Below are positions 1 to 64,000 of a DNA stretch of 64,000 bases, one piece after another. The position numbers and the translations under genes are program-made. The notes beneath the pieces are model-generated. The model saw only the letters and a program-made list of their open reading frames with translations. It searched no databases and was not told the DNA's origin. Every line of letters starts with the position of its first letter. Positions within the stretch are counted from its first letter, which is position 1. The stretch covers positions 7,853 to 71,852 of the forward strand of contig DBAY01000007.1 of the NCBI GenBank assembly GCA_002291925.1, read 5' to 3'. Origin of the DNA: Alphaproteobacteria bacterium UBA998 (GTDB lineage: Bacteria > Pseudomonadota > Alphaproteobacteria > Rickettsiales > UBA998).

Positions 1-86
1 GGGGCGGAAGCGCAGTCAGAGGTATCCTTAAGCCCCCACCCCAACCCTCCCCCTACAGGGGAGGGGGATATGGGGCTCCGCTTCTC

Positions 87-128
87 ACCAAAGACCAGCA
101 ACCAGAGACCAGAAACCAGCAACCACCC
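87..128. repeat. Six tandem heptamers ACCANNN (ACCAAAG ACCAGCA ACCAGAG ACCAGAA ACCAGCA ACCACCC) abutting the stop codon of the hemerythrin gene
   Basis: Read directly from the sequence. Period is 7. A GC-rich hairpin CCCTCCCC-CTACA-GGGGAGGG lies just beyond it at 45-65. Confidence 0.8.
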
Positions 129-617
129 TCACCCCAGCACTTCCTTGATTTTCTTGCCCACCACGGCCACCGGGTTCTCCATGCCGTAGCGGCCTTTTTC
201 GGCGAGCATGCGGTCGGCGATGTCCTCGGCGTCTTGCGCCTGAAAAAGCTGCTTGCCGAGGGTGAAATACTCGCTCTCCTCCTTTTGCATGTGCGTCTCC
301 AGCACCTGGCGCAGGGTGCGCAGCTTGCCAATCCAGTCATCATCCTTGGCGGAGCTGGTCTGGATGTCCATCACCAGCCGCTCCAGCGTGTGATGCTCAT
401 CCATGGCTTCCTGCACGAGATGACGGCCGAGATCGCTGCGGCGCAATTCGCCGTAGAAAATTTCCTCCTCCGGCTTCGCATGCACCATCAGCTCGGTACG
501 GAAATAGCTGAACAGGCGCTTGCGCTGCTCGGCATTGGCCTCCGGCGTCGCCTCGATGGAGTCAAGCACGTCGAGCAGACGGCGATGGTCATTCTTGATG
601 AGTTCGTAGATGTCCAT
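129..617 (-). CDS. Hemerythrin-like (HHE cation-binding) domain protein
   Basis: 162 aa ORF with spaced His/Glu motifs (NDHRRLL, MDEHHTLE, LETHMQKEE) typical of hemerythrin-like four-helix bundles. A GGAGAG Shine-Dalgarno lies just upstream of the ATG. Confidence 0.8.
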   Translation of the reverse strand: MDIYELIKNDHRRLLDVLDSIEATPEANAEQRKRLFSYFRTELMVHAKPEEEIFYGELRRSDLGRHLVQEAMDEHHTLERLVMDIQTSSAKDDDWIGKLRTLRQVLETHMQKEESEYFTLGKQLFQAQDAEDIADRMLAEKGRYGMENPVAVVGKKIKEVLG

Positions 618-890
618 GGGTTCTCTCCGCCCTGTTAGTCCGCCCCGGAACCGGGGGAGTTGTGTAGCAGGCTGCCCTGCGAACTGCGGCTGTGGTTGCC
701 GGTGCCTTCGTCCTGCGCGCCGGGCTGCGTCGCATCCGCCGAGCCGCCGGAGCCTTCATCAAAAGAGCGGGCCTGGCGGTTTTCGGCGTCATGCGCGCTC
801 ATCGGGGCACCGCCGCTGGTGACGACGCTGCCTGCTTCCGCGCCGCCCGTACCGGCAGCGCCCTGGCCCTCCATGCCGCCCCGGCTGGCG

Positions 891-1274
891 TCAGCGCGGG
901 AGATCTCTCGCGCTGACGCCCGGCTTGCCACCGTCACCGGGGACGAACTGCCCGGCGGATTGCTCATCCGACACACCGCCGCGCACGGCCAGCCCCGTGG
1001 TATCCACGCCGGAGCCCGCGACGCCGCCGGACGCCCCGGTAAAGCCCGCTCCCGGTGCCGGATTGCTGCCGGAGGTGGGCTGCTTCTGCGCCCGCGCCTG
1101 CGCGGTGGCGGAGCCGCCGGGGTCGCGCGCCACGCCTTGCTCCGTCTGCATGCCGTAGCCGCCGACAGCGGGTACGTCCTGCGGTTTTACCTCCGGCGTA
1201 TTTTCATCGGCGCGGTCGAGCACGTCGATGTCCGTATCCGAGCCGTAGCCGCGTTCGAGTTCCTTGTCGCTCAT
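891..1274 (-). CDS. Acidic Gly/Ser/Ala-rich low-complexity protein; the frame may continue to 635 after a frameshift
   Basis: ATG at 1274 is preceded by a strong AAGGAGAG SD. The product MSDKELERGYGSDTDIDVLD... is low complexity. The stop lies inside a 28-bp near-palindrome (890-917). The downstream ORF 635-976, in another frame, has the same composition. Confidence 0.5.
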   Translation of the reverse strand: MSDKELERGYGSDTDIDVLDRADENTPEVKPQDVPAVGGYGMQTEQGVARDPGGSATAQARAQKQPTSGSNPAPGAGFTGASGGVAGSGVDTTGLAVRGGVSDEQSAGQFVPGDGGKPGVSARDLPR

Positions 1275-1415
1275 GGGTCTCTCCTTTTTGCTTACTTCAG
1301 CCGGTTGCATTTCAACTCTCGATGGGCAAAGCAGCGTGATGTATCAGCATAGGGTAGGTAACAAGCGTTCTTCCGTTTGCTAGGTGAGGGACTAGAGTGG
1401 TATGAAGCCCTCATC

Positions 1416-1497
1416 GTTAGTCGAGCGCAGCAGGCGCGAGTCAGCCATGAGCCCGCGAAGCGGCGCCCATTGCGGAGCGCAGGAAGCGCGTAGCAGG
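1416..1497 (+). repeat. Copy A of an ~80-nt dispersed intergenic element (partner at 61278-61359)
   Basis: Shares GTTAGTCGAG, a 27-nt identical core GAGTCAGCCATGAGCCCGCGAAGCGGC (1438-1464 = 61300-61326) and CCCATTGCGGAG with the second copy, in the same orientation. Confidence 0.75.
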
Positions 1498-1514
1498 GGT
1501 GAAACTAATACACT

Positions 1515-2522
1515 ATGAAACTCACCATTTTCGGCGCGGGCGCGATTGGCAGTGAATTCGGCGGGCACCTTGCCGCTTCAGGCGCAGACGTCACCCTGAT
1601 CGGGCGCGGGCCCCATGCTGAGGCGATGGCCGAGCGCGGGCTGGTGATGGCCACCGCTGAATCCCGCCGGACCGTGGCGGTGCGAGTGGTAACGGATGCG
1701 GCGGCGCTGCCGAAGCAGGACGTGGTGATTGTCTGCGTGAAGGCGCATGCGGTGGAACGGGCAGCCGAGCAAATCGCGGCGCTGCTGCATGAGGAAAGCC
1801 TGGCTGTCTTCGCGCTGAACGGCCTGCCGTGGTGGTATTTCCAGAATCATGGCGGCCGCTTTGACGGGGCCATTCTCCGCTCGCTGGATCCGGAAGGGCA
1901 TATCACCCGCACCCTCCCGGCGAAGCATGTCATCGGCACGGCGGTCTATCAGGCCACCACCATCACCGCGCCGGGGGAAATCCACTACCTCGATCTGCCC
2001 TATAACACCATGTATCTCGGCGAGCTTGACCGCAGCTTAAGCCCGCGCCTGCAGAAGCTGGAAGCGATGCTGAAAGAAGGTGGCATCCGCACGCATGCGC
2101 TGGAGGATATCCGCGCAAAAATCTGGGACAAATTATGGGGCAACATCGCCTTCAACCCGGTCACCGCGCTGACCCACGCCACCATGGACGCGGTGGTGCA
2201 GAGCTATGACGATACCGACCTGATGGAAGCCATTATGAATGAAGCGCGGACGGTGGGCGAGAAAATCGGCGTCACGTTCGTCGGCCGCCCGTGGAACAAG
2301 CTGGAGACGTCCGCGCGCCTTGTCGGCCACAAGACCTCCATGCTGCAGGACATCGATGCGGGCCGCCCGACGGAGATCGAGGCCATCGTCGGCGCGGTGC
2401 GCGAGATTGGCAAATGGCTGGAGGTGGAGATGCCCCACCTCAACGGGCTCTACAGCCTCATCCGGCTGAAGGAGCGCTTCTACCGCCCCGCCGGGTCGGG
2501 GAACGAGACGCGGCCTTCCTGA
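1515..2522 (+). CDS. panE: 2-dehydropantoate 2-reductase (ketopantoate reductase, ApbA/PanE family)
   Basis: N-terminal Rossmann motif MKLTIFGAGAIGSEFGG, a length of 335 aa, and the C-terminal KTSMLQDIDAGRPTEIEAI motif typical of PanE. Confidence 0.8.
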   Translation: MKLTIFGAGAIGSEFGGHLAASGADVTLIGRGPHAEAMAERGLVMATAESRRTVAVRVVTDAAALPKQDVVIVCVKAHAVERAAEQIAALLHEESLAVFALNGLPWWYFQNHGGRFDGAILRSLDPEGHITRTLPAKHVIGTAVYQATTITAPGEIHYLDLPYNTMYLGELDRSLSPRLQKLEAMLKEGGIRTHALEDIRAKIWDKLWGNIAFNPVTALTHATMDAVVQSYDDTDLMEAIMNEARTVGEKIGVTFVGRPWNKLETSARLVGHKTSMLQDIDAGRPTEIEAIVGAVREIGKWLEVEMPHLNGLYSLIRLKERFYRPAGSGNETRPS

Positions 2523-3064
2523 AGGTCGGTAAGTTCCTGCGCCGCCAGCGCCGCTGCTGCCCCACGCAGATAGCCCGCCATGATGCGCAGTTGGTCGTCC
2601 GTCGCGGTGGCCGTGCCGTAGAGATTGCGTCGCAGCGAATCATGCAGCGCCTCTTCATTGCCGCGCAGGGCCAGCTCATAGGCCTGCAAGCGGCCATAAA
2701 AGGCATTGGCCATCGCCTTCATCTTGCGGCCGACGCTCAAATCCCCCACGCCGATTTCGCGCAAGGAGCGGTCCATGTCCTCCATGAACACCTCGATCAG
2801 CAGGCGCTCGAAGCCGCTTTCCTGCGCGTCGAAGCGGCCGCCATGCGACTCCTTCAACCGCTGCAGCACGAGGAACATGTGCGTGAGGATCAGCTCGAAG
2901 CGGCCATTCAGCGTGTCGGGCACGCCGGCAGCCGTATAGAAAAAGGGGTTTCGTGATTGTTCCACTAGTGCTAAATACAACACATGCGCCCGCTGGCGTT
3001 CAGCGGACGGAAAGAACAGGCGAGTCAACTGGCTAAGCATCCGGTATTCCTTTTCTCGATGCAC
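2480..3064 (-). CDS. Ubiquinol-cytochrome c chaperone (Cbp3/UQCC1-like) family protein
   Basis: Motifs GVPDTLNGRFELILTHMFLVLQRL and LREIGVGDLSVGRKMKAMANAFYGR match the alphaproteobacterial Ubiq_cyt_C_chap family. It is divergent from bamE, as is usual in Alphaproteobacteria. An alternative start at 3040 (MLSQ...) would avoid overlap with bamE. Confidence 0.75.
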   Translation of the reverse strand: MHREKEYRMLSQLTRLFFPSAERQRAHVLYLALVEQSRNPFFYTAAGVPDTLNGRFELILTHMFLVLQRLKESHGGRFDAQESGFERLLIEVFMEDMDRSLREIGVGDLSVGRKMKAMANAFYGRLQAYELALRGNEEALHDSLRRNLYGTATATDDQLRIMAGYLRGAAAALAAQELTDLQEGRVSFPDPAGR

Positions 3065-3535
3065 ATCGCGTCTTCCTTATATAGCGCCGTTTCCGCGTTT
3101 CGCCAGCCGTTGATGCTGGCGGTGCTGATGGGGCTGGCCACCTGCTCGCCCAAGGTGGATTCAAGGGGCCATGTCGATGCGCTAAAGCAGATCGACCAGC
3201 TCATCGTGGGCCGCAGCCACAAGCAGGACGTGATGCGGCTGCTCGGCTCGCCCTCCACCACCTCCACCTTCGGCGAGGAGCGCTGGTATTACATCACCGC
3301 CCGCAAGGAAGCGTTCGGCTTCCTCGCCCCCAAAGTCACCCAGCAGAACGTGACGCAGATCACCTTCGATGCCGACGGCATGGTCTCCGCCATCGAGCGC
3401 CACGGCCTGAACGAGCGCCGCGACATCGAGGTGACGCAGGACATTACCCCCACCGAAGGCCACCAGCTCGGCTTCTTCGAACAGCTCCTCGGCAATGTCG
3501 GCCGCTTCAACAAGCCCCCGCAAGAGGCGCGGTAA
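3059..3535 (+). CDS. bamE: Outer membrane protein assembly factor BamE (SmpA/OmlA lipoprotein)
   Basis: Internal ATG at 3059 gives a signal peptide with lipobox LATC. The SmpA/OmlA core reads IVGRSHKQDVMRLLGSPSTTSTFGEERWYYI. Confidence 0.85.
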   Translation: MHIASSLYSAVSAFRQPLMLAVLMGLATCSPKVDSRGHVDALKQIDQLIVGRSHKQDVMRLLGSPSTTSTFGEERWYYITARKEAFGFLAPKVTQQNVTQITFDADGMVSAIERHGLNERRDIEVTQDITPTEGHQLGFFEQLLGNVGRFNKPPQEAR

Positions 3536-3565
3536 GTTCCTAAGATACCTGTAAAATACCGTCAA

Positions 3566-3584
3566 AGGTTAACGTCGTTAACCT
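3566..3584 (+). terminator. Hairpin AGGTTAAC-GTC-GTTAACCT downstream of bamE (weak T tract)
   Basis: Perfect 8-bp stem read from the sequence, followed by AAATTTAAT rather than a clean U-run. Confidence 0.35.
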
Positions 3585-3637
3585 AAATTTAATCCATTCT
3601 TTGCTAATATCAATCCATTGGGATCAGGAGTTCCTTG

Positions 3638-5188
3638 ATGGCACAAGATATCCGTTCGTTTGATGCGTCCGTCATTGACGAGGGAATGACACGCTATCGC
3701 GTCGAGCTGGCATCCCCTTCAGGACGTGAGTCACGTTTGGATATTCACGCCAGAACGCCCTTGCCTGAGGAAATCAGATTTGGAGAGCGTTCAAACATCC
3801 GTTTCACATTAGATGAAGATGGACACCGACTGAATCCGAACCAACGAGAAGAGGCCGCTCAGAGATTTCGGCAAGAAGCGGAAAAGCGTTTTCCCGAAGG
3901 AACCAGAATCACTGCGGAGCAAAATCAGATTGATGCCCGCCGTACCAATTTCGCCGTGGAATTCCCTGCCGGCCATACTCCTGACGCTGCCGATGTTCGG
4001 GCGGTGGTAGAGTCGGCGCATGGGGCAGGGATTGTTAGTGACGCAGGCCGTCTGGGGGCGATTGATCACGAATTGCGCCAAAACCCCCAACGCCTCTTTG
4101 CGCCGGGGCAAAACGGAGCCCGCCATTTGGCCCGGATTCAGGAGGGGGCAGGGGGTAACCAGCTTGTTTTCAATGCAGAACTCACGCGCCTTAGCCGTGG
4201 AACGGAGCTGGTTATTGAGCCTCGGCCGGATGGCTCGCACGTCATCCGTCCGGTCGAAGCGTCCCCCTCGATGAGTGGCATCCAATCGGCGGAGGAAATT
4301 CGCAATCACTTGAACGCTGCAGGTATTCGTACCGAAACTCCTTTTCCTGCGCCTGAAGGGGCGGATGTCACGACGCGTCTTGAACGCGGGCATGGGGTCG
4401 TCTCTGTGCCTCCGGGGGCCAGTTCTCAAGAGATCCTAGGCGCGATGGGCCGTCCACAAACCCTGCCCAATAAGACGGTGGTTAACCCGCCGATCATTGC
4501 CCCCGAGGCGGCACGCATCGCCGCAGAACAGCCGGGGTTTGGAACGCCAGACCTGCGCGGACATTCTGTGGCGGCTGAAGTTGGGGGGCGTGCCGCTGGC
4601 ACGGGAGCCCATGCGCCAACCCCTGAAGGACACGCGCCGCGCGGGCGACGCATAGGTGGCGGCGTGTTTGGCATCGCTCTAGGGGCAGGGATTGCCGGGG
4701 TGAGCCAATTCATCGCCACGGGTAGCGCACAGGCCGCTGTGACCGCCGCAAGGGATGCCGCCGGGGGTACAGTTGTTGACGGTGTGCGTGAGGGTAATTA
4801 CGGACGGGCAGCCCGTGACACCGTGGAATTACTGGATCCTACCGGTGTGGTGGGTGGCTTGCGAGCCATCCGTGAAAACAGGAATCCTGATTTGCAAATG
4901 GAGCATCAACAGGCCGCACGCGGCAATGTGGGGCGCCATATGGTGCGGCGAATCGAAGGGTTCGACGATCCGGCCCCCGGCGCGGCACCCGGATCGGCGC
5001 CGCCGCAAAATCGTACGCCTGAGGAGCCGGCGAGAGGGATGGACTCGAACGTCCTTGCCCAAGCCCAGAGTGCCGTAGCTGGAATGGAAACTCCGGTGGC
5101 CTGCCACGGAACGCCGGATGGTTCCCAGTTTTCCCCTGCGGCATGCCCACGCACGCTGGAGCCGGCCCAAAGTGTTGGGCGGGGCTAG
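3638..5188 (+). CDS. Orphan hypothetical protein with a Gly/Ala-rich hydrophobic segment
   Basis: AGGAG SD 8 nt upstream of the ATG at 3638. The 5' half is visibly lower in GC than its neighbours. One predicted TM-like stretch (GGGVFGIALGAGIAGVSQFIATG). No recognisable family motifs. Confidence 0.6.
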   Translation: MAQDIRSFDASVIDEGMTRYRVELASPSGRESRLDIHARTPLPEEIRFGERSNIRFTLDEDGHRLNPNQREEAAQRFRQEAEKRFPEGTRITAEQNQIDARRTNFAVEFPAGHTPDAADVRAVVESAHGAGIVSDAGRLGAIDHELRQNPQRLFAPGQNGARHLARIQEGAGGNQLVFNAELTRLSRGTELVIEPRPDGSHVIRPVEASPSMSGIQSAEEIRNHLNAAGIRTETPFPAPEGADVTTRLERGHGVVSVPPGASSQEILGAMGRPQTLPNKTVVNPPIIAPEAARIAAEQPGFGTPDLRGHSVAAEVGGRAAGTGAHAPTPEGHAPRGRRIGGGVFGIALGAGIAGVSQFIATGSAQAAVTAARDAAGGTVVDGVREGNYGRAARDTVELLDPTGVVGGLRAIRENRNPDLQMEHQQAARGNVGRHMVRRIEGFDDPAPGAAPGSAPPQNRTPEEPARGMDSNVLAQAQSAVAGMETPVACHGTPDGSQFSPAACPRTLEPAQSVGRG

Positions 5189-5242
5189 GGATGGTGGGAC
5201 GGCTTGCCGCGCGGCTGCATGTCCGCTACGCTAGGTGCCTGC

Positions 5243-5319
5243 GATCCCGTAGCTCAGCTGGATAGAGCATCTGCCTTCTAAGCAGAATGTCGGGGGTTCG
5301 AGTCCCTCCGGGATCGCCA
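5243..5319 (+). tRNA. tRNA-Arg (anticodon TCT), CCA encoded
   Basis: Manual cloverleaf. Acceptor stem GATCCCG/CGGGATC. D arm GCTC-AGCTGGATA-GAGC. Anticodon stem TCTGC/GCAGA with loop CTTCTAA (TCT at 5277-5279). T arm GGGGG-TTCGAGT-CCCTC. Discriminator G, then CCA. Confidence 0.93.
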
Positions 5320-5380
5320 GACATGCTAGTCAGGTTTAATTCCGCAAAGAGCGAAGCCAGAGGCTTTTCGTCCGCGTGTG

Positions 5381-6496
5381 CTAGCGGACGGCGCGCTTGA
5401 GCAGACGCAGCGGGAATGACATCGGACGCGGCTGCTCCTGCGGTGGCACCTCTTTCACCGCCATGCGTGCCATCAGCTCCTGTTCGTTGCGCCATGCATT
5501 GATCTGTGCGGCAAAGGCCGCTTCATGCGCCCGCTGCTCGTGGCGGTAATCGCCCTCTTCGTTACGGAAGGCCATCGTCGGGTGATCGGCCGTCCAGGAG
5601 CGCGGCGTATTGCACATGAGCAGGGGCTGCCACCCCGCCGGAAGATGCCACGTGCCGCGGAACACGTAATCCCTGGCATTGGAGAGGTAGATTAGCCCGC
5701 CGATGACTGTCAGGCGGGCGAAGAGCGGGAGGTAGTAATCCACATGCTGCTGCTCCATCTCCTGCAGGCTTTCCACATTGATGGCGATGTCAAAGCTGCG
5801 ATCCGGCAGCGACGGCGTCTGCCAGGCGGGCATGATGTAGCAGTCGAACTCCTGGCTGTAGGTGTCGCCATTGTAGAAGGAGCCGATCTTCAGATCGGGA
5901 AATTGCTGGCGCATGTAGAGGAAGGCATACATCAGCGAGCCGGGCACGGCGTCCACCAGCACGTAATGCATCTTGCCGGGGACCATGCTGAGCATCGCCT
6001 CGGCCAGACGCCCGTAACCGCCGCCGACCTCGAAGACGCGCAGCCGCTCGCCGCTGGCCGGTGTGATGCGGTTGAAAGCCGTGATGAGCGCCACGTCCAT
6101 CAGGCTGCCAAGGTCGGTCTCACGCCAGCCGTATTTCTGGCCGTACGCGAGCAGATCCCCGGGAAGCTGCCGGTCATGATCCAGCGCCCGCAGGAAAGGC
6201 TCGTATTTGGTGACCGAATGGGCCTGAAGCGGCTGCATGCCGGTGACGCCGACCCACGGGTCGAGCATCAGCGCCAGGTTGCTGTATTTCTCCTTGTAGA
6301 GCGATTCCGTGTAGCTGCTGATGCGCGACTGACTCGGCGTCTTGCCAAGGTTCTGGTTCCAGTGGTCGGACGGCGCCAGGGCACCGCCATGCGCCAGCAT
6401 GTCGGCCACAATCGCGTCAAACATGGCCTTGTCACCCTGACGGGCAAAACGGCTGCTGCTGTTGTTGAACTGCAGGGGCGTCGAAGTGAAGGGCAC
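5381..6496 (-). CDS. Class I SAM-dependent methyltransferase, putative sugar O-methyltransferase type
   Basis: Motif I VFEVGGGYGRLAE. The overall layout resembles the putative sugar O-methyltransferases found in O-antigen clusters. Confidence 0.65.
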   Translation of the reverse strand: MPFTSTPLQFNNSSSRFARQGDKAMFDAIVADMLAHGGALAPSDHWNQNLGKTPSQSRISSYTESLYKEKYSNLALMLDPWVGVTGMQPLQAHSVTKYEPFLRALDHDRQLPGDLLAYGQKYGWRETDLGSLMDVALITAFNRITPASGERLRVFEVGGGYGRLAEAMLSMVPGKMHYVLVDAVPGSLMYAFLYMRQQFPDLKIGSFYNGDTYSQEFDCYIMPAWQTPSLPDRSFDIAINVESLQEMEQQHVDYYLPLFARLTVIGGLIYLSNARDYVFRGTWHLPAGWQPLLMCNTPRSWTADHPTMAFRNEEGDYRHEQRAHEAAFAAQINAWRNEQELMARMAVKEVPPQEQPRPMSFPLRLLKRAVR

Positions 6497-6664
6497 GGAA
6501 AACTCCTATCTTTCCTAAAACACGTTACGGTAAGGGGTACTGCTCTGCGGGACTCGGCGCAACCCCAGACTCGGTGTTGCGGGCACCAAAGCGCTTCAGC
6601 AAAGCGATGGAGGGCGTTCCGGCACGGAAGATGCACGCCCCGGTGCGATCTGGTGACGCGGCGT

Positions 6665-8146
6665 TCATGAGGTCATCACTTCGCGGCCGAACAGGTCGGG
6701 GTCGATGCTAATGCTGCCGTGAATGCCGAGATTCATCTGGTCGACGATCGGCCCGCATAGCATGTCCACGGCGACCCCCAGGGGCTGCACCATGCTCTGC
6801 CAGTAGCGGTAGATCATCTTCGGGTGTTCGCCCATCAGCACCGTCAGGCGGCTGCCTTGCGGCATGAAAATGGCGTTGGCGCAGGCCGCGCCGGTGGCGC
6901 TGATGACGTGCCTTGCATGGGTGAAATACTGCACCTGTTCGTGGAAGGAGAGCTTTTCCGGGTCCAGAATCGCATAGCCGGCCTCGCGGGCGATGCGCTC
7001 CAGCGTATCGTTATTGACGACACGGCGGATGCCCCTGCTGCGCCGCAGGTAAATGCGCTCTGGCCAGTCCCGTTGCGCGAGGTTGAACGCCTGTTTCATC
7101 AGGTGATCGCGCAGGAGGCGGAGCGCGTCGGGCGAGAATTTTCCGTGGGAATGCTGCTCGCCTTCCCCGCCCCGCTGATCGAACGGCACATAGCCGGTAG
7201 GGGTGGTGACATAAAGGCGATCCGCCCAGACCGTCCCAAAGGTGGGAAGCGTGTAAATCAGCCGGTCGCCGCAGACCAGAAAGAGCGAGTTCATCAAGTT
7301 TTCATGCAGCCCGCCATTCACGATGATGGGGACGCCACTGAAACGCGGCTCACGGCAGAACAGATGAATCCGTGGCAGCACCTCGCTCATCCAGTGGGCG
7401 TAATTTCCAGCGCAGCTATCGACAAAACTGGCGGCGACTGGAATGGAAGCCGGGGGAACTGTGTTAATCCGGCGGCGAATGGTGCCCCGACCGATATTCA
7501 GTAGCACCCGGCTATGTAACTCTTCCGAAGTGCGGTCTGTCTCAAATCGATACAGGTCATGATATAAAGCCTTCCCTTGAAGTAAGGCCACTTGCTTGGG
7601 CAGAAATACAAGATTGGTTGCCCCCTGTTGTACGGCGTCATGCGTTTCAAAAATTTTTACGGCTGGAAATAAGAAACTTTCTTCTTTTGTAAGGCGATGT
7701 GGGATTTTTCCTTGCAGGCCGATTACACGTAACGGCGGCAGGTAAACGACAGTCTCTGGCAGTGCGGTTTCACAGCACAAAGAAGGATATTCCGCTAAGT
7801 ATTCGTTATGCCGTGTAAGCTTTGCTGTAGATGTAAACAAAGGCTGCGGGAGTAGTCGAAAAATTAGCTGGCGAAATTTGTGCCAGTATTTTGGGGCGGC
7901 ATAGCGCACATGTCGGTGCAGAAACCTCCAGCCGTAAAGGCAGAGCCGGTGCAGGACTGGCACACGGCGGATCGTGCGCCGGTAGATTGAAAGCAGCCGG
8001 GGAAAATCGGAGATGTTGAGGGGTTTTCTCTCCAATCTCTTCGCCGCCTCGCAGAGCTCGATGATCCTCGGCGTCAGCGGCGGAGTGGCGGCCGATGGCG
8101 CCCCGCCCATGTCCTCCGCAGAGAGATGTGCGCTGTCCCGGGTCAT
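6665..8146 (-). CDS. Glycosyltransferase family 61 (DUF563)-like protein
   Basis: The C-terminal two thirds carry DUF563-like motifs (FVDSCAGNYAHWMSEVLPRI; LSFHEQVQYFTHARHVISATGAACANAIFM). The N-terminal ~215 aa are encoded by visibly lower-GC DNA. Confidence 0.65.
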   Translation of the reverse strand: MTRDSAHLSAEDMGGAPSAATPPLTPRIIELCEAAKRLERKPLNISDFPRLLSIYRRTIRRVPVLHRLCLYGWRFLHRHVRYAAPKYWHKFRQLIFRLLPQPLFTSTAKLTRHNEYLAEYPSLCCETALPETVVYLPPLRVIGLQGKIPHRLTKEESFLFPAVKIFETHDAVQQGATNLVFLPKQVALLQGKALYHDLYRFETDRTSEELHSRVLLNIGRGTIRRRINTVPPASIPVAASFVDSCAGNYAHWMSEVLPRIHLFCREPRFSGVPIIVNGGLHENLMNSLFLVCGDRLIYTLPTFGTVWADRLYVTTPTGYVPFDQRGGEGEQHSHGKFSPDALRLLRDHLMKQAFNLAQRDWPERIYLRRSRGIRRVVNNDTLERIAREAGYAILDPEKLSFHEQVQYFTHARHVISATGAACANAIFMPQGSRLTVLMGEHPKMIYRYWQSMVQPLGVAVDMLCGPIVDQMNLGIHGSISIDPDLFGREVMTS

Positions 8147-8397
8147 GAGATGAACGAATGGCGCGCGGCCTGGGCCGCCTGCTGCCGATTCATAAAGATG
8201 ACGTTGCTGTACAAATCCATCATAGGCGGCAAGTCAATAATATGGCAATCGTTCAAAGGCATGCCGCCATCCTTAGCCATTTTCAGGCAGAATACAAAGA
8301 AAACGTAGCAGTCCATACAGGATGGCGCAGCAATTGTCACGTTGCCATGAAACAAGCTGTTTGACTCGCTAGTGCAATACGATAACCTTGGTCAGTA

Positions 8398-9159
8398 ATG
8401 CCTGTTTCAACAAGGACGGTCATGCCGCTTTATCTCGAACGCACTTGCGCCTATATGCGCCGCCGTCTGGCGGAGGGAATCCGCGGCACGCTGGCCCAGC
8501 CTGCGGCCATGCTGCTGGCGCTCATCTTCACGCTGCTCTACCTGCCGCAGGCTTTTATCCTCATTGAGGACATGGGTTTAATCTCCGCCTTCGAGGTGGA
8601 TCCCGGTAGCCATATTCATGCCATGCGCGATGTGCTGGCGCATTACAGCATGCATGCCGGGTATCACAGCAAATATTATGGATGGACGTATTTTTTCATT
8701 CAATATGTGCTGCTGTCTCCTCTCTACCAGTTTAGTCAAGCATTCGGAGTGCCCGACGAAACAGCGATCTATTTTGGAATCCGTTTGATTCTTTTTGTGA
8801 TTGGCCTGGCGTCCACTCTTGCGTTCTACGCGCTTGTACATCGCCTTTTCAATCGCCAGACGCTTTCCCTGGCAGCAGGGGCAATGTATGCGCTCTCCCC
8901 GGTCACCGCGAAATTCTTTTACTTCATTCACCCGGAAACGACCGGAATTCTCTTTATATTTCTAAGTTTGCATGCCTTGCTTGATTTTCGCAGAAATCCT
9001 GGTGACGGGGTTATTTATACCGCCGGCGTATTCGCGCTTGTGCTGGCCTCTCTCAGCAAGCAGATTTACTTTCTTCTGGCCCTGCCGGTGATGTGGGTGT
9101 TCTTTCTGCATTTTGCCGAGTCGAGCGGCCGGGGCATCCTGAAAACCCTTTTTCAGTGA
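8398..9159 (+). CDS. GT-C fold (ArnT/PMT_2-like) membrane glycosyltransferase, N-terminal part
   Basis: A polytopic membrane protein. The first extracytoplasmic loop carries acidic residues (LIEDMGLISAFEVDPGSH), as in polyprenyl-phosphate-sugar dependent GT-C enzymes. It ends in TGA TGA. Confidence 0.6.
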   Translation: MPVSTRTVMPLYLERTCAYMRRRLAEGIRGTLAQPAAMLLALIFTLLYLPQAFILIEDMGLISAFEVDPGSHIHAMRDVLAHYSMHAGYHSKYYGWTYFFIQYVLLSPLYQFSQAFGVPDETAIYFGIRLILFVIGLASTLAFYALVHRLFNRQTLSLAAGAMYALSPVTAKFFYFIHPETTGILFIFLSLHALLDFRRNPGDGVIYTAGVFALVLASLSKQIYFLLALPVMWVFFLHFAESSGRGILKTLFQ

Positions 9160-10034
9160 TGATGGCACGAATGCTTGCGCTAACGGCGTTTGGCGCATTG
9201 GTCGTGTTTTTCATCATCCATCCGTCTGCGTTTATTCAGTTTCCGTTATTTCTTGAATACCAGTCCACTCTTGGGGGATTTGTGAATGGCGAGAATGCCA
9301 CTTCCCTGCAAAAGGCGCTCAGGCTGTGGAAGGAGGTGCTTGACGCGCATCCGGGAACGCTCATCCTGATGGCGCTGCTGATTCCGGGGATCATAGCGGG
9401 GTTTTGGTATTACCGCATTACGCGACGACCGGAAATGCTCTGGCTCGCAGTGAATGCGCTTTCAGCACTGCTACTGCTGGCGGTCATCATTACCATGAAC
9501 CGGTTGTTTATCATGGTAAGTTATCTTCAGCCGGTCTATCCCTTGCTCATTCTCAATTTCATCGCCCTGCTGGTATGGGCGCGAGATACGCAATGGCGCG
9601 GCGGGTGGGTGCTGCATGTCATAGGTATGTATCTTGGGGCAATACTGATTGGCGGCTTTATGCTCTATTCTGTTCAGGCGCTTTATGACCGATTGAATTA
9701 CAAGGATTCCATCGCATCGATCACGTACGAATATGTGCGCCAGAATGTGGGCGCGAACACGCGCGTGGTGCATGATCATTTCGTGGCGATACCTGAAGCC
9801 ATGAAGCTGCAGTCGTGCCACTATTGGCAGGGCTGCGGCACGGACGCAATTGAGGAGTTTGCGCCTGACGTACTGATGTTTAACCCGGAATTTCGCGTCT
9901 CTGAAAAGCCCTATGCCGAAACGGAGCGGCTGAAGCGCTATGTGCGCGAGCATGGCTTCATCCACGTCACCGATCTCAAGGCACAAAATGTCACCATTTC
10001 TGTCTATCGACGCCCTGAGAAGACAACACCGTAG
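9159..10034 (+). CDS. GT-C membrane glycosyltransferase, C-terminal part (more TM helices plus a soluble C-terminal domain)
   Basis: ATG at 9159 overlaps the upstream stop (TGATG). Several TM helices are followed by a ~110 aa soluble tail. The frame differs from 8398-9159. Confidence 0.55.
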   Translation: MMARMLALTAFGALVVFFIIHPSAFIQFPLFLEYQSTLGGFVNGENATSLQKALRLWKEVLDAHPGTLILMALLIPGIIAGFWYYRITRRPEMLWLAVNALSALLLLAVIITMNRLFIMVSYLQPVYPLLILNFIALLVWARDTQWRGGWVLHVIGMYLGAILIGGFMLYSVQALYDRLNYKDSIASITYEYVRQNVGANTRVVHDHFVAIPEAMKLQSCHYWQGCGTDAIEEFAPDVLMFNPEFRVSEKPYAETERLKRYVREHGFIHVTDLKAQNVTISVYRRPEKTTP

Positions 10035-10145
10035 TCATAATCTAGAGTAATGATCAACGTACAGTTTTTCTTGCGAAGTTGGAGCTGAGAAACTACGGTA
10101 GCGCCGTTTTTACCCACCCATCTGAACGATACGGAAAGACCAACC

Positions 10146-11372
10146 ATGCAGCCGAAAGTCGCTTACGCCAAAACCGTTTATGGCCAGAAGGAAATTGATG
10201 CCGTCGTCAAATGCCTGAACGAGAGCACGCAGATGGGCAAATATGCGAGCCAGTTCGAGGCGCGCATTGCCTCCCTCTTTGCCAAGAGGCACGGGCTGTT
10301 CGTCAATTCCGGTTCTTCGGCGCTCTATATCGGCATGGAAGCAATGGGCTTCACGCCGGGCGGAGAGGTCATCACTCCGGCGCTGACCTTCTCCACCACG
10401 GTGGGCTGCATCGTGAAATCAGGGCTGGTGCCCGTCTTCGTCGATGTCGGCGTCAGTGACTACTGCATCGATGTCAGCCGCATCGAGGAGATGGTGACGG
10501 ACAAGACGGTGGCCATCCTGGCTCCGAACCTGCTCGGCAATCTGTGCGAATGGGACAAGATCGCGGACATCGCCAAGCGCCATAACCTCAAGGTGATCGA
10601 GGATTCCGCTGATACGCTGGGCGCGACGCTGCACGGCAAGTCTAGCGGATACTGGAGCGACTGGTCGATCACCAGCTTCTACGGCTCGCACATCATCAAC
10701 TGCGCCGGCAATGGCGGCATGCTCTGCCTGAATGATCCGGATCAGCTGCGCGAGGCGAAGCTGCTGCGCTCCTGGGGCCGTTCCTCCTCGATCTTCGATG
10801 AGAAGAGCGAGGCGATTGAGAACCGGTTCAACGTGGATGTGGACGGGATTGAGTACGACGCGAAATTCATTTTCGAGCGCATCGGCTACAATTTGGAGGG
10901 CTCGGAGATCGGCGCTGCGTTCGGGCTCGCCCAGCTTGAGGATCTCGAGCAGAATATCCGCACCCGCGAGGCCAATTACGCCCGCCAGACGCGCTTCTTC
11001 CAGCAATATGAGGAATTCTTCGTGCTGCCGCAGCAGACCGAAGGAACCCGTACCGCCTGGCTCGCCTATCCGGTCGTCATCCGCCCGGATGCGCCCTTCA
11101 AGCGCCGCGAACTCCAGATTGCGCTGGAGAAACAGGCGGTGCAGACCCGCACGGTGTTCTCGGGCAACATCACCCGCCAGCCCGGCTACCGGAACCTGCC
11201 GATGCGCATCTCGCCGCAGGGGCTGGCCAACGCGGACAATATCATGCGCGGCGGCGTCCTGCTGGCCTGCCACCACGGCCTGACCGAGGAGATGTTCACC
11301 TACATGCACGGGCATATCGAGGAGTTCCTGCGGCCGTATCTGGCGCAGGGCCGTGTCTCCAAGGCGGTGTAA
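10146..11372 (+). CDS. DegT/DnrJ/EryC1-family PMP-dependent sugar 3-dehydratase (RfbH/E1/ColD-like)
   Basis: DegT fold motifs are present. The usual Schiff-base lysine position reads SFYGSHIINCAGNGG, with His instead of Lys. This is the hallmark of E1/ColD/SpnQ-type dehydratases. Confidence 0.75.
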   Translation: MQPKVAYAKTVYGQKEIDAVVKCLNESTQMGKYASQFEARIASLFAKRHGLFVNSGSSALYIGMEAMGFTPGGEVITPALTFSTTVGCIVKSGLVPVFVDVGVSDYCIDVSRIEEMVTDKTVAILAPNLLGNLCEWDKIADIAKRHNLKVIEDSADTLGATLHGKSSGYWSDWSITSFYGSHIINCAGNGGMLCLNDPDQLREAKLLRSWGRSSSIFDEKSEAIENRFNVDVDGIEYDAKFIFERIGYNLEGSEIGAAFGLAQLEDLEQNIRTREANYARQTRFFQQYEEFFVLPQQTEGTRTAWLAYPVVIRPDAPFKRRELQIALEKQAVQTRTVFSGNITRQPGYRNLPMRISPQGLANADNIMRGGVLLACHHGLTEEMFTYMHGHIEEFLRPYLAQGRVSKAV

Positions 11373-11378
11373 TCGCGC

Positions 11379-12326
11379 ATGGCGGCGAAGAAGCTGATCT
11401 CCATTGTCATCCCGGCCTATAACGAGGAGGCCTGCACCGCCCCGCTTGAGCGCGGCATCAGCGGCATCATCGACAGCCTGCCGCAGTATGATTTCGAGGT
11501 GATCATCGTCGAGAACGGCTCGTATGACCGCACCTACGAGCAGCTGATGGAAATCCACCAGCGCGATGGCCGTTACAAGATCGTCAAGCTGACCCGCAAT
11601 GTCGGCCCGGAAAACGCCATCTGTGCCGGCCTGCAGTTCGCGCGCGGGGATGCGGCCATCATCACCTATGCCGACCTCGAAGACCCGCCCCACCTGATGC
11701 GCGACTTCATCGCCAAATGGGAGGAGGGCTACAAGCATGTATACGGCATCACGCGGCAGCGGCAGGGCAGCCGCCTGCGGCGCTTCAATTCCCAGCTTTT
11801 CTATACCATCATCAACCGGCTGACCAATAACGTGGTGCCGAAGAATGTAGCGGATTTCCGGCTGGTCGACCGGCAGGTCTACCAGGAGATCAACCGCATC
11901 ACCGAGAAGAACCGCTTCCTGCGGGGCCTGTTCGCGTGGCTGAACTATAAATCCTTCGGCATCGAATATGACCGCAACACCACGCGGGCGGGCGGCGAAT
12001 CGAAAGCCTCGACGCTGGTGGTGCTGGCGCTGGCGCTCAAGGCCATTTTCTCCTACTCGAATTTTCCCCTCAAGATCGCCAGTATTCTGGGTTGCGTCAC
12101 CGGGGGGCTCTCGCTGCTCGCCATCGTCTATTTCATCGTGCAGTATCTCTTCTTCGATACGTTTCCCTTCAGCGGGTTTGGCACCATCGTGGTGCTGATG
12201 CTGCTGATGTTCAGCATCCTCTTCTTCCTGATCGGGATTCTGGGTGAATATGTGGCGCTGATTTACAGCGAGGTGAAGGGGCGCCCGCTCTTCGTGGTGG
12301 ATGAGCTGGTCGGGATCCGTCCGTGA
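11379..12326 (+). CDS. GT2 polyprenyl-phosphate glycosyltransferase (GtrB/ArnC-like)
   Basis: SIVIPAYNEE, IIVENGSYDRT and YADLEDPP motifs, plus two C-terminal TM helices, as in GtrB/ArnC. Confidence 0.85.
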   Translation: MAAKKLISIVIPAYNEEACTAPLERGISGIIDSLPQYDFEVIIVENGSYDRTYEQLMEIHQRDGRYKIVKLTRNVGPENAICAGLQFARGDAAIITYADLEDPPHLMRDFIAKWEEGYKHVYGITRQRQGSRLRRFNSQLFYTIINRLTNNVVPKNVADFRLVDRQVYQEINRITEKNRFLRGLFAWLNYKSFGIEYDRNTTRAGGESKASTLVVLALALKAIFSYSNFPLKIASILGCVTGGLSLLAIVYFIVQYLFFDTFPFSGFGTIVVLMLLMFSILFFLIGILGEYVALIYSEVKGRPLFVVDELVGIRP

Positions 12327-12757
12327 CGACGGACGAGGCCGCGGGAATACGCTTCTGGCCGCTGGCAGTTTTTTTCCGCCTGCCGCAGCCGCTGCGCTAT
12401 CTGCTGATCGGTGGCTATAACACGGTCATGAGCGGCGCGCTCTATGCCGGGCTCTACCTGTTGCTCGGCGAGAAGCTGCATTACCTCCTGATCCTGGTGC
12501 TGAATTACCTGATCTCGGTTACCCATTCCTTCCTGACGATGAAGTACCTCGTTTTTCGCAGCCGCGGCCATGTCTGGCGGGAGTATCTGCGCTGCCAGCT
12601 TTCCTACCTAACGCTGCTCGGAGCCAATATTCCGTTGCTCAGCCTGCTGGTGGACGGTCTGGGTATGGGCGCCATTCTTGCCCAGTTTATCTGCACCGTG
12701 GTCATCGCGGCGCTGGGCTACGTCCTGCACAAGCGCTTCTCCTTCGCGGCGCGGTAG
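12323..12757 (+). CDS. GtrA-family small membrane protein
   Basis: 144 aa with four TM helices. Motifs YLLIGGYNTVMSGALY and HKRFSF are typical of GtrA. The GTG start overlaps the upstream stop (GTGA). Confidence 0.8.
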   Translation: MTTDEAAGIRFWPLAVFFRLPQPLRYLLIGGYNTVMSGALYAGLYLLLGEKLHYLLILVLNYLISVTHSFLTMKYLVFRSRGHVWREYLRCQLSYLTLLGANIPLLSLLVDGLGMGAILAQFICTVVIAALGYVLHKRFSFAAR

Positions 12758-12784
12758 CGACGCTCGGCAGAGTCTTCCGGTATT

Positions 12785-14557
12785 TCAGGCGGCGGCTGGC
12801 CGGGTCTTGCGCTGATGGTCGGCCACGAAGGGGTTGTCGGCGATGAATTCGCTATCGCTCAGATAGGGGAACTGGTCATGCAGCGGATTGCCCAGCTCCA
12901 GTTTCGGCTCCAGCACCGTATTCGGGTGGATGATCACGTCGATGAGCCGCGCGCCGCCGCTGAAGGGGGAGGCGGCGATGTCCTCCAGCTGCTCCACGCG
13001 CTGATAGCCGATGCCGTAAGCCTCGGCCAGTTTGCTGAAATCCGGGCAGCTATAGCCGTGGCCGGTCGCGGCATAGCGCCCGGCGAAGTTGAGGTCCTGA
13101 AACTGCTTGATGATGCCATAGCCGCCGTTATTCATCACGATGATGGTGATCGGCAGCCCGTGCTCGCGGATGACTTGCAGCTCTTGAATGTTGAGTTGCA
13201 TCCCGCCATCGCCGATGACAGCGATCACCTGCCGGCCCGGCTGCACGAGCGCCGCGCCGATGGCCGCCGGCAGCGCATAGCCCATCGGCGAGTTGCCCCC
13301 GGCGGTGAATATGGCCTGACGGCGGCGCAGGAAGGTCTGGAAAAGCCAGCACATGGCGGCGCCGGTATCGCCGATGACCACGGCATCCTCCGTGACATAC
13401 TCGCTGAGACGCTCGATGACGGCGTAGGGCGAGAGCGTGCCGCTGCGCTCGGCGAACTGGCTGTGCGTTTTGCCAAAATAGCGCGCGTGCATCTGCCCCA
13501 CATAGCTGCGCCACGCGGGTGACTGCACCGGCGCGGGCACCTGATCCAGCACGCTCCCGAACCCGGCGAAATTCGCCTGGATCGTCCGGTATTCGTTGAT
13601 GGCGTATTTCCGCAGCTCCTCGCCGTCCACGTCAATCGCCAGCACTTCGGCGCTGATGGCGAACAGCTTGGTGTTGGAGCCGCGCTGGCGGTTATCGAGC
13701 CGGCTGCCGAGGACGAGCAGGCGATCACAATTCTGCACGAGGCAGTTTGCACCGCGATTGCCATAGACACCGATGGTGCCGTGATAATTCGGCGAGTAAT
13801 TGTCGAAATAGCGCATGCCGTTCCAGCTAGCGACAAACGAGATGCCGTGGCGGTTCAGGAAGGCCTCGACGGCGGCCGCTTCCTGCGCCCCCGCCAAGCC
13901 CGGCCCGGCACCGAAAATGGCCAGCGGCCGCTCACCGCCGCGGAAGAACTCGGAGATGCGCTGCGCGATGGCGGTATCTTCCGACGCGCTGCGCGAAGAG
14001 ACGGCGGGCGGTGCATATTGCAGGACGCTGCCCATATCTTCCTGCTGCACATTCATCGGCACGTCGATCAGCACCGGACCCTTGCGGTCGCTGATAGCGA
14101 TGTTCCATGCCTTCTCCAGCTCGCGGCGCAGTTCCTCGCCGCTGGTCACCTGCACGGCGTATTTAGTGATCGGGCGGACCATGTCGACGATCTTGGTTTC
14201 CTGGAACCCGGCCTGCCGGACATCCGCGCCGAGATATTGCGCGCTCTCCCGCAGGTTGATCTGCCCGGTGATGTGAATGGAGGGGATGGAGTCGAAATAG
14301 GAGCAGGCGATGCCGGTGATGAGATTGGTGGCGCCGGGCCCGGACGTCGCGACCGTCACCCCCGGAATGCCGGTGGTGCGCCAGACGGCATCCGCCGCCA
14401 TCGCCGCGCCCTGCTCATGGTGAAAGCAGGTATAGCCCAGCTGCGGGTGGCGTTCGATGGCATCAATGATGAAGGCGCAGGCCCCGCCCGTCATCAGGAA
14501 GACATTGGAGACGCCGCGCTGATGCAGGAACTCCGCAATGTATTCCGAGCCGTTCAT
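12785..14557 (-). CDS. Thiamine-diphosphate enzyme of the acetolactate-synthase large-subunit family (YerE-like candidate)
   Basis: Start taken at MNGSEYIAEFL (ATG 14557). The N-terminal ThDP pyrimidine domain has HEQGAAMAADA and TSGPGATNL. The ThDP motif is GDGGMQLNIQELQVIREHGLPITIIVMNNGGYG. Confidence 0.85.
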   Translation of the reverse strand: MNGSEYIAEFLHQRGVSNVFLMTGGACAFIIDAIERHPQLGYTCFHHEQGAAMAADAVWRTTGIPGVTVATSGPGATNLITGIACSYFDSIPSIHITGQINLRESAQYLGADVRQAGFQETKIVDMVRPITKYAVQVTSGEELRRELEKAWNIAISDRKGPVLIDVPMNVQQEDMGSVLQYAPPAVSSRSASEDTAIAQRISEFFRGGERPLAIFGAGPGLAGAQEAAAVEAFLNRHGISFVASWNGMRYFDNYSPNYHGTIGVYGNRGANCLVQNCDRLLVLGSRLDNRQRGSNTKLFAISAEVLAIDVDGEELRKYAINEYRTIQANFAGFGSVLDQVPAPVQSPAWRSYVGQMHARYFGKTHSQFAERSGTLSPYAVIERLSEYVTEDAVVIGDTGAAMCWLFQTFLRRRQAIFTAGGNSPMGYALPAAIGAALVQPGRQVIAVIGDGGMQLNIQELQVIREHGLPITIIVMNNGGYGIIKQFQDLNFAGRYAATGHGYSCPDFSKLAEAYGIGYQRVEQLEDIAASPFSGGARLIDVIIHPNTVLEPKLELGNPLHDQFPYLSDSEFIADNPFVADHQRKTRPAAA

Positions 14558-14558
14558 C

Positions 14559-16406
14559 TCAGAACGCGCGCCGCATGGTGACGTCGTAGGCAGCAGCGGG
14601 CTCATATTCGGAAGCCACGATCTCCTGATAGAAGCTCTGCCCGGCTTCGGAGACGCGGCGCATCGGAACGCGCAGGATCTCGCTGAAGCCCAGCGCCTCA
14701 TACAGGCGCACGGCCGGGGTGTTATGGCCGAGGACGCGCAGATACATGTGCGCCAGGTCGAACTCCTGTTTCGCCCAGTCGATCAGCGCCGTGCAGGCAG
14801 CCTGCATGATGCCCTTCTCCGCGCCTGCTACGCCGCGCACGATGTTGTCGAGCTCGCAGAAGCGTTGCTGGTGATTGAAGCGGAAGAGGCCGACATGGCC
14901 GATTTTCTCGCCCTTCGCATTCTCCACGAAGAAGAGGAGGCGGTCCGGCACCTCGAACAGGGCCTTGTCCATCCAGCGCTGCGTCCCTTCCTCGGTCACA
15001 GTGAACTGCGAGGGGAACCATTCCTGCGCGTTGCGACGCCAGTCGGCCAGCAGCTTCACCAGCTCCGGCCGGGAGGAATCCTGTTGCGTGACCGGCACGA
15101 GGCGGCCCTTCTGGCCCTGCGCGCCATAGGTGAAGGCCAGCGACGGGTTTTCCTCGCCGGTCTTGATGCGGCGCAGCGTGGCGGTGGTCCGCTCGCGGCG
15201 GGCGAGCCAGCCGCCGACCGGGATGGAGGCGCTGCCGCCGCGCGTGCGCGCCAGGATATCGCGCACATGGCCGCAGATATAGTCGATTTCCTCCTCGGTG
15301 CGGTTATGGCCGCTGGGCAGGTTGATGCCGCGCAGCCCGACATGGTACGCGGTCGGGTTGGCGGCCTGGGTGAACATCGGGAAGGCGCTGATCGGGTAGA
15401 AGATCGGCCGGGAGTCGACCTTGCGTTGCTTCAGCTCAGCGATGAAGGCGTCACGCTCTAGCGGCACCTTGTCCGAGAGGACGATGGAGCTCATCCAGTA
15501 GATGTTCTTGGCCCACGGCTTCTGGCCGTTGATGCTGATCTCCGGGATGTCCTGCAACCGCTCCTGGTACCATTTGAAGATCTGGATGCGGCGCTCGACA
15601 ATCTCCTCGGCCCGTTCGATCTGGGCGAGGCCGATGGCCGCCTGCACGTTCGACATCTTGTATTTGAAGCCGATCGACTCGTTGAAGAGGACCTTTGTCT
15701 TGCTGCGGCCATGGTCGCCGATGATGCGGGCGCGGTCCATCAACTCGGCGTCCGACGTGACGAGCATGCCGCCCTCGCCGGTCACCACCGCCTTGGCGCC
15801 CTGGAAGCTGAAGGCCGCGGCATTGCCGATCGAGCCGGTCTTGCGGCCGTAATATTCCGCGCCGATGGCCTGCGCCGAATCCTCGAAGACGAAGAGGTTA
15901 TGCTTGCGGGCCAGCTCCAGCAGCGGGTTCATGTCGCAGGGATGGCCGTAGAGATGCACCGGCATGATGGCCTTGGTGCGCGGGGTAATGAGCCGCTCCA
16001 CGCTTTCGGGCAGCATGGTCCAGGATTCCGGGTCAATGTCGCAGAAGACCGGGGTGGCGCCGGTGTAGACGACCGCCGAGGCGGTGGCGATCCAGGTCAG
16101 CTCCGGCACGATGACCTCGTCGCCCTCGCCGATGCCGGCGGCCAGCAGTGCCAGATGCATGGCGCCGGTGCAGCTGGAGGTGGCCATGGCATGGCTGGTG
16201 CCGACATAGCCGGCAAAGGTCTTCTCGAATTTCGCGAGATATTCTCCCCATTTATCGTTCCAGCCATTCTTCACGGCATCGACGCCGTAAGCCACTTCGC
16301 GGGTGGAAATGGTCGGCCCGGCGGTCAGGATGAGCTGGGAGATGGTGCGCGGCGCCTCTTCCACGTCGGAGGAGAGGGTCGGCTTTTCAGCGAGCGAGGG
16401 GGTCAT
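14559..16406 (-). CDS. Fusion protein: DegT-family sugar aminotransferase (N) plus GNAT N-acetyltransferase (C)
   Basis: The aminotransferase part retains the catalytic lysine (FSFQGAKAVVTGEGG). The C-terminal ~170 aa have a GNAT core (IGHVGLFRF...GIMQAACTALIDWA...LRVLGHNTPAVRLYEALGF). Confidence 0.85.
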   Translation of the reverse strand: MTPSLAEKPTLSSDVEEAPRTISQLILTAGPTISTREVAYGVDAVKNGWNDKWGEYLAKFEKTFAGYVGTSHAMATSSCTGAMHLALLAAGIGEGDEVIVPELTWIATASAVVYTGATPVFCDIDPESWTMLPESVERLITPRTKAIMPVHLYGHPCDMNPLLELARKHNLFVFEDSAQAIGAEYYGRKTGSIGNAAAFSFQGAKAVVTGEGGMLVTSDAELMDRARIIGDHGRSKTKVLFNESIGFKYKMSNVQAAIGLAQIERAEEIVERRIQIFKWYQERLQDIPEISINGQKPWAKNIYWMSSIVLSDKVPLERDAFIAELKQRKVDSRPIFYPISAFPMFTQAANPTAYHVGLRGINLPSGHNRTEEEIDYICGHVRDILARTRGGSASIPVGGWLARRERTTATLRRIKTGEENPSLAFTYGAQGQKGRLVPVTQQDSSRPELVKLLADWRRNAQEWFPSQFTVTEEGTQRWMDKALFEVPDRLLFFVENAKGEKIGHVGLFRFNHQQRFCELDNIVRGVAGAEKGIMQAACTALIDWAKQEFDLAHMYLRVLGHNTPAVRLYEALGFSEILRVPMRRVSEAGQSFYQEIVASEYEPAAAYDVTMRRAF

Positions 16407-16506
16407 GGGTGCAGAAACTTCTCTAATGACAACATGTTGGAAAAACCATATCTACGCCTTGCTTCCAGCCCTGTCAAAGGGATTCCTGACGCCCATCCAC
16501 GGCGTA

Positions 16507-17577
16507 TCAGAGACCGGCCAGATCGAGGTATTGCGTGATCTGGCGCAGGGTGACGGCGTGCATGTCGGCCTTGGCGAAATACTCGCCGAACCAGTCCGCC
16601 GTCAGCTGGATGGCTTCTTCCTGCGTATAGCGCGGGCGCCAGCCGATGGCATGCTTGATCTGGCTGTTATCGAGCCGCAGCGTCAGGGTTTCATGCAGGC
16701 GGTCATCGCGTTCGATGCGGTACTCGCCGCGTCCGAGCGTGGTGATGAATATTTGTGTCAGCGCCTCAACGGTGATCGGATGCACGTCATCCGGGCCGAA
16801 ATTGAAGGCGGTGGCAAAGCGGGCACCTTCCGTGTGCAGCCATGCCGCCAGCATCAGATAGCCGGCGACCACCTCGATGACATGCTGCCAGGGACGAATG
16901 GCGTCCGGTGAGCGAAGCGTCACCGTTTGCCCGCGCATGACGCTCTCGACGATGTCGGGAATCAGGCGGTCCTGCGAGAAATCGCCGCCTCCGATGACGT
17001 TGCCCGCGCGCGCCGAAGCCAGATGAATTCCGGCCTCCGCGAAAAAGGAGCGCCGGTAGGAGGTGGTGATAAGCTCCGCACAGGCCTTGGAGGCGGAGTA
17101 GGGGTCATGGCCGCCCAGCCGGTCGTTCTCGCGATAGGGCCAGACCCATTCGGCGTTCTCGTAGCATTTGTCGGTCGTGATATTGAGCACGGTACGGCAG
17201 CTGTTCTGGCGCCGGATCGCCTCGAACAGATGGACCGTGCCGAGAATATTGGTCTGCCACGTTTCCAGCGGGTCGCGGTAGGAGGCGCGCACCAGCGGTT
17301 GCGCGGCCATATGGATGATGATGTCCGGGCGGGCGGCGGCCATCGCGGCTTCCAGCGCCACGGCGTCGCGGATATCGCCGTAGGTGGAGCGGGTGATGCG
17401 GTCACCGATGGACAGCTGCTCGAACAGGTTGCCGCGAAGATTCACCGGCGGCAGGGCGAATCCGTACACTTCCGCGCCGAGATGCGCCAGAAGCAGCGCC
17501 ATCCAGCTCCCCTTGAAGCCGGTATGGCCGGTGAGGAAAATCCGTTTTCCGGCGTAGAAATCCGCAAGGCGCGTCAT
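16507..17577 (-). CDS. rfbG: CDP-glucose 4,6-dehydratase
   Basis: GKRIFLTGHTGFKGSWMALLL Rossmann motif and YSASK catalytic motif. 356 aa. The ATGA overlap with rfbF suggests translational coupling. Confidence 0.9.
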   Translation of the reverse strand: MTRLADFYAGKRIFLTGHTGFKGSWMALLLAHLGAEVYGFALPPVNLRGNLFEQLSIGDRITRSTYGDIRDAVALEAAMAAARPDIIIHMAAQPLVRASYRDPLETWQTNILGTVHLFEAIRRQNSCRTVLNITTDKCYENAEWVWPYRENDRLGGHDPYSASKACAELITTSYRRSFFAEAGIHLASARAGNVIGGGDFSQDRLIPDIVESVMRGQTVTLRSPDAIRPWQHVIEVVAGYLMLAAWLHTEGARFATAFNFGPDDVHPITVEALTQIFITTLGRGEYRIERDDRLHETLTLRLDNSQIKHAIGWRPRYTQEEAIQLTADWFGEYFAKADMHAVTLRQITQYLDLAGL

Positions 17578-18368
17578 AGGCAGATGTTTCCGTTATCCTG
17601 CCAGAGCTTCCATGGGGCGCCTTCCTCCCACAGCTTCATGAGGTAGTTCTTGTCGCGCAGCGTATCCATCGGCTGCCAGAAGCCGGAATGCCGGTAGGCC
17701 ACGAGTTGCCCTTCCCGCGCCAGGTTTTCCAGCGGTTCGCGCTCGAGAACGGTTTGCGACGAGTCGATATACCCAAGCGCCTTGCGGTTCATCACGAAGA
17801 AGCCGCCATTGATGTAGGATCCGTCGCCCTGCGGCTTTTCAATGAAGGAGCTGACCTGACCGCTCTCGCTGAGTTCGAGCGCGCCGAAGCGGCCGGACGG
17901 CTTGACGGCGGTGACGGTCGCCAGCTTGCCGTGCGCCAGGTGGAAATCGACGAGGCGGCGGATGTCGATGTCGGCCACCCCGTCGCCGTAGGTGAGGCAG
18001 AAATGCTCATCCTCTTCGAGGAAGCGGCCGATGGCTTTGACGCGGCCGCCGGTCATGGTGTTTTCGCCCGTCTCGACCAGCGTCACGCGCCAGGGCTCGC
18101 TGCGCGTATCGTGGAAATGCTCGGCGTTGGTGCGCATGTCGTAAGTGATGTCCGACATGTGCCGGAAGTAGTTGGCGAAATACTCCTTGATGTAATAGCC
18201 GCGATAGCCGAGGCAGATGATGAAATCATGAAAGCCGTAATGTGAATAAATTTTCATGATATGCCAAAGGATGGGCTTGCCGCCGATCTCGATCATTGGC
18301 TTGGGCTTGAGGTCCGTCTCCTCTGAAATCCGGCTGCCGAAACCGCCCGCCAGCAATACCACTTTCAT
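17574..18368 (-). CDS. rfbF: Glucose-1-phosphate cytidylyltransferase
   Basis: MKVVLLAGGFGSRISEETDLKPKPMIEIGGKPILWHIMKIYSHYGFHDFIICLGYRG is near-canonical RfbF. ATG at 18368 is preferred over the GTG at 18377. Confidence 0.9.
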   Translation of the reverse strand: MKVVLLAGGFGSRISEETDLKPKPMIEIGGKPILWHIMKIYSHYGFHDFIICLGYRGYYIKEYFANYFRHMSDITYDMRTNAEHFHDTRSEPWRVTLVETGENTMTGGRVKAIGRFLEEDEHFCLTYGDGVADIDIRRLVDFHLAHGKLATVTAVKPSGRFGALELSESGQVSSFIEKPQGDGSYINGGFFVMNRKALGYIDSSQTVLEREPLENLAREGQLVAYRHSGFWQPMDTLRDKNYLMKLWEEGAPWKLWQDNGNICL

Positions 18369-18626
18369 ATGCTTCACCCGTCGCTGCTACGTAAATCCTT
18401 TGTGCCGACAGTTATAGGAAGGATGGCGTGGCCTTGTCCAGCGGGCATATTAAGACGTCTCATGTGAAGAAGAAAGCGAAGTATCGCCTATGATTCATGG
18501 TCTTGGCGAAAGCAGGCGAGCGCTTTCCAGACGGAATGTCGGGGGGAATCTCTCTTGGAATGCCCTTGGATGTACAGATATTCTTGAAGCAGTATGTCGT
18601 GCAAACGCAGCATGAAATCGACGGAG

Positions 18627-19028
18627 TCAACGTGGAAGCCCGGCCGCTGCTGCCAGCGCCACGACCTCATCCTCCGGCGATTTCGCGCCGCTGACGCCGA
18701 TCGCGCCGACGCACTGGCCTTGATACATCAGCGGAATGCCGCCCTGCACGGGCAGGCGGTCCGGGAAAGTGAGGGTGCCGGGGCGCTCCTTGGCGACGTC
18801 TTCCAGTATTTTGGTGGATGTTCGGGTGAGGGCGGAGGTGCGTGCCTTGCGGATGGCGACGTCCGGGCTTTGCGGCACGGCGCCGTCCATGCGCTCCAGA
18901 TGCATCAGCAGCCCGGACTCGTCCACCACGGCGATGGTGATGCGCCAGCCCTGCTTCTCCGATTCGGCCTTGCCGGCGGCGACCACGGTGCGTGCTTCTT
19001 CAGCGCTCAAGATGGGACGGGTCAGCAT
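18627..19028 (-). CDS. GlcG/HbpS-like (DUF336) heme-binding family protein
   Basis: 133 aa with the C-terminal GGIPL...CVGAIGVSGAKSPEDEVVA motif characteristic of DUF336. Confidence 0.8.
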   Translation of the reverse strand: MLTRPILSAEEARTVVAAGKAESEKQGWRITIAVVDESGLLMHLERMDGAVPQSPDVAIRKARTSALTRTSTKILEDVAKERPGTLTFPDRLPVQGGIPLMYQGQCVGAIGVSGAKSPEDEVVALAAAAGLPR

Positions 19029-19097
19029 GATGTCTCCTCCATGTTCGGGATGTTTTCCCTCCTATAGAGGAGACATCAGCAAAAGACCAGTCAGGGA

Positions 19098-19538
19098 TCA
19101 GTTTTCGAAGAACAGGCTGCTGTCGCTGACGCGCAGTTCCTCAAAACCGGTGGCGGTGAGGCCAAAGAACGTGCCGGTGTCATCGCCTTGGATCTGGGCA
19201 CGGATGGCGTTGATCTCGTCCACGTAGGTTGTCTGATCCTCTTCCGACATGATGAGCTAGAGAATGTCATAGCCCTTGCCGCCCGAGTAATAGTTCTACT
19301 CGTTGTCGGCTAGCGAAACGCAGTTGAAGTTGAAGAAGGCGTTATCGTCTCCGCCCCCCAGCGTGGTCCGCCCCTTAGCGTGGATAGTGTCGTTTCCATA
19401 GCCGCCATCGATGAGATCGTTGCCGCCTTTACCCTTGATCACGACATTCTCATTGCCGCCACGCGCAAAAATGCACTCTGACATCGCGGTGCTGGTGATG
19501 GTTTCGCTGTTGTTGGTGCCGTGGATGGTGGTGGCCAG
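19098..19538 (-). pseudogene. Short RTX (GGxGxD repeat) paralog, decayed: CTG in place of ATG plus two in-frame TAG codons
   Basis: The translation LATTIHGTNNSETITSTAMSECIFARGGNENVVIKGKGGNDLIDGGYGNDTIH...ADNE*NYYSGGKGYDIL*LIMSEEDQTTYVDEINAIR...FFEN* aligns along its length with the upstream RTX gene. A GAGGAG SD is retained 8 nt before the CTG. Confidence 0.6.
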
Positions 19539-19609
19539 GAGTATTGCTCCTCAAATTGGAGTTTGATGGGTGGGGGGCTGGAAAAGCCCAGTGTTTGGGT
19601 GTGCTGGAA

Positions 19610-20612
19610 TCAGATATTTTCGAGGTCGAAAGGGGTGCTCGTGATTTCCAGACGCTCAAAGTCGCGCGCGGTGAGGCCGAGGAATTCCAACACGTCATCC
19701 TGTCTAATGGCTTCGCGGGCGACGGCAATCTCGCTGGCGTATTGCTGCTGCTGTTCAAGGGTCAGCACCAGCACCAGCGTGTCGAGGCCGTCATCCCCGC
19801 TATAGAGGTCGATACCACCTTCCGCGCTGTTCTCGAACTCGGTAAGGGCGTAATAGATGCGGTCATTGCCGTCGCCACCGAGGACGGTGTCGTTGCCGAG
19901 CCCGCCGGTCAGCGTGTCGTCACCGGCCTCGCCGTTGATGCGGTCATTCTCATCTCCGCCATCGATCTGGTCACGGCCATTGCCACCGCGCAAACTGTCG
20001 CTGCCAGCGCCGCCATTGATGAGATCGTTGCCGCTGCCGCCCTTGACCGTATCGGCGCCGACATAGCTGCTAATGGTATCATTTCCGCTGCCGCCATCGA
20101 TGAAGTCACGCCCGCCGCCCTCGGGATTGTCCGCCGCGTCGTCGCCCTCGTCCCCGCCGACCAGCACGTCATTGCCCGCGCCGCCCAGAAGGGAATCATT
20201 GCCGTAGCTGCCGATGAGGGTGTCATGGCCGTTGCCGCCCTCGATCGGTCCCGTAATCGTCGAGGCCGCCGAAGACGAGGTCGTTGCCGTCACCGGCCTT
20301 GATCCTGTCATCTCCCTCACTGCCGAAGATGCTGTCATCGCCGCTGCCGCCTACCAAGGTGTCCTTCCCGAAACTGCCGAATAGGGTGTCCCGGCCGGAG
20401 CCCCCATCAATCAAGCCAGCGAAATCAAGCGTCAGGAGATCATTTCCGCTGCCGCCATAAATCGAATCACGATTGGGATCGTCGAATCCTTCGCCAAAAA
20501 ACTGGTACCCGCCGAAGATCATATCATTACCGCCATAACCAAAGATTTTCTCGGTCAGCTCGCTGCCGATAATGAAGTTATTTTCGTTGGTTCCGCGAAT
20601 CATTTTGGCCAT
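19610..20612 (-). pseudogene. RTX calcium-binding repeat protein interrupted by one frameshift (near 20240-20270)
   Basis: Two overlapping ORFs (20223-20624 and 19610-20338), both full of GGxGxD nonapeptides. The total span of 1003 nt is not a multiple of 3. A GGAG SD precedes the ATG at 20612. Confidence 0.7.
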
Positions 20613-20883
20613 GTCCGTCTCCATATCCCTAGAAAGGAATCGAAGAGAACTTTTTTCAGTAAAAGATCGATAGGTGAGAAAGGAAAGTGTGCGAAGATTT
20701 TTTTAGTTGAAATCTTAATATCAATTTCGTTCAGGGTATTTTCTTATCTGGTATCAGACTGATAGAAGCATCTAACCTAGACCAGAATACAGACGCATTT
20801 ATATCGTTATATGCTTCTAGCGTATGGCTGCCGATGCGCCAGACGGCAGTGGGTTAGTCCTATCAATTTTTGGAAAACAAGTC

Positions 20884-21762
20884 CTAGGCGGTATGAAGCT
20901 GATGCGGTTGTGCCTGCGTATGGGAAGCAGCCTGTGTGCCATATCCAGCGTAGGCATCATACTCCACCGAGTCATGGCTGCAGAAGAAACGCACCTCCTG
21001 CGGCTGTTCGACGGAAAGCAGGCGCAGCCGCTCCTGGTTACGCAGCCGGGCGCGGCGGTCGGCTTCCATCATCATTTGGTAGAAACGCAGGCCCGGCGTG
21101 CAGCGTCGCTCGCGCTGGCCGATTTCGCCGCGATAGAAATAGGCGTCACCCGCATTCAGCAGCCAGTGATCGCCGTTACGGATGGCGACGCCGGCATGGC
21201 CTTCCGTATGGCCGCGCAGGGGGATCATCAGGATTTCCGGCGGCAGGCCCTTCAGGTCGCGCACCGCGTCGAAGCCGAACCAGCTCGTGCCGCTGCTGGG
21301 GTAGAACTGCCAGTGGCGCACCTCATCCCACTGGCGCGGACGGTAGCGCCGCGTGCGGATGAAGCCATGCCGCTGCTGCGCGGCCTCATACTCGCTCTGC
21401 ATCACATGCACGGTGGCGTCGGGAAAATCCTCCAGCCCGCCTGCATGGTCGAAATCGAGATGGGTGAGAATGATATGCCGCACATCGCTCGCCCGGTATC
21501 CCAACGTCTCGATCTGGTGGAGCGCTGTGTATTTCCGCTCGAACTGAATGCGGTTCAACAGGATGAAGAACGCGCTCAGGCGCTCACGTGGTGCGGCGAT
21601 GTCGCGCGTGCCAAAGCCCGTATCCACCAGCACCAGCCCCTGCTCGGTTTCCAGCAGCAGGCAGTGGCAGACGAGGTGGGCGCTGAGGCCCTTGCTGACC
21701 CCATCATAGAGCGCGCCGCCAAGGGGGCACATGCAGCCGCAATTGAGGTGATGGATGCGCAT
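20884..21762 (-). CDS. MBL-fold metallo-hydrolase
   Basis: HLDFDH (HxHxDH) motif, with later His and Asp ligands. An AGGAGAA SD precedes the ATG at 21762. Confidence 0.85.
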   Translation of the reverse strand: MRIHHLNCGCMCPLGGALYDGVSKGLSAHLVCHCLLLETEQGLVLVDTGFGTRDIAAPRERLSAFFILLNRIQFERKYTALHQIETLGYRASDVRHIILTHLDFDHAGGLEDFPDATVHVMQSEYEAAQQRHGFIRTRRYRPRQWDEVRHWQFYPSSGTSWFGFDAVRDLKGLPPEILMIPLRGHTEGHAGVAIRNGDHWLLNAGDAYFYRGEIGQRERRCTPGLRFYQMMMEADRRARLRNQERLRLLSVEQPQEVRFFCSHDSVEYDAYAGYGTQAASHTQAQPHQLHTA

Positions 21763-21860
21763 GGTTTTCTCCTGAAGTTCCTGCCAGCCTTGCGGATTTT
21801 CCAATAAAGAAGCAATCGCCGCCGCTGGCCTGTTGATGCCTGGATGCGCAAGCTGCCTGC

Positions 21861-22586
21861 ATGGACGCGCAAACGCTGACCCATGCCATGACGCAGGAAG
21901 CGCTGGCCGAAAAGGCCTTGTGGGTGCATGCGCGCCTCTGCGCGGAATATGGCTGCCCCGTACCGTTCTTCCGCCATGACGACCCGCTGGAGGAGTTGAT
22001 CTCCGCGCTGCTCTCCCACCGCACCAAGAATTCCGATACGGCCAAGTCCTTCAACGCGCTGAAGGAGCGCTTTGGCACATGGGAGGCGGTGCGGGATGCG
22101 CCGACGGGGGACGTGGAAGCCTGCATCCGCTTTTCGCGTTGGCCGGAGCAGAAGGCGCCGCGCATCCAGCAGATGCTGCGTGAGATCACGGCGCGGCAGG
22201 GTGATCTCTCGCTTTGGTTCCTTGGCAATCTGCCGCTGGAGGAAGCGCGTGCGTGGCTCGACAGCCTGCCCGGTGTTGGCCCGAAGACGGTGGCGGCGAC
22301 CTTGCTCTTCTCCGCGCTGCGCCGCCCGGTGATGCCAGTGGACAGCCACCATCACCGCGTCGCCCTCCGGCTGGGGCTGATCGCTCCCACGGTGGGCGAG
22401 GCGCGGGCGCATGTACTGCTTTCCGACTTGTTGCCGGAAGGATGGGACGCGCAGCAGGTCTATGACCATCACGAGGTGCTGATGTTCCACGGTCAGCGCT
22501 GCTGCTATTTTCGCAAGCCTGACTGCCACCGTTGTGTGGTGCTGGACGTGTGTCCCACCGGTCAGGCGCGGCTGGAGCCTGCCTGA
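21861..22586 (+). CDS. Endonuclease III-like HhH-GPD DNA glycosylase with a 4Fe-4S cluster loop
   Basis: HhH motif LPGVGPKTVAATLLF. C-terminal C-x6-C-x2-C-x5-C pattern (CYFRKPDCHRCVVLDVC). Confidence 0.85.
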   Translation: MDAQTLTHAMTQEALAEKALWVHARLCAEYGCPVPFFRHDDPLEELISALLSHRTKNSDTAKSFNALKERFGTWEAVRDAPTGDVEACIRFSRWPEQKAPRIQQMLREITARQGDLSLWFLGNLPLEEARAWLDSLPGVGPKTVAATLLFSALRRPVMPVDSHHHRVALRLGLIAPTVGEARAHVLLSDLLPEGWDAQQVYDHHEVLMFHGQRCCYFRKPDCHRCVVLDVCPTGQARLEPA

Positions 22587-22658
22587 CGCCAAACCACTTG
22601 CCCGCTCCACACCGCGCGGTTATGACTTTAGTCCTCCATCAACGCGTGAGGGGACGCT

Positions 22659-23924
22659 ATGCGCCGAGTCGTGATTTCCGGAATGGTCGGCAACGGTCTG
22701 GAATGGTACGATTTCGCGCTCTACGGGCAGTTCGCTCCCATCATCGCCAAGCATTTCTTTCCCAATGACGGCACGCCGGACGGCGAACTGCTCTCGCTGA
22801 TCGCCACCTATGGCGCGTTTGCGGCGGGCTTTGCCATGCGGCCGCTGGGGGCCATCCTGTTCGGTCATATCGGTGATCGTTACGGTCGCAAGCTGTCACT
22901 CACCATCGCCATCCTGATGATGGCGATTCCTACCGCCTGCATCGGTCTGCTGCCGACCTATGAGCAGATCGGCCTGATGGCGCCGGTGCTGCTGACGCTC
23001 ATCCGGCTGTTGCAAGGGCTCTCGCTCGGTGGTGAGTTCAGCGGCTCCATTGCCTTCATCGTGGAGCATTCGAAGGACCGCCACCGCGGCTTGGCGGGCA
23101 GTGCTTCCATGGCCTCGCTGGTAGCCGGGATGCTGCTCGGATCGCTGGTCGCCACCCTGACGGCGGCCGCCATGACCGAGGCGGACCTGCATGAATGGGG
23201 CTGGCGGATTCCGTTTGTGCTGGGCCTGCTCATTGGCTTCGTGGGCTTCTATATCCGCCACCACACGGAAGAAAGCCCGAAATACATGGAAGCCAAGGAG
23301 GCGGGCAGCTTGTCCTCCACGCCGCTGCGCGATGCGTTTACGAAATATCTCGGCCCGATGGCGCAAGGGGTGGGCATCTACCTCACCGTGACGCTGCCCT
23401 TCTATATCCTCACCGTGTTCATGATCAGCTACCTCGCGCAGGTGCTGGGGCACAGCATGGAGGATGCGCTGCTGCTCAACTCCATCACCATGGTGTTCAT
23501 GCTGCCCATCATCGTTGGCAGTGCCTGGTGGTCGGACAGACATGGCCGCAAGGGCATCCTGAGGGCAAGCGCGGTGGCGCTGCTGCTGCTGGCCTATCCC
23601 ATCTTCCTGATGCTCAATTCCGGCAGCTTCTTCGTCATTCTCGCCGGGCTGCTTCTGTACGCGCTCATCAACGGCGCCTTCCTCGGCCCGGTGCCCGCCG
23701 TATTGGTGGAGCTGTTCCCCACCGCCATCCGCTCCACCGCCATGGCCGTGTCCTACAACATCGCGGGCGCCCTTTTCGGCGGCACGGCCCCGATCGTCTC
23801 CACCTGGCTCATCCGTGAAACGGGCGATCCGAAAGTGGTGGCGTTCTACCTCATGGCCTCCGCCGCCCTGACGCTGGTGACCCTGAAATTCTTCCGGGAT
23901 CGGTATAACGAGGATCTGGTCTAG
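22659..23924 (+). CDS. MFS transporter, metabolite:H+ symporter (ProP/KgtP-like) family
   Basis: About 12 TM helices. Contains GNGLEWYDFALYG and GHIGDRYGRK signature motifs. Confidence 0.85.
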   Translation: MRRVVISGMVGNGLEWYDFALYGQFAPIIAKHFFPNDGTPDGELLSLIATYGAFAAGFAMRPLGAILFGHIGDRYGRKLSLTIAILMMAIPTACIGLLPTYEQIGLMAPVLLTLIRLLQGLSLGGEFSGSIAFIVEHSKDRHRGLAGSASMASLVAGMLLGSLVATLTAAAMTEADLHEWGWRIPFVLGLLIGFVGFYIRHHTEESPKYMEAKEAGSLSSTPLRDAFTKYLGPMAQGVGIYLTVTLPFYILTVFMISYLAQVLGHSMEDALLLNSITMVFMLPIIVGSAWWSDRHGRKGILRASAVALLLLAYPIFLMLNSGSFFVILAGLLLYALINGAFLGPVPAVLVELFPTAIRSTAMAVSYNIAGALFGGTAPIVSTWLIRETGDPKVVAFYLMASAALTLVTLKFFRDRYNEDLV

Positions 23925-24547
23925 ACGGCGCGTTCACGTGCCGGGCCGTCTGCTACCCGACCTTCGTGAGATGCATCAGCAAGATGCAGCACCGGCGAGG
24001 CTTCCGTAGAGGGTGCTTCGCGGCTCTGAACGAATGCCAGTTGCTGCTTGAGAGACGCATTCTCTGCCGCCAGCTCCTCATCGGAAGGCTTGAGCTCGTT
24101 CAGCTTTTTCAGGCGGTCATAGGCGGGGACAAGGTCCAGCTTTTTCTCTTCCTTGTTACGCCACAGCATGTAGATCGCAGGTATCGCCCCGACTTCGAAG
24201 CCTTTGAGGAAATTCCACGTATGCTTGGCAGCCTGAACCTGGTCCTTGGGGTCTGCAAACCAGCGGGTGATGAACGAAAGGCGGTCAACCTCATTGATCT
24301 CTAATTTCTCGCCCGTCAGCTTGCCAAATCCCTTCTTGACGAGGGTGTCGTAAATCTTGGTTGTAATCATCGGCGTGCCGTCCAGAGGGAACATCCGATG
24401 TTTTGTCAGGCGGCCGACGAGCAGTGCCGCCCCGCCCAGCGTGAAGGGGAGACTGACCCAGAGAAGCCTGCCCTTGACGAAATCGCCAAACCCCAGATTC
24501 TGGGATTTGCGTTCCTCAAATGATTCTGTCTGGAACGATTCCACCAC
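23921..24547 (-). CDS. Orphan two-TM protein with a C-terminal coiled-coil motif (paralog of 24555-25340)
   Basis: 208 aa. It shares architecture and the motifs LWRNKEEK / KLNELKPSDEELAAENASLKQQLA with the upstream gene. Confidence 0.6.
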   Translation of the reverse strand: MVESFQTESFEERKSQNLGFGDFVKGRLLWVSLPFTLGGAALLVGRLTKHRMFPLDGTPMITTKIYDTLVKKGFGKLTGEKLEINEVDRLSFITRWFADPKDQVQAAKHTWNFLKGFEVGAIPAIYMLWRNKEEKKLDLVPAYDRLKKLNELKPSDEELAAENASLKQQLAFVQSREAPSTEASPVLHLADASHEGRVADGPARERAV

Positions 24548-24554
24548 GGTCAGC

Positions 24555-25340
24555 TCACCCGGCGCGCTGGCGTTCGGCGGCGTCCTTGGCCGCTCCCTGA
24601 TGATCGGCTTCCGTCACCGTTGTGCGCGGCTGATCGTCATTGGCGGGCGCTGCCATCTCTGTTTTCTTCTCCGTCTCCGCCAGCATGGCGCGCAGCCGCT
24701 TGTTCTCGGCCACGAGTTCCGGGTTGGAGGGGCGGAAGATTTCCAATTTGGAGATATCGCGATCAATCTCGCGCGCGGCAAGGCGGGCGGATTCCTCGTT
24801 ACGCCATTCATCATAGGCCACCGCCAGGCTGCCGAACATGGAAGCGGGAATGCCCAGCAAGCCGGCGCCAATAAACTTGGCTGCCATTTGTTCACTGTCC
24901 GTGGTCAGATTCAGCGTCTTTTTCAGTTCCCGAATTTGCTCCGGGTTCTGTTCCATTTCATCAATCAACCTTTTTAGGTTTTGCCCGCTCGTTACCTGAA
25001 AGTCTGGCTCTGTGGCACGGATTTTCTCCAGTGCCTCTTTACAGATACGTTCGATTTGCTCTTTCGCCGGACCGAGCTTGGATATATCGATTTTTAGAGC
25101 GCTCCTGGCGAAATCAGACACGTGCCCAATTTTCGCGAACTGCCGCGGGAACATTCGGAGCAACGGACCGCCCAGGGCGAAATAACCCAGGGCACCCCCC
25201 GCCGCCATGGCACCGAGAGGGATAATCGTCTGCAGCCCCGTTTTAACCGCAAAGCGCTTGACGCCGAGGTCTTCTGCATGCCGCGTGTCAAAATCGGCGG
25301 CGCGTTGCGTTTTATCTTCCGTTTGCAGAGGTTCAGCCAC
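24555..25340 (-). CDS. Orphan two-TM protein with a C-terminal coiled-coil motif (paralog of 23921-24547)
   Basis: 261 aa. Motifs EWRNEES / KLEIFRPSNPELVAENKRLRAMLAE. Lies 7 nt upstream of its paralog on the same strand. Confidence 0.6.
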   Translation of the reverse strand: MAEPLQTEDKTQRAADFDTRHAEDLGVKRFAVKTGLQTIIPLGAMAAGGALGYFALGGPLLRMFPRQFAKIGHVSDFARSALKIDISKLGPAKEQIERICKEALEKIRATEPDFQVTSGQNLKRLIDEMEQNPEQIRELKKTLNLTTDSEQMAAKFIGAGLLGIPASMFGSLAVAYDEWRNEESARLAAREIDRDISKLEIFRPSNPELVAENKRLRAMLAETEKKTEMAAPANDDQPRTTVTEADHQGAAKDAAERQRAG

Positions 25341-25481
25341 GAAATAGCTCCTAATATCTCAAGTTCTTCCACGATTTTATCGAATGCGAAGGGCTGTTTG
25401 TGTGAAGAGTTTGTGAATATCTACGTTTCCTGAAAGGCGAAGCCCATGGCGCGCGGCGGCAAACGATGGTAGGAAAATCAA

Positions 25482-26018
25482 ATGGATTGGCTCTTTAACG
25501 TGGACTGGAAGACCATGCTGGAGGCGGATACGCCGCTGCTGGAGATTTTCCTACGCGGGTCGATGATTTATCTGGGCCTGTTCTTCATGCTGCGTTTTAT
25601 CCTCAAGCGCACGGCGGGCACGGTGGGCATCAGCGACATGCTGGTGGTAGTGCTGATTGCCGATGCGGCGCAGAACGGCATGGCGGCGGATTACCATTCC
25701 GTCACGGACGGGCTGTTCCTGGTGGCGACCATCCTGTTCTGGAGCGTGCTGCTGGACTGGCTGGGCTTCCGTTTCCCGCGCATCCGCCGCCTACTGGAGC
25801 CGCCGCCGCTGCCGCTGGTGGAGAAGGGGCGCATCCTGCACCGCAACCTGCGCCGCGAGCTCATCACCCGCGATGAGCTGATGGAGCAGCTGCGCGAGCA
25901 GGGGCTGGAGCGGCTGGACCAGGTCAAGCGCGCGTGCATGGAGAGCGACGGGCATATCAGTGTTATTCCCTACCAGCGCGGGCCCGAGGGTAAACCGCGC
26001 AAGCAACGCGGTGCATAA
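25482..26018 (+). CDS. DUF421 (YetF-like) membrane protein
   Basis: N-terminal TM helices followed by a C-terminal RELITRDELMEQLREQG...DGHISVI motif typical of DUF421. Confidence 0.75.
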   Translation: MDWLFNVDWKTMLEADTPLLEIFLRGSMIYLGLFFMLRFILKRTAGTVGISDMLVVVLIADAAQNGMAADYHSVTDGLFLVATILFWSVLLDWLGFRFPRIRRLLEPPPLPLVEKGRILHRNLRRELITRDELMEQLREQGLERLDQVKRACMESDGHISVIPYQRGPEGKPRKQRGA

Positions 26019-26478
26019 GCTGGAAAATAAAAAAATCAGCATCGTCTTATATAAAGCTTATGGCTTCTTGATGCATACGGGTCTAATCCTAACGGGGTCT
26101 TAACCCGTTAATTTTCTTATGTCCGATCCAGTGCTAGCTGATTTCATGGCCTTGGCCGAGGCGATTTCCCCCCGAGCAAACGGTGCTTTTCCGGGATATA
26201 GCGGTACTGCAAGCGCGTCGGCTGGCCCAGTTCGGCATGGCGCTGGATGCCATCTGCCAGAGGCTGGCTCCAGTGGTGGCGCGGCGGCTCTCGATGGACG
26301 AACATCAGGCTTCTGCATGGCTTCGTGCAGAATTGATAGCCGAGTCTGATCCGTCTTCTGCTCCCCGTTCCGCTTCTTCTTCCCCAGACTTTAAGGTGTC
26401 AGCCTAGCCGGTCGCCGCAGCCTTCCTTTATTTGCTTCCTTTTGTGCTTTATATAGCGGGAAAAAGGGAGAACCCATC

Positions 26479-27186
26479 ATGCTGACACATTACCCTTATG
26501 CCGAACTGGGCCGTTTTCAGGGGAGCTGGCTCGATGCGCACTATCATTTCAGTTTTTCGCATTACCGTAATCCTGATCGCATGGGTTTCGGCCCGCTGCG
26601 CGTCATCAATGACGACATCGTCAAGGCGGGCGGCGGCTTCGACCTGCACCCGCACGATAACATGGAAATCATCACCTATGTGCGCCAGGGCGCCATCACC
26701 CACCGCGACAACCTCGGCAATGAGGGGCGCACGGCGGCGGGCGACGTGCAGGTGATGAGCGCAGGCACAGGCATCGTGCATGGCGAGTATAACCGGGAGA
26801 CGGGGGATACCCGCCTCTACCAGATCTGGATTCTGCCCAACCAGCGCGGCGTGGCCCCGCGCTGGGCGCAGAAGCAATTCCCCAAAACGCCGGGCGAGGG
26901 TTTGAAGGTGCTGGTATCCGGCCTGCCGCACCATGCAGGCACCGACGCGCTGACGATGCATGCGGATGCCGCAGTGTACGGCGCCGTGCTGGCGGAGGGG
27001 GAAGCGCTGAACCTCGAGGTCGCCGGGGGAGGCTACCTGCTGGTGTCACGCGGCACGCTGGAGGTGCGTGGCGCATCACTCGTGGCCGGTGACGGCTTGG
27101 AAGTGCATGGACCGGAGGATTTCTCGCTTTATGCGCGAGTGCCGACCGAGATCGTCTACATTGATTTGCCATACATAAATCATTAA
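26479..27186 (+). CDS. Pirin family protein (YhhW-like)
   Basis: Cupin metal site HPHDNMEIITYVRQG...H...E. The N-terminus has the GFGPLRVINDD motif. Confidence 0.9.
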   Translation: MLTHYPYAELGRFQGSWLDAHYHFSFSHYRNPDRMGFGPLRVINDDIVKAGGGFDLHPHDNMEIITYVRQGAITHRDNLGNEGRTAAGDVQVMSAGTGIVHGEYNRETGDTRLYQIWILPNQRGVAPRWAQKQFPKTPGEGLKVLVSGLPHHAGTDALTMHADAAVYGAVLAEGEALNLEVAGGGYLLVSRGTLEVRGASLVAGDGLEVHGPEDFSLYARVPTEIVYIDLPYINH

Positions 27187-27438
27187 CAATTCTGCCTCGG
27201 TGTGGGTTTGGTAGGGAGACAGTCTGTTAAAGGCGCCTCCTTTTTCTTGTGCGAAAAAACATGAAAAACCCGTAAAAAATGATAAGGATAGATTTCCAAG
27301 CAAATGAATAATAACAATTTATTCTAATTTGGATTTGATGAGAATTTATCGGTAATTTGGTATTTCTATTAAACGATTGTTTACTAATTCCGAGCTAAAT
27401 TAAGGGGAATAAGCCATCAAGAGTTAAGGAACTCCGGA

Positions 27439-28554
27439 ATGAGTATTACGCCCCATGATTTGAACCGTCTGATTCATGAGCCCTCTCCCAAGGTACGCTC
27501 TTATATTGCGGCCAAAGTCTCCGAGCAGTTCAACCAGTCTCAATTCACGCCCAACGAGGCAAAAATTGCCATCGAGATTTTCCGCCTGCTTCTACGCGAT
27601 ACCGCAGCCGCTGTACGCAAGGCGATTGCCGAAAACTTGAAGAATAACCCGCAGGTGCCACGCGATATCATCCTCGCGCTTGCCAATGACAGTGCTGACA
27701 TTGCCACGCCGGTCATTGAATGCTCGGAAATCCTTACCGATGAGGATTTGCTGGAAATTATCCGCTCCACCCGCGAAGTGCGCAAATGGCTGGCGGTCAG
27801 CCGCCGCCCGAGACTCTCCCCTAAGGTCAGCCGTCAGCTGGTGGCTACCCGTAGCGAGGTGGTGGTGGTGTCACTGCTGGGCAACCGTGGGGCGCAGATT
27901 GAGCAAGGTGATCTTGAGTATATGCTGAACGAGTTCCGTCACGAACAGGATGTACTGGAAGCCTTGGTCTACCGGGGTGGGCTTAGCGTCCGCTTGGCAG
28001 AAAAGCTTTATTACTTGGTCTCGACGCAGCTGCGCAAGCAACTGACCAAGAAATACCGTTTGCCATGGAACCTGATGGGGCAGGAAGCAGACTTGGTGCG
28101 CGAAGCCGCCATGCTGCGCTTTCTTTCTCTCTGGATGAGCGATGACGAGGTCACCTTGCTGGTGGACCAGATGCATCGCAACAAGCGTCTGACCGTGACA
28201 CTGGCGCTGCGCGCACTCGCGCAGGGGGAGCGCCGTTTCTTCGAGGCGGCCTTGGCCGCCCGCGCCGGCATCACGGGCGAGGCGTTTAAGAAGCTGGTAA
28301 ATGACAAAGGCCCACTTGGTTTCCGCAGCCTGTGCAGTTCCGGCGGTGTGCCTACGCATTTCATCGATGCGCTGGAAATCGTCTACCGTTTTGTGCAAAG
28401 ACATCCGCGCACGCAGGAGATGAGCAGCGAAAAATACACACAACAACTGCTCGATTACATACGCGCCCATCGCTATGATACGCTGGTGTTGCATATGAAT
28501 GCAGTGCTTCATTTCCTTACCGCGGCGGACCATGAGCTTCGAACCCTTCACTGA
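27439..28554 (+). CDS. DUF2336 (HEAT-like repeat) protein, paralog 1
   Basis: Motifs AIEIFRLLLRDTAAAVRKAIAENLKNNPQVPRDIILALANDSADIATPVI resemble DUF2336. Clearly homologous to the next gene. Confidence 0.7.
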   Translation: MSITPHDLNRLIHEPSPKVRSYIAAKVSEQFNQSQFTPNEAKIAIEIFRLLLRDTAAAVRKAIAENLKNNPQVPRDIILALANDSADIATPVIECSEILTDEDLLEIIRSTREVRKWLAVSRRPRLSPKVSRQLVATRSEVVVVSLLGNRGAQIEQGDLEYMLNEFRHEQDVLEALVYRGGLSVRLAEKLYYLVSTQLRKQLTKKYRLPWNLMGQEADLVREAAMLRFLSLWMSDDEVTLLVDQMHRNKRLTVTLALRALAQGERRFFEAALAARAGITGEAFKKLVNDKGPLGFRSLCSSGGVPTHFIDALEIVYRFVQRHPRTQEMSSEKYTQQLLDYIRAHRYDTLVLHMNAVLHFLTAADHELRTLH

Positions 28555-29689
28555 GCGTTTCATCCTGCAAGACAGCGTACGCCTGACGCAGGAAGATGTA
28601 CGGCGCCTGCTGGAGCAGCCCTCGCTCGACACCAAGATCGAGGTGCTGGAAAAGGTCAGCAAGCATTACAGCCCCGATCTACTAAGCGATGCTGAAATGC
28701 AAATTGCCGAGCAGATTTTCCGTCTGCTCATGCAGGACTCCGTGGTACGCGTGCGTCGCGCCATGGCAGAAAGCCTGCAGGACAATCCGCACATCCCCCA
28801 CGATATTGCACGGACGCTGGCCAGCGATCTGGAGGCCGTGGCGACGCCGATGCTCACCATGTCGAGTGTGCTGCAGGACAGCGATCTAGTGGAGATTATC
28901 AATCATTCCGAGGAAATCTGGCGCTATTTGGCTATTGCACGCCGCGAAAATCTCTCAGAGAGCGTTTCCGGCTCGCTGGTAGGTACGCAAGTGAATGAGG
29001 TGATCAAGGAGGTGTTGGACAACCCGACGGCTCGTATCTCCGAGCAATCCTTCTTCCAGATCGTGGAGCAGGCAAAAAGCGACCAAGGCATCATTGAGCG
29101 GATGATCGCGCGCGGCTCGCTACCCGTGGCGGCGGTAGAGCGGCTGACGCATTTTGTCTCCGAGGAAATGCTGCGCGCTCTGAAAGAGCGCTGCAAAGCG
29201 GTGGATGCAGAACAGCTCGAAGCCCGTGCCCGCGAAGCGGAGGAAAGCACCACGCTGGAGTTGCTGGGCTCCACAGCGGATGCCTCACAGACCGTGCGGT
29301 TGGTGAATCAATTGTATGAAGACGGCCGCCTGACCGCCTCGCTCATCATCAATGCCCTGTGCCAGGGGAACCTCGATTTCTTCGAAACCTCTCTGGCGCG
29401 GCTGGCGAATATTCCGGTCGAGAATGCCCGCCTGCTGATCTCGGACAAAGGCCGCCTCGGCTTCCGCGCGCTCTATAACAAGACGCAGCTTCCGGGCACC
29501 ATGTACAAGGCGGTGCGCCTGCTGCTCGATTCCGTGCGCGCCGTGCTCTCGGAAGGGGCGCGGCCCGGCAGCCATCACTTCTCCAATTTCGTCGTGCGCC
29601 GCATGATCGAAACGGCGGAAGAGGAGCATGTGGAGAATCTCTCCTACATCCTCGCCATCATCCGCCAGCGCCAGCCGCTCGGGGCCTGA
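28532..29689 (+). CDS. DUF2336 (HEAT-like repeat) protein, paralog 2
   Basis: AEQIFRLLMQDSVVRVRRAMAESLQDNPHIPHDIARTLASDLEAVATPML aligns with paralog 1. ATG at 28532 overlaps the upstream gene by 23 nt. Confidence 0.7.
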   Translation: MSFEPFTERFILQDSVRLTQEDVRRLLEQPSLDTKIEVLEKVSKHYSPDLLSDAEMQIAEQIFRLLMQDSVVRVRRAMAESLQDNPHIPHDIARTLASDLEAVATPMLTMSSVLQDSDLVEIINHSEEIWRYLAIARRENLSESVSGSLVGTQVNEVIKEVLDNPTARISEQSFFQIVEQAKSDQGIIERMIARGSLPVAAVERLTHFVSEEMLRALKERCKAVDAEQLEARAREAEESTTLELLGSTADASQTVRLVNQLYEDGRLTASLIINALCQGNLDFFETSLARLANIPVENARLLISDKGRLGFRALYNKTQLPGTMYKAVRLLLDSVRAVLSEGARPGSHHFSNFVVRRMIETAEEEHVENLSYILAIIRQRQPLGA

Positions 29690-29694
29690 CGCGC

Positions 29695-30867
29695 CTATTC
29701 ATCCCTGAATTCGACGACGGATTTCGTGGCCGGGTCCACGCCCAGCGCCAGCTTGCCCTGCATCAACGCCAGTGCCGCCTTGCCGAACAGGTCATGCCGC
29801 CAGCCTTCATAGACGGGCAGGTCGCGCTCGCCTTCCACCATGGCGGTGAGCATGTCGCCATCCGCCACCATGCGTGGCGAGATGCGCTGACGGTCGCACA
29901 ACAGTTTCAGCAGCACTTTCAGCAGGTCGCGCTGCTGCTCGAGCGCCGGGGCGAGCATGCGCGAGGGCTCGCTCGCCGGGCAGTCGGCCTTGGGCAGGGA
30001 GGACGCTTCTTCAATCAGCGCCAGCAGCGTTTCCTTCTGCGCGTTCGAGAGATGGTTGCCGAGCCCGCGCACGCGCATCAGCGCCGCCATGTTCTTCGGG
30101 GCGGTGAGCGCCAGCTCCTGCATGGTATCGTCCTTAATGAGTCGCCCGCGCGGCACGTCGCGCGCCTGCGCCTCGCGCTCGCGCCACTCCGCCAGCGCCC
30201 GCAGCCGCGCCAGGTAATGCGCGGAGCCGTGGCGTTTCTTCAGGCGCTGCCATGCCTCGGCGGGGTCGATGACATAGGCGGAGAGGTCCTGCATCTTGGC
30301 CATCTCCTCCTCCATCCATGGCAGGCGGTTGCCCTGCGCCAGCTCGGAGAGGAGCTTGCGGTAGACCTCGCGCAGATGCACCACATCCGCCAGCGCATAG
30401 GCGAGCTGCGCCTCGGTGAGCGGGCGGCGCGCCCAGTCGGTGAATTGCTGCGTTTTGTCGATGGACTGGCGCAGCAGCTGGCGCACGATGCTCTCATAGC
30501 CCACCTGCTCGCCATAGCCGCAGACCATGGCCGCCACCTGCGTGTCGAACAGCGGCGCAGGCACGCGCCCGGTGAGGCGCACGAGGATTTCGATGTCCTG
30601 CTTGCCCGCATGGAGCACCTTCACGGTCCCCGGCGCGTCCATCAGCGCGAACACGGGCCCCAGATCGAGGCCCGGCACCATCACATCCACCGTGGCGGCG
30701 TCCGCCTCATTCGGCCCGGCGAGCTGCAGCAGGCAAAGCTGCGGGAAGTAGGTCTTCTCGCGGATGAATTCCGTGTCGAGAGTGATGAACTCCGCGCCGC
30801 GCAGGTGGTCGCAGAAGGCGTGCAGGGAAGCGCTGTCAGTAATCAGGTGCGTCATGCGCGCGAGCAT
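29695..30867 (-). CDS. rnd: Ribonuclease D
   Basis: DEDD 3'-5' exonuclease motifs (ITLDTEF, HAGKQDIE, YALADVVHL), followed by an HRDC-like region. Confidence 0.9.
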   Translation of the reverse strand: MLARMTHLITDSASLHAFCDHLRGAEFITLDTEFIREKTYFPQLCLLQLAGPNEADAATVDVMVPGLDLGPVFALMDAPGTVKVLHAGKQDIEILVRLTGRVPAPLFDTQVAAMVCGYGEQVGYESIVRQLLRQSIDKTQQFTDWARRPLTEAQLAYALADVVHLREVYRKLLSELAQGNRLPWMEEEMAKMQDLSAYVIDPAEAWQRLKKRHGSAHYLARLRALAEWREREAQARDVPRGRLIKDDTMQELALTAPKNMAALMRVRGLGNHLSNAQKETLLALIEEASSLPKADCPASEPSRMLAPALEQQRDLLKVLLKLLCDRQRISPRMVADGDMLTAMVEGERDLPVYEGWRHDLFGKAALALMQGKLALGVDPATKSVVEFRDE

Positions 30868-30975
30868 CCATGTTTATGCGGCCAAATCAAGCCCCTTGTC
30901 GCGCCCAGTGCTTGCATCAGGCGGCGCGCTGTGGCTAGAGTGCGCGCGAGGTGACAGCAGCAAGGGAGCCGCCTG

Positions 30976-31191
30976 ATGGATACGGGGATGCTATTCATCT
31001 ACACGCTTTTCTTCATCGGCGCGTGGGCCTTCACCAAATCCCCGCTGATTGCCGGGGGCGCCGTGGCGATGCTCTGGTCGGTCATCAGTTTCTTCAAGGA
31101 TGAGGCGGCGGAAAACCGCGCGAGGATTGCGCGCGCCAGTGAATATCAGGTGCAGAGCGATATCTTCCGCAACGGCCGCGACGACGAGTAA
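30976..31191 (+). CDS. Small (71 aa) two-TM hypothetical protein
   Basis: The only coherent ORF in the rnd-aspS spacer. It has two hydrophobic helices and no recognisable family. Confidence 0.4.
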   Translation: MDTGMLFIYTLFFIGAWAFTKSPLIAGGAVAMLWSVISFFKDEAAENRARIARASEYQVQSDIFRNGRDDE

Positions 31192-31252
31192 ACAGCCCTT
31201 GGCTTTTCCTGTTGCCTGCTTTATACCGACTTTTCCTGCCAAACCCTAGGAA

Positions 31253-33193
31253 ATGAGCCGTTTTATGCACGCTTACCGCACCCATACCTGTGGCGAACTG
31301 ACCCAGGCCACCATCGGCCAGACCGTGAAGCTCTCCGGCTGGGTGCATCGCAAGCGCGATCACGGGCAGCTGCTGTTCATCGATGTGCGCGATCATTACG
31401 GCATCACGCAACTGGTGCTGGAGAATGACCAGCCCTTCTTCGAGATGCTGAACCGCGTGCGGCTGGAGAGCGTCATCACCGTGGAAGGCAAGGTGATTGG
31501 CCGCACGGCGGAGACGGTGAACCCGGAGCTTTCCACCGGCGAGATCGAGGTGCGCCTCACCGCCGCGCAGGTCGAGTCCGAAGCCGACCCGCTGCCGCTG
31601 CAGGTCAATGCCGAACGCGACCTGAACGAGAATATCCGCCTGCGCTACCGCTTCCTCGATCTGCGCCGCGAAAGCCTGCACAAAAACATCATCCTGCGCT
31701 CGCAGATCATCACGGCCCTGCGCCGCAAGATGACCGAGCGCGGCTTCAATGAATTCCAGACGCCGATCCTCACGGCTTCCTCGCCGGAAGGCGCGCGCGA
31801 TTACCTGGTGCCCTCCCGCGTGCATCCGGGCAAGTTCTACGCGCTGCCGCAGGCGCCGCAGCAATTCAAGCAGCTGCTGATGGTGGCGGGCTTTGACCGC
31901 TACTTCCAGATCGCGCCCTGCTTCCGCGACGAGGACGCCCGCGCTGACCGCTCACCCGGCGAGTTCTACCAGCTTGATATGGAGATGAGCTTCGTCACGC
32001 AGGACGACGTCTTCGCCGCCATCGAGCCGGTGCTTTATGAAGTGTTCAGCGAATTTTCGACGAAGGAAGCCACCAAGCCGCCCTTCGTGCGCATTCCTTA
32101 CGATGAGGCGATGGAAAAGTATGGATCGGATAAACCTGATTTGCGGAACCCGCTTATCATTTCTGACCTAACTGAGGAATATAAGGAAAACCCACGCGTC
32201 TTTAAGGTTTTCAACCAGATTATTGATTCTGGGGGCGTACTTAAGGCGATTAAAGCTGAAAACATCGCCCAAAATCCGCGTTCATTCTTTGATAAATTAG
32301 AGGAATGGGCAATTTCTGAAGGCGCAAAGGGCCTTGCCTACATTAAATTTGAACTTGGGATAGATGAGCTAAAGGAAGATATTCGGAAAGCATTTGCCTC
32401 TCTTAATAGTAATGATTCGGTGGAATCAAGGATCGAACTTATTGCCACAGGAAAAGTAGCTAAGCTCTTTTCAGAGGAATTTATTCAAGCAGCTGTTAAC
32501 AAACTTGGTGTTAAAGCTAACGATGTCATTTTCTTTGTATGCGATCAAAAGGAAGATGCTCAAAGTTTTGCAGGAAAGGTTCGCAATAAACTCGGGGATC
32601 AACTGAACCTGATCGATCCGAACGTCTTCAAATTCTGCTGGATTGTCGATTTCCCGTATTTCGAGTGGAACAAGGACGAGAGGAAGATCGAGTTCTCGCA
32701 CAACCCGTTCTCCATGCCGCAAGGCGGGCTGGAGGCGCTGCAGGCCGCCAAGGGCAACACCGAGAAGCTGCTCGCCATGCGCGCTTACCAGTACGACATT
32801 GTGTGCAATGGCGTGGAGCTGTCCTCCGGCGCCATCCGGAACCACCGGCCGGAAATCATGTATGAAGCATTCGGCATCTGCGGCTATCCGCCGTCAGAAG
32901 TCGATGAGCGCTTCGGTGGCATGATCCGTGCCTTCAAGCTGGGGGCGCCGCCGCATGGTGGTCTAGCGCCGGGCGTCGACCGCATGGTGATGCTGATCGC
33001 CGACGAGCCGAACATCCGCGAAGTCATCGCCTTCCCGATGAACCAGCAGGCGCAGGATCTCCTGATGGGCGCGCCGGCCACGGTGACCGAGAAGCAGCTG
33101 CGCGAGCTGAACATCCAGCTCTCCCCCAAGGCGCTGAAGATGTTGGAGGAAGAGCGTCAGAAGCAGGACGGTCAGGCCGACGAAGCGGCATAA
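31253..33193 (+). CDS. aspS: Aspartate--tRNA ligase (bacterial type, with GAD insertion domain)
   Basis: [10 protein letters not shown]-terminus with class II motifs ([39 protein letters not shown]). The true start may be the ATG at 31265. Confidence 0.95.
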
Positions 33194-33300
33194 GGGAAGC
33201 AACTTCGAGTTGTAACCAGATCGTCATTTGACCGAACGTTCAGACTTTGGGAGGATGCACGCAACCCCAACAATCTGGCAGTGCGCGCCTGTTTTTTCTG

Positions 33301-34020
33301 ATGTCTGAACTCGAATCCCTTTTTCAGGAAACCCGATTTTTTTCCAGCCGCGCAGAAACCATGCAGGCGTTTTTGAAGCTGGGTAAGGACGCCGGGTTTG
33401 ACATGGCTTGCTTCCTGGAGTTGCAAAGCGATTTTCATCGCCACGGGCTGGATACCATGCCCCTGGTCAACAGCTTTCCCGACGATTTCGTGGAAGCCTA
33501 TATTTCCCAGAACTTTCTGGCTATTGACCCCGTGGTGGAGTGTGCATTTCACCGCGTCATGCCTTATCGCTGGCGGCAAGTGGGCGAGCTGAAGCCGCTC
33601 ACTCCGGGAGAAACCCATTACCTTCAGCAGCTTGATGATGCCGGAATTGTGGATGGCGTGGCCGTGCCATTGTTTGGCCCAAACGGCACCATTGGATTTG
33701 CCGGATTCGGCATGCAACGCGGGCGCGTTGATCTGACCCACGAGGAGATGCTGATGCTGCAGCATAAGGCCTTTCATCTTTACACGACCTATTTGGATCA
33801 GGGTGATCAGCCGATTCAGCCCCACCTCTCGCCACGCGAGCGTGAAGTGCTGAGCTGGGTGGCGGCGGGCAAGAGCAACACAGTCATTGCCGATATTCTC
33901 AAGATTTCTGACCACACGGTTGATTCACTGCTACGACGGGCCTATCGCAAGCTGAACGTCACGACGCGCACCGCTGCCGTTATCCGCGCTGTTCAATGGG
34001 GCCTGATTGGGATTAGCTGA
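33301..34020 (+). CDS. LuxR-family regulator with an N-terminal autoinducer-binding domain (LuxR solo)
   Basis: Y-x8-DP-x13-W spacing (YISQNFLAIDPVVECAFHRVMPYRW) matches the TraR Y61/D70/P71/W85 pocket. C-terminal HTH reads LSPREREVLSWVAAGKSNTVIADILKISDHTV. No luxI is present in the window. Confidence 0.85.
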   Translation: MSELESLFQETRFFSSRAETMQAFLKLGKDAGFDMACFLELQSDFHRHGLDTMPLVNSFPDDFVEAYISQNFLAIDPVVECAFHRVMPYRWRQVGELKPLTPGETHYLQQLDDAGIVDGVAVPLFGPNGTIGFAGFGMQRGRVDLTHEEMLMLQHKAFHLYTTYLDQGDQPIQPHLSPREREVLSWVAAGKSNTVIADILKISDHTVDSLLRRAYRKLNVTTRTAAVIRAVQWGLIGIS

Positions 34021-34183
34021 CCACTTTTTGTCCTAATTTACCTCATAAGTTGCAGCGGGAAACCGGCACCCATAAAAAAATATTGTGCATAAAGGGAGCA
34101 TAAGCGACTGTTATCCAATTGCTTTTTAAGGTGTCACGTGACTACGTGGCAGATAAGAAAAATCAAATATAGTACATAAATAA

Positions 34184-34308
34184 ATGTGGGCAGGAAACCA
34201 CCGAAGGGTGCCCCATCTCTCCCAAAGAAGTGTATCCCTGCCCACATCTCCTTCATCGGAATTAGCATTCGATCTGCTTAACCCACCCGGAAAACCGGGT
34301 GGGTTTTT
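34184..34308 (+). ncRNA. Candidate structured small RNA or 3'/5' UTR element ending in an intrinsic terminator
   Basis: 11-bp stem ATGTGGGCAGG (34184-34194) / CCTGCCCACAT (34237-34247) encloses a small CACC-GAAG-GGTG hairpin. A terminator follows at 34281-34308. There is no credible ORF. Confidence 0.3.
34281..34308 (+). terminator. Rho-independent terminator ACCCACCCGG-AAAA-CCGGGTGGGT followed by TTTT
   Basis: Perfect 10-bp GC-rich stem, 4-nt loop and a T-run on the + strand only. Confidence 0.75.
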
Positions 34309-34403
34309 ATGCATCCGGCCGTCCGGTATTTAACCAAAATGTAATTTGATGGTTTTTATCTATAAATTATAATTTCGGGGTATTTTCCACATTGGTCATT
34401 TAA

Positions 34404-35369
34404 ATGAATGCGGTACGTCATCAGGTGAGTTCTATCGCGGCAAGCTTGGTCTCCCGTCGCATCATCACCCCTGTCGAGCCGGATGACCCGCCGAAAGGAT
34501 TTAAGGAAGGGAAATTCATTATCTTTGTCGGCGGTGGAAAGGCTTCCGGCAAAAGCACTTATCTTGAGTATCTTTTTGACGCGCTGGAACAGGAGGGCTA
34601 CCAAAAAGATTACATCGGCAAAATGGGAACTTTTGTTTTTGAAGATGTTCTCAACCACCCTTTGGTGCGCCCCTTGCGTGTGGCATTCAATAAGCACACC
34701 AAGCAAAAACTGGCCGCAATTGAAACAGGCTCAGACAACGTCGTGACACGCCTGATTGATTACTCCCTTCATACATGTTTTTCCCAGAAATCTCCTATCT
34801 TCATAGACAACCACATGGATAATCCCATGTTTGTCGACCACGTGCTGAAGCAGGCGCAGGAACATGGGTATGAAACCATTCTGATTTCGCCTCACATCGA
34901 AGCGGAAACCTATTTTGAGAGGGTCGAAAAAAGGAAGACGGAGACAGGACGCCCCTACAGCCTTTCCAGCGGGCTCAGTACGCACCGGGATTTCGCGCAG
35001 AACATCGACCACTACATTAAAAACTTCGACCTTACGATTATTGTGGACAATAATCGACATGGCAAGGGGCCGTCAGGCAGGGAACCTATTGCCATCGCCA
35101 CACCCAAGCGCTGCCATGTTCTAGATGAGAGGGGTTATGCCAATGTTCGCCGAAAAGCTCGCCTTAATCCTCAGGCAACTAAGCCGGAAGAACTCTACAC
35201 TGAGCGATCATACCCTGAGCCAACTGGTGATCCCCGGCGAGGAGCAGTGGCTCTCAGCCATGGCGAAGGCTCGCGCACGGGAGAAAAGCCGGAAATAATG
35301 GTCGAAGGTAAATTCGTCCGCAAGATACGTGGAATGTTTGAGCGTCAAGCCGGGACTGTGCAGCGCTAG
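34404..35369 (+). CDS. Zeta-toxin/AAA_33-like P-loop kinase with an ~80 aa C-terminal extension
   Basis: Walker [11 protein letters not shown] about 45 aa from the N-terminus, then IFIDNH (Walker B-like). The pattern [41 protein letters not shown] resembles the zeta/PezT core. The region is low GC. Confidence 0.55.
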
Positions 35370-38080
35370 CTTAACTGTCCGTGACAATGCTTGAACTTCT
35401 TGCCTGAGCCGCAGGGGCAGGCATCGTTGCGCCCAACGCGGCCCCACGTCGTGGGGTCGGCGGGGTTGACGGGGCCGCTGACTGTGCGGCGCACCACGGG
35501 CGCGCCTTCCGGCAGGCCGTGTGGCTGCGCGGCGGGGTCATCGCGGCCTTCGCGCATATGCTGGGGCGGGGCCATCTCTTCCAGCGGTTCCGGGGGCAAA
35601 TTGACGCGAATCTGCAGATGGGCGAGGCGGGAGATAGTGACCTCGCGCAGCTGGGTGAGCATCCGCTCGAACAGGCCGAATGCTTCTGATTTGTATTCAT
35701 TCAGCGGGTCACGCTGCGCATAGGCGCGCAGATTGATGCCGCCGCGCAGATGGTCGAGCGACAGCAGGTGGTCCTTCCACAGTTGATCCAGCGTCTGCAG
35801 CAGGATGCGCTTCTTTGCCATCTTCATGATGTCCGGCGTGTATTCGGCATCCTTGGCGGCGAACAGCTCGGCCGTGGCCGCGTTCAACCGCGTGCGGATT
35901 TCCTCATCGGCAATGCCTTCCTCCTTCACCCACTGCGAGGCGGGCAGGTGCAGGCCATAGACGCGGAACAGCTCTTTCTCCAGCCCTTCGCCGTCCCACT
36001 GTTCGGGATAGGATTTGGGCGGGATGTGGGCTTCCACAAGCAGGTCGTTCACGTCCTGGCGCATGTCGTTGATGGTGTCGGTGAGGTCGTCGGCTTCCAT
36101 CAACTCGATGCGTTGTTCATAGATGACCTTGCGCTGGTCGTTCATCACGTCGTCGAACTTCAGCAGGTTCTTGCGGATGTCGTAGTTGCGCGCTTCCACC
36201 TTGCCCTGCGCGCGCTCGATGGCGCGGTTCATCCATGGGTGAATGATGGCCTCGCCCTCTTTCATGCCAAGCTTCTGCAGCATGCCATCGATGCGCTCGG
36301 AGCCGAAAATGCGCATCAGGTCGTCTTCGAGCGAGATGAAGAATTTCGACGCGCCGGGGTCACCCTGACGGCCGGAGCGGCCGCGCAACTGGTTGTCGAT
36401 GCGGCGGGATTCGTGGCGCTCGGTACCGATGACGTACAGGCCGCCGGCTTCCAGCACCGTCTGCTTATCGCGCTCCACCTCTTCCTTGATCTGCTCGGCG
36501 AGTACAATGCGCTGTGCCTCGCCTTTCGCGTTCGCGGTTTCCTCCTCGATTCGCATCTCCGCGTTGCCGCCGAGTTTGATGTCGGTGCCGCGGCCCGCCA
36601 TGTTGGTGGCGATGGTCACCGCGCCGGGGCGCCCGGCCTGCCCGACGATGTAGGCTTCCTTCTCGTGGTGGCGCGCGTTCAGGACCTGGTGCGGGACTTT
36701 TGCTTTTTTCAGCAGGCTGGAGAGGTGCTCCGATTTCTCGATGGAAACCGTCCCCACCAGCACCGGCTGCTGGCGTTCGTGACATTCCTTGATAAGCGCG
36801 ATCACCGCCTCGTTACGCTCGGCGGAGGTGCGGTAGATTTCATCGTCGAAATCCTCGCGGGATACGGCGACATTGGTCGGAATCTCAATGACCTCCAGGC
36901 TGTAGATGTCGGAGAATTCCGTGGCTTCCGTCATGGCGGTGCCGGTCATGCCCGCGAGCTTCGGATAGAGGCGGAAATAATTCTGGAAGGTGATGGAAGC
37001 GAGGGTTTGGTTCTCGTTCTGAATGGCCACTTTTTCCTTGGCCTCGAGCGCCTGGTGCAGCCCGTCGGAATAACGCCGGCCTTCCATCATGCGGCCGGTG
37101 AATTCATCAATGATGATGACCTTGTTGTCCTTGACGATGTAATCCACGTCGCGCTGGAAGATGGTATGGGCCTTCAGCGCCTGATTCACGTGGTGCACGA
37201 GGCTGATGCTGCCGATGTCATAGAGGCTGGCATCGGCTTCGAGCAGGCCGCGCTCGCGCAGCAGCTCCTCCACCTTGTGCGTGCCCTCCTCATTGAGGGC
37301 GACGGCGCGGGTTTTCTCATCCTTCTCGTAATCTGCCGCCGTGAGCAGCGGCAGGATCTTATCCACCTCGACATAGAGCGCGGAATTGTCCTCTGTTGGG
37401 CCAGAGATGATGAGCGGCGTGCGTGCCTCGTCGATGAGGATGGAGTCCACCTCGTCCACGATGGCGAAGTTGAAGGGGCGTTGCACCATCTGCAGGCGCG
37501 AGTATTTCATGTTGTCGCGCAGATAGTCGAAGCCGTACTCGTTGTTGGTGCCGTAGGTGATGTCGCAATTATAGGCTTCCTGACGCTCGAAATCGTCCTT
37601 GCCATGCACGATGGTGCCGACCGTGAGGCCGAGGAAGTTATAGAGCTTGCCCATCCACGCGGCGTCGCGGGTGGCGAGGTAATCATTCACCGTCACCACA
37701 TGCACGCCCTTGCCCTCGAGCGCATTCAGGTACACGGGCAGAGTGGCGACCAGCGTTTTGCCCTCGCCGGTTTTCATCTCGGCGATATTGCCCTCATGCA
37801 GCACCATGCCGCCGATCATCTGCACGTCGAAATGGCGCATGCCGAGCACGCGCTTCGAGGCCTCGCGCACGGTGGCGAAGGCTTCCGGCAGCAGCTTGTC
37901 AAGCGGGATACCGTTCTTCAGGCGGGTGCGGAATTCTTCCGTTTTGGCGGCCAGCTCGGCGTCGGAGAGTTTCTCGAACTGCGGCTCCAGCCGGTTGATG
38001 GCGTCCACGCGCTGCATGTAGCCGCGCACGATGCGGTCGTTGGCGTTGCCGAAGAATTTGCGGGCGAGTCCCCCAAGCAT
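35366..38080 (-). CDS. secA: Preprotein translocase ATPase SecA
   Basis: Start taken at [16 protein letters not shown] (ATG 38080). DEAD motor motifs are present. The C-terminal zinc finger is [14 protein letters not shown]. Confidence 0.95.
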
Positions 38081-38349
38081 GCGAAAAATCCTGTGTTGTC
38101 CGGCCTTGTTATTTAGGGCGGGCCGTGGGCGTTTGCGAGCGTTTACCGTGTGAAATTTCCCGGCCTGTCCGGGGTCTTGGTCGGCAGTGCGCTCCAGCAT
38201 CGGAGGCAAGGGACGAAAAGGGCCGTACAAGCCTGAAAATTCAAGCCGCTCACTGATAGCGGGCAGGGGCTGGGCTGTCAATTCTCTCCGCTTGCCATCA
38301 GAAGGTTATTATGTAATACCCGCTATTAACCCCAACCCAAGCCTGCAGG

Positions 38350-39267
38350 ATGCCTTCTATGCGCCTCATTTCCCTCCTTTCCTCCGCTGCCTTCGTCGCG
38401 CTTGCCGCCGCGGCACCTCTCTATGCCGAAGAGCCCGCCAAGCCCGCCGCGAAAGAGGAAGCAAAGGATGATTACATCATGCTGCGCGTGAATGGCGAGG
38501 CCGTGCCGCGCTCCCGCGTGCTGGCCATCTGGCATGACCTGTTCCCGGACGGCAAGGCCCCAGCCTTTGACAGCTTCGACGAAAAAGTGCGCATGAACGT
38601 GCTGCGCGGCATCGTCAGCGAGCAGCTGGTCTATGAAGAAGCCAAGAAATCCGGCGTGGAAAACAGCCCGGAAGTGGCGGAGAAACTCGCCAAGCTGAAG
38701 GAAAAGCTGGTGACGCAGGCCTTCCTTGAGCAGAAGGCCGACGCCCGCGTAAGCGACGCGGAAATCCGCAAAATCTATGATCAAAAGGTCGCCGAGTTGA
38801 AAGGCAAGGAAGAAATCAAGGCGCGCCATATCCTCGTTGACAGCGAAGACAAGGCAGAGGATATCGCCGAGAAGATCCGCAAGGGCGCCAAATTCGAGGA
38901 CATCGCCAAGAAGGAATCGCTCGACAAGGGTACCGGCGTGAAGGGCGGCGATCTCGGCTGGTTCACCGAGGAGCAGATGGTGCCGGAATTCTCCAAGGCT
39001 GCCTTCAAGCTGAAGAAAGATGCCATCTCCGACCCGGTGAAGAGCAGCTTCGGCTGGCATATCATTCAGGTGCAGGACCGTCGCAAGGTCGAGGTGCCGC
39101 CCTATGAGCAGGTCAAAGGGAATTTCGCGCAGGAGCTGAAGGCCAAGGCGCTCAAAGACTATGTCGGCGAATTGCTGCAAGGCGCGAAGGTGCAGTATTT
39201 CGCGCCGGATGGCTCCGAGAAGCCGTTCAGCAAGGAACTGCCGAAGGACAGCAAGGCCAAGGAATAA
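38350..39267 (+). CDS. Periplasmic parvulin-type peptidyl-prolyl isomerase (PpiC/SurA-like)
   Basis: Signal peptide MRLISLLSSAAFVALAAAAPLYA. Parvulin domain ARHILV...GGDLGWF...FGWHIIQV. Confidence 0.85.
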   Translation: MPSMRLISLLSSAAFVALAAAAPLYAEEPAKPAAKEEAKDDYIMLRVNGEAVPRSRVLAIWHDLFPDGKAPAFDSFDEKVRMNVLRGIVSEQLVYEEAKKSGVENSPEVAEKLAKLKEKLVTQAFLEQKADARVSDAEIRKIYDQKVAELKGKEEIKARHILVDSEDKAEDIAEKIRKGAKFEDIAKKESLDKGTGVKGGDLGWFTEEQMVPEFSKAAFKLKKDAISDPVKSSFGWHIIQVQDRRKVEVPPYEQVKGNFAQELKAKALKDYVGELLQGAKVQYFAPDGSEKPFSKELPKDSKAKE

Positions 39268-39273
39268 CCGCGC

Positions 39274-40506
39274 ATGCCCTTGCCCGTCTCGCCGCTGGCG
39301 CCGAAAGAGTTTCCGACGCTCGTCCCGCTGCCCGGCGTGAGGATGGCCGCGGCGGAAGCCGGCGTGCGCTACAAGAACCGCACGGATGTCTGGTTGGCAC
39401 TGCTGCCGGAAGGCACGCAGGCGGCCGGCGTGCTGACGCGCTCGCTGACCGCCAGTGCCCCGGTGGAATGGTGCCGCCATGCGCTGAGCTTCGGCACGGG
39501 CCGCGCGGTCATCGTCAATTCCGGCAACTCCAATGCATTCACCGGCCGTCGCGGCGTGGAAGCCGTGCAGGGCACGGTGCAGGGCGTGGCGAAGGCCGTG
39601 GGTTGCAAGCCGGAGGAAGTGTTCATCGCGTCCACCGGCGTCATCGGTGAACCGTTGCCTTACCAGAAAATTCTCGATGCCCTCCCGGCGCTGATGCAGG
39701 GGCAAGGGGGCGAGGACTGGATGGGCGCCGCCAAGGCCATCATGACTACCGACACCTTCCCCAAGCTCGCCCGCCGCACAGCGCGCATCGGCGGGGTGGA
39801 GGTGACGCTGCAGGGCATCGCCAAGGGCTCCGGCATGATCGCACCGGACATGGCGACTATGCTGGCGTTTGTGTTCACGGATGCGGCCATCGACGCGCCC
39901 ATTCTGCAGACGCTGCTTTCGCGCGCCAATCATAAGAGCTTCAACAGCATCACGGTGGATAGTGATACGTCCACCAGTGATACCTGCCTGCTCTTTGCCA
40001 CGGGCAGCGCGGGCAACCCGAAACTGGCGGATGCGGGTGATCCGCTGCTCGATGAATTCCGCACGGCGCTGAACGCGTTGATGCTTGATTTGGCGTTGCT
40101 TATCGTCAAGGACGGTGAGGGGGCGACCAAGCTGGTCACTGTGCGCGTCACCGGTGCGGAGGACGAAGCCGCCGCGCGCCGCATCGCGCTCAGCATTGCC
40201 AACTCGCCGCTGGTGAAAACCGCGGTGGCGGGTGAGGACCCGAACTGGGGCCGCATCGTGGCGGCGGTGGGCAAATCCGGCGCCTGGGCCGACCGCGACC
40301 GCCTGCGCATCCATATCGGCGACACGCTGGTGGCCGAGGAGGGCATGGTGCACCCCGACTACCGCGAGCCGGAAGCCGCCGCCCACATGAAAGGCCAGGA
40401 CATCCGCTTCACCGTCGATGTCGGGGTCGGCGACGCGGAAGCCACCGTCTGGACCTGCGACCTGACCGAGCAATACATCAAGATCAACGCTGACTATCGG
40501 AGCTGA
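39274..40506 (+). CDS. argJ: Bifunctional glutamate N-acetyltransferase / amino-acid acetyltransferase
   Basis: Autoproteolytic site motif PDMATMLAFVFTDA. C-terminus DLTEQYIKINADYRS. Confidence 0.95.
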   Translation: MPLPVSPLAPKEFPTLVPLPGVRMAAAEAGVRYKNRTDVWLALLPEGTQAAGVLTRSLTASAPVEWCRHALSFGTGRAVIVNSGNSNAFTGRRGVEAVQGTVQGVAKAVGCKPEEVFIASTGVIGEPLPYQKILDALPALMQGQGGEDWMGAAKAIMTTDTFPKLARRTARIGGVEVTLQGIAKGSGMIAPDMATMLAFVFTDAAIDAPILQTLLSRANHKSFNSITVDSDTSTSDTCLLFATGSAGNPKLADAGDPLLDEFRTALNALMLDLALLIVKDGEGATKLVTVRVTGAEDEAAARRIALSIANSPLVKTAVAGEDPNWGRIVAAVGKSGAWADRDRLRIHIGDTLVAEEGMVHPDYREPEAAAHMKGQDIRFTVDVGVGDAEATVWTCDLTEQYIKINADYRS

Positions 40507-40507
40507 C

Positions 40508-40996
40508 ATGCCTGCCCCTCTCGACATTCGCCATTGCACCGAAGCCGACATCCCAACACTGATGTTCTTCATCCGTTCGCTAGCGGAGTATGAGAAGCTG
40601 CTGCACGAGGTGACGGTGACGGAAGAAATTCTCCGTCAGTCGCTGTTCGGCCCGACGCCGAAGGCCTACGCGGTGCTGGCCGAGCAGGGCGGGGTGGCGG
40701 TGGGCTTCGCCGTCTATTTCCACAATTTCTCCACCTTCCTCGGCACGCATGGGCTGTACGTGGAAGATCTTTACGTACTGCCGGAATATCGCGGGCAGGG
40801 CATCGGCAAGGCGCTGCTGTCGTGGCTGGCGCGCAAGGCGCTGATGGATGGCTGCGGCCGCATGGAATGGTGGGCGCTCGACTGGAACGAGCCTTCCATC
40901 AGCTTCTACAAGAACCTCGGCGCCATGACGATGGATGAGTGGACGGTGTTTCGCATCACCAAGGACCGCATGCGCCAGCTGGCGGACATGGTTTAA
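40508..40996 (+). CDS. GNAT family N-acetyltransferase
   Basis: GNAT motif A YRGQGIGKALLSWLA. 162 aa. Confidence 0.85.
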   Translation: MPAPLDIRHCTEADIPTLMFFIRSLAEYEKLLHEVTVTEEILRQSLFGPTPKAYAVLAEQGGVAVGFAVYFHNFSTFLGTHGLYVEDLYVLPEYRGQGIGKALLSWLARKALMDGCGRMEWWALDWNEPSISFYKNLGAMTMDEWTVFRITKDRMRQLADMV

Positions 40997-41014
40997 TGGA
41001 GTTTAGGGAACAAT

Positions 41015-41503
41015 ATGAAAATCGCCAAGAGAATCGCCGTCAATGACAGCAAGTTTGCCATGTGGCGGATGGCTATCGTGCTGAGCCACAGCGATCATGG
41101 ACTTTCAAATTCTGAGATAAACCTAATCCACGAATACTGGGAAAACTTCGATTTTTCCGAGCCGCAGATGGCGCAGTTGGAAGACGATTTTCGCACCCCA
41201 CCCGCTTTCGATACGGTGTGGCCACTGATCACGGACAAGCTGGACCGCGCCCATCTGATCAATTTCGCGCTTGTGCTGTTCAACGTAGACGGCGATTTTT
41301 CCTATATGGAGCAAGTGCTGTGGGAGAAGATAAACCGTCTTCACGCGCAGACAATTGACATCAAGAAAGCCATGGCCGAGGCGCGTCAGGCCACCCAGGA
41401 TTTCCTCACGGAAGAGCGCGCCAAACTGGATGAGGAGTTCGCCAAGGAACCGTTCCTGCGCAAGGCTCTCCATTTCCTTACGTTTTATTCGGAACGCTGG
41501 TAG
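41015..41503 (+). CDS. Hypothetical protein, possibly TerB-like
   Basis: Clean 162 aa ORF, lower in GC. Two half motifs (SHSDHGLSNSEINLI; NVDGDFSYMEQVLWEKI) resemble the TerB ADG-x-x-x-x-E repeats. The family call is tentative. Confidence 0.5.
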   Translation: MKIAKRIAVNDSKFAMWRMAIVLSHSDHGLSNSEINLIHEYWENFDFSEPQMAQLEDDFRTPPAFDTVWPLITDKLDRAHLINFALVLFNVDGDFSYMEQVLWEKINRLHAQTIDIKKAMAEARQATQDFLTEERAKLDEEFAKEPFLRKALHFLTFYSERW

Positions 41504-41505
41504 AC

Positions 41506-41976
41506 GTGATGCTTTTCGTCGTCGCGGCGGCGTTGATCGATGCCGATGGCCGCGTGTTGCTGACGCAGCGCCCCGAAGGCAAGGTGCTGGCGGGTTTGTG
41601 GGAGTTTCCCGGCGGCAAGATCGGCGCGGAGGAAACGCCTGAGCAGGCCCTGAAGCGGGAATTGCGTGAGGAGCTGGGCATCCTTACCTCGGCGGGCTGC
41701 TTTCATCCCATCAGCTTCGTCACCCATCCGCTGAATGATGCGCGCCTGCCGGACGTGCCCTACCAGCCCGGCGGCTGTGACCCGTTGAAAGCCGACCCGC
41801 TGCTGCACCCGGACGAGATGCTTCTGCTGATGCTCTATGCCTGCCGCCGCTGGCACGGCACCCCGGAAGGCCGCGAGGGGCAGGCCATGAAATGGCTGCG
41901 GGTGAACGAAATGCGCGACTACCCCATGCCCCCGGCGGACGTACCCTTGGTGGCGGCGCTACGGCAGGTGCTTTAG
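41506..41976 (+). CDS. mutT: NUDIX hydrolase, MutT-type (8-oxo-dGTP diphosphatase)
   Basis: Nudix box GLWEFPGGKIGAEETPEQALKRELREELGI. It carries a ~25 aa insertion relative to typical MutT. Confidence 0.8.
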   Translation: MMLFVVAAALIDADGRVLLTQRPEGKVLAGLWEFPGGKIGAEETPEQALKRELREELGILTSAGCFHPISFVTHPLNDARLPDVPYQPGGCDPLKADPLLHPDEMLLLMLYACRRWHGTPEGREGQAMKWLRVNEMRDYPMPPADVPLVAALRQVL

Positions 41977-42037
41977 GCGACTGCCCGTGTGAATTGTCGC
42001 GTCGCTTGCGCTCCCTCGCCATGACGGTGCCCTACTC

Positions 42038-42385
42038 GTCATGCTGAACTCGTTTCAGCATCTTTCAATAATAGGCCCTGAAACGAGTTCAGGGCGACGC
42101 CATCAATGCAGCCGTCATTCCGAACGACCAACGGGAGAAGGAATCTTTCTACAGGGACACTCTCGGATAGGCTGCCTGTATAAAGATTCTTCACATCCGT
42201 TCGGAATGACAAGTAAATGTCACCTCGGCGCATGCCGGGGTCTGGCGTATCCTCACCGGGAAACCCCGCATCACGTGCGAAGTGACATTCTTTCCAAACT
42301 CGTCATTCCGGGACGCGTCAGCGTGCCCGGAATCTGATCGCGATAGGGGAAAAGATCCTGCGCAGCCTGCGGCTCGCAGGATGAC
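42038..42385. repeat. Cluster of five different short palindromic (REP/MITE-like) units sharing GTCAT(T/G)C... / ...GGAATGAC-type ends
   Basis: Units at 42038-42098 (15-bp IR CTGAACTCGTTTCAG/CTGAAACGAGTTCAG), 42114-42210 (GTCATTCCGAACG...CGTTCGGAATGAC), 42216-42289 (AATGTCAC...GTGACATT), 42302-42333 (GTCATTCCGGGAC...CCCGGAATC) and 42354-42385 (ATCCTGCG...CGCAGGATGAC). Confidence 0.8.
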
Positions 42386-42407
42386 GTTTGCAATTTATAA
42401 AGTGCGC

Positions 42408-44258
42408 TTATTGCAGTCCGACCGCGGCCTGTTGCACGGGGTGCACGGGCGGGTGCAGCACGGCGTCCTGGGCGTGCACGTGCACGGAAGGAGCCTCCGG
42501 CGTGGCGAGGGTGCGCACCTGCGAGGGGGCCGATTGCGTAGCGGTGGCCGCCGACGCGGCGGGGGCTTTGGCTGGCGGTTCCTGGCGCAGGCGCAGATCG
42601 GTCAGGGCGCGCTCGACATGCGGAAGGTAGACCTGGTCATAGGCTTCGGTGAGGCCCGGCACGACGAAGTTGAGCAATTCCGGCTGCTCGCGGTAACGCA
42701 CGAACCGCATCCCGGCATAGCGGGAATTCACCTCGGCCATGCGCTTTTCCGGCTCTGAATACCCGCTGAGCGTCAGCTTTGGGCTTTCCGCGTTCAGGTT
42801 GTTCCACGCCTCGTTCACCAGCGTGTAGAGCGAGTTCATATCGGCGTTGCCGCGTATCTTCGACCACGGCTTGCCGCTCACCGCGAACTGGGTTTCCACT
42901 TGTTGCTCAAGGGCGGCTTTTTCCTCCGGCGTGGCGGCGCGCATCCACTGGCCGACGACCTCACGCAGCTGCGTCAGGCGCTGGCGGTCGGAGAGCGCGA
43001 GCGCGTCGGTGCGCGCGATGTCGGTGGGTGTGAGGTAATTCGGATAGACCGTGTGCGTGATTTCATGCACCAGCGTATCCTGCGACTTGTCCGGCCCGGT
43101 GCCGCCGGAGACATAAATGTGATCGATGCCGAGCACGTCGTCCGCATGCGCCTTGCTGTGGCGGTTGAGGCCAAGCAGCCCGCCGCCATTGAGCGAGCCC
43201 GCCGGGCTGTAGACAATGTCGCCGCCCTTGCGGAAGAAGGCTTCCGTCACAGCTGGTGGCAGCAGGCGCAGGCGTCCCGCGATGTCCTGCTCGATTTTCT
43301 CAATGTCAGGCGAGACTTCGGTCTTGCCGTGGAAATAGCCTTGCAGCGCGCGGATTTTCTGCTCGATGCGCGGCGCGATGCCCGCCATGATCTGCTCATG
43401 CACGCCCGCATGGGCCATGCCCGGCTGGGTGCGGCCGATCTTCCAGTTCTCCACCGCATTGGCGGCAAATTTGTGATCTGGCAGGTGATTCACCAGGCGC
43501 GTGATATCCTGCACGTAGGCCTCATCCACACCAAGCGCCTTGCCGACGGCGGCGAGGCCGCCTTCTTGGGCCACCTTGCGGATGGCTGCGCCGTCCAAGC
43601 CCGTGTAGGTCTGCAGCTTGGCAAAAAGCATATCGGCATTGTGCGGTTGCGCGGCCAGCGGACCGGCGAGGCCGTTCAGGCCCTGGTCATGCTTACCCTC
43701 CACCGCTTTTTCCAGCAGCAGGTACATGCCGATGCCGTTTTTCAGCGCCTCGATCTGATCCGGCTTCAGCGGCTTGTCTTCCTGCAGCAGCTTGACGAAG
43801 GCGGCAAACGGCGCGGCCGATTTCTCGTCATGCGCGGCAGCGTCCGGGTCTTTGCCGGTGGTGGTCTTCTTGATGTAATGCTGGATCATGTCCGACAAGC
43901 GCGCGCCTTCGGCTTCCGCGGAAAGCGGGATGAGGTCGGACAGGCTCGCCACGATGGAGAGGCGGCCCGGCGCGGTGAACCACATCGGCTCCTGGTGGGT
44001 GAAGACCTTCTGCAACTTGGCGCGCAGGGCAGGCTGGTTTTCAGCTTTAAGCTCCTGCGGATGGACGGTCAGGAAAGTCTCGTCGCCCTGGCCGACATAG
44101 GCATCGCCGAGCACCATGATGCGGTGCTCGTGCTGGAAGCGCGTGGGGTCGAACGGGGCGGGGGCGGGCGCGGCGGACTGCGCCTGCGCCATCATGGCGT
44201 TGAGGTCTCCTGCCTGGGGCGTGGCGGCAAGGGCGTCGGTGGCTTTTTGCAGATCCAT
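42408..44258 (-). CDS. Orphan 616 aa protein with an HExxH (HEITH) zinc-metallopeptidase-like motif
   Basis: Single long ORF. LVHEITHTV is the only recognisable motif. Ala/Pro-rich termini. No signal peptide recognised. Confidence 0.6.
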   Translation of the reverse strand: MDLQKATDALAATPQAGDLNAMMAQAQSAAPAPAPFDPTRFQHEHRIMVLGDAYVGQGDETFLTVHPQELKAENQPALRAKLQKVFTHQEPMWFTAPGRLSIVASLSDLIPLSAEAEGARLSDMIQHYIKKTTTGKDPDAAAHDEKSAAPFAAFVKLLQEDKPLKPDQIEALKNGIGMYLLLEKAVEGKHDQGLNGLAGPLAAQPHNADMLFAKLQTYTGLDGAAIRKVAQEGGLAAVGKALGVDEAYVQDITRLVNHLPDHKFAANAVENWKIGRTQPGMAHAGVHEQIMAGIAPRIEQKIRALQGYFHGKTEVSPDIEKIEQDIAGRLRLLPPAVTEAFFRKGGDIVYSPAGSLNGGGLLGLNRHSKAHADDVLGIDHIYVSGGTGPDKSQDTLVHEITHTVYPNYLTPTDIARTDALALSDRQRLTQLREVVGQWMRAATPEEKAALEQQVETQFAVSGKPWSKIRGNADMNSLYTLVNEAWNNLNAESPKLTLSGYSEPEKRMAEVNSRYAGMRFVRYREQPELLNFVVPGLTEAYDQVYLPHVERALTDLRLRQEPPAKAPAASAATATQSAPSQVRTLATPEAPSVHVHAQDAVLHPPVHPVQQAAVGLQ

Positions 44259-44340
44259 GCACTTACTTTAGCAAACGGGATTGTTAACGTGTGTGACAGT
44301 GTTGTGAAATTTCCACCTGAGGAGCCCTAAGGTGGCGCCC

Positions 44341-45216
44341 TTAAGTCATTGTTTTGAAATAATCCATAAGCGAGGTCTGGCCGCTGCCCCGGCGGGCGGG
44401 CTGCTGCTGGGAGGCATGCGGCGCCCACGCGGTAAGGGTGAGCAGCTCAAAGGTGGCGGGGATGCGGCCTTCCGCATCGGCGTAGCGTTCCTGATAGAGG
44501 GCGGCGGCGCGCAGCAGGGTGGCGCGGCGGCTAAGGGTGCGGCGGCGGGCGGTGAGCGCATTGGTTTCGCCCATGGCCCGCAATTCACCCATCAGCGTGA
44601 GTGCGTCCGGGTACGTGACGGTCAGCAGGTCGCTATCGATGACGGGCAGGGCGAACCCGGCCCGTTGCAGCAGGCCGCCCGCATCGCGCACCTCCACGAA
44701 GGGGGAGACGCGCGGGCTGATGCCGCCCTCGATCTCCAATTCCGCGTCGGCGAGGCAGGCACGCAATTCTTGCAACGTGCGCGCCCCCGGAACGATGGCG
44801 AGAAACAGCCCGTCCGGCTTCAGGGCACGGCGCAGCTGGATGAGCGCGCCGGGGAGGTCGTTCACCCAATGCAAATAGAAGGCGCTGAAGACGGCGTCGA
44901 AGGTGCCCTCGCCAAAGGGCAGCCATTCCTCATCCGCGACGAGCCGCAGGCCGGTGGGCGGCAGCATGGCCGGCGCGGCGTCGGCCTGCACCAGCTGCGC
45001 GATGCCGCCGCGCCCGGCCAGCGCCTCGGCAAGGATGCCCTGATGCGCGCCAAGCGCGAGGGCGTTCGGGAAGCGGTGCGTCAGGTCGTCCAGCCGGTCC
45101 GCCAGCCGCTCCGAGGCTTCGCGCACGAGAAAATCCACCGCGCCGAAACCGGGTGCGCGGCGCTGACGCCGGGCGCGCCAGAGGGGGCGGTCAAAGATGT
45201 TGCGCTCGTCCTGCAT
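44341..45216 (-). CDS. Class I SAM-dependent methyltransferase (BioC/NDUFAF5-like)
   Basis: Start at MQDERNIFDR (ATG 45216). Methyltransf_11-like region FDAVFSAFYLHWVNDLPGALIQLRRALKPDGLFL. It is divergent from comF, as in many Alphaproteobacteria. Confidence 0.8.
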   Translation of the reverse strand: MQDERNIFDRPLWRARRQRRAPGFGAVDFLVREASERLADRLDDLTHRFPNALALGAHQGILAEALAGRGGIAQLVQADAAPAMLPPTGLRLVADEEWLPFGEGTFDAVFSAFYLHWVNDLPGALIQLRRALKPDGLFLAIVPGARTLQELRACLADAELEIEGGISPRVSPFVEVRDAGGLLQRAGFALPVIDSDLLTVTYPDALTLMGELRAMGETNALTARRRTLSRRATLLRAAALYQERYADAEGRIPATFELLTLTAWAPHASQQQPARRGSGQTSLMDYFKTMT

Positions 45217-45234
45217 GGGGGGCAGGATACGGCG

Positions 45235-45984
45235 ATGTCGGCGAAAATCAAAGGATATGGTGCGGGGGCTGCCCGTCTGCTGGCGGACGTGTTGTGGCCG
45301 CCGCGCTGCGCGCTGTGCCGCACGGCGGTCGATGCCGCGCATACGCTGTGCGGGGAGTGTTTCGGCACGCTGCATTTCATTGCGGCGCCGCAATGCCGCT
45401 GCTGCGGCCTGCCGTTCAGCCATGCCCCGGCGGGCGAGCTGCTGTGCGGCGAATGCGCCGCCACTCCACCGCCTTATGATTGCGCCCGCGCCGCGCTGCT
45501 CTATGACGATGCCTCGCGCCCGCTGGTGACGCGGCTGAAATATGGCGACCAGCCGCAATTGGCCCTGCTGCTCGCGCGCTGGATGCGGCTGGCAGGCCAT
45601 GCCGCGCTGGAGGGGGCGGAGGCGATCGTTCCGGTGCCGCTCCATTGGCGGCGGATGCTGGCGCGGCGCTATAACCAGTCGCTGATGCTGGCGCGCGAGC
45701 TGGGGACGCTGAGCGGCCTGCCCGTGCGGCCGGAATGGCTGGTGCGGCGCAAGGCCACCACGCCGCAGGTGGGCTTGTCACGGGCGCAGCGGCGGCGTAA
45801 CGTGGCCGCAGCCTTTGCGGTACCGCAATCCTCCCTGCCGCTGGTGAAGGGCAAGCGCCTCGTGCTGGTGGATGATGTGATGACCAGCGGCGCGACCTTG
45901 CAGGCCTGCACCCGCGTGCTGCGGCGGGCGGGAGCGGCGGAGATTCGCGTGCTGACGCTGGCGCGGCGCGCGCAGGTCGATTAG
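45235..45984 (+). CDS. comF: ComF family protein (phosphoribosyltransferase domain)
   Basis: N-terminal double Cys-x2-Cys zinc motifs. C-terminal PRTase motif LVLVDDVMTSGATL. Confidence 0.85.
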   Translation: MSAKIKGYGAGAARLLADVLWPPRCALCRTAVDAAHTLCGECFGTLHFIAAPQCRCCGLPFSHAPAGELLCGECAATPPPYDCARAALLYDDASRPLVTRLKYGDQPQLALLLARWMRLAGHAALEGAEAIVPVPLHWRRMLARRYNQSLMLARELGTLSGLPVRPEWLVRRKATTPQVGLSRAQRRRNVAAAFAVPQSSLPLVKGKRLVLVDDVMTSGATLQACTRVLRRAGAAEIRVLTLARRAQVD

Positions 45985-45993
45985 ATAGAACAT

Positions 45994-46857
45994 ATGCATT
46001 CATCCTCCATCCTCCGCGCCGCCTGCATCCAGCTGACCGCCACCAACGACATGGACGCCAATTGCGCCCACGCCGAAGGGCTGATGCGGCAGGCCATCGC
46101 GCAAGGTGCGCGGTTTCTGGCCTTGCCGGAAAACGCCTTTTTCATGCGCGGATCGGACAAGGACGCGCCCGCGCCTTACACCGTGGAGGAGCATCCCGGC
46201 GTGCGGCTCTGCCAGTCGCTGGCCAAGGCGCATGGGGTATGGGTACTGATTGGTTCCATCTTCGTGCCCGCGCCGCCGCATTATGACGGTGCGCCACCGA
46301 AATGGTTCAACCGCACTGTGGTGATTAACGCGGCGGGCGAGATTGCCGCGCTCTATGACAAGATTCACCTGTTTGATGCCATGGTCGGCGGTGACCAACA
46401 TTACCGCGAATCGGACCGCATCCAGTATGGCGAACATCTGGCGCAGGTTCCGACCCCGTGGGGCCGCATGGGGCTCACCATCTGCTACGACATGCGCTTC
46501 CCCCATCTCTACCGCGACCTCGCCAAGGCGGGGGCCACGCTGTTCGCCGCGCCGGCTGCCTTTACCTATGTCACGGGGAAGGCGCACTGGCATGTGCTGC
46601 TGCGCGCGCGGGCCATCGAGACGGGCAGTTTCATCCTGGCGCCCGGCCAGTGCGGCCACCATCCCGGCGGACGGCGTACCTACGGCCATTCGCTGATTGT
46701 CGGCCCGTGGGGCGATATCCTCGCCGAAGCCTCCGAGGAGACGCCGGAAGTGCTGGTGGCCGACCTCGACATGGCACAGGTGGCCCAGATGCGCCGTGAC
46801 CTGCCCTGCCTGCAGCATGACCGCGCCTACAAGACGACGGAGGATTTTTCCATCTAG
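45994..46857 (+). CDS. Carbon-nitrogen hydrolase (nitrilase superfamily, Nit-like)
   Basis: E-K-C triad contexts LALPENAFF, YDKIHLFD and LTICYDMRFP. Confidence 0.85.
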   Translation: MHSSSILRAACIQLTATNDMDANCAHAEGLMRQAIAQGARFLALPENAFFMRGSDKDAPAPYTVEEHPGVRLCQSLAKAHGVWVLIGSIFVPAPPHYDGAPPKWFNRTVVINAAGEIAALYDKIHLFDAMVGGDQHYRESDRIQYGEHLAQVPTPWGRMGLTICYDMRFPHLYRDLAKAGATLFAAPAAFTYVTGKAHWHVLLRARAIETGSFILAPGQCGHHPGGRRTYGHSLIVGPWGDILAEASEETPEVLVADLDMAQVAQMRRDLPCLQHDRAYKTTEDFSI

Positions 46858-47288
46858 AATACCCGCCGCATCACGAGCGCATCTTCGTCGTCAGGGTAGT
46901 AGCGCGGGCGCTGGCCGGTAAGGTGAAAGCCGCAGGATGCATAGAGCTGGCGCGCGGCGTCATTCCCGGCGCGCAATTCGAGGTAGACGCGGGCGCAACC
47001 TTCCTCCGCCAGCACCTGCAGGGCCAAATCGAGCAGGTAGCGCGCATAGCCTTGGCGCCGATGTGCCGGAGCGGTGCCGAGGGTGAGAATCTCCGCCTCC
47101 TCCGCCGCGCGGCGGAGGAGGAGAAACGCGAGCGGCTTGCCATCCTCCTGCACTTGCCAGCCGGTGACACCGGGCTGTTGCAACAATCCCTCGAACGAGG
47201 CGCGGCTCCATGCTTCGGCCAGCACTTCGGCATGCAGCGCCGCGAGGGCTTCGGCATCGGCTGGCGTAACGGGAAGGAGGGCGATCAA
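46854..47288 (-). CDS. GNAT acetyltransferase, RimI-like
   Basis: HRRQGYARYLLDLAL motif A. 144 aa. TTG start overlaps the upstream stop. Confidence 0.7.
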   Translation of the reverse strand: MIALLPVTPADAEALAALHAEVLAEAWSRASFEGLLQQPGVTGWQVQEDGKPLAFLLLRRAAEEAEILTLGTAPAHRRQGYARYLLDLALQVLAEEGCARVYLELRAGNDAARQLYASCGFHLTGQRPRYYPDDEDALVMRRVF

Positions 47289-48346
47289 GCGGGCTTGCGC
47301 AGGATGTACTGGGCGAGCTGCCCGTCCGGATAGGCTTGCACGGCCTCCACCGTCACCACCTCCAGCGGCGTGGTGGCGATCTTCTCGCGCAGGTAGGCCT
47401 CGCTATGGCCGAAGCGGCTGACCTTGGGCAGCATGGCGAAGCCCTTGGCCGCCGCGTAGGGCTCCACCTGGAACAGGAACAGCCCGCCGGGGCGCAGTGC
47501 CCGCGCCGCATGTTCGAACAGATGGCCGAGATCGCCCATGTAATTGAAAACATGCACGGCGGTGATCAGCTCCACTGGCTCCGGCACATCCGGCAGGAAC
47601 AGGCGCATATCCTGCTGGTAGGCGCTGCTGTAGATGCGGCTCTTGTCCTCGCGGCGGCGCTCGCTGGCCTGCGCCAGCATCCCGCGCGAGACGTCGACGC
47701 CGATCACCTGCTCGCAGTAAGGTGCCAGCATGGTGCCGGTAAGCCCCGTGCCGCAGCCGAGATCGATCAGCGTATGGTTGACACGTTTGGGCTCCAGATA
47801 GCGTTGCAGCGACGCCTCGGCGACGATGTGGGCCCGGTAGCCGAGCGAGGCCTGCGAGCGGTCATAGTCCGGGGCCAGCCGGTCGAAATAATCCACCGCG
47901 ATGGTAGCGGGCATCGTGGTGGGGCGCTTGGCTTCCGGGAGGATGTTGGGGTCAATGGTGGCCAGCATGAAGCGGGTTTCTTCATGGTTCGGATTCAGCT
48001 TGTAGCTGCGAGCAAAGGCCTGCATGGCCTTCACTTTCTGGCCAAGGCTGAGATAGGACGTGCCGAGGTAATACCAGGATTCCTGGTGGTTCGGCGCCAG
48101 CCACAGCGCCAGCCGGAAGCGCAGGATGGCATCGCGCAGGCGGCCCTCCGCCAGCATCTGCAGGCCTAGCTGGTAATTGATCATTGGCAGGTGGTTCAGC
48201 CGGTATTTAAACTCGTCGACGAAATTCACCGGCACACTCAGGATATCCCGCAGCGCTTCGCCGAGCGGCGAGCGGCGCTGACGGTTGGGCACTACGCCGG
48301 GGGTGAGGGAAGGGGAGGACGGCGAGGGGGTCTGCTCTGGCTGCAT
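47285..48346 (-). CDS. TPR-repeat plus class I SAM-dependent methyltransferase fusion
   Basis: N-terminal TPR-like repeats (AILRFRLALWLAPNHQESWYYLGTSYLSLGQ). Methyltransferase motif I LIDLGCGTGLTG. Confidence 0.75.
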   Translation of the reverse strand: MQPEQTPSPSSPSLTPGVVPNRQRRSPLGEALRDILSVPVNFVDEFKYRLNHLPMINYQLGLQMLAEGRLRDAILRFRLALWLAPNHQESWYYLGTSYLSLGQKVKAMQAFARSYKLNPNHEETRFMLATIDPNILPEAKRPTTMPATIAVDYFDRLAPDYDRSQASLGYRAHIVAEASLQRYLEPKRVNHTLIDLGCGTGLTGTMLAPYCEQVIGVDVSRGMLAQASERRREDKSRIYSSAYQQDMRLFLPDVPEPVELITAVHVFNYMGDLGHLFEHAARALRPGGLFLFQVEPYAAAKGFAMLPKVSRFGHSEAYLREKIATTPLEVVTVEAVQAYPDGQLAQYILRKPA

Positions 48347-48400
48347 AAAATGTCCGGATGCCCGCTATACATTCATAAATCAGGGTTTATAGTGTAGCTT

Positions 48401-49159
48401 ATGGAAGAAAAATTAAAAGCGCGTGTTTCGGTGGATGCCGAGGATGTGGAGCGTTTTTCGCGCATTGCCGAGGAATGGTGGGACCCGCGCGGCAAGTTCC
48501 GCCCGCTGCATGCCATCAACCCGGTGCGGCTGCGCTACCTGCGCGACCGCATGGAGGCCCATTTCGGCAAGCAGGCGCTGGCGTCCGATGCCCCCCTGAA
48601 AGGCCTAAGCCTGGTGGATATCGGCTGCGGCGGCGGGCTCATCAGCGAGCCGATGGCGCGGCTGGGCGCCGTCGTGACGGGCATCGACGCGTCGGAGAAG
48701 AATATCGCGGTGGCGGGGCTGCATGCGCAGAAGATGGGGCTCTCCATCGATTACCGCGCCACCACCGCCGAAGCACTGCGCGCGGAAGGCGCGGCCTTCG
48801 ACGTGGTGCTGGCGCTGGAGATTGTGGAACACGTGGCAGATGTGCCGTTTTTCCTGGAGACCGTGGCCGCGCTGGTGAAGCCCGGCGGCCTGCTGGTGAT
48901 GAGCACGCTCAACCGCACGCTGAAATCGCTGGTAATGGCCAAGTTCGGCGCCGAATACATCCTGCGCTGGTTGCCCATCGGCACCCATGACTGGAACCAG
49001 TTCCTGCGCCCCTCCGAGCTGATTCAGCCGCTGGAAAAGCATGGCCTCGCGCTCATGGACCTGTCGGGCATGGTGTTTTCCCCGCTAAAGAACGAGTGGC
49101 GGATTGATGGCAAGGACTTGGAAGTCAATTATCTAGCCTGCTTTCGCAAACCTGCCTGA
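48401..49159 (+). CDS. ubiG: Ubiquinone biosynthesis O-methyltransferase
   Basis: FSRIAEEWWDPRGKFRPLHAINPVRLRYL and LVDIGCGGGLISEPMARLG are canonical UbiG motifs. Confidence 0.9.
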   Translation: MEEKLKARVSVDAEDVERFSRIAEEWWDPRGKFRPLHAINPVRLRYLRDRMEAHFGKQALASDAPLKGLSLVDIGCGGGLISEPMARLGAVVTGIDASEKNIAVAGLHAQKMGLSIDYRATTAEALRAEGAAFDVVLALEIVEHVADVPFFLETVAALVKPGGLLVMSTLNRTLKSLVMAKFGAEYILRWLPIGTHDWNQFLRPSELIQPLEKHGLALMDLSGMVFSPLKNEWRIDGKDLEVNYLACFRKPA

Positions 49160-49233
49160 GTCGCATCAAAATCATTTGCATTCGTGATGGTTGCTCCCTA
49201 AAAACGAAAGCCTTTGCAGCAGGCGTTTTCTCC

Positions 49234-50475
49234 ATGGCCCTCATCGTGATGAAATTCGGCGGGACGTCGGTGGGCTCCACCGAGCGGATCCGTCATGTGG
49301 CGACGCTGGTGCAGCGCGAAGTGGCGCGCGGCAACCGCGTGATTGTCAATGTGTCCGCCATGTCGGGCGTCACGGATTCGCTCATCACGCTGGTGCGCGA
49401 GGTGGCGACGCCGGAAACGCCGGACGCCTTTGCCGACATGGATTTCGTGGTGGCGACAGGCGAGCAGGTGACGGCCGGGCTGCTGGCATTGCGGCTGCAG
49501 GAACTGGGCCAGCCCGCGCGCGCCTTCGCCGGGTGGCAGATTCCGGTGCTCACTACTGACGCCTTCACCAAAGCGCGTGTGGAGCAGATTGACACCAGGA
49601 ACATCAACGCCGTGCTGGACAAGGGTCATGTCGCCGTAGTGGCGGGCTTTCAGGGCATCACGGAGGATCAGCGCATCACCACGCTGGGCCGTGGCGGCTC
49701 GGACACCTCGGCGGTGGCGCTGGCGGCGGCGTTCGAGGCGGATCGCTGCGACATCTATACGGATGTGGATGGTGTCTATACCGCCGATCCGCGCATCGTG
49801 CGCACGGCGAAGAAGCTCGACCGCGTCTCCTATGAGGAGATGCTGGAGCTGGCCAGCCAGGGCAGCAAGGTGCTGCAGACGCGCTCGGTTGAGCTGGCGA
49901 TGAATTACAATGTGAAACTGCAGGTGCTCTCGACCTTTGAGGACAAGCCGGGCACACTGCTGGTACGCGAGGAGGAAATCGTGGAGAAACACCGGGTCAC
50001 GGGCATTGCCTACAGCCGCGACGACGCACGCATCACCATCACCGAGGTGGAGGACCGCCCCGGCGTGGCGGCGGCCATTTTCGGCCCGCTCGCCGAGTCC
50101 AACATCAACGTGGACATGATCGTCCAGAACGTCACGCCGGACGGTAAGGCCACCGACATGACCTTCACCGTCTCCAAGGGCGACCTGCCGCACGCCGTAA
50201 AAGTGCTGAAGGAGAATCTCAAGGACGTCAGGTACGGCGGGCTGCACACGGATGAGAACGTGGCGAAGGTCTCCGTGGTCGGCGTCGGCATGCGCTCGCA
50301 TGCCGGGGTGGCGCAGGAGATGTTCTCGACGCTGGCGGGCAAGGGCATTAACCTCATCGTCATTTCCACCTCGGAGATCAAGATCAGCGTGCTGATCGAG
50401 GAGTCCTACCTCGAGCTGGCCCTGCGTGCCCTGCACACGACCTATGGGCTCGATGCGGTGGTGGAGCGCGGGTAG
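49234..50475 (+). CDS. lysC: Aspartate kinase
   Basis: IVMKFGGTSVGS N-terminus with two C-terminal ACT domains. 413 aa. Confidence 0.95.
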   Translation: MALIVMKFGGTSVGSTERIRHVATLVQREVARGNRVIVNVSAMSGVTDSLITLVREVATPETPDAFADMDFVVATGEQVTAGLLALRLQELGQPARAFAGWQIPVLTTDAFTKARVEQIDTRNINAVLDKGHVAVVAGFQGITEDQRITTLGRGGSDTSAVALAAAFEADRCDIYTDVDGVYTADPRIVRTAKKLDRVSYEEMLELASQGSKVLQTRSVELAMNYNVKLQVLSTFEDKPGTLLVREEEIVEKHRVTGIAYSRDDARITITEVEDRPGVAAAIFGPLAESNINVDMIVQNVTPDGKATDMTFTVSKGDLPHAVKVLKENLKDVRYGGLHTDENVAKVSVVGVGMRSHAGVAQEMFSTLAGKGINLIVISTSEIKISVLIEESYLELALRALHTTYGLDAVVERG

Positions 50476-50622
50476 ACTTCCGCGCGCCGGTTGGCTTCGC
50501 ATAAGCGCGAAAATATATATTAAAAAGTTTATAAAAATTTACACTTCGTTAATAACTCCCGCATATGTTGCCATTTCGCCACATCGGCGATGATTTTGTG
50601 CAACAAAAAGGAGTATGAAGTG

Positions 50623-50934
50623 ATGAAACCCTTGGCATTCGATGAAGAGCTGGCCGCCGCGCTCACCACATTGCGCCAGTGGCAGGCATTGGCGTACCGG
50701 CAGGACCGCCCCGAACTGGCGCAGCTGCTGCATACGCTGCAGGCGGACATGGAAGCGCATGCGGCACAGCAACGCCTGCACCCCATGACCCTGCGCAAGA
50801 CCATGCATTTCCTGCAGGTGCTGATGAAAAGCCACCCGCATTCGCAGCGCCGTTTTGCCCGCATCCTCGGTGACCGCGTCCAGGCCGATGCCCCGGCCTG
50901 CTATGCAGAAGCGGTTTCTGAGCTAAGCGCGTGA
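50623..50934 (+). CDS. Hypothetical protein (103 aa)
   Basis: An AAAGGAG SD lies 9 nt upstream of the ATG at 50623. No family motif was recognised. Confidence 0.45.
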   Translation: MKPLAFDEELAAALTTLRQWQALAYRQDRPELAQLLHTLQADMEAHAAQQRLHPMTLRKTMHFLQVLMKSHPHSQRRFARILGDRVQADAPACYAEAVSELSA

Positions 50935-51074
50935 CTTCAAGAAACTATCATCCATTCACATAGGGAGGGCGAGGGGCGTATTGGGACCTGAGCTTCAAGC
51001 ATCTATGCCAGCGTGGAGGGAAAGAGCTTCGTTCAATTCAACCTTACCCGTTTTCACATTTAGGAGAGAATCAC

Positions 51075-51473
51075 ATGAAACCCATTCTTACCTTGGCGGC
51101 CATTCTGGCTATGGGCGTTGCGCCCGTACTCGCCAGCAGCCAATCGTCCAATTCCATGAACAGCGGTGCCTCGTCGGGTATGTCGTCCGGCATGTCCTCG
51201 GGCTCCGGCGCCTCGATGTCCGCCTCGCAAGGCGACATGGGCCAGCGCGCGCAGTATTACCTAAAGCAGATGGACAAGAACGCCGATAACTCTGTGTCGG
51301 AGGAAGAGCACGAAGATTTCGCCAAGAACATGTTTGGCCAGGCCGACAAGGACGGCAACGGCAAGCTCACGCTGAGCGAGATCCAGCAGCAGAAGCAGCA
51401 GGAAATGCAGCAGATGCAGCAAAGCATGGGCGGCGCGTCGTCTGGCACAGCCACCACGCGCTCCGGTAGCTAA
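51075..51473 (+). CDS. Secreted EF-hand calcium-binding protein with Ser/Gly/Met- and Gln-rich low-complexity regions
   Basis: Signal peptide MKPILTLAAILAMGVAPVLA. Two EF-hand loops (DKNADNSVSEEE, DKDGNGKLTLSE). AGGAGAG SD. Confidence 0.75.
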   Translation: MKPILTLAAILAMGVAPVLASSQSSNSMNSGASSGMSSGMSSGSGASMSASQGDMGQRAQYYLKQMDKNADNSVSEEEHEDFAKNMFGQADKDGNGKLTLSEIQQQKQQEMQQMQQSMGGASSGTATTRSGS

Positions 51474-51492
51474 CACGCCTGAAAGACTGATG

Positions 51493-51526
51493 AAAAAAAA
51501 GGGAGGCTGCGGCCTCCCTTTTTTTT
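51493..51526. terminator. Bidirectional rho-independent terminator A8-GGGAGGC-TGCG-GCCTCCC-T8
   Basis: Perfect 7-bp GC stem flanked by an A-run and a T-run, between convergent genes. Confidence 0.85.
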
Positions 51527-51552
51527 AATGTGGCCCAGTGCCCAGCAGAATG

Positions 51553-53049
51553 TTAGCCAAGCCCCGTCGAAGCTCGCTCCAATTGAGCGGCGGAGGCGAC
51601 CGGCGTTGCAGGCATGGCGATTTCAGACACTGCCTGACCGCCTGTTACTTCTGCCGAACGGGCACCTACGCGCGGAGGCTGAAGGCGTTCAGCCATATTA
51701 GGATGGCCACTATCCATGCCCAGCCGGGTCAGAGTTTGCGGACCTATCCGGCCATCGACCGTGACGCCTGCCTGCTGCTGGTACACACGGACGGCTTCCT
51801 CGGTCTGTGGACCAAACCGTCCGTCAAGGCTGAGCGGGCGGCCGCGCGAGTCGCGCCAGTTTTCGGGGAGCGCCCGCTGAAGGGCTTCTTGAACCTGACG
51901 AATACCATCCCCGTGATGGCCGCGCATATGCACGCCCCCCAGCCGCACAACATGCGTGGCCGCGTCAAGATTGACTGGCTCGCGCGCAGGGGCGGGTGCG
52001 GGAGGACCTTGGACAGGCTGAACCGGAGCGGGCGCGCTAGCAGCGGCCTCTGGTGCCGGTAGCGGCGCAACAGTCGGGGGAGCCGGGGGGACAGGCGGGA
52101 TAGACACGGGTTCCGCAATCGGAGCAACAGGCGGCGCCGCGGGAGTAGGGATATTTGCCGCCGCGACAAGCGTAGGAGGCGAGCCAGCAGGGGTTGGCGC
52201 GGGTACCGGAGGGGTTGGCCCCGATGCCAGCGCCACTGTCGGCGGAGTCGATGGATCCGCAATGCCTGTGCCTTCATTCGCCGGAGGAGAGACAACCGTG
52301 GCCTGGGCCGCACTTACGGTAAATGCAGCCATGACCCGGCCAAGAAAGCCTGCCTGTTGCGTATCGCCGGACTCGCGAGTGCGCTGCCGTTCCGCCGCTT
52401 GCGCAAGCGCATCGCGGCCAGGCTCACCGTTGCTTGTGAGAAAGTTTTCCTGGCGCCGCGTCAGGTCAGCTTGCGCCTGTGCAATCGAGCGCTCCTCCTC
52501 GCTGAAGGCGTTCAGGGCTGTCTCCATTTGGGCCGCACGGGCGGTGGCGGTGCGGCGGCCGACGGCGCCGAGATTGGCATCGCTAGACCTCTGGCGCTCC
52601 AGCGCAATGCCAGCGCGAAGGCTGGTTTGCTCCTCCGGCGTCAGCCTCATGCTATCCAGCGCGGCGCGGCGCTGCTCCAGCGCTGAGCCCTGGCTTAGAA
52701 TGGTCTGGGCTTCCCGTCCAAGCCGCGCTGCTTCGCGCTGCTCGGGGGTCTCGCTGTCTGCGGCAACCGATGACCGTCCTTCCGCTGTCAGGCCGCGCCC
52801 CTGTGCCAGCATGCGCTGCCGCTCTGACTCCATCCGCGCGGTCTGCTCGCGCGCGGCCTGTTCCTGACGCTCGCGCTGGAAAGCCTGCACCATGGCTTCC
52901 GGGTCGCCTCCCTGCTGACGGATCTCTTGCGAAATTTGTCCCAGTTCCCGGTTGATACGTGCACGATCCGACCAGTTAAGCACGGACAAACCAGCATGGC
53001 GCTCCCGATTTGCACGAAGCCTGTCTTGCAGTTCTTCAAGTGTTGCCAT
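51553..53049 (-). CDS. Coiled-coil / Pro-Ala-rich linker / peptidoglycan-binding (PG_binding_1-like) domain protein
   Basis: N-terminal ~220 aa are rich in Arg, Glu and Gln. A hydrophobic segment (GFLGRVMAAFTVSAAQATVV) is followed by a ~110 aa Pro/Ala tract. The C-terminus reads LDGRFGPQTEEAVRVYQQQAGVTVDGRIGPQTLTRL. Confidence 0.7.
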   Translation of the reverse strand: MATLEELQDRLRANRERHAGLSVLNWSDRARINRELGQISQEIRQQGGDPEAMVQAFQRERQEQAAREQTARMESERQRMLAQGRGLTAEGRSSVAADSETPEQREAARLGREAQTILSQGSALEQRRAALDSMRLTPEEQTSLRAGIALERQRSSDANLGAVGRRTATARAAQMETALNAFSEEERSIAQAQADLTRRQENFLTSNGEPGRDALAQAAERQRTRESGDTQQAGFLGRVMAAFTVSAAQATVVSPPANEGTGIADPSTPPTVALASGPTPPVPAPTPAGSPPTLVAAANIPTPAAPPVAPIAEPVSIPPVPPAPPTVAPLPAPEAAASAPAPVQPVQGPPAPAPAREPVNLDAATHVVRLGGVHMRGHHGDGIRQVQEALQRALPENWRDSRGRPLSLDGRFGPQTEEAVRVYQQQAGVTVDGRIGPQTLTRLGMDSGHPNMAERLQPPRVGARSAEVTGGQAVSEIAMPATPVASAAQLERASTGLG

Positions 53050-53255
53050 GATAACCTCCTTTACATCATTCAGTATTTAATCATGTCTTTGTTAAACAAA
53101 TGTGACGATACATATTCATGTGATAGTGATCCCTTTCAATGCGCCGGAACGCGCTGCTCTGCAAAAATAAAGCGGCTCTACGTTTGCTACGCTGGCTAAA
53201 ACGTCATAAGTAGGCTATCAAGCTGGCCCAACGCCCTTTTCAGGAGATTGCCCCC

Positions 53256-54281
53256 TTGAACGCCAGGCACACGCTCGAACAGCTTTGGAACCGCGGAAAA
53301 ACATTTCTGGGAACTGACTGCGCCATCCTGGGCGGCGCGATGTCGTGGGTGTCGGAGCGGCATCTGGTATCGGCACTCTCCAACGCGGGTGGCTTCGGGG
53401 TGATTGCCTGCGGCGCCATGCCGCCGGAGCTGCTGGAGCAGGAAATCGCCGCGACGCAGGCCATGACGGACAAGCCGTTCGGGGTGAACCTTATCATCAT
53501 GCACCCAAAGCTGGACGAGCTGGTGGCTGTGTGTGTGCGCCGGCAGGTGAGCCACGTGGTGCTGGCCGGGGGCATCCCCAAGGGACCGACCATCGACGCC
53601 CTGAAAGCGGCGGGCATCAAGGTCATCTGCTTTGCTCCTTCCGCGCGCATCGGTCAGAAACTGGTGCGCATGGGCGCGGATGCGCTCGTGATTGAGGGGA
53701 TGGAAGCAGGCGGCCATATCGGGCCGGTCTCCACCTCCGTGCTGGCGCAGGAGATTCTGCCGGCAATCACCGACGTGCCTGTGTTCGTGGCGGGCGGCAT
53801 CGGGCGTGGCGAGGCGATTGTCAGCTATCTGCAGATGGGCGCGTCCGGCGTGCAGCTTGGTACGCGCTTCGTGTGCGCCGAGGAGAGCATCGCGCACCCC
53901 AAATTCAAGGAATGCTTTATCCGCAGCGCGGCGCGCGACGCGGTGCCGTCCGTGCAGATCGACCCGGAATTTCCGGTGATTCCTGTGCGCGCTATCGCCA
54001 ACAAGGCCACCGCTGATTTCATCCGCTTCCAGCAGGAGGTGATCGCCCGCCACCGTCGGGGCGAGGTGGAGAAGAAGGAAGCCCAGCTGGAAATCGAGCA
54101 TTTCTGGGCTGGGGCGCTGCGCCGCGCGGTGATGGAAGGGGACGTGGAAAACGGCTCCGTCATGGCGGGCCAGAGCGTCGGCATGGTCACCCGCGTGCAG
54201 CCGATGCGTGAGATCATCGCGGAGCTGGTAGCGCAGGCGGAAGCGTTCCTTGCGGGCCCCCTGCAGGCAAAAATAGCCTGA
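53256..54281 (+). CDS. NAD(P)H-dependent flavin oxidoreductase (nitronate monooxygenase / FabK-like)
   Basis: ILGGAMSWVS...NAGGFGVI and VIEGMEAGGHIG motifs. TTG start has an AGGAG about 10 nt upstream. Confidence 0.85.
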   Translation: MNARHTLEQLWNRGKTFLGTDCAILGGAMSWVSERHLVSALSNAGGFGVIACGAMPPELLEQEIAATQAMTDKPFGVNLIIMHPKLDELVAVCVRRQVSHVVLAGGIPKGPTIDALKAAGIKVICFAPSARIGQKLVRMGADALVIEGMEAGGHIGPVSTSVLAQEILPAITDVPVFVAGGIGRGEAIVSYLQMGASGVQLGTRFVCAEESIAHPKFKECFIRSAARDAVPSVQIDPEFPVIPVRAIANKATADFIRFQQEVIARHRRGEVEKKEAQLEIEHFWAGALRRAVMEGDVENGSVMAGQSVGMVTRVQPMREIIAELVAQAEAFLAGPLQAKIA

Positions 54282-54389
54282 TTCCCGCTACCTACGCCCC
54301 GGTGCCGCCAGCGGGGACGAGCGGAACAAAACGCTATAAGCGGCTGCAAAAGCGCGGTATACTGCGTAAGTTTCGAGCCGCGGAGTCCC

Positions 54390-56666
54390 ATGCCCGAATT
54401 GCGTATCGTCAAGGATGAGCCCTCACCGCTCGCGCTGCTGCGCGACGTGCGGGACGTCATGACCGGCACCGGCACGCCGCAGGCGCGGCTGGACCGGCTG
54501 GTGCTGCTGATCGGCGACCGGCTGCGCTCGGAGGTGTGCTCCATCTATCTGATGCAGCCGGGGCAGGTGCTGGAGCTCTACGCGACGGCGGGTCTGAACA
54601 AATCGGCCATCCATGCCACGCGGCTGAATGTGGGGCAGGGTCTGGTGGGCGAGATCGCCGCCGAGGCCTCGCCGCTCAACCTCGCCGACGCGCAGAGCCA
54701 TCCGAAATTCGTCTATCGCCCGGAAACGGGGGAGGAGCGTTTCCAGTCCTTCGTCGGCGTACCGATTCTCACCAACCACCAGGTGCTGGGCGTCCTCGTC
54801 GTGCAGAGCGGGCAGGCCCGCGTATATTCGGAAGACCAGCTGGAAGTGCTGCAGACGGTGGCGATGGTCATTGCCGAGCTGGTGGTGGGGCAGGCGCTGG
54901 TCGACCAGGTGGCGCTCACCCGCGAGAAGCGAGCTTCCACCCTCTCGCAGACCTTTGGCGGGCAGTCGCTCTCCGCCGGGCTCGCCAAGGCTCCGGCGGT
55001 GCTGCACCGGCCGCAGATTCGCATCAAGGAGCTGGTGACCGACGACCCGGTGCGCGAGGAAGCCCGGCTGGTCGCCGCCATCGAGGCACTGCAGGAAGGC
55101 GTGCGCCAGCTCATCCAGTGCTCCGATCCGCTCTCCTCGGCCCATGCCGAGATTCTGGAAACCTACGAGATGCTGGCGCAGGACAAGGGCTGGAAGAACA
55201 GCATGATTCAGGCCATCCATACCGGCCTTACCGCCGAGGCGGCGGCGAAGAAGGTGATGGAAGACCTGCACGTGCGGCTGGAGCAGGCGCAGAACATTTA
55301 CGTGCGCGAGCGCATCGAGGATCTGGAAGACCTCACCACCCGGCTGCTCTACCATCTCACCGGCGTCAGCATCACCTCCGCCCATTCGCGCCTGCCGGAG
55401 GCGTTCATCCTCGTGGCGCGCAGCCTTGGCCCGGCGGAGCTGTTGGAATATGGACAGGAGCGCATCAAGGGGCTGGTGCTGGATGAGGGTTCGGCCGCCT
55501 CGCATATCGCGATCATCGCCAAGATGATGGATATTCCCGTGGTGGCGGGCATCCGCGACGCCACCGACATCGTGCAGCCGGGCGACACGGTGGTGGTGGA
55601 TGGCGACCAGGGCGAAGTCTATATCCGCCCCTCCGACGATCTGGACGCGGAAATCACCGAGCTGCTCCGCCTGCGCGCCCAGCGTGACGAGGCCTACCGT
55701 GCCCTGCGCGGCGAACCCACCATCAGCAGGGACGGCCAGCGCGTGAAGCTCATGCTAAATATCGGCCTGAACCTGAATGCGCGCGATCTGGGGGCGGTGG
55801 ATATCGACGGCGTTGGCCTGTTCCGCACGGAGCTTCCCTACCTCACCGCCAGCCATTTCCCGACCGTGGAGAACCAGCAGCTGCTTTACGCCAGCATCCT
55901 GCGCCAGTCGCATGGCAAGCCGGTGATCTTCCGCACCTTCGACATTGGCGGCGACAAGCCGGTGCCTTACATTCACATTCCGCCGGAGGAAAACCCGGCG
56001 ATGGGCTGGCGTGCCACCCGCATCGGCCTCGACCGCCCGATGCTGCTGCGCCGCCAGTTCCGCGCGCTGCTGCTGGCGGCGAGCGGCCAGAAGCTGCATG
56101 TGATGTTCCCGATGATTGCTACGGCGGAGGAATTCTACGCCGCCCGCGCCCTGCTGATGCATGAATACCAGCTGATCGAGGAAGCGGGCGAGATGCCGCC
56201 CTCCGCCATTCGCATCGGTATCATGCTGGAAGTGCCCTCCATGCTGTTCGAGCTGCCGCATATCCTGGGCGAGTTGCAGTTCATCTCCATCGGCAGCAAT
56301 GACCTGCTGCAGTTCCTCTTCGCCGCCGACCGCGCCAACGACCAGCTGACCAGGCAGTATGGCGGGCTGCGCGCGAGCGTGCTGGGCCTCCTGCAAACGG
56401 TGGTGCGCCATTGCGAGGGGGCGGGGGTGGAGGTCAGCTTCTGCGGCGACATGGCCACCCGCCCGCTCGATGCGATGGCGCTGCTAGGCTGCGGCATCCG
56501 CTCGCTTTCGGTAGCGCCGCGCGCCATCGGCCCGCTGAAGATGATGATTTCCTCGCTCGACGTCGCCGCGTTGACAGATTATTTAGACTTCCTCTGTAAG
56601 GTCGAAACCGGGTTCTTGCGCGGCCATCTCACCGCCTGGGCCCGTGACCATCACATCTCTTTCTAA
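54390..56666 (+). CDS. ptsP: Phosphoenolpyruvate-protein phosphotransferase PtsP (EI-Ntr, N-terminal GAF domain)
   Basis: GAF domain followed by an EI core (GSAASHIAIIAKMMDIPVV with the phospho-His context; FISIGSNDLLQF). Confidence 0.95.
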   Translation: MPELRIVKDEPSPLALLRDVRDVMTGTGTPQARLDRLVLLIGDRLRSEVCSIYLMQPGQVLELYATAGLNKSAIHATRLNVGQGLVGEIAAEASPLNLADAQSHPKFVYRPETGEERFQSFVGVPILTNHQVLGVLVVQSGQARVYSEDQLEVLQTVAMVIAELVVGQALVDQVALTREKRASTLSQTFGGQSLSAGLAKAPAVLHRPQIRIKELVTDDPVREEARLVAAIEALQEGVRQLIQCSDPLSSAHAEILETYEMLAQDKGWKNSMIQAIHTGLTAEAAAKKVMEDLHVRLEQAQNIYVRERIEDLEDLTTRLLYHLTGVSITSAHSRLPEAFILVARSLGPAELLEYGQERIKGLVLDEGSAASHIAIIAKMMDIPVVAGIRDATDIVQPGDTVVVDGDQGEVYIRPSDDLDAEITELLRLRAQRDEAYRALRGEPTISRDGQRVKLMLNIGLNLNARDLGAVDIDGVGLFRTELPYLTASHFPTVENQQLLYASILRQSHGKPVIFRTFDIGGDKPVPYIHIPPEENPAMGWRATRIGLDRPMLLRRQFRALLLAASGQKLHVMFPMIATAEEFYAARALLMHEYQLIEEAGEMPPSAIRIGIMLEVPSMLFELPHILGELQFISIGSNDLLQFLFAADRANDQLTRQYGGLRASVLGLLQTVVRHCEGAGVEVSFCGDMATRPLDAMALLGCGIRSLSVAPRAIGPLKMMISSLDVAALTDYLDFLCKVETGFLRGHLTAWARDHHISF

Positions 56667-56675
56667 TCACAGTCC

Positions 56676-57305
56676 ATGACGCCCACCCCGCCGCCCTTCC
56701 ATGATTACCGCGACATCGGCCGCATGCTGCGCGACACCCGCGAGAGCATGGGTCTGGCCACCGAACAGGTGGCCGCGCAGCTCAGGGTGCGCAACAAATA
56801 CCTGCAATCGCTGGAAAAGGGTGAGCTGGGCGATATTCCGGGCGAGGTCTATGCACGCGGTTACCTCAAGCTTTATGCGGATTTTCTCGGCTATGACGGC
56901 CAGCAAATTTTGAATCAGGTAAACGCCGCGCCCGTGCAGGCCGCCACGCAATACCTGCCGCCGGAGAAGGAAGAGCAGACGCGCTCCACGCTCTTTGCCC
57001 TGCTGGCATCGCTGCTGGCGTTGCTGGCCGTGGTGCTGTGGCAGATGAGCCAGCAGAAGGAAGACCACCCGCTCAACCTGGTGGATGCCGTGCCTTCCAT
57101 GGCCCCTGCTTCCGGAATGCCGCAGAATCCCTCGCAAGCCTCCGCCTTCCCCGAGCTGTGCGATACGAGCGGCGAGAATCTGCTGCCCGATGCGGTCTGC
57201 CGCGGCGATGCGCTGCTCACCACGCCTGAGCCAGATAAGGAAAACGCGCTTACCACCATCATGGAGCTGGAAAAGCCGGACGCCATGTGGCGCCCGCGCA
57301 TGTAG
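56676..57305 (+). CDS. HTH (XRE-like) plus single-TM protein, RodZ-like
   Basis: IGRMLRDTRESMGLATEQVAAQLRVRNKYLQSLEKG...YARGYLKLYADFLG, then a TM helix. It sits directly upstream of ispG-hisS, as rodZ does in E. coli. Confidence 0.7.
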   Translation: MTPTPPPFHDYRDIGRMLRDTRESMGLATEQVAAQLRVRNKYLQSLEKGELGDIPGEVYARGYLKLYADFLGYDGQQILNQVNAAPVQAATQYLPPEKEEQTRSTLFALLASLLALLAVVLWQMSQQKEDHPLNLVDAVPSMAPASGMPQNPSQASAFPELCDTSGENLLPDAVCRGDALLTTPEPDKENALTTIMELEKPDAMWRPRM

Positions 57306-57436
57306 GACGGCGTGTAAAGCCCCTTGCCTTCTGAAGGCAGGCCCGGTATATCGCTTGGCAAGAATGAACGCCCCGCTGATAAGCGGAAGCCGCGCCGGAA
57401 TGTGTGCGGCGCTAACGGAAAAACCCGTTGTTTGTG

Positions 57437-58663
57437 ATGATTCCAAGGCGCAAGACGTACACTGCGATGGTTGGTCATGTCCCGGTCGGCTCGTCCGCCC
57501 CGGTGATGGTGCAGTCCATGACCAATACGGACACCGCCGACGTGGCCTCCACCGTGAGCCAGGTGCGCGAGCTGGCGGAAGCCGGCTCCGAGGTGGTGCG
57601 CATCACGGTGAATAACGAGGAGTCCGCCGCCGCCGTGCCGCGCATCCGCGAGGCGCTGGATACACAGGGCTGCGACGTGCCGCTGGTGGGCGATTTCCAC
57701 TATAACGGCCACCGGTTGCTGGCGGACTATCCCGCCATGGCCGAGGCGCTGGCGAAATACCGCATCAATCCTGGCAATGTCGGCTTTGGCGCCAAGCATG
57801 ACAGCCAGTTCGCGCAGATGATCGAGTTCGCGCTGAAATATGACAAGCCCGTGCGCATCGGCGTCAATTGGGGCAGTTTGGATCAGCGCATCATGGACCG
57901 TCTGATGGACGAAAACGGGTTATTGCCGGAGCCGAAATCGGCGGAGGAGGTAGGGCGTGAAGCGCTGATCGTCTCCGCGCTGGATTCGGCGAAACAGGCC
58001 GAGGCCATCGGGCTGCCGCCGGAGCGCATCCTGCTCTCCGCCAAGGTGAGCAAGGTGCAGGACCTGATTGCCGTCTACCGCGAGCTGGCGCGGCGCTGCC
58101 TGTACCCGCTGCATCTGGGCTTAACGGAAGCGGGCATGGGCTCCAAGGGCATCGTGGCCTCCACGGCGGCGCTGGCCGTGCTGCTGCAGGAGGGGATCGG
58201 CGATACCATCCGCGTGTCGCTCACGCCGCGTCCCGGCGAATCGCGCACCGAGGAAGTGCTTGTCGCGCAGAATATTCTACAAACCATGGGCCTGCGCTCC
58301 TTCATACCGCTGGTGACGGCCTGCCCCGGCTGTGGGCGCACCACCAGCACCTTCTTCCAGGAACTGGCCGAGCGCATTCAGGACTATCTGTGCGCCCAGA
58401 TGCCGGTGTGGAAAGAGCAATATGTCGGCGTTGAGGCGATGAACGTGGCCGTGATGGGCTGCATCGTCAACGGCCCCGGCGAGAGCCGCCACGCCAATAT
58501 CGGCATCTCGCTGCCGGGCACGGGTGAATCGCCGGTCGCCCCGGTGTTCGAGGACGGCGTGAAGACGGTGACGCTGCGCGGCGAGCGCATCGCCGAGGAG
58601 TTTCAGGCGCGTGTGGCGGCCTATGTCGAGCGCACCTACGCGCGCAAGCGGGAGGTGGCGTAA
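57437..58663 (+). CDS. ispG: 4-hydroxy-3-methylbut-2-en-1-yl diphosphate synthase
   Basis: [14 protein letters not shown] and RINPGN motifs, with C-terminal Fe-S cysteines ([16 protein letters not shown]). TTG 57428 and GTG 57434 are alternative starts. Confidence 0.95.
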
Positions 58664-58678
58664 TGCGCAATAATATAA

Positions 58679-58746
58679 TGTCATTCCAGCGCAGGCTGGA
58701 ATCCAGATGTCCTGTCCACTGGATTCCAGCCTGCGCTGGAATGACA
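58679..58746. repeat. Perfect 28-bp inverted repeat (two head-to-head REP-like units) between ispG and hisS
   Basis: TGTCATTCCAGCGCAGGCTGGAATCCAG (58679-58706), a 12-nt spacer, then the exact reverse complement (58719-58746). Each arm is itself a hairpin ATTCCAGC-GCAG-GCTGGAAT. Confidence 0.9.
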
Positions 58747-58760
58747 GAAAGCCGAGTTTT

Positions 58761-60020
58761 ATGACGCAAGCCCTGCAACCCGTCCGAGGCACCCATGACC
58801 TGATCGGCGAGGAGATGCGCCGTCACCGCTTCATCGCGGACACCGCCGCTTCCATCGCGGCGCGTTACGGGTTCGCGGAGATGATGCCGCCGGTGTTTGA
58901 GTTCTCGGACGTCTTCCACCGCACGCTCGGCGAAACCTCGGACGTGGTGAGCAAGGAAACCTACACCTTCACCGACCGGGGCGGCGAGTCCATCACGCTG
59001 CGCCCGGAATTTACGGCGGGGGTGGTGCGGGCCTTCATCTCCAACGGTCTGACGCAGCAACTGCCGTTCAAGGCGTTTTATGCCGGGCCTGCCTTCCGCT
59101 ATGAGCGTCCGCAGAAGGGCCGCCTGCGCCAGTTCCACCAGATCGGCATCGAGGTGCTGGGGGCGGACGCGCCGTGGTATGACGTGGAAGTGATCGCCTG
59201 TGGCTGGCGCATGCTGGAAGCCTTCGGCCTCGGCCAGCATGTGACGCTGGAGATCAACTCGCTCGGCGATGCGGAGAGCCGGAGCGCCTACCGCGCCGCG
59301 CTGGTGGAGTATTTCTCCGCGCACAAGGCGGATTTGTCGGAGGATTCGCAGCGCCGTCTGGACGCCAACCCGCTGCGCATTCTCGATTCCAAGGATGCCG
59401 GTGACCGCAAGCTCATTGCCGATGCGCCGGACCTCTATGATTATTTCACGCCCGAATCCCATGAATGGATTGCGCAGGTGCAGGAAGGCTTGGCGGCGCT
59501 TGGCATCGGCTACCTGCTGAACCCGCGCATCGTGCGGGGGCTGGATTATTATACGCATACCGTCTTCGAGTTCACCACGCAGGCGCTCGGCGCGCAGGGC
59601 ACCGTGCTGGCGGGTGGCCGCTATAACGGGCTGGTGGAAATGATGGGCGGCCCTAACATCCCCGGCATCGGCTTTGCTGCCGGGATGGAACGGCTCGCCA
59701 TGTTGATGGCGCAGGTGGCCCCCGAGCGCATGCCGGAAGCGGCGAAGGCCCTGGCCCTCATCCCGATGGGCGAGGCGCAGCTTCCCGCCGCGCTGAAACT
59801 GGCCAATGATCTGCGCACGCAGGGCCATGCCGTAGAACTGGTGGTGCATGGCAATGTCGGCAAGGCGCTGAAAAAAGCCGATAAGCTCGGCGCGAAGCTG
59901 GCCCTGATGCTCGGCGAGGACGAGGCGGCCCGTGGCGCGGTGATGGTGAAGAACCTCGCCGCCGGGACGCAGGAAGAAGTGGCGCAGGTGCTGCTTCATG
60001 AACGATTGGATGTTGCATAA
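58761..60020 (+). CDS. hisS: Histidine--tRNA ligase
   Basis: Start at MTQALQPVRGTHD (ATG 58761). Class II motifs FRYERPQKGRLRQFHQ and GGGRYNGLVE-like (AGGRYNGLVEMMGG). Confidence 0.95.
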   Translation: MTQALQPVRGTHDLIGEEMRRHRFIADTAASIAARYGFAEMMPPVFEFSDVFHRTLGETSDVVSKETYTFTDRGGESITLRPEFTAGVVRAFISNGLTQQLPFKAFYAGPAFRYERPQKGRLRQFHQIGIEVLGADAPWYDVEVIACGWRMLEAFGLGQHVTLEINSLGDAESRSAYRAALVEYFSAHKADLSEDSQRRLDANPLRILDSKDAGDRKLIADAPDLYDYFTPESHEWIAQVQEGLAALGIGYLLNPRIVRGLDYYTHTVFEFTTQALGAQGTVLAGGRYNGLVEMMGGPNIPGIGFAAGMERLAMLMAQVAPERMPEAAKALALIPMGEAQLPAALKLANDLRTQGHAVELVVHGNVGKALKKADKLGAKLALMLGEDEAARGAVMVKNLAAGTQEEVAQVLLHERLDVA

Positions 60021-60033
60021 TGCGTCGTTTGAT

Positions 60034-60145
60034 GTCATGCCAGCGAAGGCTGGAATCCACAGGGCGCTCGTCGCGCGCAACGCCACATGGCCTTGCGCTG
60101 GATTTCGGGACGGCGGTCAGCGCTGCCTCCCTTGCCCGGAATGAC
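60034..60145. repeat. Degenerate REP-like units of the same family downstream of hisS
   Basis: GTCATGCCAGCGAAGGCTGGAATCC (60034-60058), GCGCTGGATTTCGGGAC, and the terminal CCCGGAATGAC (60135-60145). Confidence 0.7.
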
Positions 60146-60150
60146 ATATC

Positions 60151-60184
60151 ACTGACCACTGAATACTGACGACTGACCACTGAG
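60151..60184. repeat. Five tandem heptamers ACTGANN (ACTGACC ACTGAAT ACTGACG ACTGACC ACTGAG) ending at the prfA ATG
   Basis: Read directly from the sequence. Period is 7. Confidence 0.8.
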
Positions 60185-61261
60185 ATGCTTCAGGACAAAC
60201 TGGAAATCATCCTTCGTCGCCATGACGAGCTGAACGATCTGATTGCGCGGCCCGATGCGCTGGGGCCGGGTGAGTTCAGCCGGCATTCGCGCGAGCTGTC
60301 GGATCTGGGGCCGGTGGTGGAAACCATCCTCGCGCTGAAGGCGGCCCAGCAGGAATTGAAAGACACTGAGGAGCTGCTCGCCGACGCGTCCACGGACGCC
60401 GAAATGAAATCGATGGCCCGCGAGGAAAAGGCGGGGCTGGAGAAGCTCATCCCGCTACTGGAGCGGCAGGTGCAGCTGGCGCTGCTGCCCAAGGACGAGG
60501 CGGATGCGAAGAACGTGATCCTGGAAGTGCGCGCGGGCACGGGCGGCGAGGAGGCCGCGCTGTTTGCGATGGATCTGTTCCGCATGTATCAGCGTTTCGC
60601 CGAGCACATGGGCTGGAAATTCGAGGTGATGTCGATGTCGGAAACCGGCATTGGCGGCGTCAAGGAAGCCAGCGCCAATATCAGCGGGCGCAATGTGTTC
60701 GGGCGGCTGAAGTTTGAGTCCGGCGTGCATCGCGTGCAGCGCGTACCGGCGACGGAAGCGGGCGGTCGAATCCACACCTCGGCGGCTACCGTGGCGGTGC
60801 TGCCAGAAGCCGAAGAGGTGGACATCCAGATCGACGAGAAGGATCTGCGCATCGACGTATTCCGCGCTAGCGGCCCGGGCGGACAGTCGGTGAATACGAC
60901 GGACTCCGCCGTGCGCATCGTGCACCTTCCCACCGGCGTGACGGTGCAGCAGCAGGACGAGAAATCGCAGCATAAGAACAAGCTGAAGGCCATGAAGGTC
61001 CTGCGCGCGCGGCTGTATGAAATGGAACGCGAGCGCCTCGCCGCCGAGCGTTCCGCCAACCGCAAGGGGCAGGTCGGCTCCGGCGACCGCTCCGAGCGCA
61101 TCCGCACCTATAACTTCCCGCAGGGCCGCGTGACGGATCACCGCATCAACCTGACTTTGTACAAGATCGACGACATTCTGAACGGCCCCGGCCTCACCGA
61201 GATGGTCGAGGCACTGGTGGCCAATGACGAAGCGGAGCGTTTGGCAGAACTGACGCGGTAG
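60185..61261 (+). CDS. prfA: Peptide chain release factor 1
   Basis: PAT-like region [14 protein letters not shown] and GGQ motif [23 protein letters not shown]. Confidence 0.95.
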
Positions 61262-61277
61262 TTGGAAAAACCTTGTG

Positions 61278-61359
61278 GTTAGTCGAGGACAGGATGTCCG
61301 AGTCAGCCATGAGCCCGCGAAGCGGCAGCCCATTGCGGAGGCCAGCAGGCCGGAGCAGG
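61278..61359 (+). repeat. Copy B of the ~80-nt dispersed intergenic element (partner at 1416-1497)
   Basis: See copy A. The 27-nt identical core is at 61300-61326. Confidence 0.75.
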
Positions 61360-61381
61360 AGCAAAACAAAAAGAGGACTAA

Positions 61382-62281
61382 ATGAAGGCACTGAAGAAGA
61401 AATCCGATCCAGCCACATCCAGCGACGCGTTGCTTGCAGAAGCACGTCAGGCGCTAGAGGCGGCAGGCGTGCCAAACGCGGCGCTGGATGCGCGGCTGCT
61501 GCTGGCGCACGCGATGGGCTGCACGCCCGAGGCGCTGCTTTCCGGCGTGGATGTGGCCGCCGATCCGGAGCAAGCCTTCCGTGACCTCGTCCCCCGCCGC
61601 GCCGCGCGCGAGCCACTGGCGAAGATTCTCGGCTATCGCGATTTCTGGAAAGACCGCTTCCGCGTCACCGCCGATACGCTCGACCCGCGCCCGGAAACGG
61701 AGACGGTGATTGAGGCGATTCTGGCGCTTCGCCCGCAGCGCGCGTCGGTCACATCGATTCTTGACCTCGGCACGGGTACCGCTTGCCTTCTGCTGTCGCT
61801 GCTGCGTGAGTTCCCGCAGGCGCAGGGGCTGGGGGTGGACCTCAGCGAGAAAGCCCTGCAGGTGGCGGAAGCCAACGCGCACAACCTTACACTTGCCGAT
61901 CGCGTGCAATTTCTGCGCTCTGACTGGCTGACGGCAGTGGAAGGGCAGTTTGATGTCATCGTCTCCAACCCGCCCTACATCGCCGCGGGCGACCGTGCCA
62001 GGCTGATGCCCGAAGTGCGCGAGCATGACCCGGCGCTGGCCCTGTTCGCCGGGGCGGAAGGGCTGGATGCCTACCGCACGCTGCTGCCGCGCGTGGGTGC
62101 CTACCTTGCGCCGAAAGGCCTTCTGGCGCTGGAAGTGGGGGCCGGGCAGGCCTCCGCCGTGCAGGCGCTGGGCGAGGCTGCCGGCCTCAGCCATCGTGGT
62201 ACTGTGAATGATTTGGCGGGCATCCCCCGCGTGATCCTGTTTCAACCCGCAACGCCTGTGAAGGACTATGCAAATGCGTAA
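61382..62281 (+). CDS. prmC: Release factor glutamine N5-methyltransferase
   Basis: ILDLGTGTAC (motif I) and VSNPPYI (NPPY) motifs. It lies directly downstream of prfA. Confidence 0.9.
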   Translation: MKALKKKSDPATSSDALLAEARQALEAAGVPNAALDARLLLAHAMGCTPEALLSGVDVAADPEQAFRDLVPRRAAREPLAKILGYRDFWKDRFRVTADTLDPRPETETVIEAILALRPQRASVTSILDLGTGTACLLLSLLREFPQAQGLGVDLSEKALQVAEANAHNLTLADRVQFLRSDWLTAVEGQFDVIVSNPPYIAAGDRARLMPEVREHDPALALFAGAEGLDAYRTLLPRVGAYLAPKGLLALEVGAGQASAVQALGEAAGLSHRGTVNDLAGIPRVILFQPATPVKDYANA

Positions 62282-62906
62282 ACGAATGCCCTATAACAAC
62301 ATGCGCAATAACAATAACATGAACCGGGGCAACCGGAACAACAACATGCGCCGCCCTATGCGCGGCGGGTTTGATGACGAGGAAATTCATCCGCGTCAGC
62401 GCAAGCACGCGCAGAACATGCGCGAGAAGTACCTGAACCAGGCGCGCGATGCCCAGATGGGCGGCGACCGCGTGCAGGCCGAATACTGGCTGCAGCATGC
62501 CGAGCATTACTCGCGCATCCTGAACGCCATCAACGAGATGTTCGCGCCCACCCACCCCGAAGGCGGCGAACACGGCGCAGGCGCGGATATGGCAGCCGAT
62601 GAGGGCGGCGAACACGCCGCCGCGCCGATGATGGATGGCGGAGAAGGGGCAGACGGTCAGCCCGGCCAGCAGCAACGCCCGTTCCGCCAGCCGCGCCGTC
62701 CATATCAAGGACAGCAGCAGCAAGGCGAAGGCGGTCAGGATGGCCAGCAAGGCCAACCGCGCGGGCGTGGCCAATGGCGCCAGCCGCGTGAGCGCCGCCC
62801 CGAGCAGGCCCCGGCCGAACATGCCGCGCCGCAGGAAGAGCTTGCCCTGCCGCTGGCTTCGGTGCTCCCCGCTGCGCGCATGGACGATGACGAGCCGATG
62901 GCCTGA
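62268..62906 (+). CDS. DUF4167 domain protein (Asn/Arg-rich N-terminus)
   Basis: QRKHAQNMREKYLNQARDAQMGGDRVQAEYWLQHAEHY matches the DUF4167 core that commonly follows prmC in Alphaproteobacteria. The start is uncertain (62268, 62274 or 62286). Confidence 0.75.
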   Translation: MQMRKRMPYNNMRNNNNMNRGNRNNNMRRPMRGGFDDEEIHPRQRKHAQNMREKYLNQARDAQMGGDRVQAEYWLQHAEHYSRILNAINEMFAPTHPEGGEHGAGADMAADEGGEHAAAPMMDGGEGADGQPGQQQRPFRQPRRPYQGQQQQGEGGQDGQQGQPRGRGQWRQPRERRPEQAPAEHAAPQEELALPLASVLPAARMDDDEPMA

Positions 62907-62937
62907 GCGGCCCTTCAGGTTGTAGCCAGAAAAAGAA

Positions 62938-63525
62938 TCAGTGGAGGGTGACGCCCGGCGGCAGCGTGATGGCGGCCCGGCCCTGCGGGGCAGCCTCGGA
63001 CGTGGCGATGCGGCTCTGCGGGGCGGGCGCGGAGGTATCACGCGCCACAGCCACCGGAATCGCTGGGGATGAAGTGACGTGGCCCGCCCGGCCTTCCACG
63101 GCGTTCGCGATGGCTTTCACTACTTCCTCGCCCGTGTGCTTACCAATGTTCTTGGCGTGAATCTCTTCAAAATTAAGGCTGTTGTCCACGCGGATGCGGT
63201 TCTCGATGCTGCTGGAGATCAGGCTGGTGGCGCCCAGCGCCGCGCCAATGCTAAGCGAAATATACATGCTGGCGTAGTTAGCGACTGCCGCGCCTGCACC
63301 AAGGCCTGCGGTTGCCATGAGGCCCGCCACGGCACCGGTGCCGATGAGGGTGGCTGTCATCGCCCAGAAGGTGAGCTGGCTGACCTTGCCCCAGAAATGG
63401 GCGCGGCGGCTGTTGATGCGATGCTGCTCCTTGCGCAGGGCGATTTCGGGATCGTCTTGCGAGACGTCTGCGATTTCCGGCTCAGGCCGGGTCATGCGGC
63501 GAAGACTGCTGAAAAGTAACGGCAT
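62938..63525 (-). CDS. Orphan membrane protein with a bilobed (two adjacent TM) hydrophobic domain
   Basis: 195 aa. Hydrophobic region LTFWAMTATLIGTGAVAGLMATAGLGAGAAVANYASMYISLSIGAALGATSLI. No recognisable family. Confidence 0.55.
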   Translation of the reverse strand: MPLLFSSLRRMTRPEPEIADVSQDDPEIALRKEQHRINSRRAHFWGKVSQLTFWAMTATLIGTGAVAGLMATAGLGAGAAVANYASMYISLSIGAALGATSLISSSIENRIRVDNSLNFEEIHAKNIGKHTGEEVVKAIANAVEGRAGHVTSSPAIPVAVARDTSAPAPQSRIATSEAAPQGRAAITLPPGVTLH

Positions 63526-63576
63526 GATGTCAGTCTAGCAACATCTGACTGAAATTGTATGACAGAATAGTGAAAT

Positions 63577-64000: not shown

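Follow-up and report, generated by a model that had tools for sequence, protein, structure and literature searches.

In the 64-kb stretch of DNA analyzed here (the window), a 13-kb gene cassette that follows a tRNA-Arg gene probably forms a complete system in itself for decorating glycans in the periplasm, with a donor sugar assembled on CDP and not on UDP. As judged from the sequence, it would most likely use CDP to assemble a branched amino sugar of an unusual kind, pass it to a lipid carrier, and add it to a surface glycan outside the cytoplasm. The initial annotation had proposed a link between a Gtr/Arn-type module and a CDP-hexose tailoring pathway, and this proposal was supported by the finding that the two parts travel together across phyla, unlike canonical GtrB-like genes.

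Layout of the cassette and the interrupted GT-C gene

The cassette is bounded on the left by tRNA-Arg (anticodon TCT; 5243..5319, + strand), the sole tRNA gene detected by ARAGORN in the window. Between 5381 and 18377, we found 11 ORFs that have a coding-type GC3 and a length of 140 aa or more, which represent 10 genes, every one of them glycan-related and arranged as three operons. The number of 13 consecutive genes given earlier is reached only if two short ORFs (46 and 57 aa) are counted, which the JGI annotation places within the divergent intergenic region (8147..8397) separating the GT61/methyltransferase operon from the GT-C/rfbH-like/gtrB/gtrA operon. The tight coupling described before was seen at GTGA (12323-12326), ATGA (17574-17577), TGATG (9157-9161), and a 1-nt gap (14558), as was a part of lower GC content (0.52–0.55 across about 7000-10500, against 0.62–0.65 elsewhere). 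The GC3 values were 0.61–0.68 for the GT61 and GT-C genes and 0.80–0.88 for the remaining genes. The variable, lower-GC part of the cassette consists of the GT61 and GT-C genes and probably sets the acceptor specificity.

The first gene of the cassette encodes a NanM-like putative sugar O-methyltransferase (5381..6496, − strand; 371 aa; TIGR04371, 95 bits, cut-off 44), which is 73% and 90% identical to its counterparts in the related loci L001 and L021, respectively, and is followed by a gene for a GT61-family glycosyltransferase (6665..8146, − strand; 493 aa; PF04577, 85 bits; GC3 0.68). Both genes are accessory; the former occurs in the closest relatives only and is missing from more distant loci, and the latter is absent from L001 and L021 and present in L138 and in the O-polysaccharide-type loci L028 and L029.

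The description of the cassette as an island was borne out in part. Relatives hold it in other chromosomal contexts (three contexts in all, including the window), and it has been mobile in the course of evolution. On the other hand, the analysis found neither an integrase nor an empty site, and the far-end repeat is of weak significance: tRNA-Arg positions 5273-5296 recur in part, in direct orientation, at 18522..18545 (+ strand; 12 nt exact), possibly as a decayed attachment-site remnant that marks the right end. The homology collinear with L001 stops at 18453. When about 40 ORFs outside the cassette were scanned against Pfam, only unrelated, mostly housekeeping genes were identified (e.g., those for PanE, BamE, RNase D, AspRS, SecA, and ArgJ, and for aspartokinase, PtsP, IspG, HisRS, RF1, and PrmC). 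These scans confirmed that Wzx, Wzy, Wzz, an ABC exporter, and an initiating transferase are all absent from the whole 64-kb window and, with no Wzx/Wzy cluster anywhere in it, supported the earlier reading of a stand-alone decoration system.

The GT-C transferase, formerly described as split, is a single gene with a one-T frameshift. Its N-terminal fragment (8398..9159, + strand; 253 aa) matched PMT_2 (PF13231, 32 bits) and, in an alignment with relatives, contained the motifs AFEVDPGS (loop 1), HPETTG, and SLSKQ. The C-terminal fragment (9159..10034, + strand; 291 aa), for which no Pfam match was obtained, begins at an ATG overlapping the upstream stop codon in TGATG. The frame is shifted by the deletion of one T (T6 to T5) in a T run (9149..9153, + strand), which intact relatives translate across as K-T-L-F-S; the T5 version was identical in a second metagenome sample, and the frameshift was present in all samples covering the site. 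All of the full-length relatives listed have the gene as one uninterrupted ORF, and the shorter homologue entries resemble contig fragments. The C-terminal fragment is 55–63% identical to those of L001 and L021, compared with 92–97% for the adjacent genes. A structural model of the intact relative P0121 (pLDDT 89.5) exhibited a high-confidence GT-C fold, and its top 23 matches in a Foldseek search against the PDB were all GT-C enzymes; a CHYWQGCGTD motif of the C-terminal fragment maps to the modeled C-terminal alpha/beta domain, which is assumed to be periplasmic. The transferase belongs to a small, previously unnamed family.

The frameshift may mean that the last step is inactive, that two coupled half-proteins are made, or that the gene is switchable in this organism. 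It is a tenable, if not the favored, explanation that the cassette is real in relatives and a decaying pseudogene cassette here, in which the frameshift abolishes the periplasmic step and no decoration takes place. The one-T deletion relative to intact relatives, the single ORFs of the full-length homologues listed, and an internal ATG with no Shine-Dalgarno sequence visible ahead of it are in line with such decay. Against it, neither half of the GT-C gene shows other damage and both have a coding-type composition, the remaining genes of the cassette are all intact, the TGATG overlap permits translational coupling, the break maps to a short inter-helix loop of the model, and a homopolymer tract could revert.

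The CDP-sugar pathway and its predicted product

The right end of the cassette encodes a glucose-1-phosphate cytidylyltransferase, RfbF/DdhA (17574..18377, − strand; TIGR02623, 419 bits, cut-off 300; the JGI start lies 9 nt further in, giving 264 aa), and a CDP-glucose 4,6-dehydratase, RfbG/DdhB (16507..17577, − strand; TIGR02622, 452 bits, cut-off 278). The family assignments made earlier held in HMM searches of the ORFs, with RfbF and RfbG above the equivalog cut-offs and with matches to the GtrA, GT61, PMT_2, DegT, ThDP, and GNAT families. The assignment of the first two steps is thereby shown at the family level: RfbF would form CDP-glucose, and RfbG would then yield CDP-4-keto-6-deoxyglucose.

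The next enzyme is an E1/RfbH-like PMP-dependent 3-dehydratase of the DegT family (10146..11372, + strand; 408 aa), with RfbH as its top model (310 bits, under the cut-off of 423) and E1 as its top PDB match (3bcx, 214 bits). Its previous designation as RfbH/E1-like stands as far as the catalytic His is concerned, which aligns with H220 of E1, but the [2Fe-2S] cysteines are missing and the protein is no canonical E1. The position of the Cys motif reads SSSIFDE-KSEAIENRF in the window enzyme, and this class is common to 15 related loci (16 sequences). No gene for the E3 (DdhD) reductase was found in the cassette. Because the His is kept while the [2Fe-2S] site and the E3 gene are lacking, the dehydratase is probably ColD-like; it would take off the 3-hydroxyl to give CDP-3,6-dideoxy-4-ketoglucose, the enamine being hydrolyzed and PMP regenerated at the expense of glutamate. 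ColD, a GDP-4-keto-6-deoxymannose 3-dehydratase, is likewise a PMP enzyme with a catalytic His and no iron-sulfur cluster, although the cassette enzyme is nearer to E1 than to ColD (133 bits) and stands in a CDP context.

A YerE-like ThDP-dependent carboligase (12785..14557, − strand; 590 aa from Met49 of a long ORF), of a class described previously (PMC12247030), contains TPP_enzyme N, M, and C domains. Its top PDB matches, 5ahk (305 bits) and 8rph (272 bits), ranked above true acetolactate synthases, and its identity to the ThDP enzymes of E1-type loci was only 29–34%. This enzyme would place a two-carbon acyl branch from pyruvate onto C4. The adjoining gene encodes a fusion of a sugar aminotransferase and a GNAT domain, AT-GNAT (14559..16406, − strand; 615 aa; PF01041, 386 bits, plus Acetyltransf_3 and Acetyltransf_1), whose aminotransferase domain has a conserved catalytic Lys and perosamine synthetase as its top PDB match (3bn1, 319 bits). 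AT-GNAT and YerF-like reductases were mutually exclusive across loci, a sequence pattern that suggests an acetamido-branched sugar. AT-GNAT would replace the YerF ketoreductase, with amination and N-acetylation of the side-chain carbonyl leading to a 4-C-(1-acetamidoethyl)-3,6-dideoxyhexose, which might also be O-methylated.

It is doubtful, though conceivable, that AT-GNAT acts instead on ring C4 of CDP-4-keto-(3,)6-deoxyglucose to form a 4-acetamido-(3,)4,6-deoxyhexose, with the ThDP enzyme in a parallel branch or another role. Its aminotransferase domain most resembles enzymes that aminate ring C4 (perosamine synthetase and the LegC/PseC type), and action on a side-chain ketone would therefore be new chemistry. 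The ThDP and AT-GNAT genes, however, are neighbors and co-conserved in the window, L001, L002, L005, and L021, and the mutual exclusion with YerF better fits the swap of one side-chain step than competition for the C4 ketone, in favor of the acetamido-branched sugar. The yersiniose and erwiniose pathways (DdhA-D, YerE/YerF; ErwE/F/I/J) have RfbF, RfbG, a 3-dehydratase, and a YerE-like ThDP enzyme in common with the cassette, and the aldolase, acetaldehyde dehydrogenase, and ThDP trio of the erwiniose cluster also occurs in L024 and L025. The cassette differs from them in its dehydratase without a [2Fe-2S] site or E3 gene, in the AT-GNAT fusion in the place of YerF, and in its predicted delivery via a lipid carrier rather than by a Leloir transferase.

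The lipid-carrier module and its acceptor

The GtrB/ArnC-type polyprenyl-phosphate glycosyltransferase (11379..12326, + strand; 315 aa) carries ENGS and YAD motifs and belongs to a distinct clade. It aligned over its full length with Synechocystis GtrB, the structural prototype of the Gtr systems (5ekp, 228 bits), and scored 113–123 bits against ArnC; its top HMMs, PgfS and ArnC, were both under their cut-offs. Among the top homologues, the first Asp of the DXD motif (D94 of GtrB, D100 of ArnC) was missing in 120/120, and Asn replaced the substrate-contacting D48 of ArnC, also in 120/120. The clade has kept the equivalents of D96, D99, and D157, the TM hairpin, and basic residues aligned with the UndP-binding R125 and K132 of GtrB. 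Asn at the D48 position was also observed in three Pren-P GT2 groups adjoining CDP genes (L003/L004, L009, and L028/L029), which are 28–34% identical to the window protein. From the gene context and the two motif positions only, we infer that this enzyme may take a CDP-sugar. It would move the branched sugar from CDP onto undecaprenyl phosphate, the GtrA-family small membrane protein (12323..12757, + strand; 144 aa; PF04138, 66 bits), a candidate flippase, would aid flipping through the membrane, and the GT-C enzyme would attach the sugar in the periplasm. The acceptor is most likely an O-polysaccharide or some other portion of LPS, encoded at another site in the genome.

The GtrA/GtrB/GtrC O-antigen glucosylation systems of Shigella and Salmonella phages are similar in having a Pren-P GT2 with a C-terminal TM hairpin, GtrA, and a variable GT-C, and the GT-C is, as is GtrC, the most divergent part between close relatives. 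Unlike them, the cassette carries its own nucleotide-sugar pathway, which is CDP-based, has a GtrB-like enzyme with ENGS in place of NDGS and without the first Asp of DXD, and showed neither a phage context nor a close relative in IMG/VR. In the Arn pathway (ArnA-F and ArnT; lipid A aminoarabinose), a dedicated route of sugar tailoring, with an N-acyl step and an aminotransferase of the DegT family, is likewise encoded alongside a Pren-P GT (ArnC), a GT-C, and a small flippase, and L003 and L004 use a half-size EamA protein resembling ArnE/F. The Arn pathway begins, however, at UDP-glucuronate, whereas the cassette begins at CDP-glucose; the relationship to ArnC is distant, as the above score indicates, and the GT-C matches ArnT at the fold level only (TM about 0.47).

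In the Mycobacterium marinum LOS cluster, which encodes a ThDP enzyme (MMAR_2332), the DPM-synthase-like GT2 WcaA/MMAR_2333 is required for the addition of the CDP-derived C4-branched caryophyllose, and authors working on mycobacterial LOS hypothesized that such GT2s make polyprenol-linked donors used outside the cell. The likeness to the cassette lies in the described roles, a CDP-derived C4-branched sugar and a GT2; the organism differs, the acceptor there is an acyltrehalose glycolipid, and the proposal names no GtrA or GT-C partner. The initial annotation had called such a system undescribed, which is slightly too strong: no biochemical description of a CDP-sugar combined with a Gtr-like system was found in the literature searched, but for mycobacterial lipooligosaccharides it has been reasoned, and only reasoned, that a CDP-derived branched sugar is donated from a lipid-linked form.

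Compared with LPS, a protein acceptor (PMT-like O-glycosylation) is unlikely, as is any other molecule of the periplasm. The Pfam match to PMT_2, the C-terminal TPR repeats of distant members of the GT-C family, which are like those of protein-glycosylating GT-C enzymes, and a window without LPS genes speak for such an acceptor, but the GT-C homologues of L028 and L029 are embedded, with the module, in clusters of the ABC-transporter O-polysaccharide type that also contain rml and Fdt genes, and known branched 3,6-dideoxy sugars are components of LPS, EPS, or LOS.

Co-occurrence of the two gene sets across genomes

Examination of gene neighborhoods showed that the Gtr and CDP sets do not occur independently; they stay together across phyla through changes in gene order. 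In unrelated phyla, relatives of the GtrB-like (97–52% identical) and GT-C genes adjoin rfbF, rfbG, the 3-dehydratase gene, and the gene of a YerE-like ThDP enzyme, the carriers including Alpha- and Gammaproteobacteria, Flavobacteriales, and a cultured Sulfuriferula. GtrB-CDP loci were found via the dehydratase (L001, L002, L005, L012, and L018), via GtrB homologues of 97–52% identity (L021, L022, L023, L024, and L026), and via GT-C (L028 and L029). Loci L001-L018 were ascertained by the dehydratase and are therefore biased to CDP genes. In a control on GtrB-ascertained loci with flanks of at least 6 kb, CDP genes were present in 5/6 xNGS loci, in contrast to 1/29 loci of canonical xDGS GT2 (Fisher p = 1e-4).

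In Yersinia, conventional transferases presumably attach yersiniose. The GtrB-like enzyme of the cassette could use an ordinary UDP-sugar while a cytoplasmic Leloir transferase, GT61 or one encoded elsewhere, consumes the CDP-sugar, the genes lying together only through the general clustering of surface-glycan genes. The GT61 genes of the window, L028, L029, and L138 and the clade member L025, which has a ThDP enzyme and aldolase but no rfbF/rfbG within 10 kb, would agree with this, yet it is very unlikely, given that L001, L002, L005, L018, L021-L024, and L026 pair GtrB with CDP genes in a core module with neither GT61 nor another Leloir transferase, that CDP genes are rare beside canonical GtrB-like genes, that the donor-site motifs of the GtrB-like clade are altered, and that the dehydratase gene directly adjoins gtrB in many phyla.

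Gene content of the cassette and association of its Gtr-like and CDP genes

The analysis confirmed the overall observation of the initial annotation, namely a Gtr/Arn-type glycosylation module joined to a CDP-hexose pathway, and comparative evidence supported its interpretation. The sole tRNA detected by ARAGORN in the window, tRNA-Arg(TCT) (5243-5319, plus strand), is directly followed by 11 ORFs with coding-type GC3, rather than the 13 consecutive glycan genes first counted, and these form three operons. The first (8146 to 5381, minus strand) encodes a GT61 and a NanM-like sugar O-methyltransferase, the second (8398 to 12757, plus strand) a GT-C transferase in two pieces, an RfbH-like protein, a GtrB-like GT2 and GtrA, and the third (18377 to 12785, minus strand) RfbF, RfbG, an aminotransferase-GNAT fusion (AT-GNAT) and a ThDP enzyme. 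All of the earlier family assignments were borne out by Pfam and NCBIfam, and the tight coupling was seen at the junctions as GTGA, ATGA and TGATG overlaps and one 1-nt gap. RfbF, a glucose-1-phosphate cytidylyltransferase, and RfbG, a CDP-glucose 4,6-dehydratase, passed the curated equivalog cut-offs, since they scored 419 bits against 300 (TIGR02623) and 452 bits against 278 (TIGR02622), respectively, and the small membrane protein GtrA scored 66 bits against 26 (PF04138). The RfbH-like and GtrB-like proteins fell below the cut-offs of their nearest models (310 against 423 for the RfbH model). Elsewhere in the 64 kb, approximately 40 other ORFs, housekeeping for the most part, had no link to glycan synthesis, and no Wzx, Wzy, Wzz, ABC exporter or initiating transferase was found among them, as the initial annotation had stated.

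Independent segregation of the Gtr-like and CDP genes in related genomes had been named as evidence against this interpretation; the gene sets were found to travel together. Loci ascertained through the dehydratase, from two alphaproteobacterial MAGs (L001 and L002), a Pseudomonadota MAG (L005, with all eight core genes collinear on one strand), the Flavobacteriales (L012) and the Rhizobiaceae (L018), share one common gene set in varying gene order. The loci L021-L026 were ascertained through GtrB homologues, independently of the dehydratase, and were scored for rfbF, rfbG, a DegT-type dehydratase and a ThDP or transketolase-like enzyme as neighbors. Such neighbors were present beside homologues with 97, 68, 63 and 57% identity to the window GtrB-like protein (L021, L022, L023 and L024, respectively) and beside that of the cultured Sulfuriferula multivorans (L026, 52%), and rfbF and rfbG were absent within 10 kb in L025 (53%). 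When GtrB-ascertained loci were restricted to those with 6 kb of flank or more, CDP genes were nearby in 5 of 6 loci of the GtrB clade (relatives with an xNGS motif) versus 1 of 29 canonical GT2 loci (Fisher p = 1e-4). A metagenome scan with the clade alignment yielded mostly short contigs and distant GT2 genes (22-40% identity) and served as a control set only. Two loci reached via distant GT-C homologues (L028 and L029) carry rfbF, rfbG, an E1-type dehydratase, a GT2, a reductase and a ThDP enzyme, embedded in ABC-transporter O-polysaccharide-type clusters with rml and Fdt genes and GT61. In other loci, unrelated polytopic membrane proteins replace the GT-C family of the window, in keeping with the Gtr paradigm, in which GtrA and GtrB are conserved and the third component varies. 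Taken together, these associations supported the assertion that the Gtr-like genes and the CDP genes form a unit.

The GtrB-like glycosyltransferase and its predicted donor

The GtrB-like protein (315 aa; 11379-12326, plus strand) aligns over residues 7-313, from the GT-A domain through the juxtamembrane helices to the C-terminal TM hairpin, with residues 28-332 of Synechocystis GtrB (5ekp, 228 bits); its match to ArnC is weaker (113-123 bits). Basic residues are found at the positions of the UndP-binding R125 and K132 of GtrB, and the equivalents of D96, D99 and D157 are retained. Immediately before G-S, at the position of ArnC D48, GtrB reads NDGS and ArnC DDGS, whereas the window protein reads ENGS, with Asn in 120 of the 120 top homologues. 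The DXD motif, DAD in both GtrB and ArnC, is YAD in the window protein, which keeps only the second Asp; the first (GtrB D94, ArnC D100) was found in 0/120 top homologues, most of which have T, Y, C or S in its place. Structural papers describe this first Asp as conserved family-wide and the likely catalytic base, and list ArnC D48 among the substrate-contacting residues. Asn at the D48-equivalent also occurs in three further Pren-P GT2 groups that adjoin CDP genes and are 28-34% identical to the window protein (DNNS in L028/L029, DNCS in L003/L004 and DNAS in L009), versus Asp in 29/29 controls with a recognizable motif. Judged by its sequence, the enzyme belongs to a distinct clade of Pren-P glycosyltransferases with non-canonical motifs at two donor-region positions. 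The gene context and the Asn-for-Asp exchange at the D48 position suggest that its donor is a CDP-sugar, and, on grounds of base chemistry, this Asn may read cytosine rather than uracil.

Periplasmic three-component glycosylation is a route to altered serotype, phage sensitivity and antibiotic resistance in many bacteria, and, to our knowledge, all established donors of such systems start from UDP- or GDP-sugars or PRPP. The cassette shares the three-component architecture of the Gtr/Arn systems, as reviewed in PMC11127046. The claim that a CDP-derived sugar delivered in this way is undescribed held in part: full-text literature searches returned no description joining GtrB, three-component or GT-C systems with a CDP-sugar, but a mycobacterial precedent has been reasoned. 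In Mycobacterium marinum, the DPM-synthase-like GT2 WcaA/MMAR_2333 is required to add the CDP-derived branched sugar caryophyllose, and the authors reasoned, still as a hypothesis, that polyprenol-linked donors serve extracellular transferases. Judged by its published description, this caryophyllose system is the nearest precedent. Erwiniose occupies the end of a side chain in Pectobacterium, a position compatible with late, periplasmic addition, without proving it.

A variant module was observed in L003 (11254-13430) and in L004, with rfbF, rfbG and the dehydratase followed by a 113-aa half-size EamA protein (ArnE/F-like), a reductase and the Pren-P GT2 carrying DNCS, which also has a DVD motif; this module contains neither GtrA nor a ThDP enzyme.

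The predicted sugar pathway

The best PDB matches of the ThDP enzyme, an ALS-like protein of three domains, were 5ahk and 8rph, which we take to be the YerE-like enzymes PpYerE and JanthE, and these scored above true acetolactate synthases. The structures of PpYerE and JanthE have been reported, and YerE-like lyases put acyl branches on CDP-3,6-dideoxy-4-ketoglucose (PMC12247030). The gene context fits the YerE-like class, to which the enzyme is tentatively assigned here from this context and the PDB matches. The trio of aldolase, acetaldehyde dehydrogenase and ThDP enzyme of the erwiniose cluster is also present in L024 and L025. In L022 (15647-17345) and L023 (15950-16801), a split transketolase-like pair stands at the ThDP step, or a ketopantoate hydroxymethyltransferase-like gene follows the ThDP gene, suggesting further kinds of branch chemistry.

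The aminotransferase domain of AT-GNAT, with perosamine synthetase as its closest match, retains the catalytic Lys. Across the loci, AT-GNAT and a YerF-like reductase were mutually exclusive: the window, L001, L002, L005 and L021 have the fusion and lack the reductase, and the reverse was observed in L009, L022-L026, L028 and L029. Because of this exclusion, we propose that AT-GNAT would substitute for side-chain ketoreduction, giving a 4-C-(1-acetamidoethyl)-3,6-dideoxyhexose, which is probably a new sugar; an alternative product is a sugar with the acetamido group at ring C4.

The dehydratase (10146-11372, plus strand) is closest to Yersinia E1 (3bcx, 214 bits). Its SFYGSHIIN aligns with SFYPAHHIT of E1, the first His of which, H220, stands in place of the PLP lysine; a His at this position is a hallmark of PMP-dependent 3-dehydratases. 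The annotation as an RfbH/E1-like 3-dehydratase stood with respect to the catalytic His and the best match, but not with respect to the [2Fe-2S] Cys motif. The cysteine-rich stretch of E1 (DCYCAPGCDNTC) is replaced by the Cys-free SSSIFDE-KSEAIENRF in the window protein and in members of its class from 15 related loci of several phyla (16 sequences), and the E1 motif is kept in the 437-440-aa dehydratases of L026, L028 and L029. No E3-like domain set, indicative of a partner reductase, was found in the approximately 50 window ORFs scanned. A 2022 review recognizes only three characterized 3-dehydratase types: E1, with a CDP substrate, a cluster and a need for E3; ColD, with GDP, no cluster and glutamate dependence; and SpnQ, with dTDP and a cluster. 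Since none of these joins a CDP context with the lack of a cluster, the window dehydratase appears to be an undescribed combination. ColD-like chemistry on a CDP-sugar is proposed and would agree with the lack of an E3 gene.

Across very different phyla (Margulisiibacteriota, Pseudobdellovibrionaceae, Rickettsiales, Flavobacteriales and Gammaproteobacteria), the dehydratases of L003-L014 and L022-L024 are 75-82% identical to the window protein, whereas identity drops to about 45-63% for the neighboring RfbF and RfbG. The high identity may stem from strong constraint or from a recent horizontal spread of this gene alone.

The features added to the original observation are a non-canonical Pren-P glycosyltransferase clade, a cluster-free 3-dehydratase in a CDP context, a probable new acetamido-branched sugar and a GT-C family that is small and unnamed; apart from the families assigned and the genes found in association, our account is what we infer from these comparisons. 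With confidence a little short of even, we propose that a widespread, uncharacterized three-component class brings CDP-derived C4-branched 3,6-dideoxyhexoses (the yersiniose, erwiniose and caryophyllose family and a new acetamido-branched member) to surface glycans via undecaprenyl phosphate, that its Pren-P glycosyltransferases are CDP-specific and lack the first DXD Asp, with the Asn at the ArnC D48 position as the cytosine-versus-uracil determinant, and that the 3-dehydratase is a fourth mechanistic type, ColD-like and cluster-free on a CDP substrate. If this is true, the catalytic-base model of GtrB/ArnC cannot be general, because the clade would work without the "universally conserved" first DXD Asp, and it would offer natural variants for testing the catalytic role of this residue. 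The attachment of terminal residues such as erwiniose and caryophyllose would be explained, and the donor nucleotide of a Pren-P glycosyltransferase could be predicted from a sequence signature. With the cluster-free CDP 3-dehydratase and the AT-GNAT step, the deoxysugar toolbox would gain new enzymes and probably a new sugar.

The GT-C gene and mobility of the cassette

The two GT-C ORFs (8398-9159 and 9159-10034, plus strand) are read in different frames, with TGATG at their junction. When 5.8 billion proteins were searched by word index, only 30 relatives came up, all single proteins of 506-571 aa except two shorter, apparently partial entries, and a profile search returned 580 among 1.84 billion cluster representatives, indicating a small and largely unannotated family. 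The intact close relatives P0121 (77% identity, L138) and P0122 (71%, L021) read K-T-L-F-S through the junction, and CTTTTTTCAG in place of the CTTTTTCAG of the window would bring the two halves back into frame as one collinear protein of equal length; one T has therefore been lost from a T6 run at 9149-9153. Judged against its intact relatives, what had been described as a split transferase is a single gene, frameshifted in this organism by a 1-nt deletion. The halves may still work, the gene may be dead, or the T run may switch. A sequencing error is unlikely, since a second sample gave a 15-kb stretch 100% identical to the window sequence, itself part of a 100-kb JGI metagenome contig, although a homopolymer bias shared by both assemblies would make it possible. 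Programmed frameshifting was set aside, as the site, judged by eye, is no canonical X XXY YYZ heptamer.

An AlphaFold model of P0121 on the family alignment (pLDDT 89.5, pTM 0.90) places the break in a short inter-helix loop. Its best 23 Foldseek PDB matches (TM ~0.45-0.49) were all GT-C enzymes with polyprenyl-phosphate-linked donors, including ALG12, ArnT, DPY19, STT3/PglB/AglB, ALG9, AftA and PimE. The family has the GT-C fold and the E-x-D acidic motif in the first periplasmic loop, conserved as A(F/Y)E(V/T)DPGS, and the window copy is split by the deletion. HPE(T/S)TG and SLSKQ are also conserved, as is CHYWQGCGTD; in the model, this motif lies in the C-terminal alpha/beta domain, taken as periplasmic. 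GT-C-GT2 fusion proteins were sought among the relatives, and only TPR or unannotated extensions were found. The distant members P0198 and P0259 have TPR repeats at the C-terminus, a trait of protein-glycosylating GT-C enzymes, and P0157, P0160 and P0246 are extended at the N-terminus by 180-275 aa that match no Pfam family. In L027, a GT-C homologue lies amid fragmented DegT and epimerase ORFs, reflecting assembly errors or a decaying copy.

The lower GC noted for part of the locus was recovered as 0.52-0.55 across approximately 7000-10500. GC3 was 0.61-0.68 in the GT61 and GT-C genes versus 0.80-0.88 in the remaining island genes, and atypical composition within the cassette is confined to these two. 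L001 is collinear with 10146-18453 at 87.5% nucleotide identity, and it has flanks unrelated to those of the window, no GT61 and a GT-C only 55-62% identical. In L021, the cassette is flanked by a GGDEF/EAL gene and a P-type ATPase gene, and its proteins are mostly 92-97% identical to those of the window, but the C-terminal half of GT-C only 63%. L138 has methyltransferase, GT61 and an intact GT-C arranged as in the window. These comparisons suggested that the cassette moves between chromosomal contexts, and that GT61 and the GT-C gene are its exchangeable, lower-GC part. Apparent frameshifts in L001, in the methyltransferase (2964-4085) and rfbG (12395-13464) genes, reflect assembly errors or decaying copies.

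Insertion at the tRNA has thinner support than mobility itself. The idea of a tRNA-associated island held as to the adjacency of tRNA-Arg(TCT) to the left end of the cassette and the presence of the cassette elsewhere in L001 and L021, but no integrase was found, and in a search for an empty site via the flanking HbpS-like protein, all three samples carried the island. A 12-mer of the tRNA (GAATGTCGGGGG) has a single further exact copy in the window, at 18534 in direct orientation, approximately 80 bp past the end of the L001 homology; it was rejected as an attachment site and kept as a weak lead only, because its local alignment score of 24 was matched at an unrelated place in the window. A phage-borne origin like that of classic gtr operons was unsupported, since the scan of viral contigs (IMG/VR) contained no GtrB-clade member (best identity 31%).

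Several observations concern the surroundings of the cassette. Immediately upstream of the tRNA lies a 517-aa ORF (3635-5188, plus strand) with no Pfam or NCBIfam match and a GC of 0.555-0.56, lower than its surroundings. Beyond the right cassette end, several small uncharacterized ORFs occupy 18594-19600, near an HbpS/GlcG-like gene, and an RTX calcium-binding repeat protein is encoded at 19610-20338 (minus strand). A LuxR-type autoinducer-binding regulator followed by a zeta-toxin/AAA_33-like protein (33247-35369, plus strand) may be a second foreign segment, because GC3 is low in both genes (0.55-0.63).

Follow-up and report, generated by a model that had tools for sequence, protein, structure and literature searches.

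A CDP-sugar cassette predicted to build a C-branched, N-acetylated dideoxy sugar in an uncultured aquatic alphaproteobacterium

Within the 64,000-nucleotide stretch of DNA analysed here (the window), which comes from an uncultured aquatic alphaproteobacterium with a genome of 100% completeness as judged by marker genes, ten genes located at 5.4-18.4 kb (Table 1) are, with moderate confidence, assigned to one surface-glycan module, the core of which would convert CDP-glucose into a dideoxy sugar with both a C-branch and an N-acetyl group. As read from the sequence, the product is most likely CDP-3,6-dideoxy-4-C-(1-acetamidoethyl)hexose, exported on a lipid carrier. An earlier interpretation of this DNA (the sequence-only reading) had predicted a sugar that is N-acetylated and possibly also C-branched, and comparative data favour a sugar with both modifications. 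A literature search found no description of a glycan with a 1-acetamidoethyl branch.

On the minus strand, rfbF and rfbG are followed by a gene for a fused DegT aminotransferase (AT) and GNAT, and then by the gene for a three-domain ThDP enzyme. RfbF and RfbG both exceed the cutoffs of their equivalog models, and the true start of rfbF is likely the ATG at 18368. These two genes overlap by 4 nt, with the rfbF stop lying over the rfbG start, and the gap between rfbG and the fusion gene is 100 nt. The single nucleotide reported earlier between the fusion and the ThDP gene is confirmed, with the stop codon TGA at 14561-14559, G at 14558, and ATG at 14557-14555. A convergent predicted operon on the plus strand encodes a His-type 3-dehydratase without Fe-S ligands, an ArnC/GtrB-like GT2, a GtrA protein, and a frameshifted GT-C protein. 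The sequence-only reading had omitted both this 3-deoxygenation gene and the lipid-carrier export genes of the same operon.

Table 1. Genes of the putative glycan module, with their positions in the window and the evidence for each assignment.
Gene or predicted product	Coordinates	Strand	Evidence
rfbF, glucose-1-phosphate cytidylyltransferase	18377/18368..17574	-	TIGR02623 419 bits, cutoff 300
rfbG, CDP-glucose 4,6-dehydratase	17577..16507	-	TIGR02622 452 bits, cutoff 278
DegT aminotransferase + GNAT fusion, 615 aa	16406..14559	-	Pfam, K205, >100 fused homologues, AlphaFold
YerE-like ThDP-dependent carboligase (predicted), 590 aa	14557..12785	-	Pfam, sub-cutoff AHAS scores, PDB matches, tree
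GtrA-family small membrane protein	12323..12757	+	PF04138 66 bits
GT2 glycosyltransferase, polyprenyl-phosphate type (ArnC/GtrB/PgfS-like)	11379..12326	+	PF00535 92 bits
E1/RfbH-like PMP enzyme, His-type DegT, 408 aa	10146..11372	+	alignment to 3BCX/3BB8, RfbH model
GT-C/PMT_2-like membrane glycosyltransferase, split 8398-9159 + 9162-10034	8398..10034	+	PF13231 32 bits, first part
GT61-family glycosyltransferase	6665..8146	-	PF04577 85 bits
putative sugar O-methyltransferase (NanM-like)	5381..6496	-	TIGR04371 95 bits, cutoff 44

In the proposed pathway, RfbF would supply CDP-glucose and RfbG would give CDP-4-keto-6-deoxyglucose, assignments that rest on the curated equivalog models. The 3-hydroxyl would then be lost through the Fe-S-free, His-type DegT, by a ColD-like route that uses PMP and glutamate and needs no E3, to leave CDP-4-keto-3,6-dideoxyglucose. 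The YerE-like enzyme would decarboxylate a 2-oxo acid and place the acyl anion onto C4, so that C4 becomes a tertiary alcohol bearing an acetyl branch; pyruvate is taken as the simplest donor because no aldolase gene lies nearby. The sole remaining ketone, at C1' of the branch, would be transaminated by the AT domain of the fusion, and the fused GNAT would acetylate the branch amine to yield the CDP-3,6-dideoxy-4-C-(1-acetamidoethyl)hexose. Loading of this sugar on undecaprenyl phosphate would fall to the GT2, flipping to GtrA, and transfer to a periplasmic acceptor to the GT-C protein. Homology and gene context suggest the 3-deoxygenation, carboligation, and export steps, and the position of the amine is suggested by chemical logic, co-occurrence, and one natural-product precedent. 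By aminating and acetylating the branch, the fusion would stand in for YerF, the ketoreductase of yersiniose synthesis.

The ThDP protein is supported by sequence comparison as a YerE-like enzyme, and thus a predicted carboligase, and not an acetolactate synthase. Matches to TPP_enzyme_N (100.6 bits), TPP_enzyme_M (69.2 bits), and TPP_enzyme_C (132.6 bits) in Pfam bear out its earlier description as a full three-domain, acetolactate-synthase-like enzyme. The cofactor-activating Glu in HHEQGA and a GDGG...NN ThDP motif complete the features expected of a YerE-like enzyme, and HHEQGA and IGDGGMQLN...VMNNGGYG align with 5AHK. The YerE-like enzymes named for comparison were PpYerE (PDB 5AHK), JanthE, ErwE, and MMAR_2332. 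Its nearest characterised relatives are of this type, the best PDB matches being 5AHK (305 bits) and 8RPH (272 bits), compared with 237 bits for the best AHAS; 8RPH contains the CDG motif, a hallmark of JanthE according to a review. In a quick maximum-likelihood tree, which left out the YpYerE, ErwE, and MMAR_2332 sequences, the protein does not group with IlvB/IlvG but joins enzymes of CDP-sugar clusters in a clade with 100% support; the YerE-like reading offered earlier is supported. Genes for making CDP-4-keto-3,6-dideoxyhexose are linked to it as well: the ThDP gene has rfbF, rfbG, and an E1-like dehydratase gene next to it both in the window and in L001, L002, L004, L010, L015, L091, L093, and L098, and CDP-sugar neighbours are kept across phyla. 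The closest cultured relatives, at 58% identity, are from Bradyrhizobium cenepequi and Azospirillum sp., where the genes are arranged in the yersiniose manner, as rfbF-rfbG-E1-ThDP-SDR operons.

In the fusion, a DegT-family PLP aminotransferase domain spans residues ~26-385 (nt 16331-15252), with DegT_DnrJ_EryC1 (PF01041) matching residues 34-381 above its cutoff at 386 bits. The Schiff-base lysine is K205 (FSFQGAKAVVTGEGG, codon 15794-15792), which is invariant in 18 fusion homologues. A GNAT domain occupies residues 436-575 (nt 15101-14682; PF13302 54 bits, PF00583 44 bits), and the AlphaFold model of residues 396-615 has a GNAT fold (pLDDT 94), for which the top Foldseek hits are SpeG, AAC(6'), and PseH at a probability of 1.00. 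The protein is, as first described, a Lys-containing DegT fused to a GNAT. The possibility that the fusion is a sequencing artefact of two genes had been raised in advance, but the fusion is genuine: both domains are found together in more than 100 protein clusters (580-635 aa, 45-95% identity), the same fusion gene occurs in L001 (a locus 94% identical), and the reverse order, GNAT-AT, is found in L009, L010, and L015.

The AT reaches none of the named equivalogs LegC, PseC, ArnB, WecE, and DesI (LegC 300 bits, cutoff 420; PseC 246 bits, cutoff 423.5) and is most similar to ring-C4 aminotransferases, matching perosamine synthetase 3BN1 in the PDB with 319 bits. It lies inside a 100%-supported clade of CDP-sugar-linked ATs, in which those linked to ThDP or transketolase (TK) enzymes group together in a single clade (SH-aLRT 92) that contains two subclades, supported at 98; sister to it are rfbF/rfbG-linked stand-alone ATs without a GNAT and without a ThDP enzyme. 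In the window, the fusion occupies the place of the SDR in the Bradyrhizobium/Azospirillum clusters. The earlier remark that no YerF-type reductase is visible extends to the whole genome: there is no SDR/YerF-like ORF between 5.3 and 18.4 kb of the window, and a Bradyrhizobium YerF-like protein used as query gave no match anywhere in the genome.

The association of this type of AT with enzymes for C-C bond formation is seen in all 17 examined loci where its clade occurs with a GNAT, each in a genome with a C-C-forming ThDP enzyme (YerE-like in 7, split transketolase in 10), a sample biased by its retrieval through similarity to window proteins and including two close relatives of the window (L001 and L002). 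A YerE-like enzyme is adjacent in seven (the window, L001, L002, L010, L015, L098, and one unnumbered contig) and a split transketolase in nine (L007, L008, L009, L012, L013, L022, L100, L102, and one unnumbered contig); in L101 the split transketolase is on another contig of the same genome. The genes of L098 form one co-linear predicted operon, rfbF-rfbG-His-DegT-GT2-fusion-ThDP-GtrA, and L002 keeps all eight genes in another arrangement. According to a review, the 13 split transketolases reported so far are all from Streptomycetes; those found here occur in Nitrospirae, Chloroflexota, Omnitrophota, Planctomycetota, and Proteobacteria, and there is none in the window itself. Two unrelated ThDP families swap around a constant AT and GNAT, each leaving an alpha-hydroxy ketone branch, which we argue is the ketone that the AT needs.

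Chemical logic leads to the same position. RfbG would make the only ketone, which would be regenerated by the dehydratase and consumed in the ThDP step; that step would create a new one on the branch, and since the AT needs a ketone, amination of the branch is expected. The sequence-only reading had not included this likely amine site, the branch carbon rather than ring C4. There is a precedent in natural products, where the branch ketone is described as ‘transaminated (kibdelomycin)’ (PMC12247030), and transaminases are among known branch-modifying enzymes (PMC9306805). Given that the AT is nearest to ring-C4 aminotransferases, action on an exocyclic ketone would represent a change of regiochemistry.

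Different models could also account for parts of these observations. It is conceivable, if rather unlikely, that the fusion acts on ring C4 of CDP-4-keto-6-deoxy- or CDP-4-keto-3,6-dideoxyglucose, aminating and acetylating it to give a 4-acetamido sugar, and that the ThDP enzyme makes another branched sugar from the same intermediate or uses another substrate. The best solved relatives of the AT and its sister clade, all ring-C4 aminotransferases, are consistent with this, as is the location of the window dehydratase in the other predicted operon, with GT2 and GtrA; furthermore, L101 has the fusion, His-type DegT, GT2, rfbF, and rfbG, yet no ThDP gene within 8 kb. However, ring amination leaves the ThDP or TK enzyme in 17 of 17 genomes unexplained, and the stand-alone CDP-sugar ATs that have no ThDP partner are a different clade, without GNAT. 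A second sugar would require a YerF-type reductase, of which none was found, and would have to share a single polyprenyl-phosphate GT2 with the first.

There is a slight chance that the AT works on the donor side, turning an amino acid into the 2-oxo acid for the ThDP enzyme while the GNAT acts elsewhere. Amino-acid transamination is one route to the donors of YerE-like enzymes (PMC9306805), but the AT is a member of the DegT nucleotide-sugar family, within its fully supported CDP-sugar-linked clade, and its fusion with an N-acetyltransferase, seen in either domain order, implies an amine product and not an amine substrate. That the ThDP protein is an ordinary AHAS large subunit for branched-chain amino acids, beside sugar genes by chance, is barely credible. 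It has the same Pfam architecture as AHAS, and its relatives are often auto-annotated ‘acetolactate synthase’, but it scores below the cutoff of every AHAS model (346 bits on TIGR00118, cutoff 538; best score on the others 359 bits, cutoff 738), compared with 794 bits on TIGR00118 for a separate, genuine AHAS on contig C35 of the same genome, which pairs with E. coli IlvI (98%) in the tree. Clustering with IlvB/IlvG and an ilvN/ilvH small subunit as usual neighbour had been named beforehand as the marks of such an enzyme; neither was seen, no ilvN/ilvH lying beside the ThDP gene in the window or related loci; in the window, the gene stands between those for the AT-GNAT fusion and GtrA. Identification as AHAS was rejected on these scores, neighbours, and the separate clade, leaving the YerE-like reading in place.

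Returning to the branch-aminating pathway, the enzyme proposed to remove the 3-hydroxyl is predicted from its sequence to be an E3-independent CDP-4-keto-6-deoxyglucose 3-dehydratase. Like E1, it carries a His where the PLP lysine would be, SFYGSHIIN aligning with SFYPAHHIT of 3BCX. The [2Fe-2S] ligands of E1 follow the motif C-X57-C-X-C-X7-C. Alignment to the E1 structures 3BCX/3BB8 shows that all four Cys are missing from the window protein, which reads IEDSAD and WGRSSSIFDEKSEAIENRF where E1 reads IEDCCD and WGRDCYCAPGCDNTC. Across its family, the His is kept in 121 of 121 members and Cys in the E1 cluster segment in 0 of 121; the Cys ligands are present in E1 proteins of other loci. It scores 310 bits on the RfbH model NF011936, below the cutoff of 423 (Bradyrhizobium E1 reaches 701), and is more similar to E1 (214 bits) than to ColD (134 bits). 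No ferredoxin-reductase-type ORF (E3, AscD/DdhD) was found by Pfam between 5.4 and 18.4 kb. As a His-type DegT without Fe-S ligands that is nearer E1 than ColD, its ColD-like chemistry is proposed by analogy.

Genes for export appear to accompany those for synthesis. The GT2 matches PgfS (233 bits, cutoff 500) and ArnC (131 bits, cutoff 529) over its full length; it probably works like the ArnC/GtrB/PgfS family while belonging to neither the PgfS nor the ArnC equivalog, and it adjoins the His-type DegT in L001, L002, L098, L101, and one unnumbered contig with a YerE-like enzyme. The GtrA protein, conserved in L001, L002, and L098, is a candidate flippase of the lipid-linked sugar. The GT-C gene is a single ORF in L001 (546 aa) and L002 (541 aa). 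The window copy is frameshifted, lacking one nucleotide that L001 has near 9150, and the window sequence at 8390-10486 is matched without any difference by a Logan contig from run X1, possibly the source sample. With this frameshift, the last transfer step may be non-working in this organism. The GT61 and NanM-like methyltransferase genes are probably part of the same glycan locus; GT61 genes flank the cassette in two other contigs too, and in L001 the GT-C gene has a methyltransferase gene of 73% identity as its neighbour.

The cassette combines features of several known systems. As in the yersiniose A pathway (Yersinia pseudotuberculosis DdhA/B/C/D, YerE, YerF), CDP-glucose formation, 4,6-dehydration, and 3-deoxygenation would precede a three-domain ThDP/FAD-type carboligase, but the AT-GNAT fusion takes the place of the YerF reductase, the E1-like enzyme has no Fe-S ligands and no E3 in the locus, and the sugar appears to exit by polyprenyl-phosphate GT2, GtrA, and GT-C proteins and not through a cytoplasmic O-unit glycosyltransferase. 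In the amycolose branch of the actinomycete products kibdelomycin/amycolamicin, a ThDP enzyme likewise puts an acetyl branch on a keto sugar before transamination (PMC12247030), although that enzyme belongs to the alpha-keto acid dehydrogenase-2 type, its branch is at C3, and it serves secondary metabolism. The window DegT shares the His that replaces the PLP lysine with E1/RfbH/DdhC and with ColD (GDP-4-keto-6-deoxymannose 3-dehydratase), and shares with ColD the lack of an Fe-S cluster motif, but it differs from ColD in its greater similarity to E1 and its CDP rather than GDP context, and from RfbH in its sub-cutoff score. The predicted undecaprenyl-phosphate-loading GT2, small GtrA-type protein, and extracytoplasmic GT-C resemble the Arn/Gtr/Pgf systems (ArnC/ArnT, GtrA/GtrB/GtrX, PgfS), except that here a CDP-sugar would be the donor, no match reaches its equivalog cutoff, and a frameshift interrupts the GT-C gene. 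In relatives, a split transketolase, as in the branched-sugar cassettes proposed for miharamycin and amipurimycin, takes the YerE-like position beside the same AT and GNAT.

Taken as a whole, the cassette is most likely a widespread variant of the known yersiniose pathway in which the branch would be aminated and acetylated instead of reduced. There is roughly an even chance that it represents an undescribed class of bacterial surface sugar, a 3,6-dideoxyhexose with 1-acetamidoethyl at C4 (1-acetamido-2-hydroxyethyl in the transketolase versions), made with three steps new for their families. If so, these would be a DegT aminotransferase with an exocyclic branch ketone as its substrate, an E1-derived 3-dehydratase freed of the Fe-S cluster and E3 reductase, and an ArnC/GtrB-type enzyme that uses a CDP-sugar donor for periplasmic glycosylation.

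Among the components of bacterial surfaces, the C-branched sugars that YerE-type enzymes produce are both rare and antigenically distinctive, and the enzymes themselves are wanted as catalysts for chiral tertiary alcohols. Their occurrence in deoxysugar clusters is an established topic. An in silico survey (Krug et al. 2024, cited in the 2025 review PMC12247030) predicted over 200 YerE-like gene clusters and also covered 13 split transketolases, every one from Streptomycetes; according to the review the structure of the product is known for almost none of the clusters.

In the window, four genes run on the minus strand from 18377 to 12785 in the order rfbF, rfbG, a fusion of a DegT aminotransferase (AT) to a GNAT domain, and a YerE-like ThDP enzyme. 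The sequence-only reading had described this arrangement, and its open reading frames, domains and junction were right in all particulars; the one-nucleotide gap between the fusion and the ThDP gene was read directly on the minus strand as TGA-G-ATG. The rfbF and rfbG genes overlap by 4 nt, and 100 nt separate rfbG from the fusion. A scan for promoters and terminators across 12.2-19 kb gave no signal exceeding shuffled expectation with a bearing on operon structure. Overlooked in that reading was a convergent predicted operon on the plus strand, with 27 nt between its end and the stop codon of the ThDP gene; it contributes a second DegT-family protein and a trio of membrane and transferase genes.

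Genes of the cassette locus on the two strands of the window
Feature	Coordinates	Strand	Evidence
GT-C/PMT_2-like membrane transferase	8398-10034	+	
His-type DegT-family protein, 408 aa	10146-11372	+	
ArnC/GtrB/PgfS-like GT2	11379-12326	+	
GtrA	12323-12757	+	
rfbF	18377/18368..17574	-	TIGR02623 419 bits, cutoff 300
rfbG	17577..16507	-	TIGR02622 452 bits, cutoff 278
AT-GNAT fusion, 615 aa	16406..14559	-	DegT_DnrJ_EryC1 residues 34-381 (386 bits); GNAT residues 436-575
ThDP enzyme, 590 aa	14557..12785	-	all three TPP_enzyme domains

The surroundings of these genes show several further features. A 1-nt gap near 9150 relative to L001, a locus 94% identical to the window, breaks the GT-C gene into two reading frames (8398-9159 and 9162-10034, with the junction near 9150-9164); the gene is an intact single reading frame of 546 aa in L001 and of 541 aa in the 71% identical locus L002. 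In run X1, perhaps the source sample, a Logan contig has the identical GT-C sequence, frameshift included, and the window copy is more likely a true pseudogene or a site of slippage than the error of one assembler. The same run also contains contigs of a second variant of window 11700-13700, roughly 85-95% similar; this variant carries numerous substitutions and has lost 13 nt between the GtrA and ThDP genes, so related strains co-exist in that sample. Glycosyltransferases of family GT61 lie next to the cassette repeatedly, in lineages unrelated to one another (window 6665-8146 on the minus strand, L100 12284-13330, and one further contig), and may transfer its sugar or modify it further. The G + C content is 0.53-0.55 at window 7000-10000, a stretch that takes in the 3' portion of the GT61 gene as well as the GT-C gene, compared with 0.60-0.65 elsewhere in the locus. 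Just upstream of rfbF, RTX/HemolysinCabind nonapeptide repeats occupy two overlapping minus-strand reading frames (242 and 133 aa, 19610-20624). These may be parts of a single frameshifted gene whose product is secreted or of the S-layer type, and that protein could be a target of glycosylation.

By its sequence, the ThDP enzyme is YerE-like and not an acetolactate synthase. It falls far below the cutoff of every NCBIfam AHAS model (for example, 346 bits with TIGR00118, cutoff 538), and the true AHAS of the same genome, on contig C35, scores 794 bits with that model. Against PDB entries it scored 305 bits with 5AHK (PpYerE), 272 bits with 8RPH, and at most 237 bits with any AHAS structure. It has the catalytic Glu (HHEQGA) and a GDGG...NN motif. 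In 8RPH the ThDP motif takes its CDG form, the hallmark of JanthE, which together with PpYerE makes up the two YerE-like enzymes with structures (PMC12247030). A quick maximum-likelihood tree places the window protein within a 100%-supported clade of CDP-sugar-cluster enzymes and pairs the AHAS of its own genome with E. coli IlvI (98% support). Nearness to YpYerE, ErwE, MMAR_2332 and JanthE was gauged from PDB bit scores and from groups set by gene context. No ilvN/ilvH-like gene lies beside the ThDP enzyme in any locus examined. The sub-cutoff scores, the separate clade and the lack of such a neighbour thus set it apart from IlvB/IlvG, the assignment that would have undone the sequence-only reading.

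The nearest cultured relatives of the ThDP enzyme (58-59% identity) are from Bradyrhizobium cenepequi and an Azospirillum sp., where the gene order is rfbF, rfbG, E1, ThDP enzyme and then a 301-311-aa Epimerase-family SDR. The E1 of these operons scores 701 bits with the RfbH model (cutoff 423), and their layout is that of yersiniose, DdhA/B/C, YerE and YerF (PMC9306805). None of the loci sampled combines a YerF-type SDR with the AT+GNAT pair, and the earlier remark that the window shows no YerF-type reductase extends to its whole genome, in which a YerF-like protein query gave 0 matches.

The fusion itself is genuine. The suspicion that it might be an artefact of two separate genes is met by more than 100 protein clusters of ~580-635 aa that contain both domains, with 45-95% identity, and by the reverse order, GNAT-AT, in single reading frames at L009 (612 aa), L010 (604 aa) and L015 (565 aa). 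Homologues come from Rickettsiales, Nitrospirae, Cyanobacteria, Spirochaetia and other groups, and the Schiff-base lysine K205 is invariant in the homologue alignment. The C-terminal 220 residues are predicted to adopt a GNAT fold (pLDDT 94).

The 408-aa DegT-family protein of the plus strand is a predicted 3-dehydratase of unusual type. Its top alignment is with the E1 3-dehydrase 3BCX (214 bits), and it reaches 310 bits with the RfbH model, under the cutoff of 423. It has His at the position of the aminotransferases' PLP-lysine (SFYGSHIIN), and each of the four cysteines that serve the Fe-S cluster in E1 is substituted. Across its family (73-97% identity) the His is kept in 121 of 121 sequences and Cys occurs in the cluster segment in 0 of 121. 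The subfamily is, by these alignments, distinct and very conserved. E1-like genes of other loci all retain DC(W/Y)C...TC. No E3 gene was found within the window locus, and this, together with the loss of the Fe-S ligands, fits a putative reductase-free chemistry by analogy with ColD. As side observations, a TylC3-like sugar C-methyltransferase adjoins the His-type gene in L002 (12528-13883) and is lacking at the window locus, so the sugar of the L002 strain may bear an extra methyl branch; at L102 (2452-6121), a transketolase version of the cassette, an rve-family transposase interrupts the Cys-bearing E1, with an E3-like NAD_binding_1 gene upstream.

Comparison across genomes shows which parts of the cassette are constant. 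L001, from a MAG labelled Alphaproteobacteria bacterium UBA1002, has the same arrangement as the window; L002 retains the full set of eight genes, reordered; and L098 carries rfbF, rfbG, the His-type DegT, GT2, fusion, ThDP and GtrA genes as one co-linear predicted operon, with a JGI contig similar. A contig scan with the fusion alignment used motifs of the AT domain and returned mostly stand-alone ATs, which were kept as a contrast group. Among 17 loci of this AT clade with its GNAT, a sample gathered by similarity to the window proteins and biased accordingly, a YerE-like enzyme adjoins AT+GNAT in 7 and a split transketolase (Transketolase_N, then Transket_pyr/Transketolase_C) in 9. In the remaining one, L101, no ThDP gene lies within 8 kb; it was ruled out as an exception without a ThDP partner because its genome encodes a split transketolase pair on a different contig. 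No split transketolase was found in the window's genome. The dehydratase also takes two forms, Cys-bearing in L009, L010, L012 and L102 (L102 also with an E3-like gene) and Fe-S-free in the window, L098, L100 and L101. Around the constant AT/GNAT pair, two components show non-orthologous replacement: the ThDP component is either a YerE-like enzyme or a split transketolase, and the dehydratase is either an Fe-S E1 or the Fe-S-free type.

In the AT-domain tree, all ThDP- or transketolase-linked domains form one clade (SH-aLRT 92) with two subclades (98) that track fusion order, and YerE-like and transketolase contexts are intermixed in both. Their sister group consists of stand-alone ATs linked to rfbF and rfbG (in L024, L014, L016-L018, L020, L023, L029 and L033) that have neither GNAT nor ThDP enzyme. 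The sole sister-clade locus annotated, L024 of Pseudomonas subflava (6327-11823), encodes rfbF, rfbG, a 3,5-epimerase, a C-methyltransferase (Methyltransf_13/14), an AT and a WbqC-like protein; this is a CDP-linked C-methyl amino-sugar pathway, which seems likewise uncharacterised.

In the pathway proposed for the window, RfbG would make the sole carbonyl, at C4, which the PMP-dependent His-type dehydratase would use and then restore. The YerE-type or transketolase-type enzyme would consume it and leave a new carbonyl at C1' of the branch, which the AT domain would aminate before acetylation by the fused GNAT. The nearest characterised relatives of the AT domain are ring-C4 aminotransferases, and a fold search with the GNAT domain found generic neighbours (SpeG, AAC(6'), RimL and PseH), so that it cannot separate a ring-amine from a branch-amine acceptor. 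An AT requires a carbonyl, and since the one left is at branch C1', all the conserved enzymes can act on one sugar in a single order only, that in which the branch is aminated. We consider the strongest argument for branch amination to be that two unrelated ThDP families, both giving an alpha-hydroxy ketone, interchange around the constant AT+GNAT pair. For transamination of a branch of this kind, kibdelomycin provides a precedent (PMC12247030).

There is no aldolase gene near the window's ThDP gene, making pyruvate the simplest donor. The locus differs in this respect from L004, where an HpcH/HpaI aldolase gene follows the ThDP gene, and from the erwiniose cluster (PMC9306805). The predicted product is CDP-3,6-dideoxy-4-C-(1-acetamidoethyl)hexose, and the GT2, GtrA and GT-C trio would export the sugar on undecaprenyl phosphate. 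Computed [M-H]- values along the proposed route are 564.06 for CDP-glucose, 546.05 for the 4-keto-6-deoxy and 530.06 for the 4-keto-3,6-dideoxy intermediate, then 574.08 for the acetyl-branched, 575.12 for the aminated and 617.13 for the N-acetylated sugar; ring amination would instead give 573.10 (4-acetamido-3,4,6-trideoxy) or 589.10 (4-acetamido-4,6-dideoxy). A literature search on 4-C-branched 3,6-dideoxy sugars returned no amino-branched example, which is not proof of absence, and we know of no glycan with a 1-acetamidoethyl branch. Helper genes beside YerE-like enzymes vary elsewhere, with a PanB-like ketopantoate hydroxymethyltransferase in Candidatus Deianiraea vastatrix (L092 10001-12598), a HAD hydrolase accompanying the aldolase at L004 (9796-11346) and a NeuB-like synthase at L006 (6875-7975), which suggests different, longer donor 2-oxo acids and hence different branches.

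As a gene set the cassette is well supported, and its chemistry is a prediction. Even if true, it would fall within a kind of system already known. It is spread over many phyla, mainly in uncultured organisms, and offers a concrete product open to testing; if the prediction holds, bacterial glycobiology would gain a sugar with an amino branch, and enzymology a CDP-sugar 3-dehydratase that works independently of E3.
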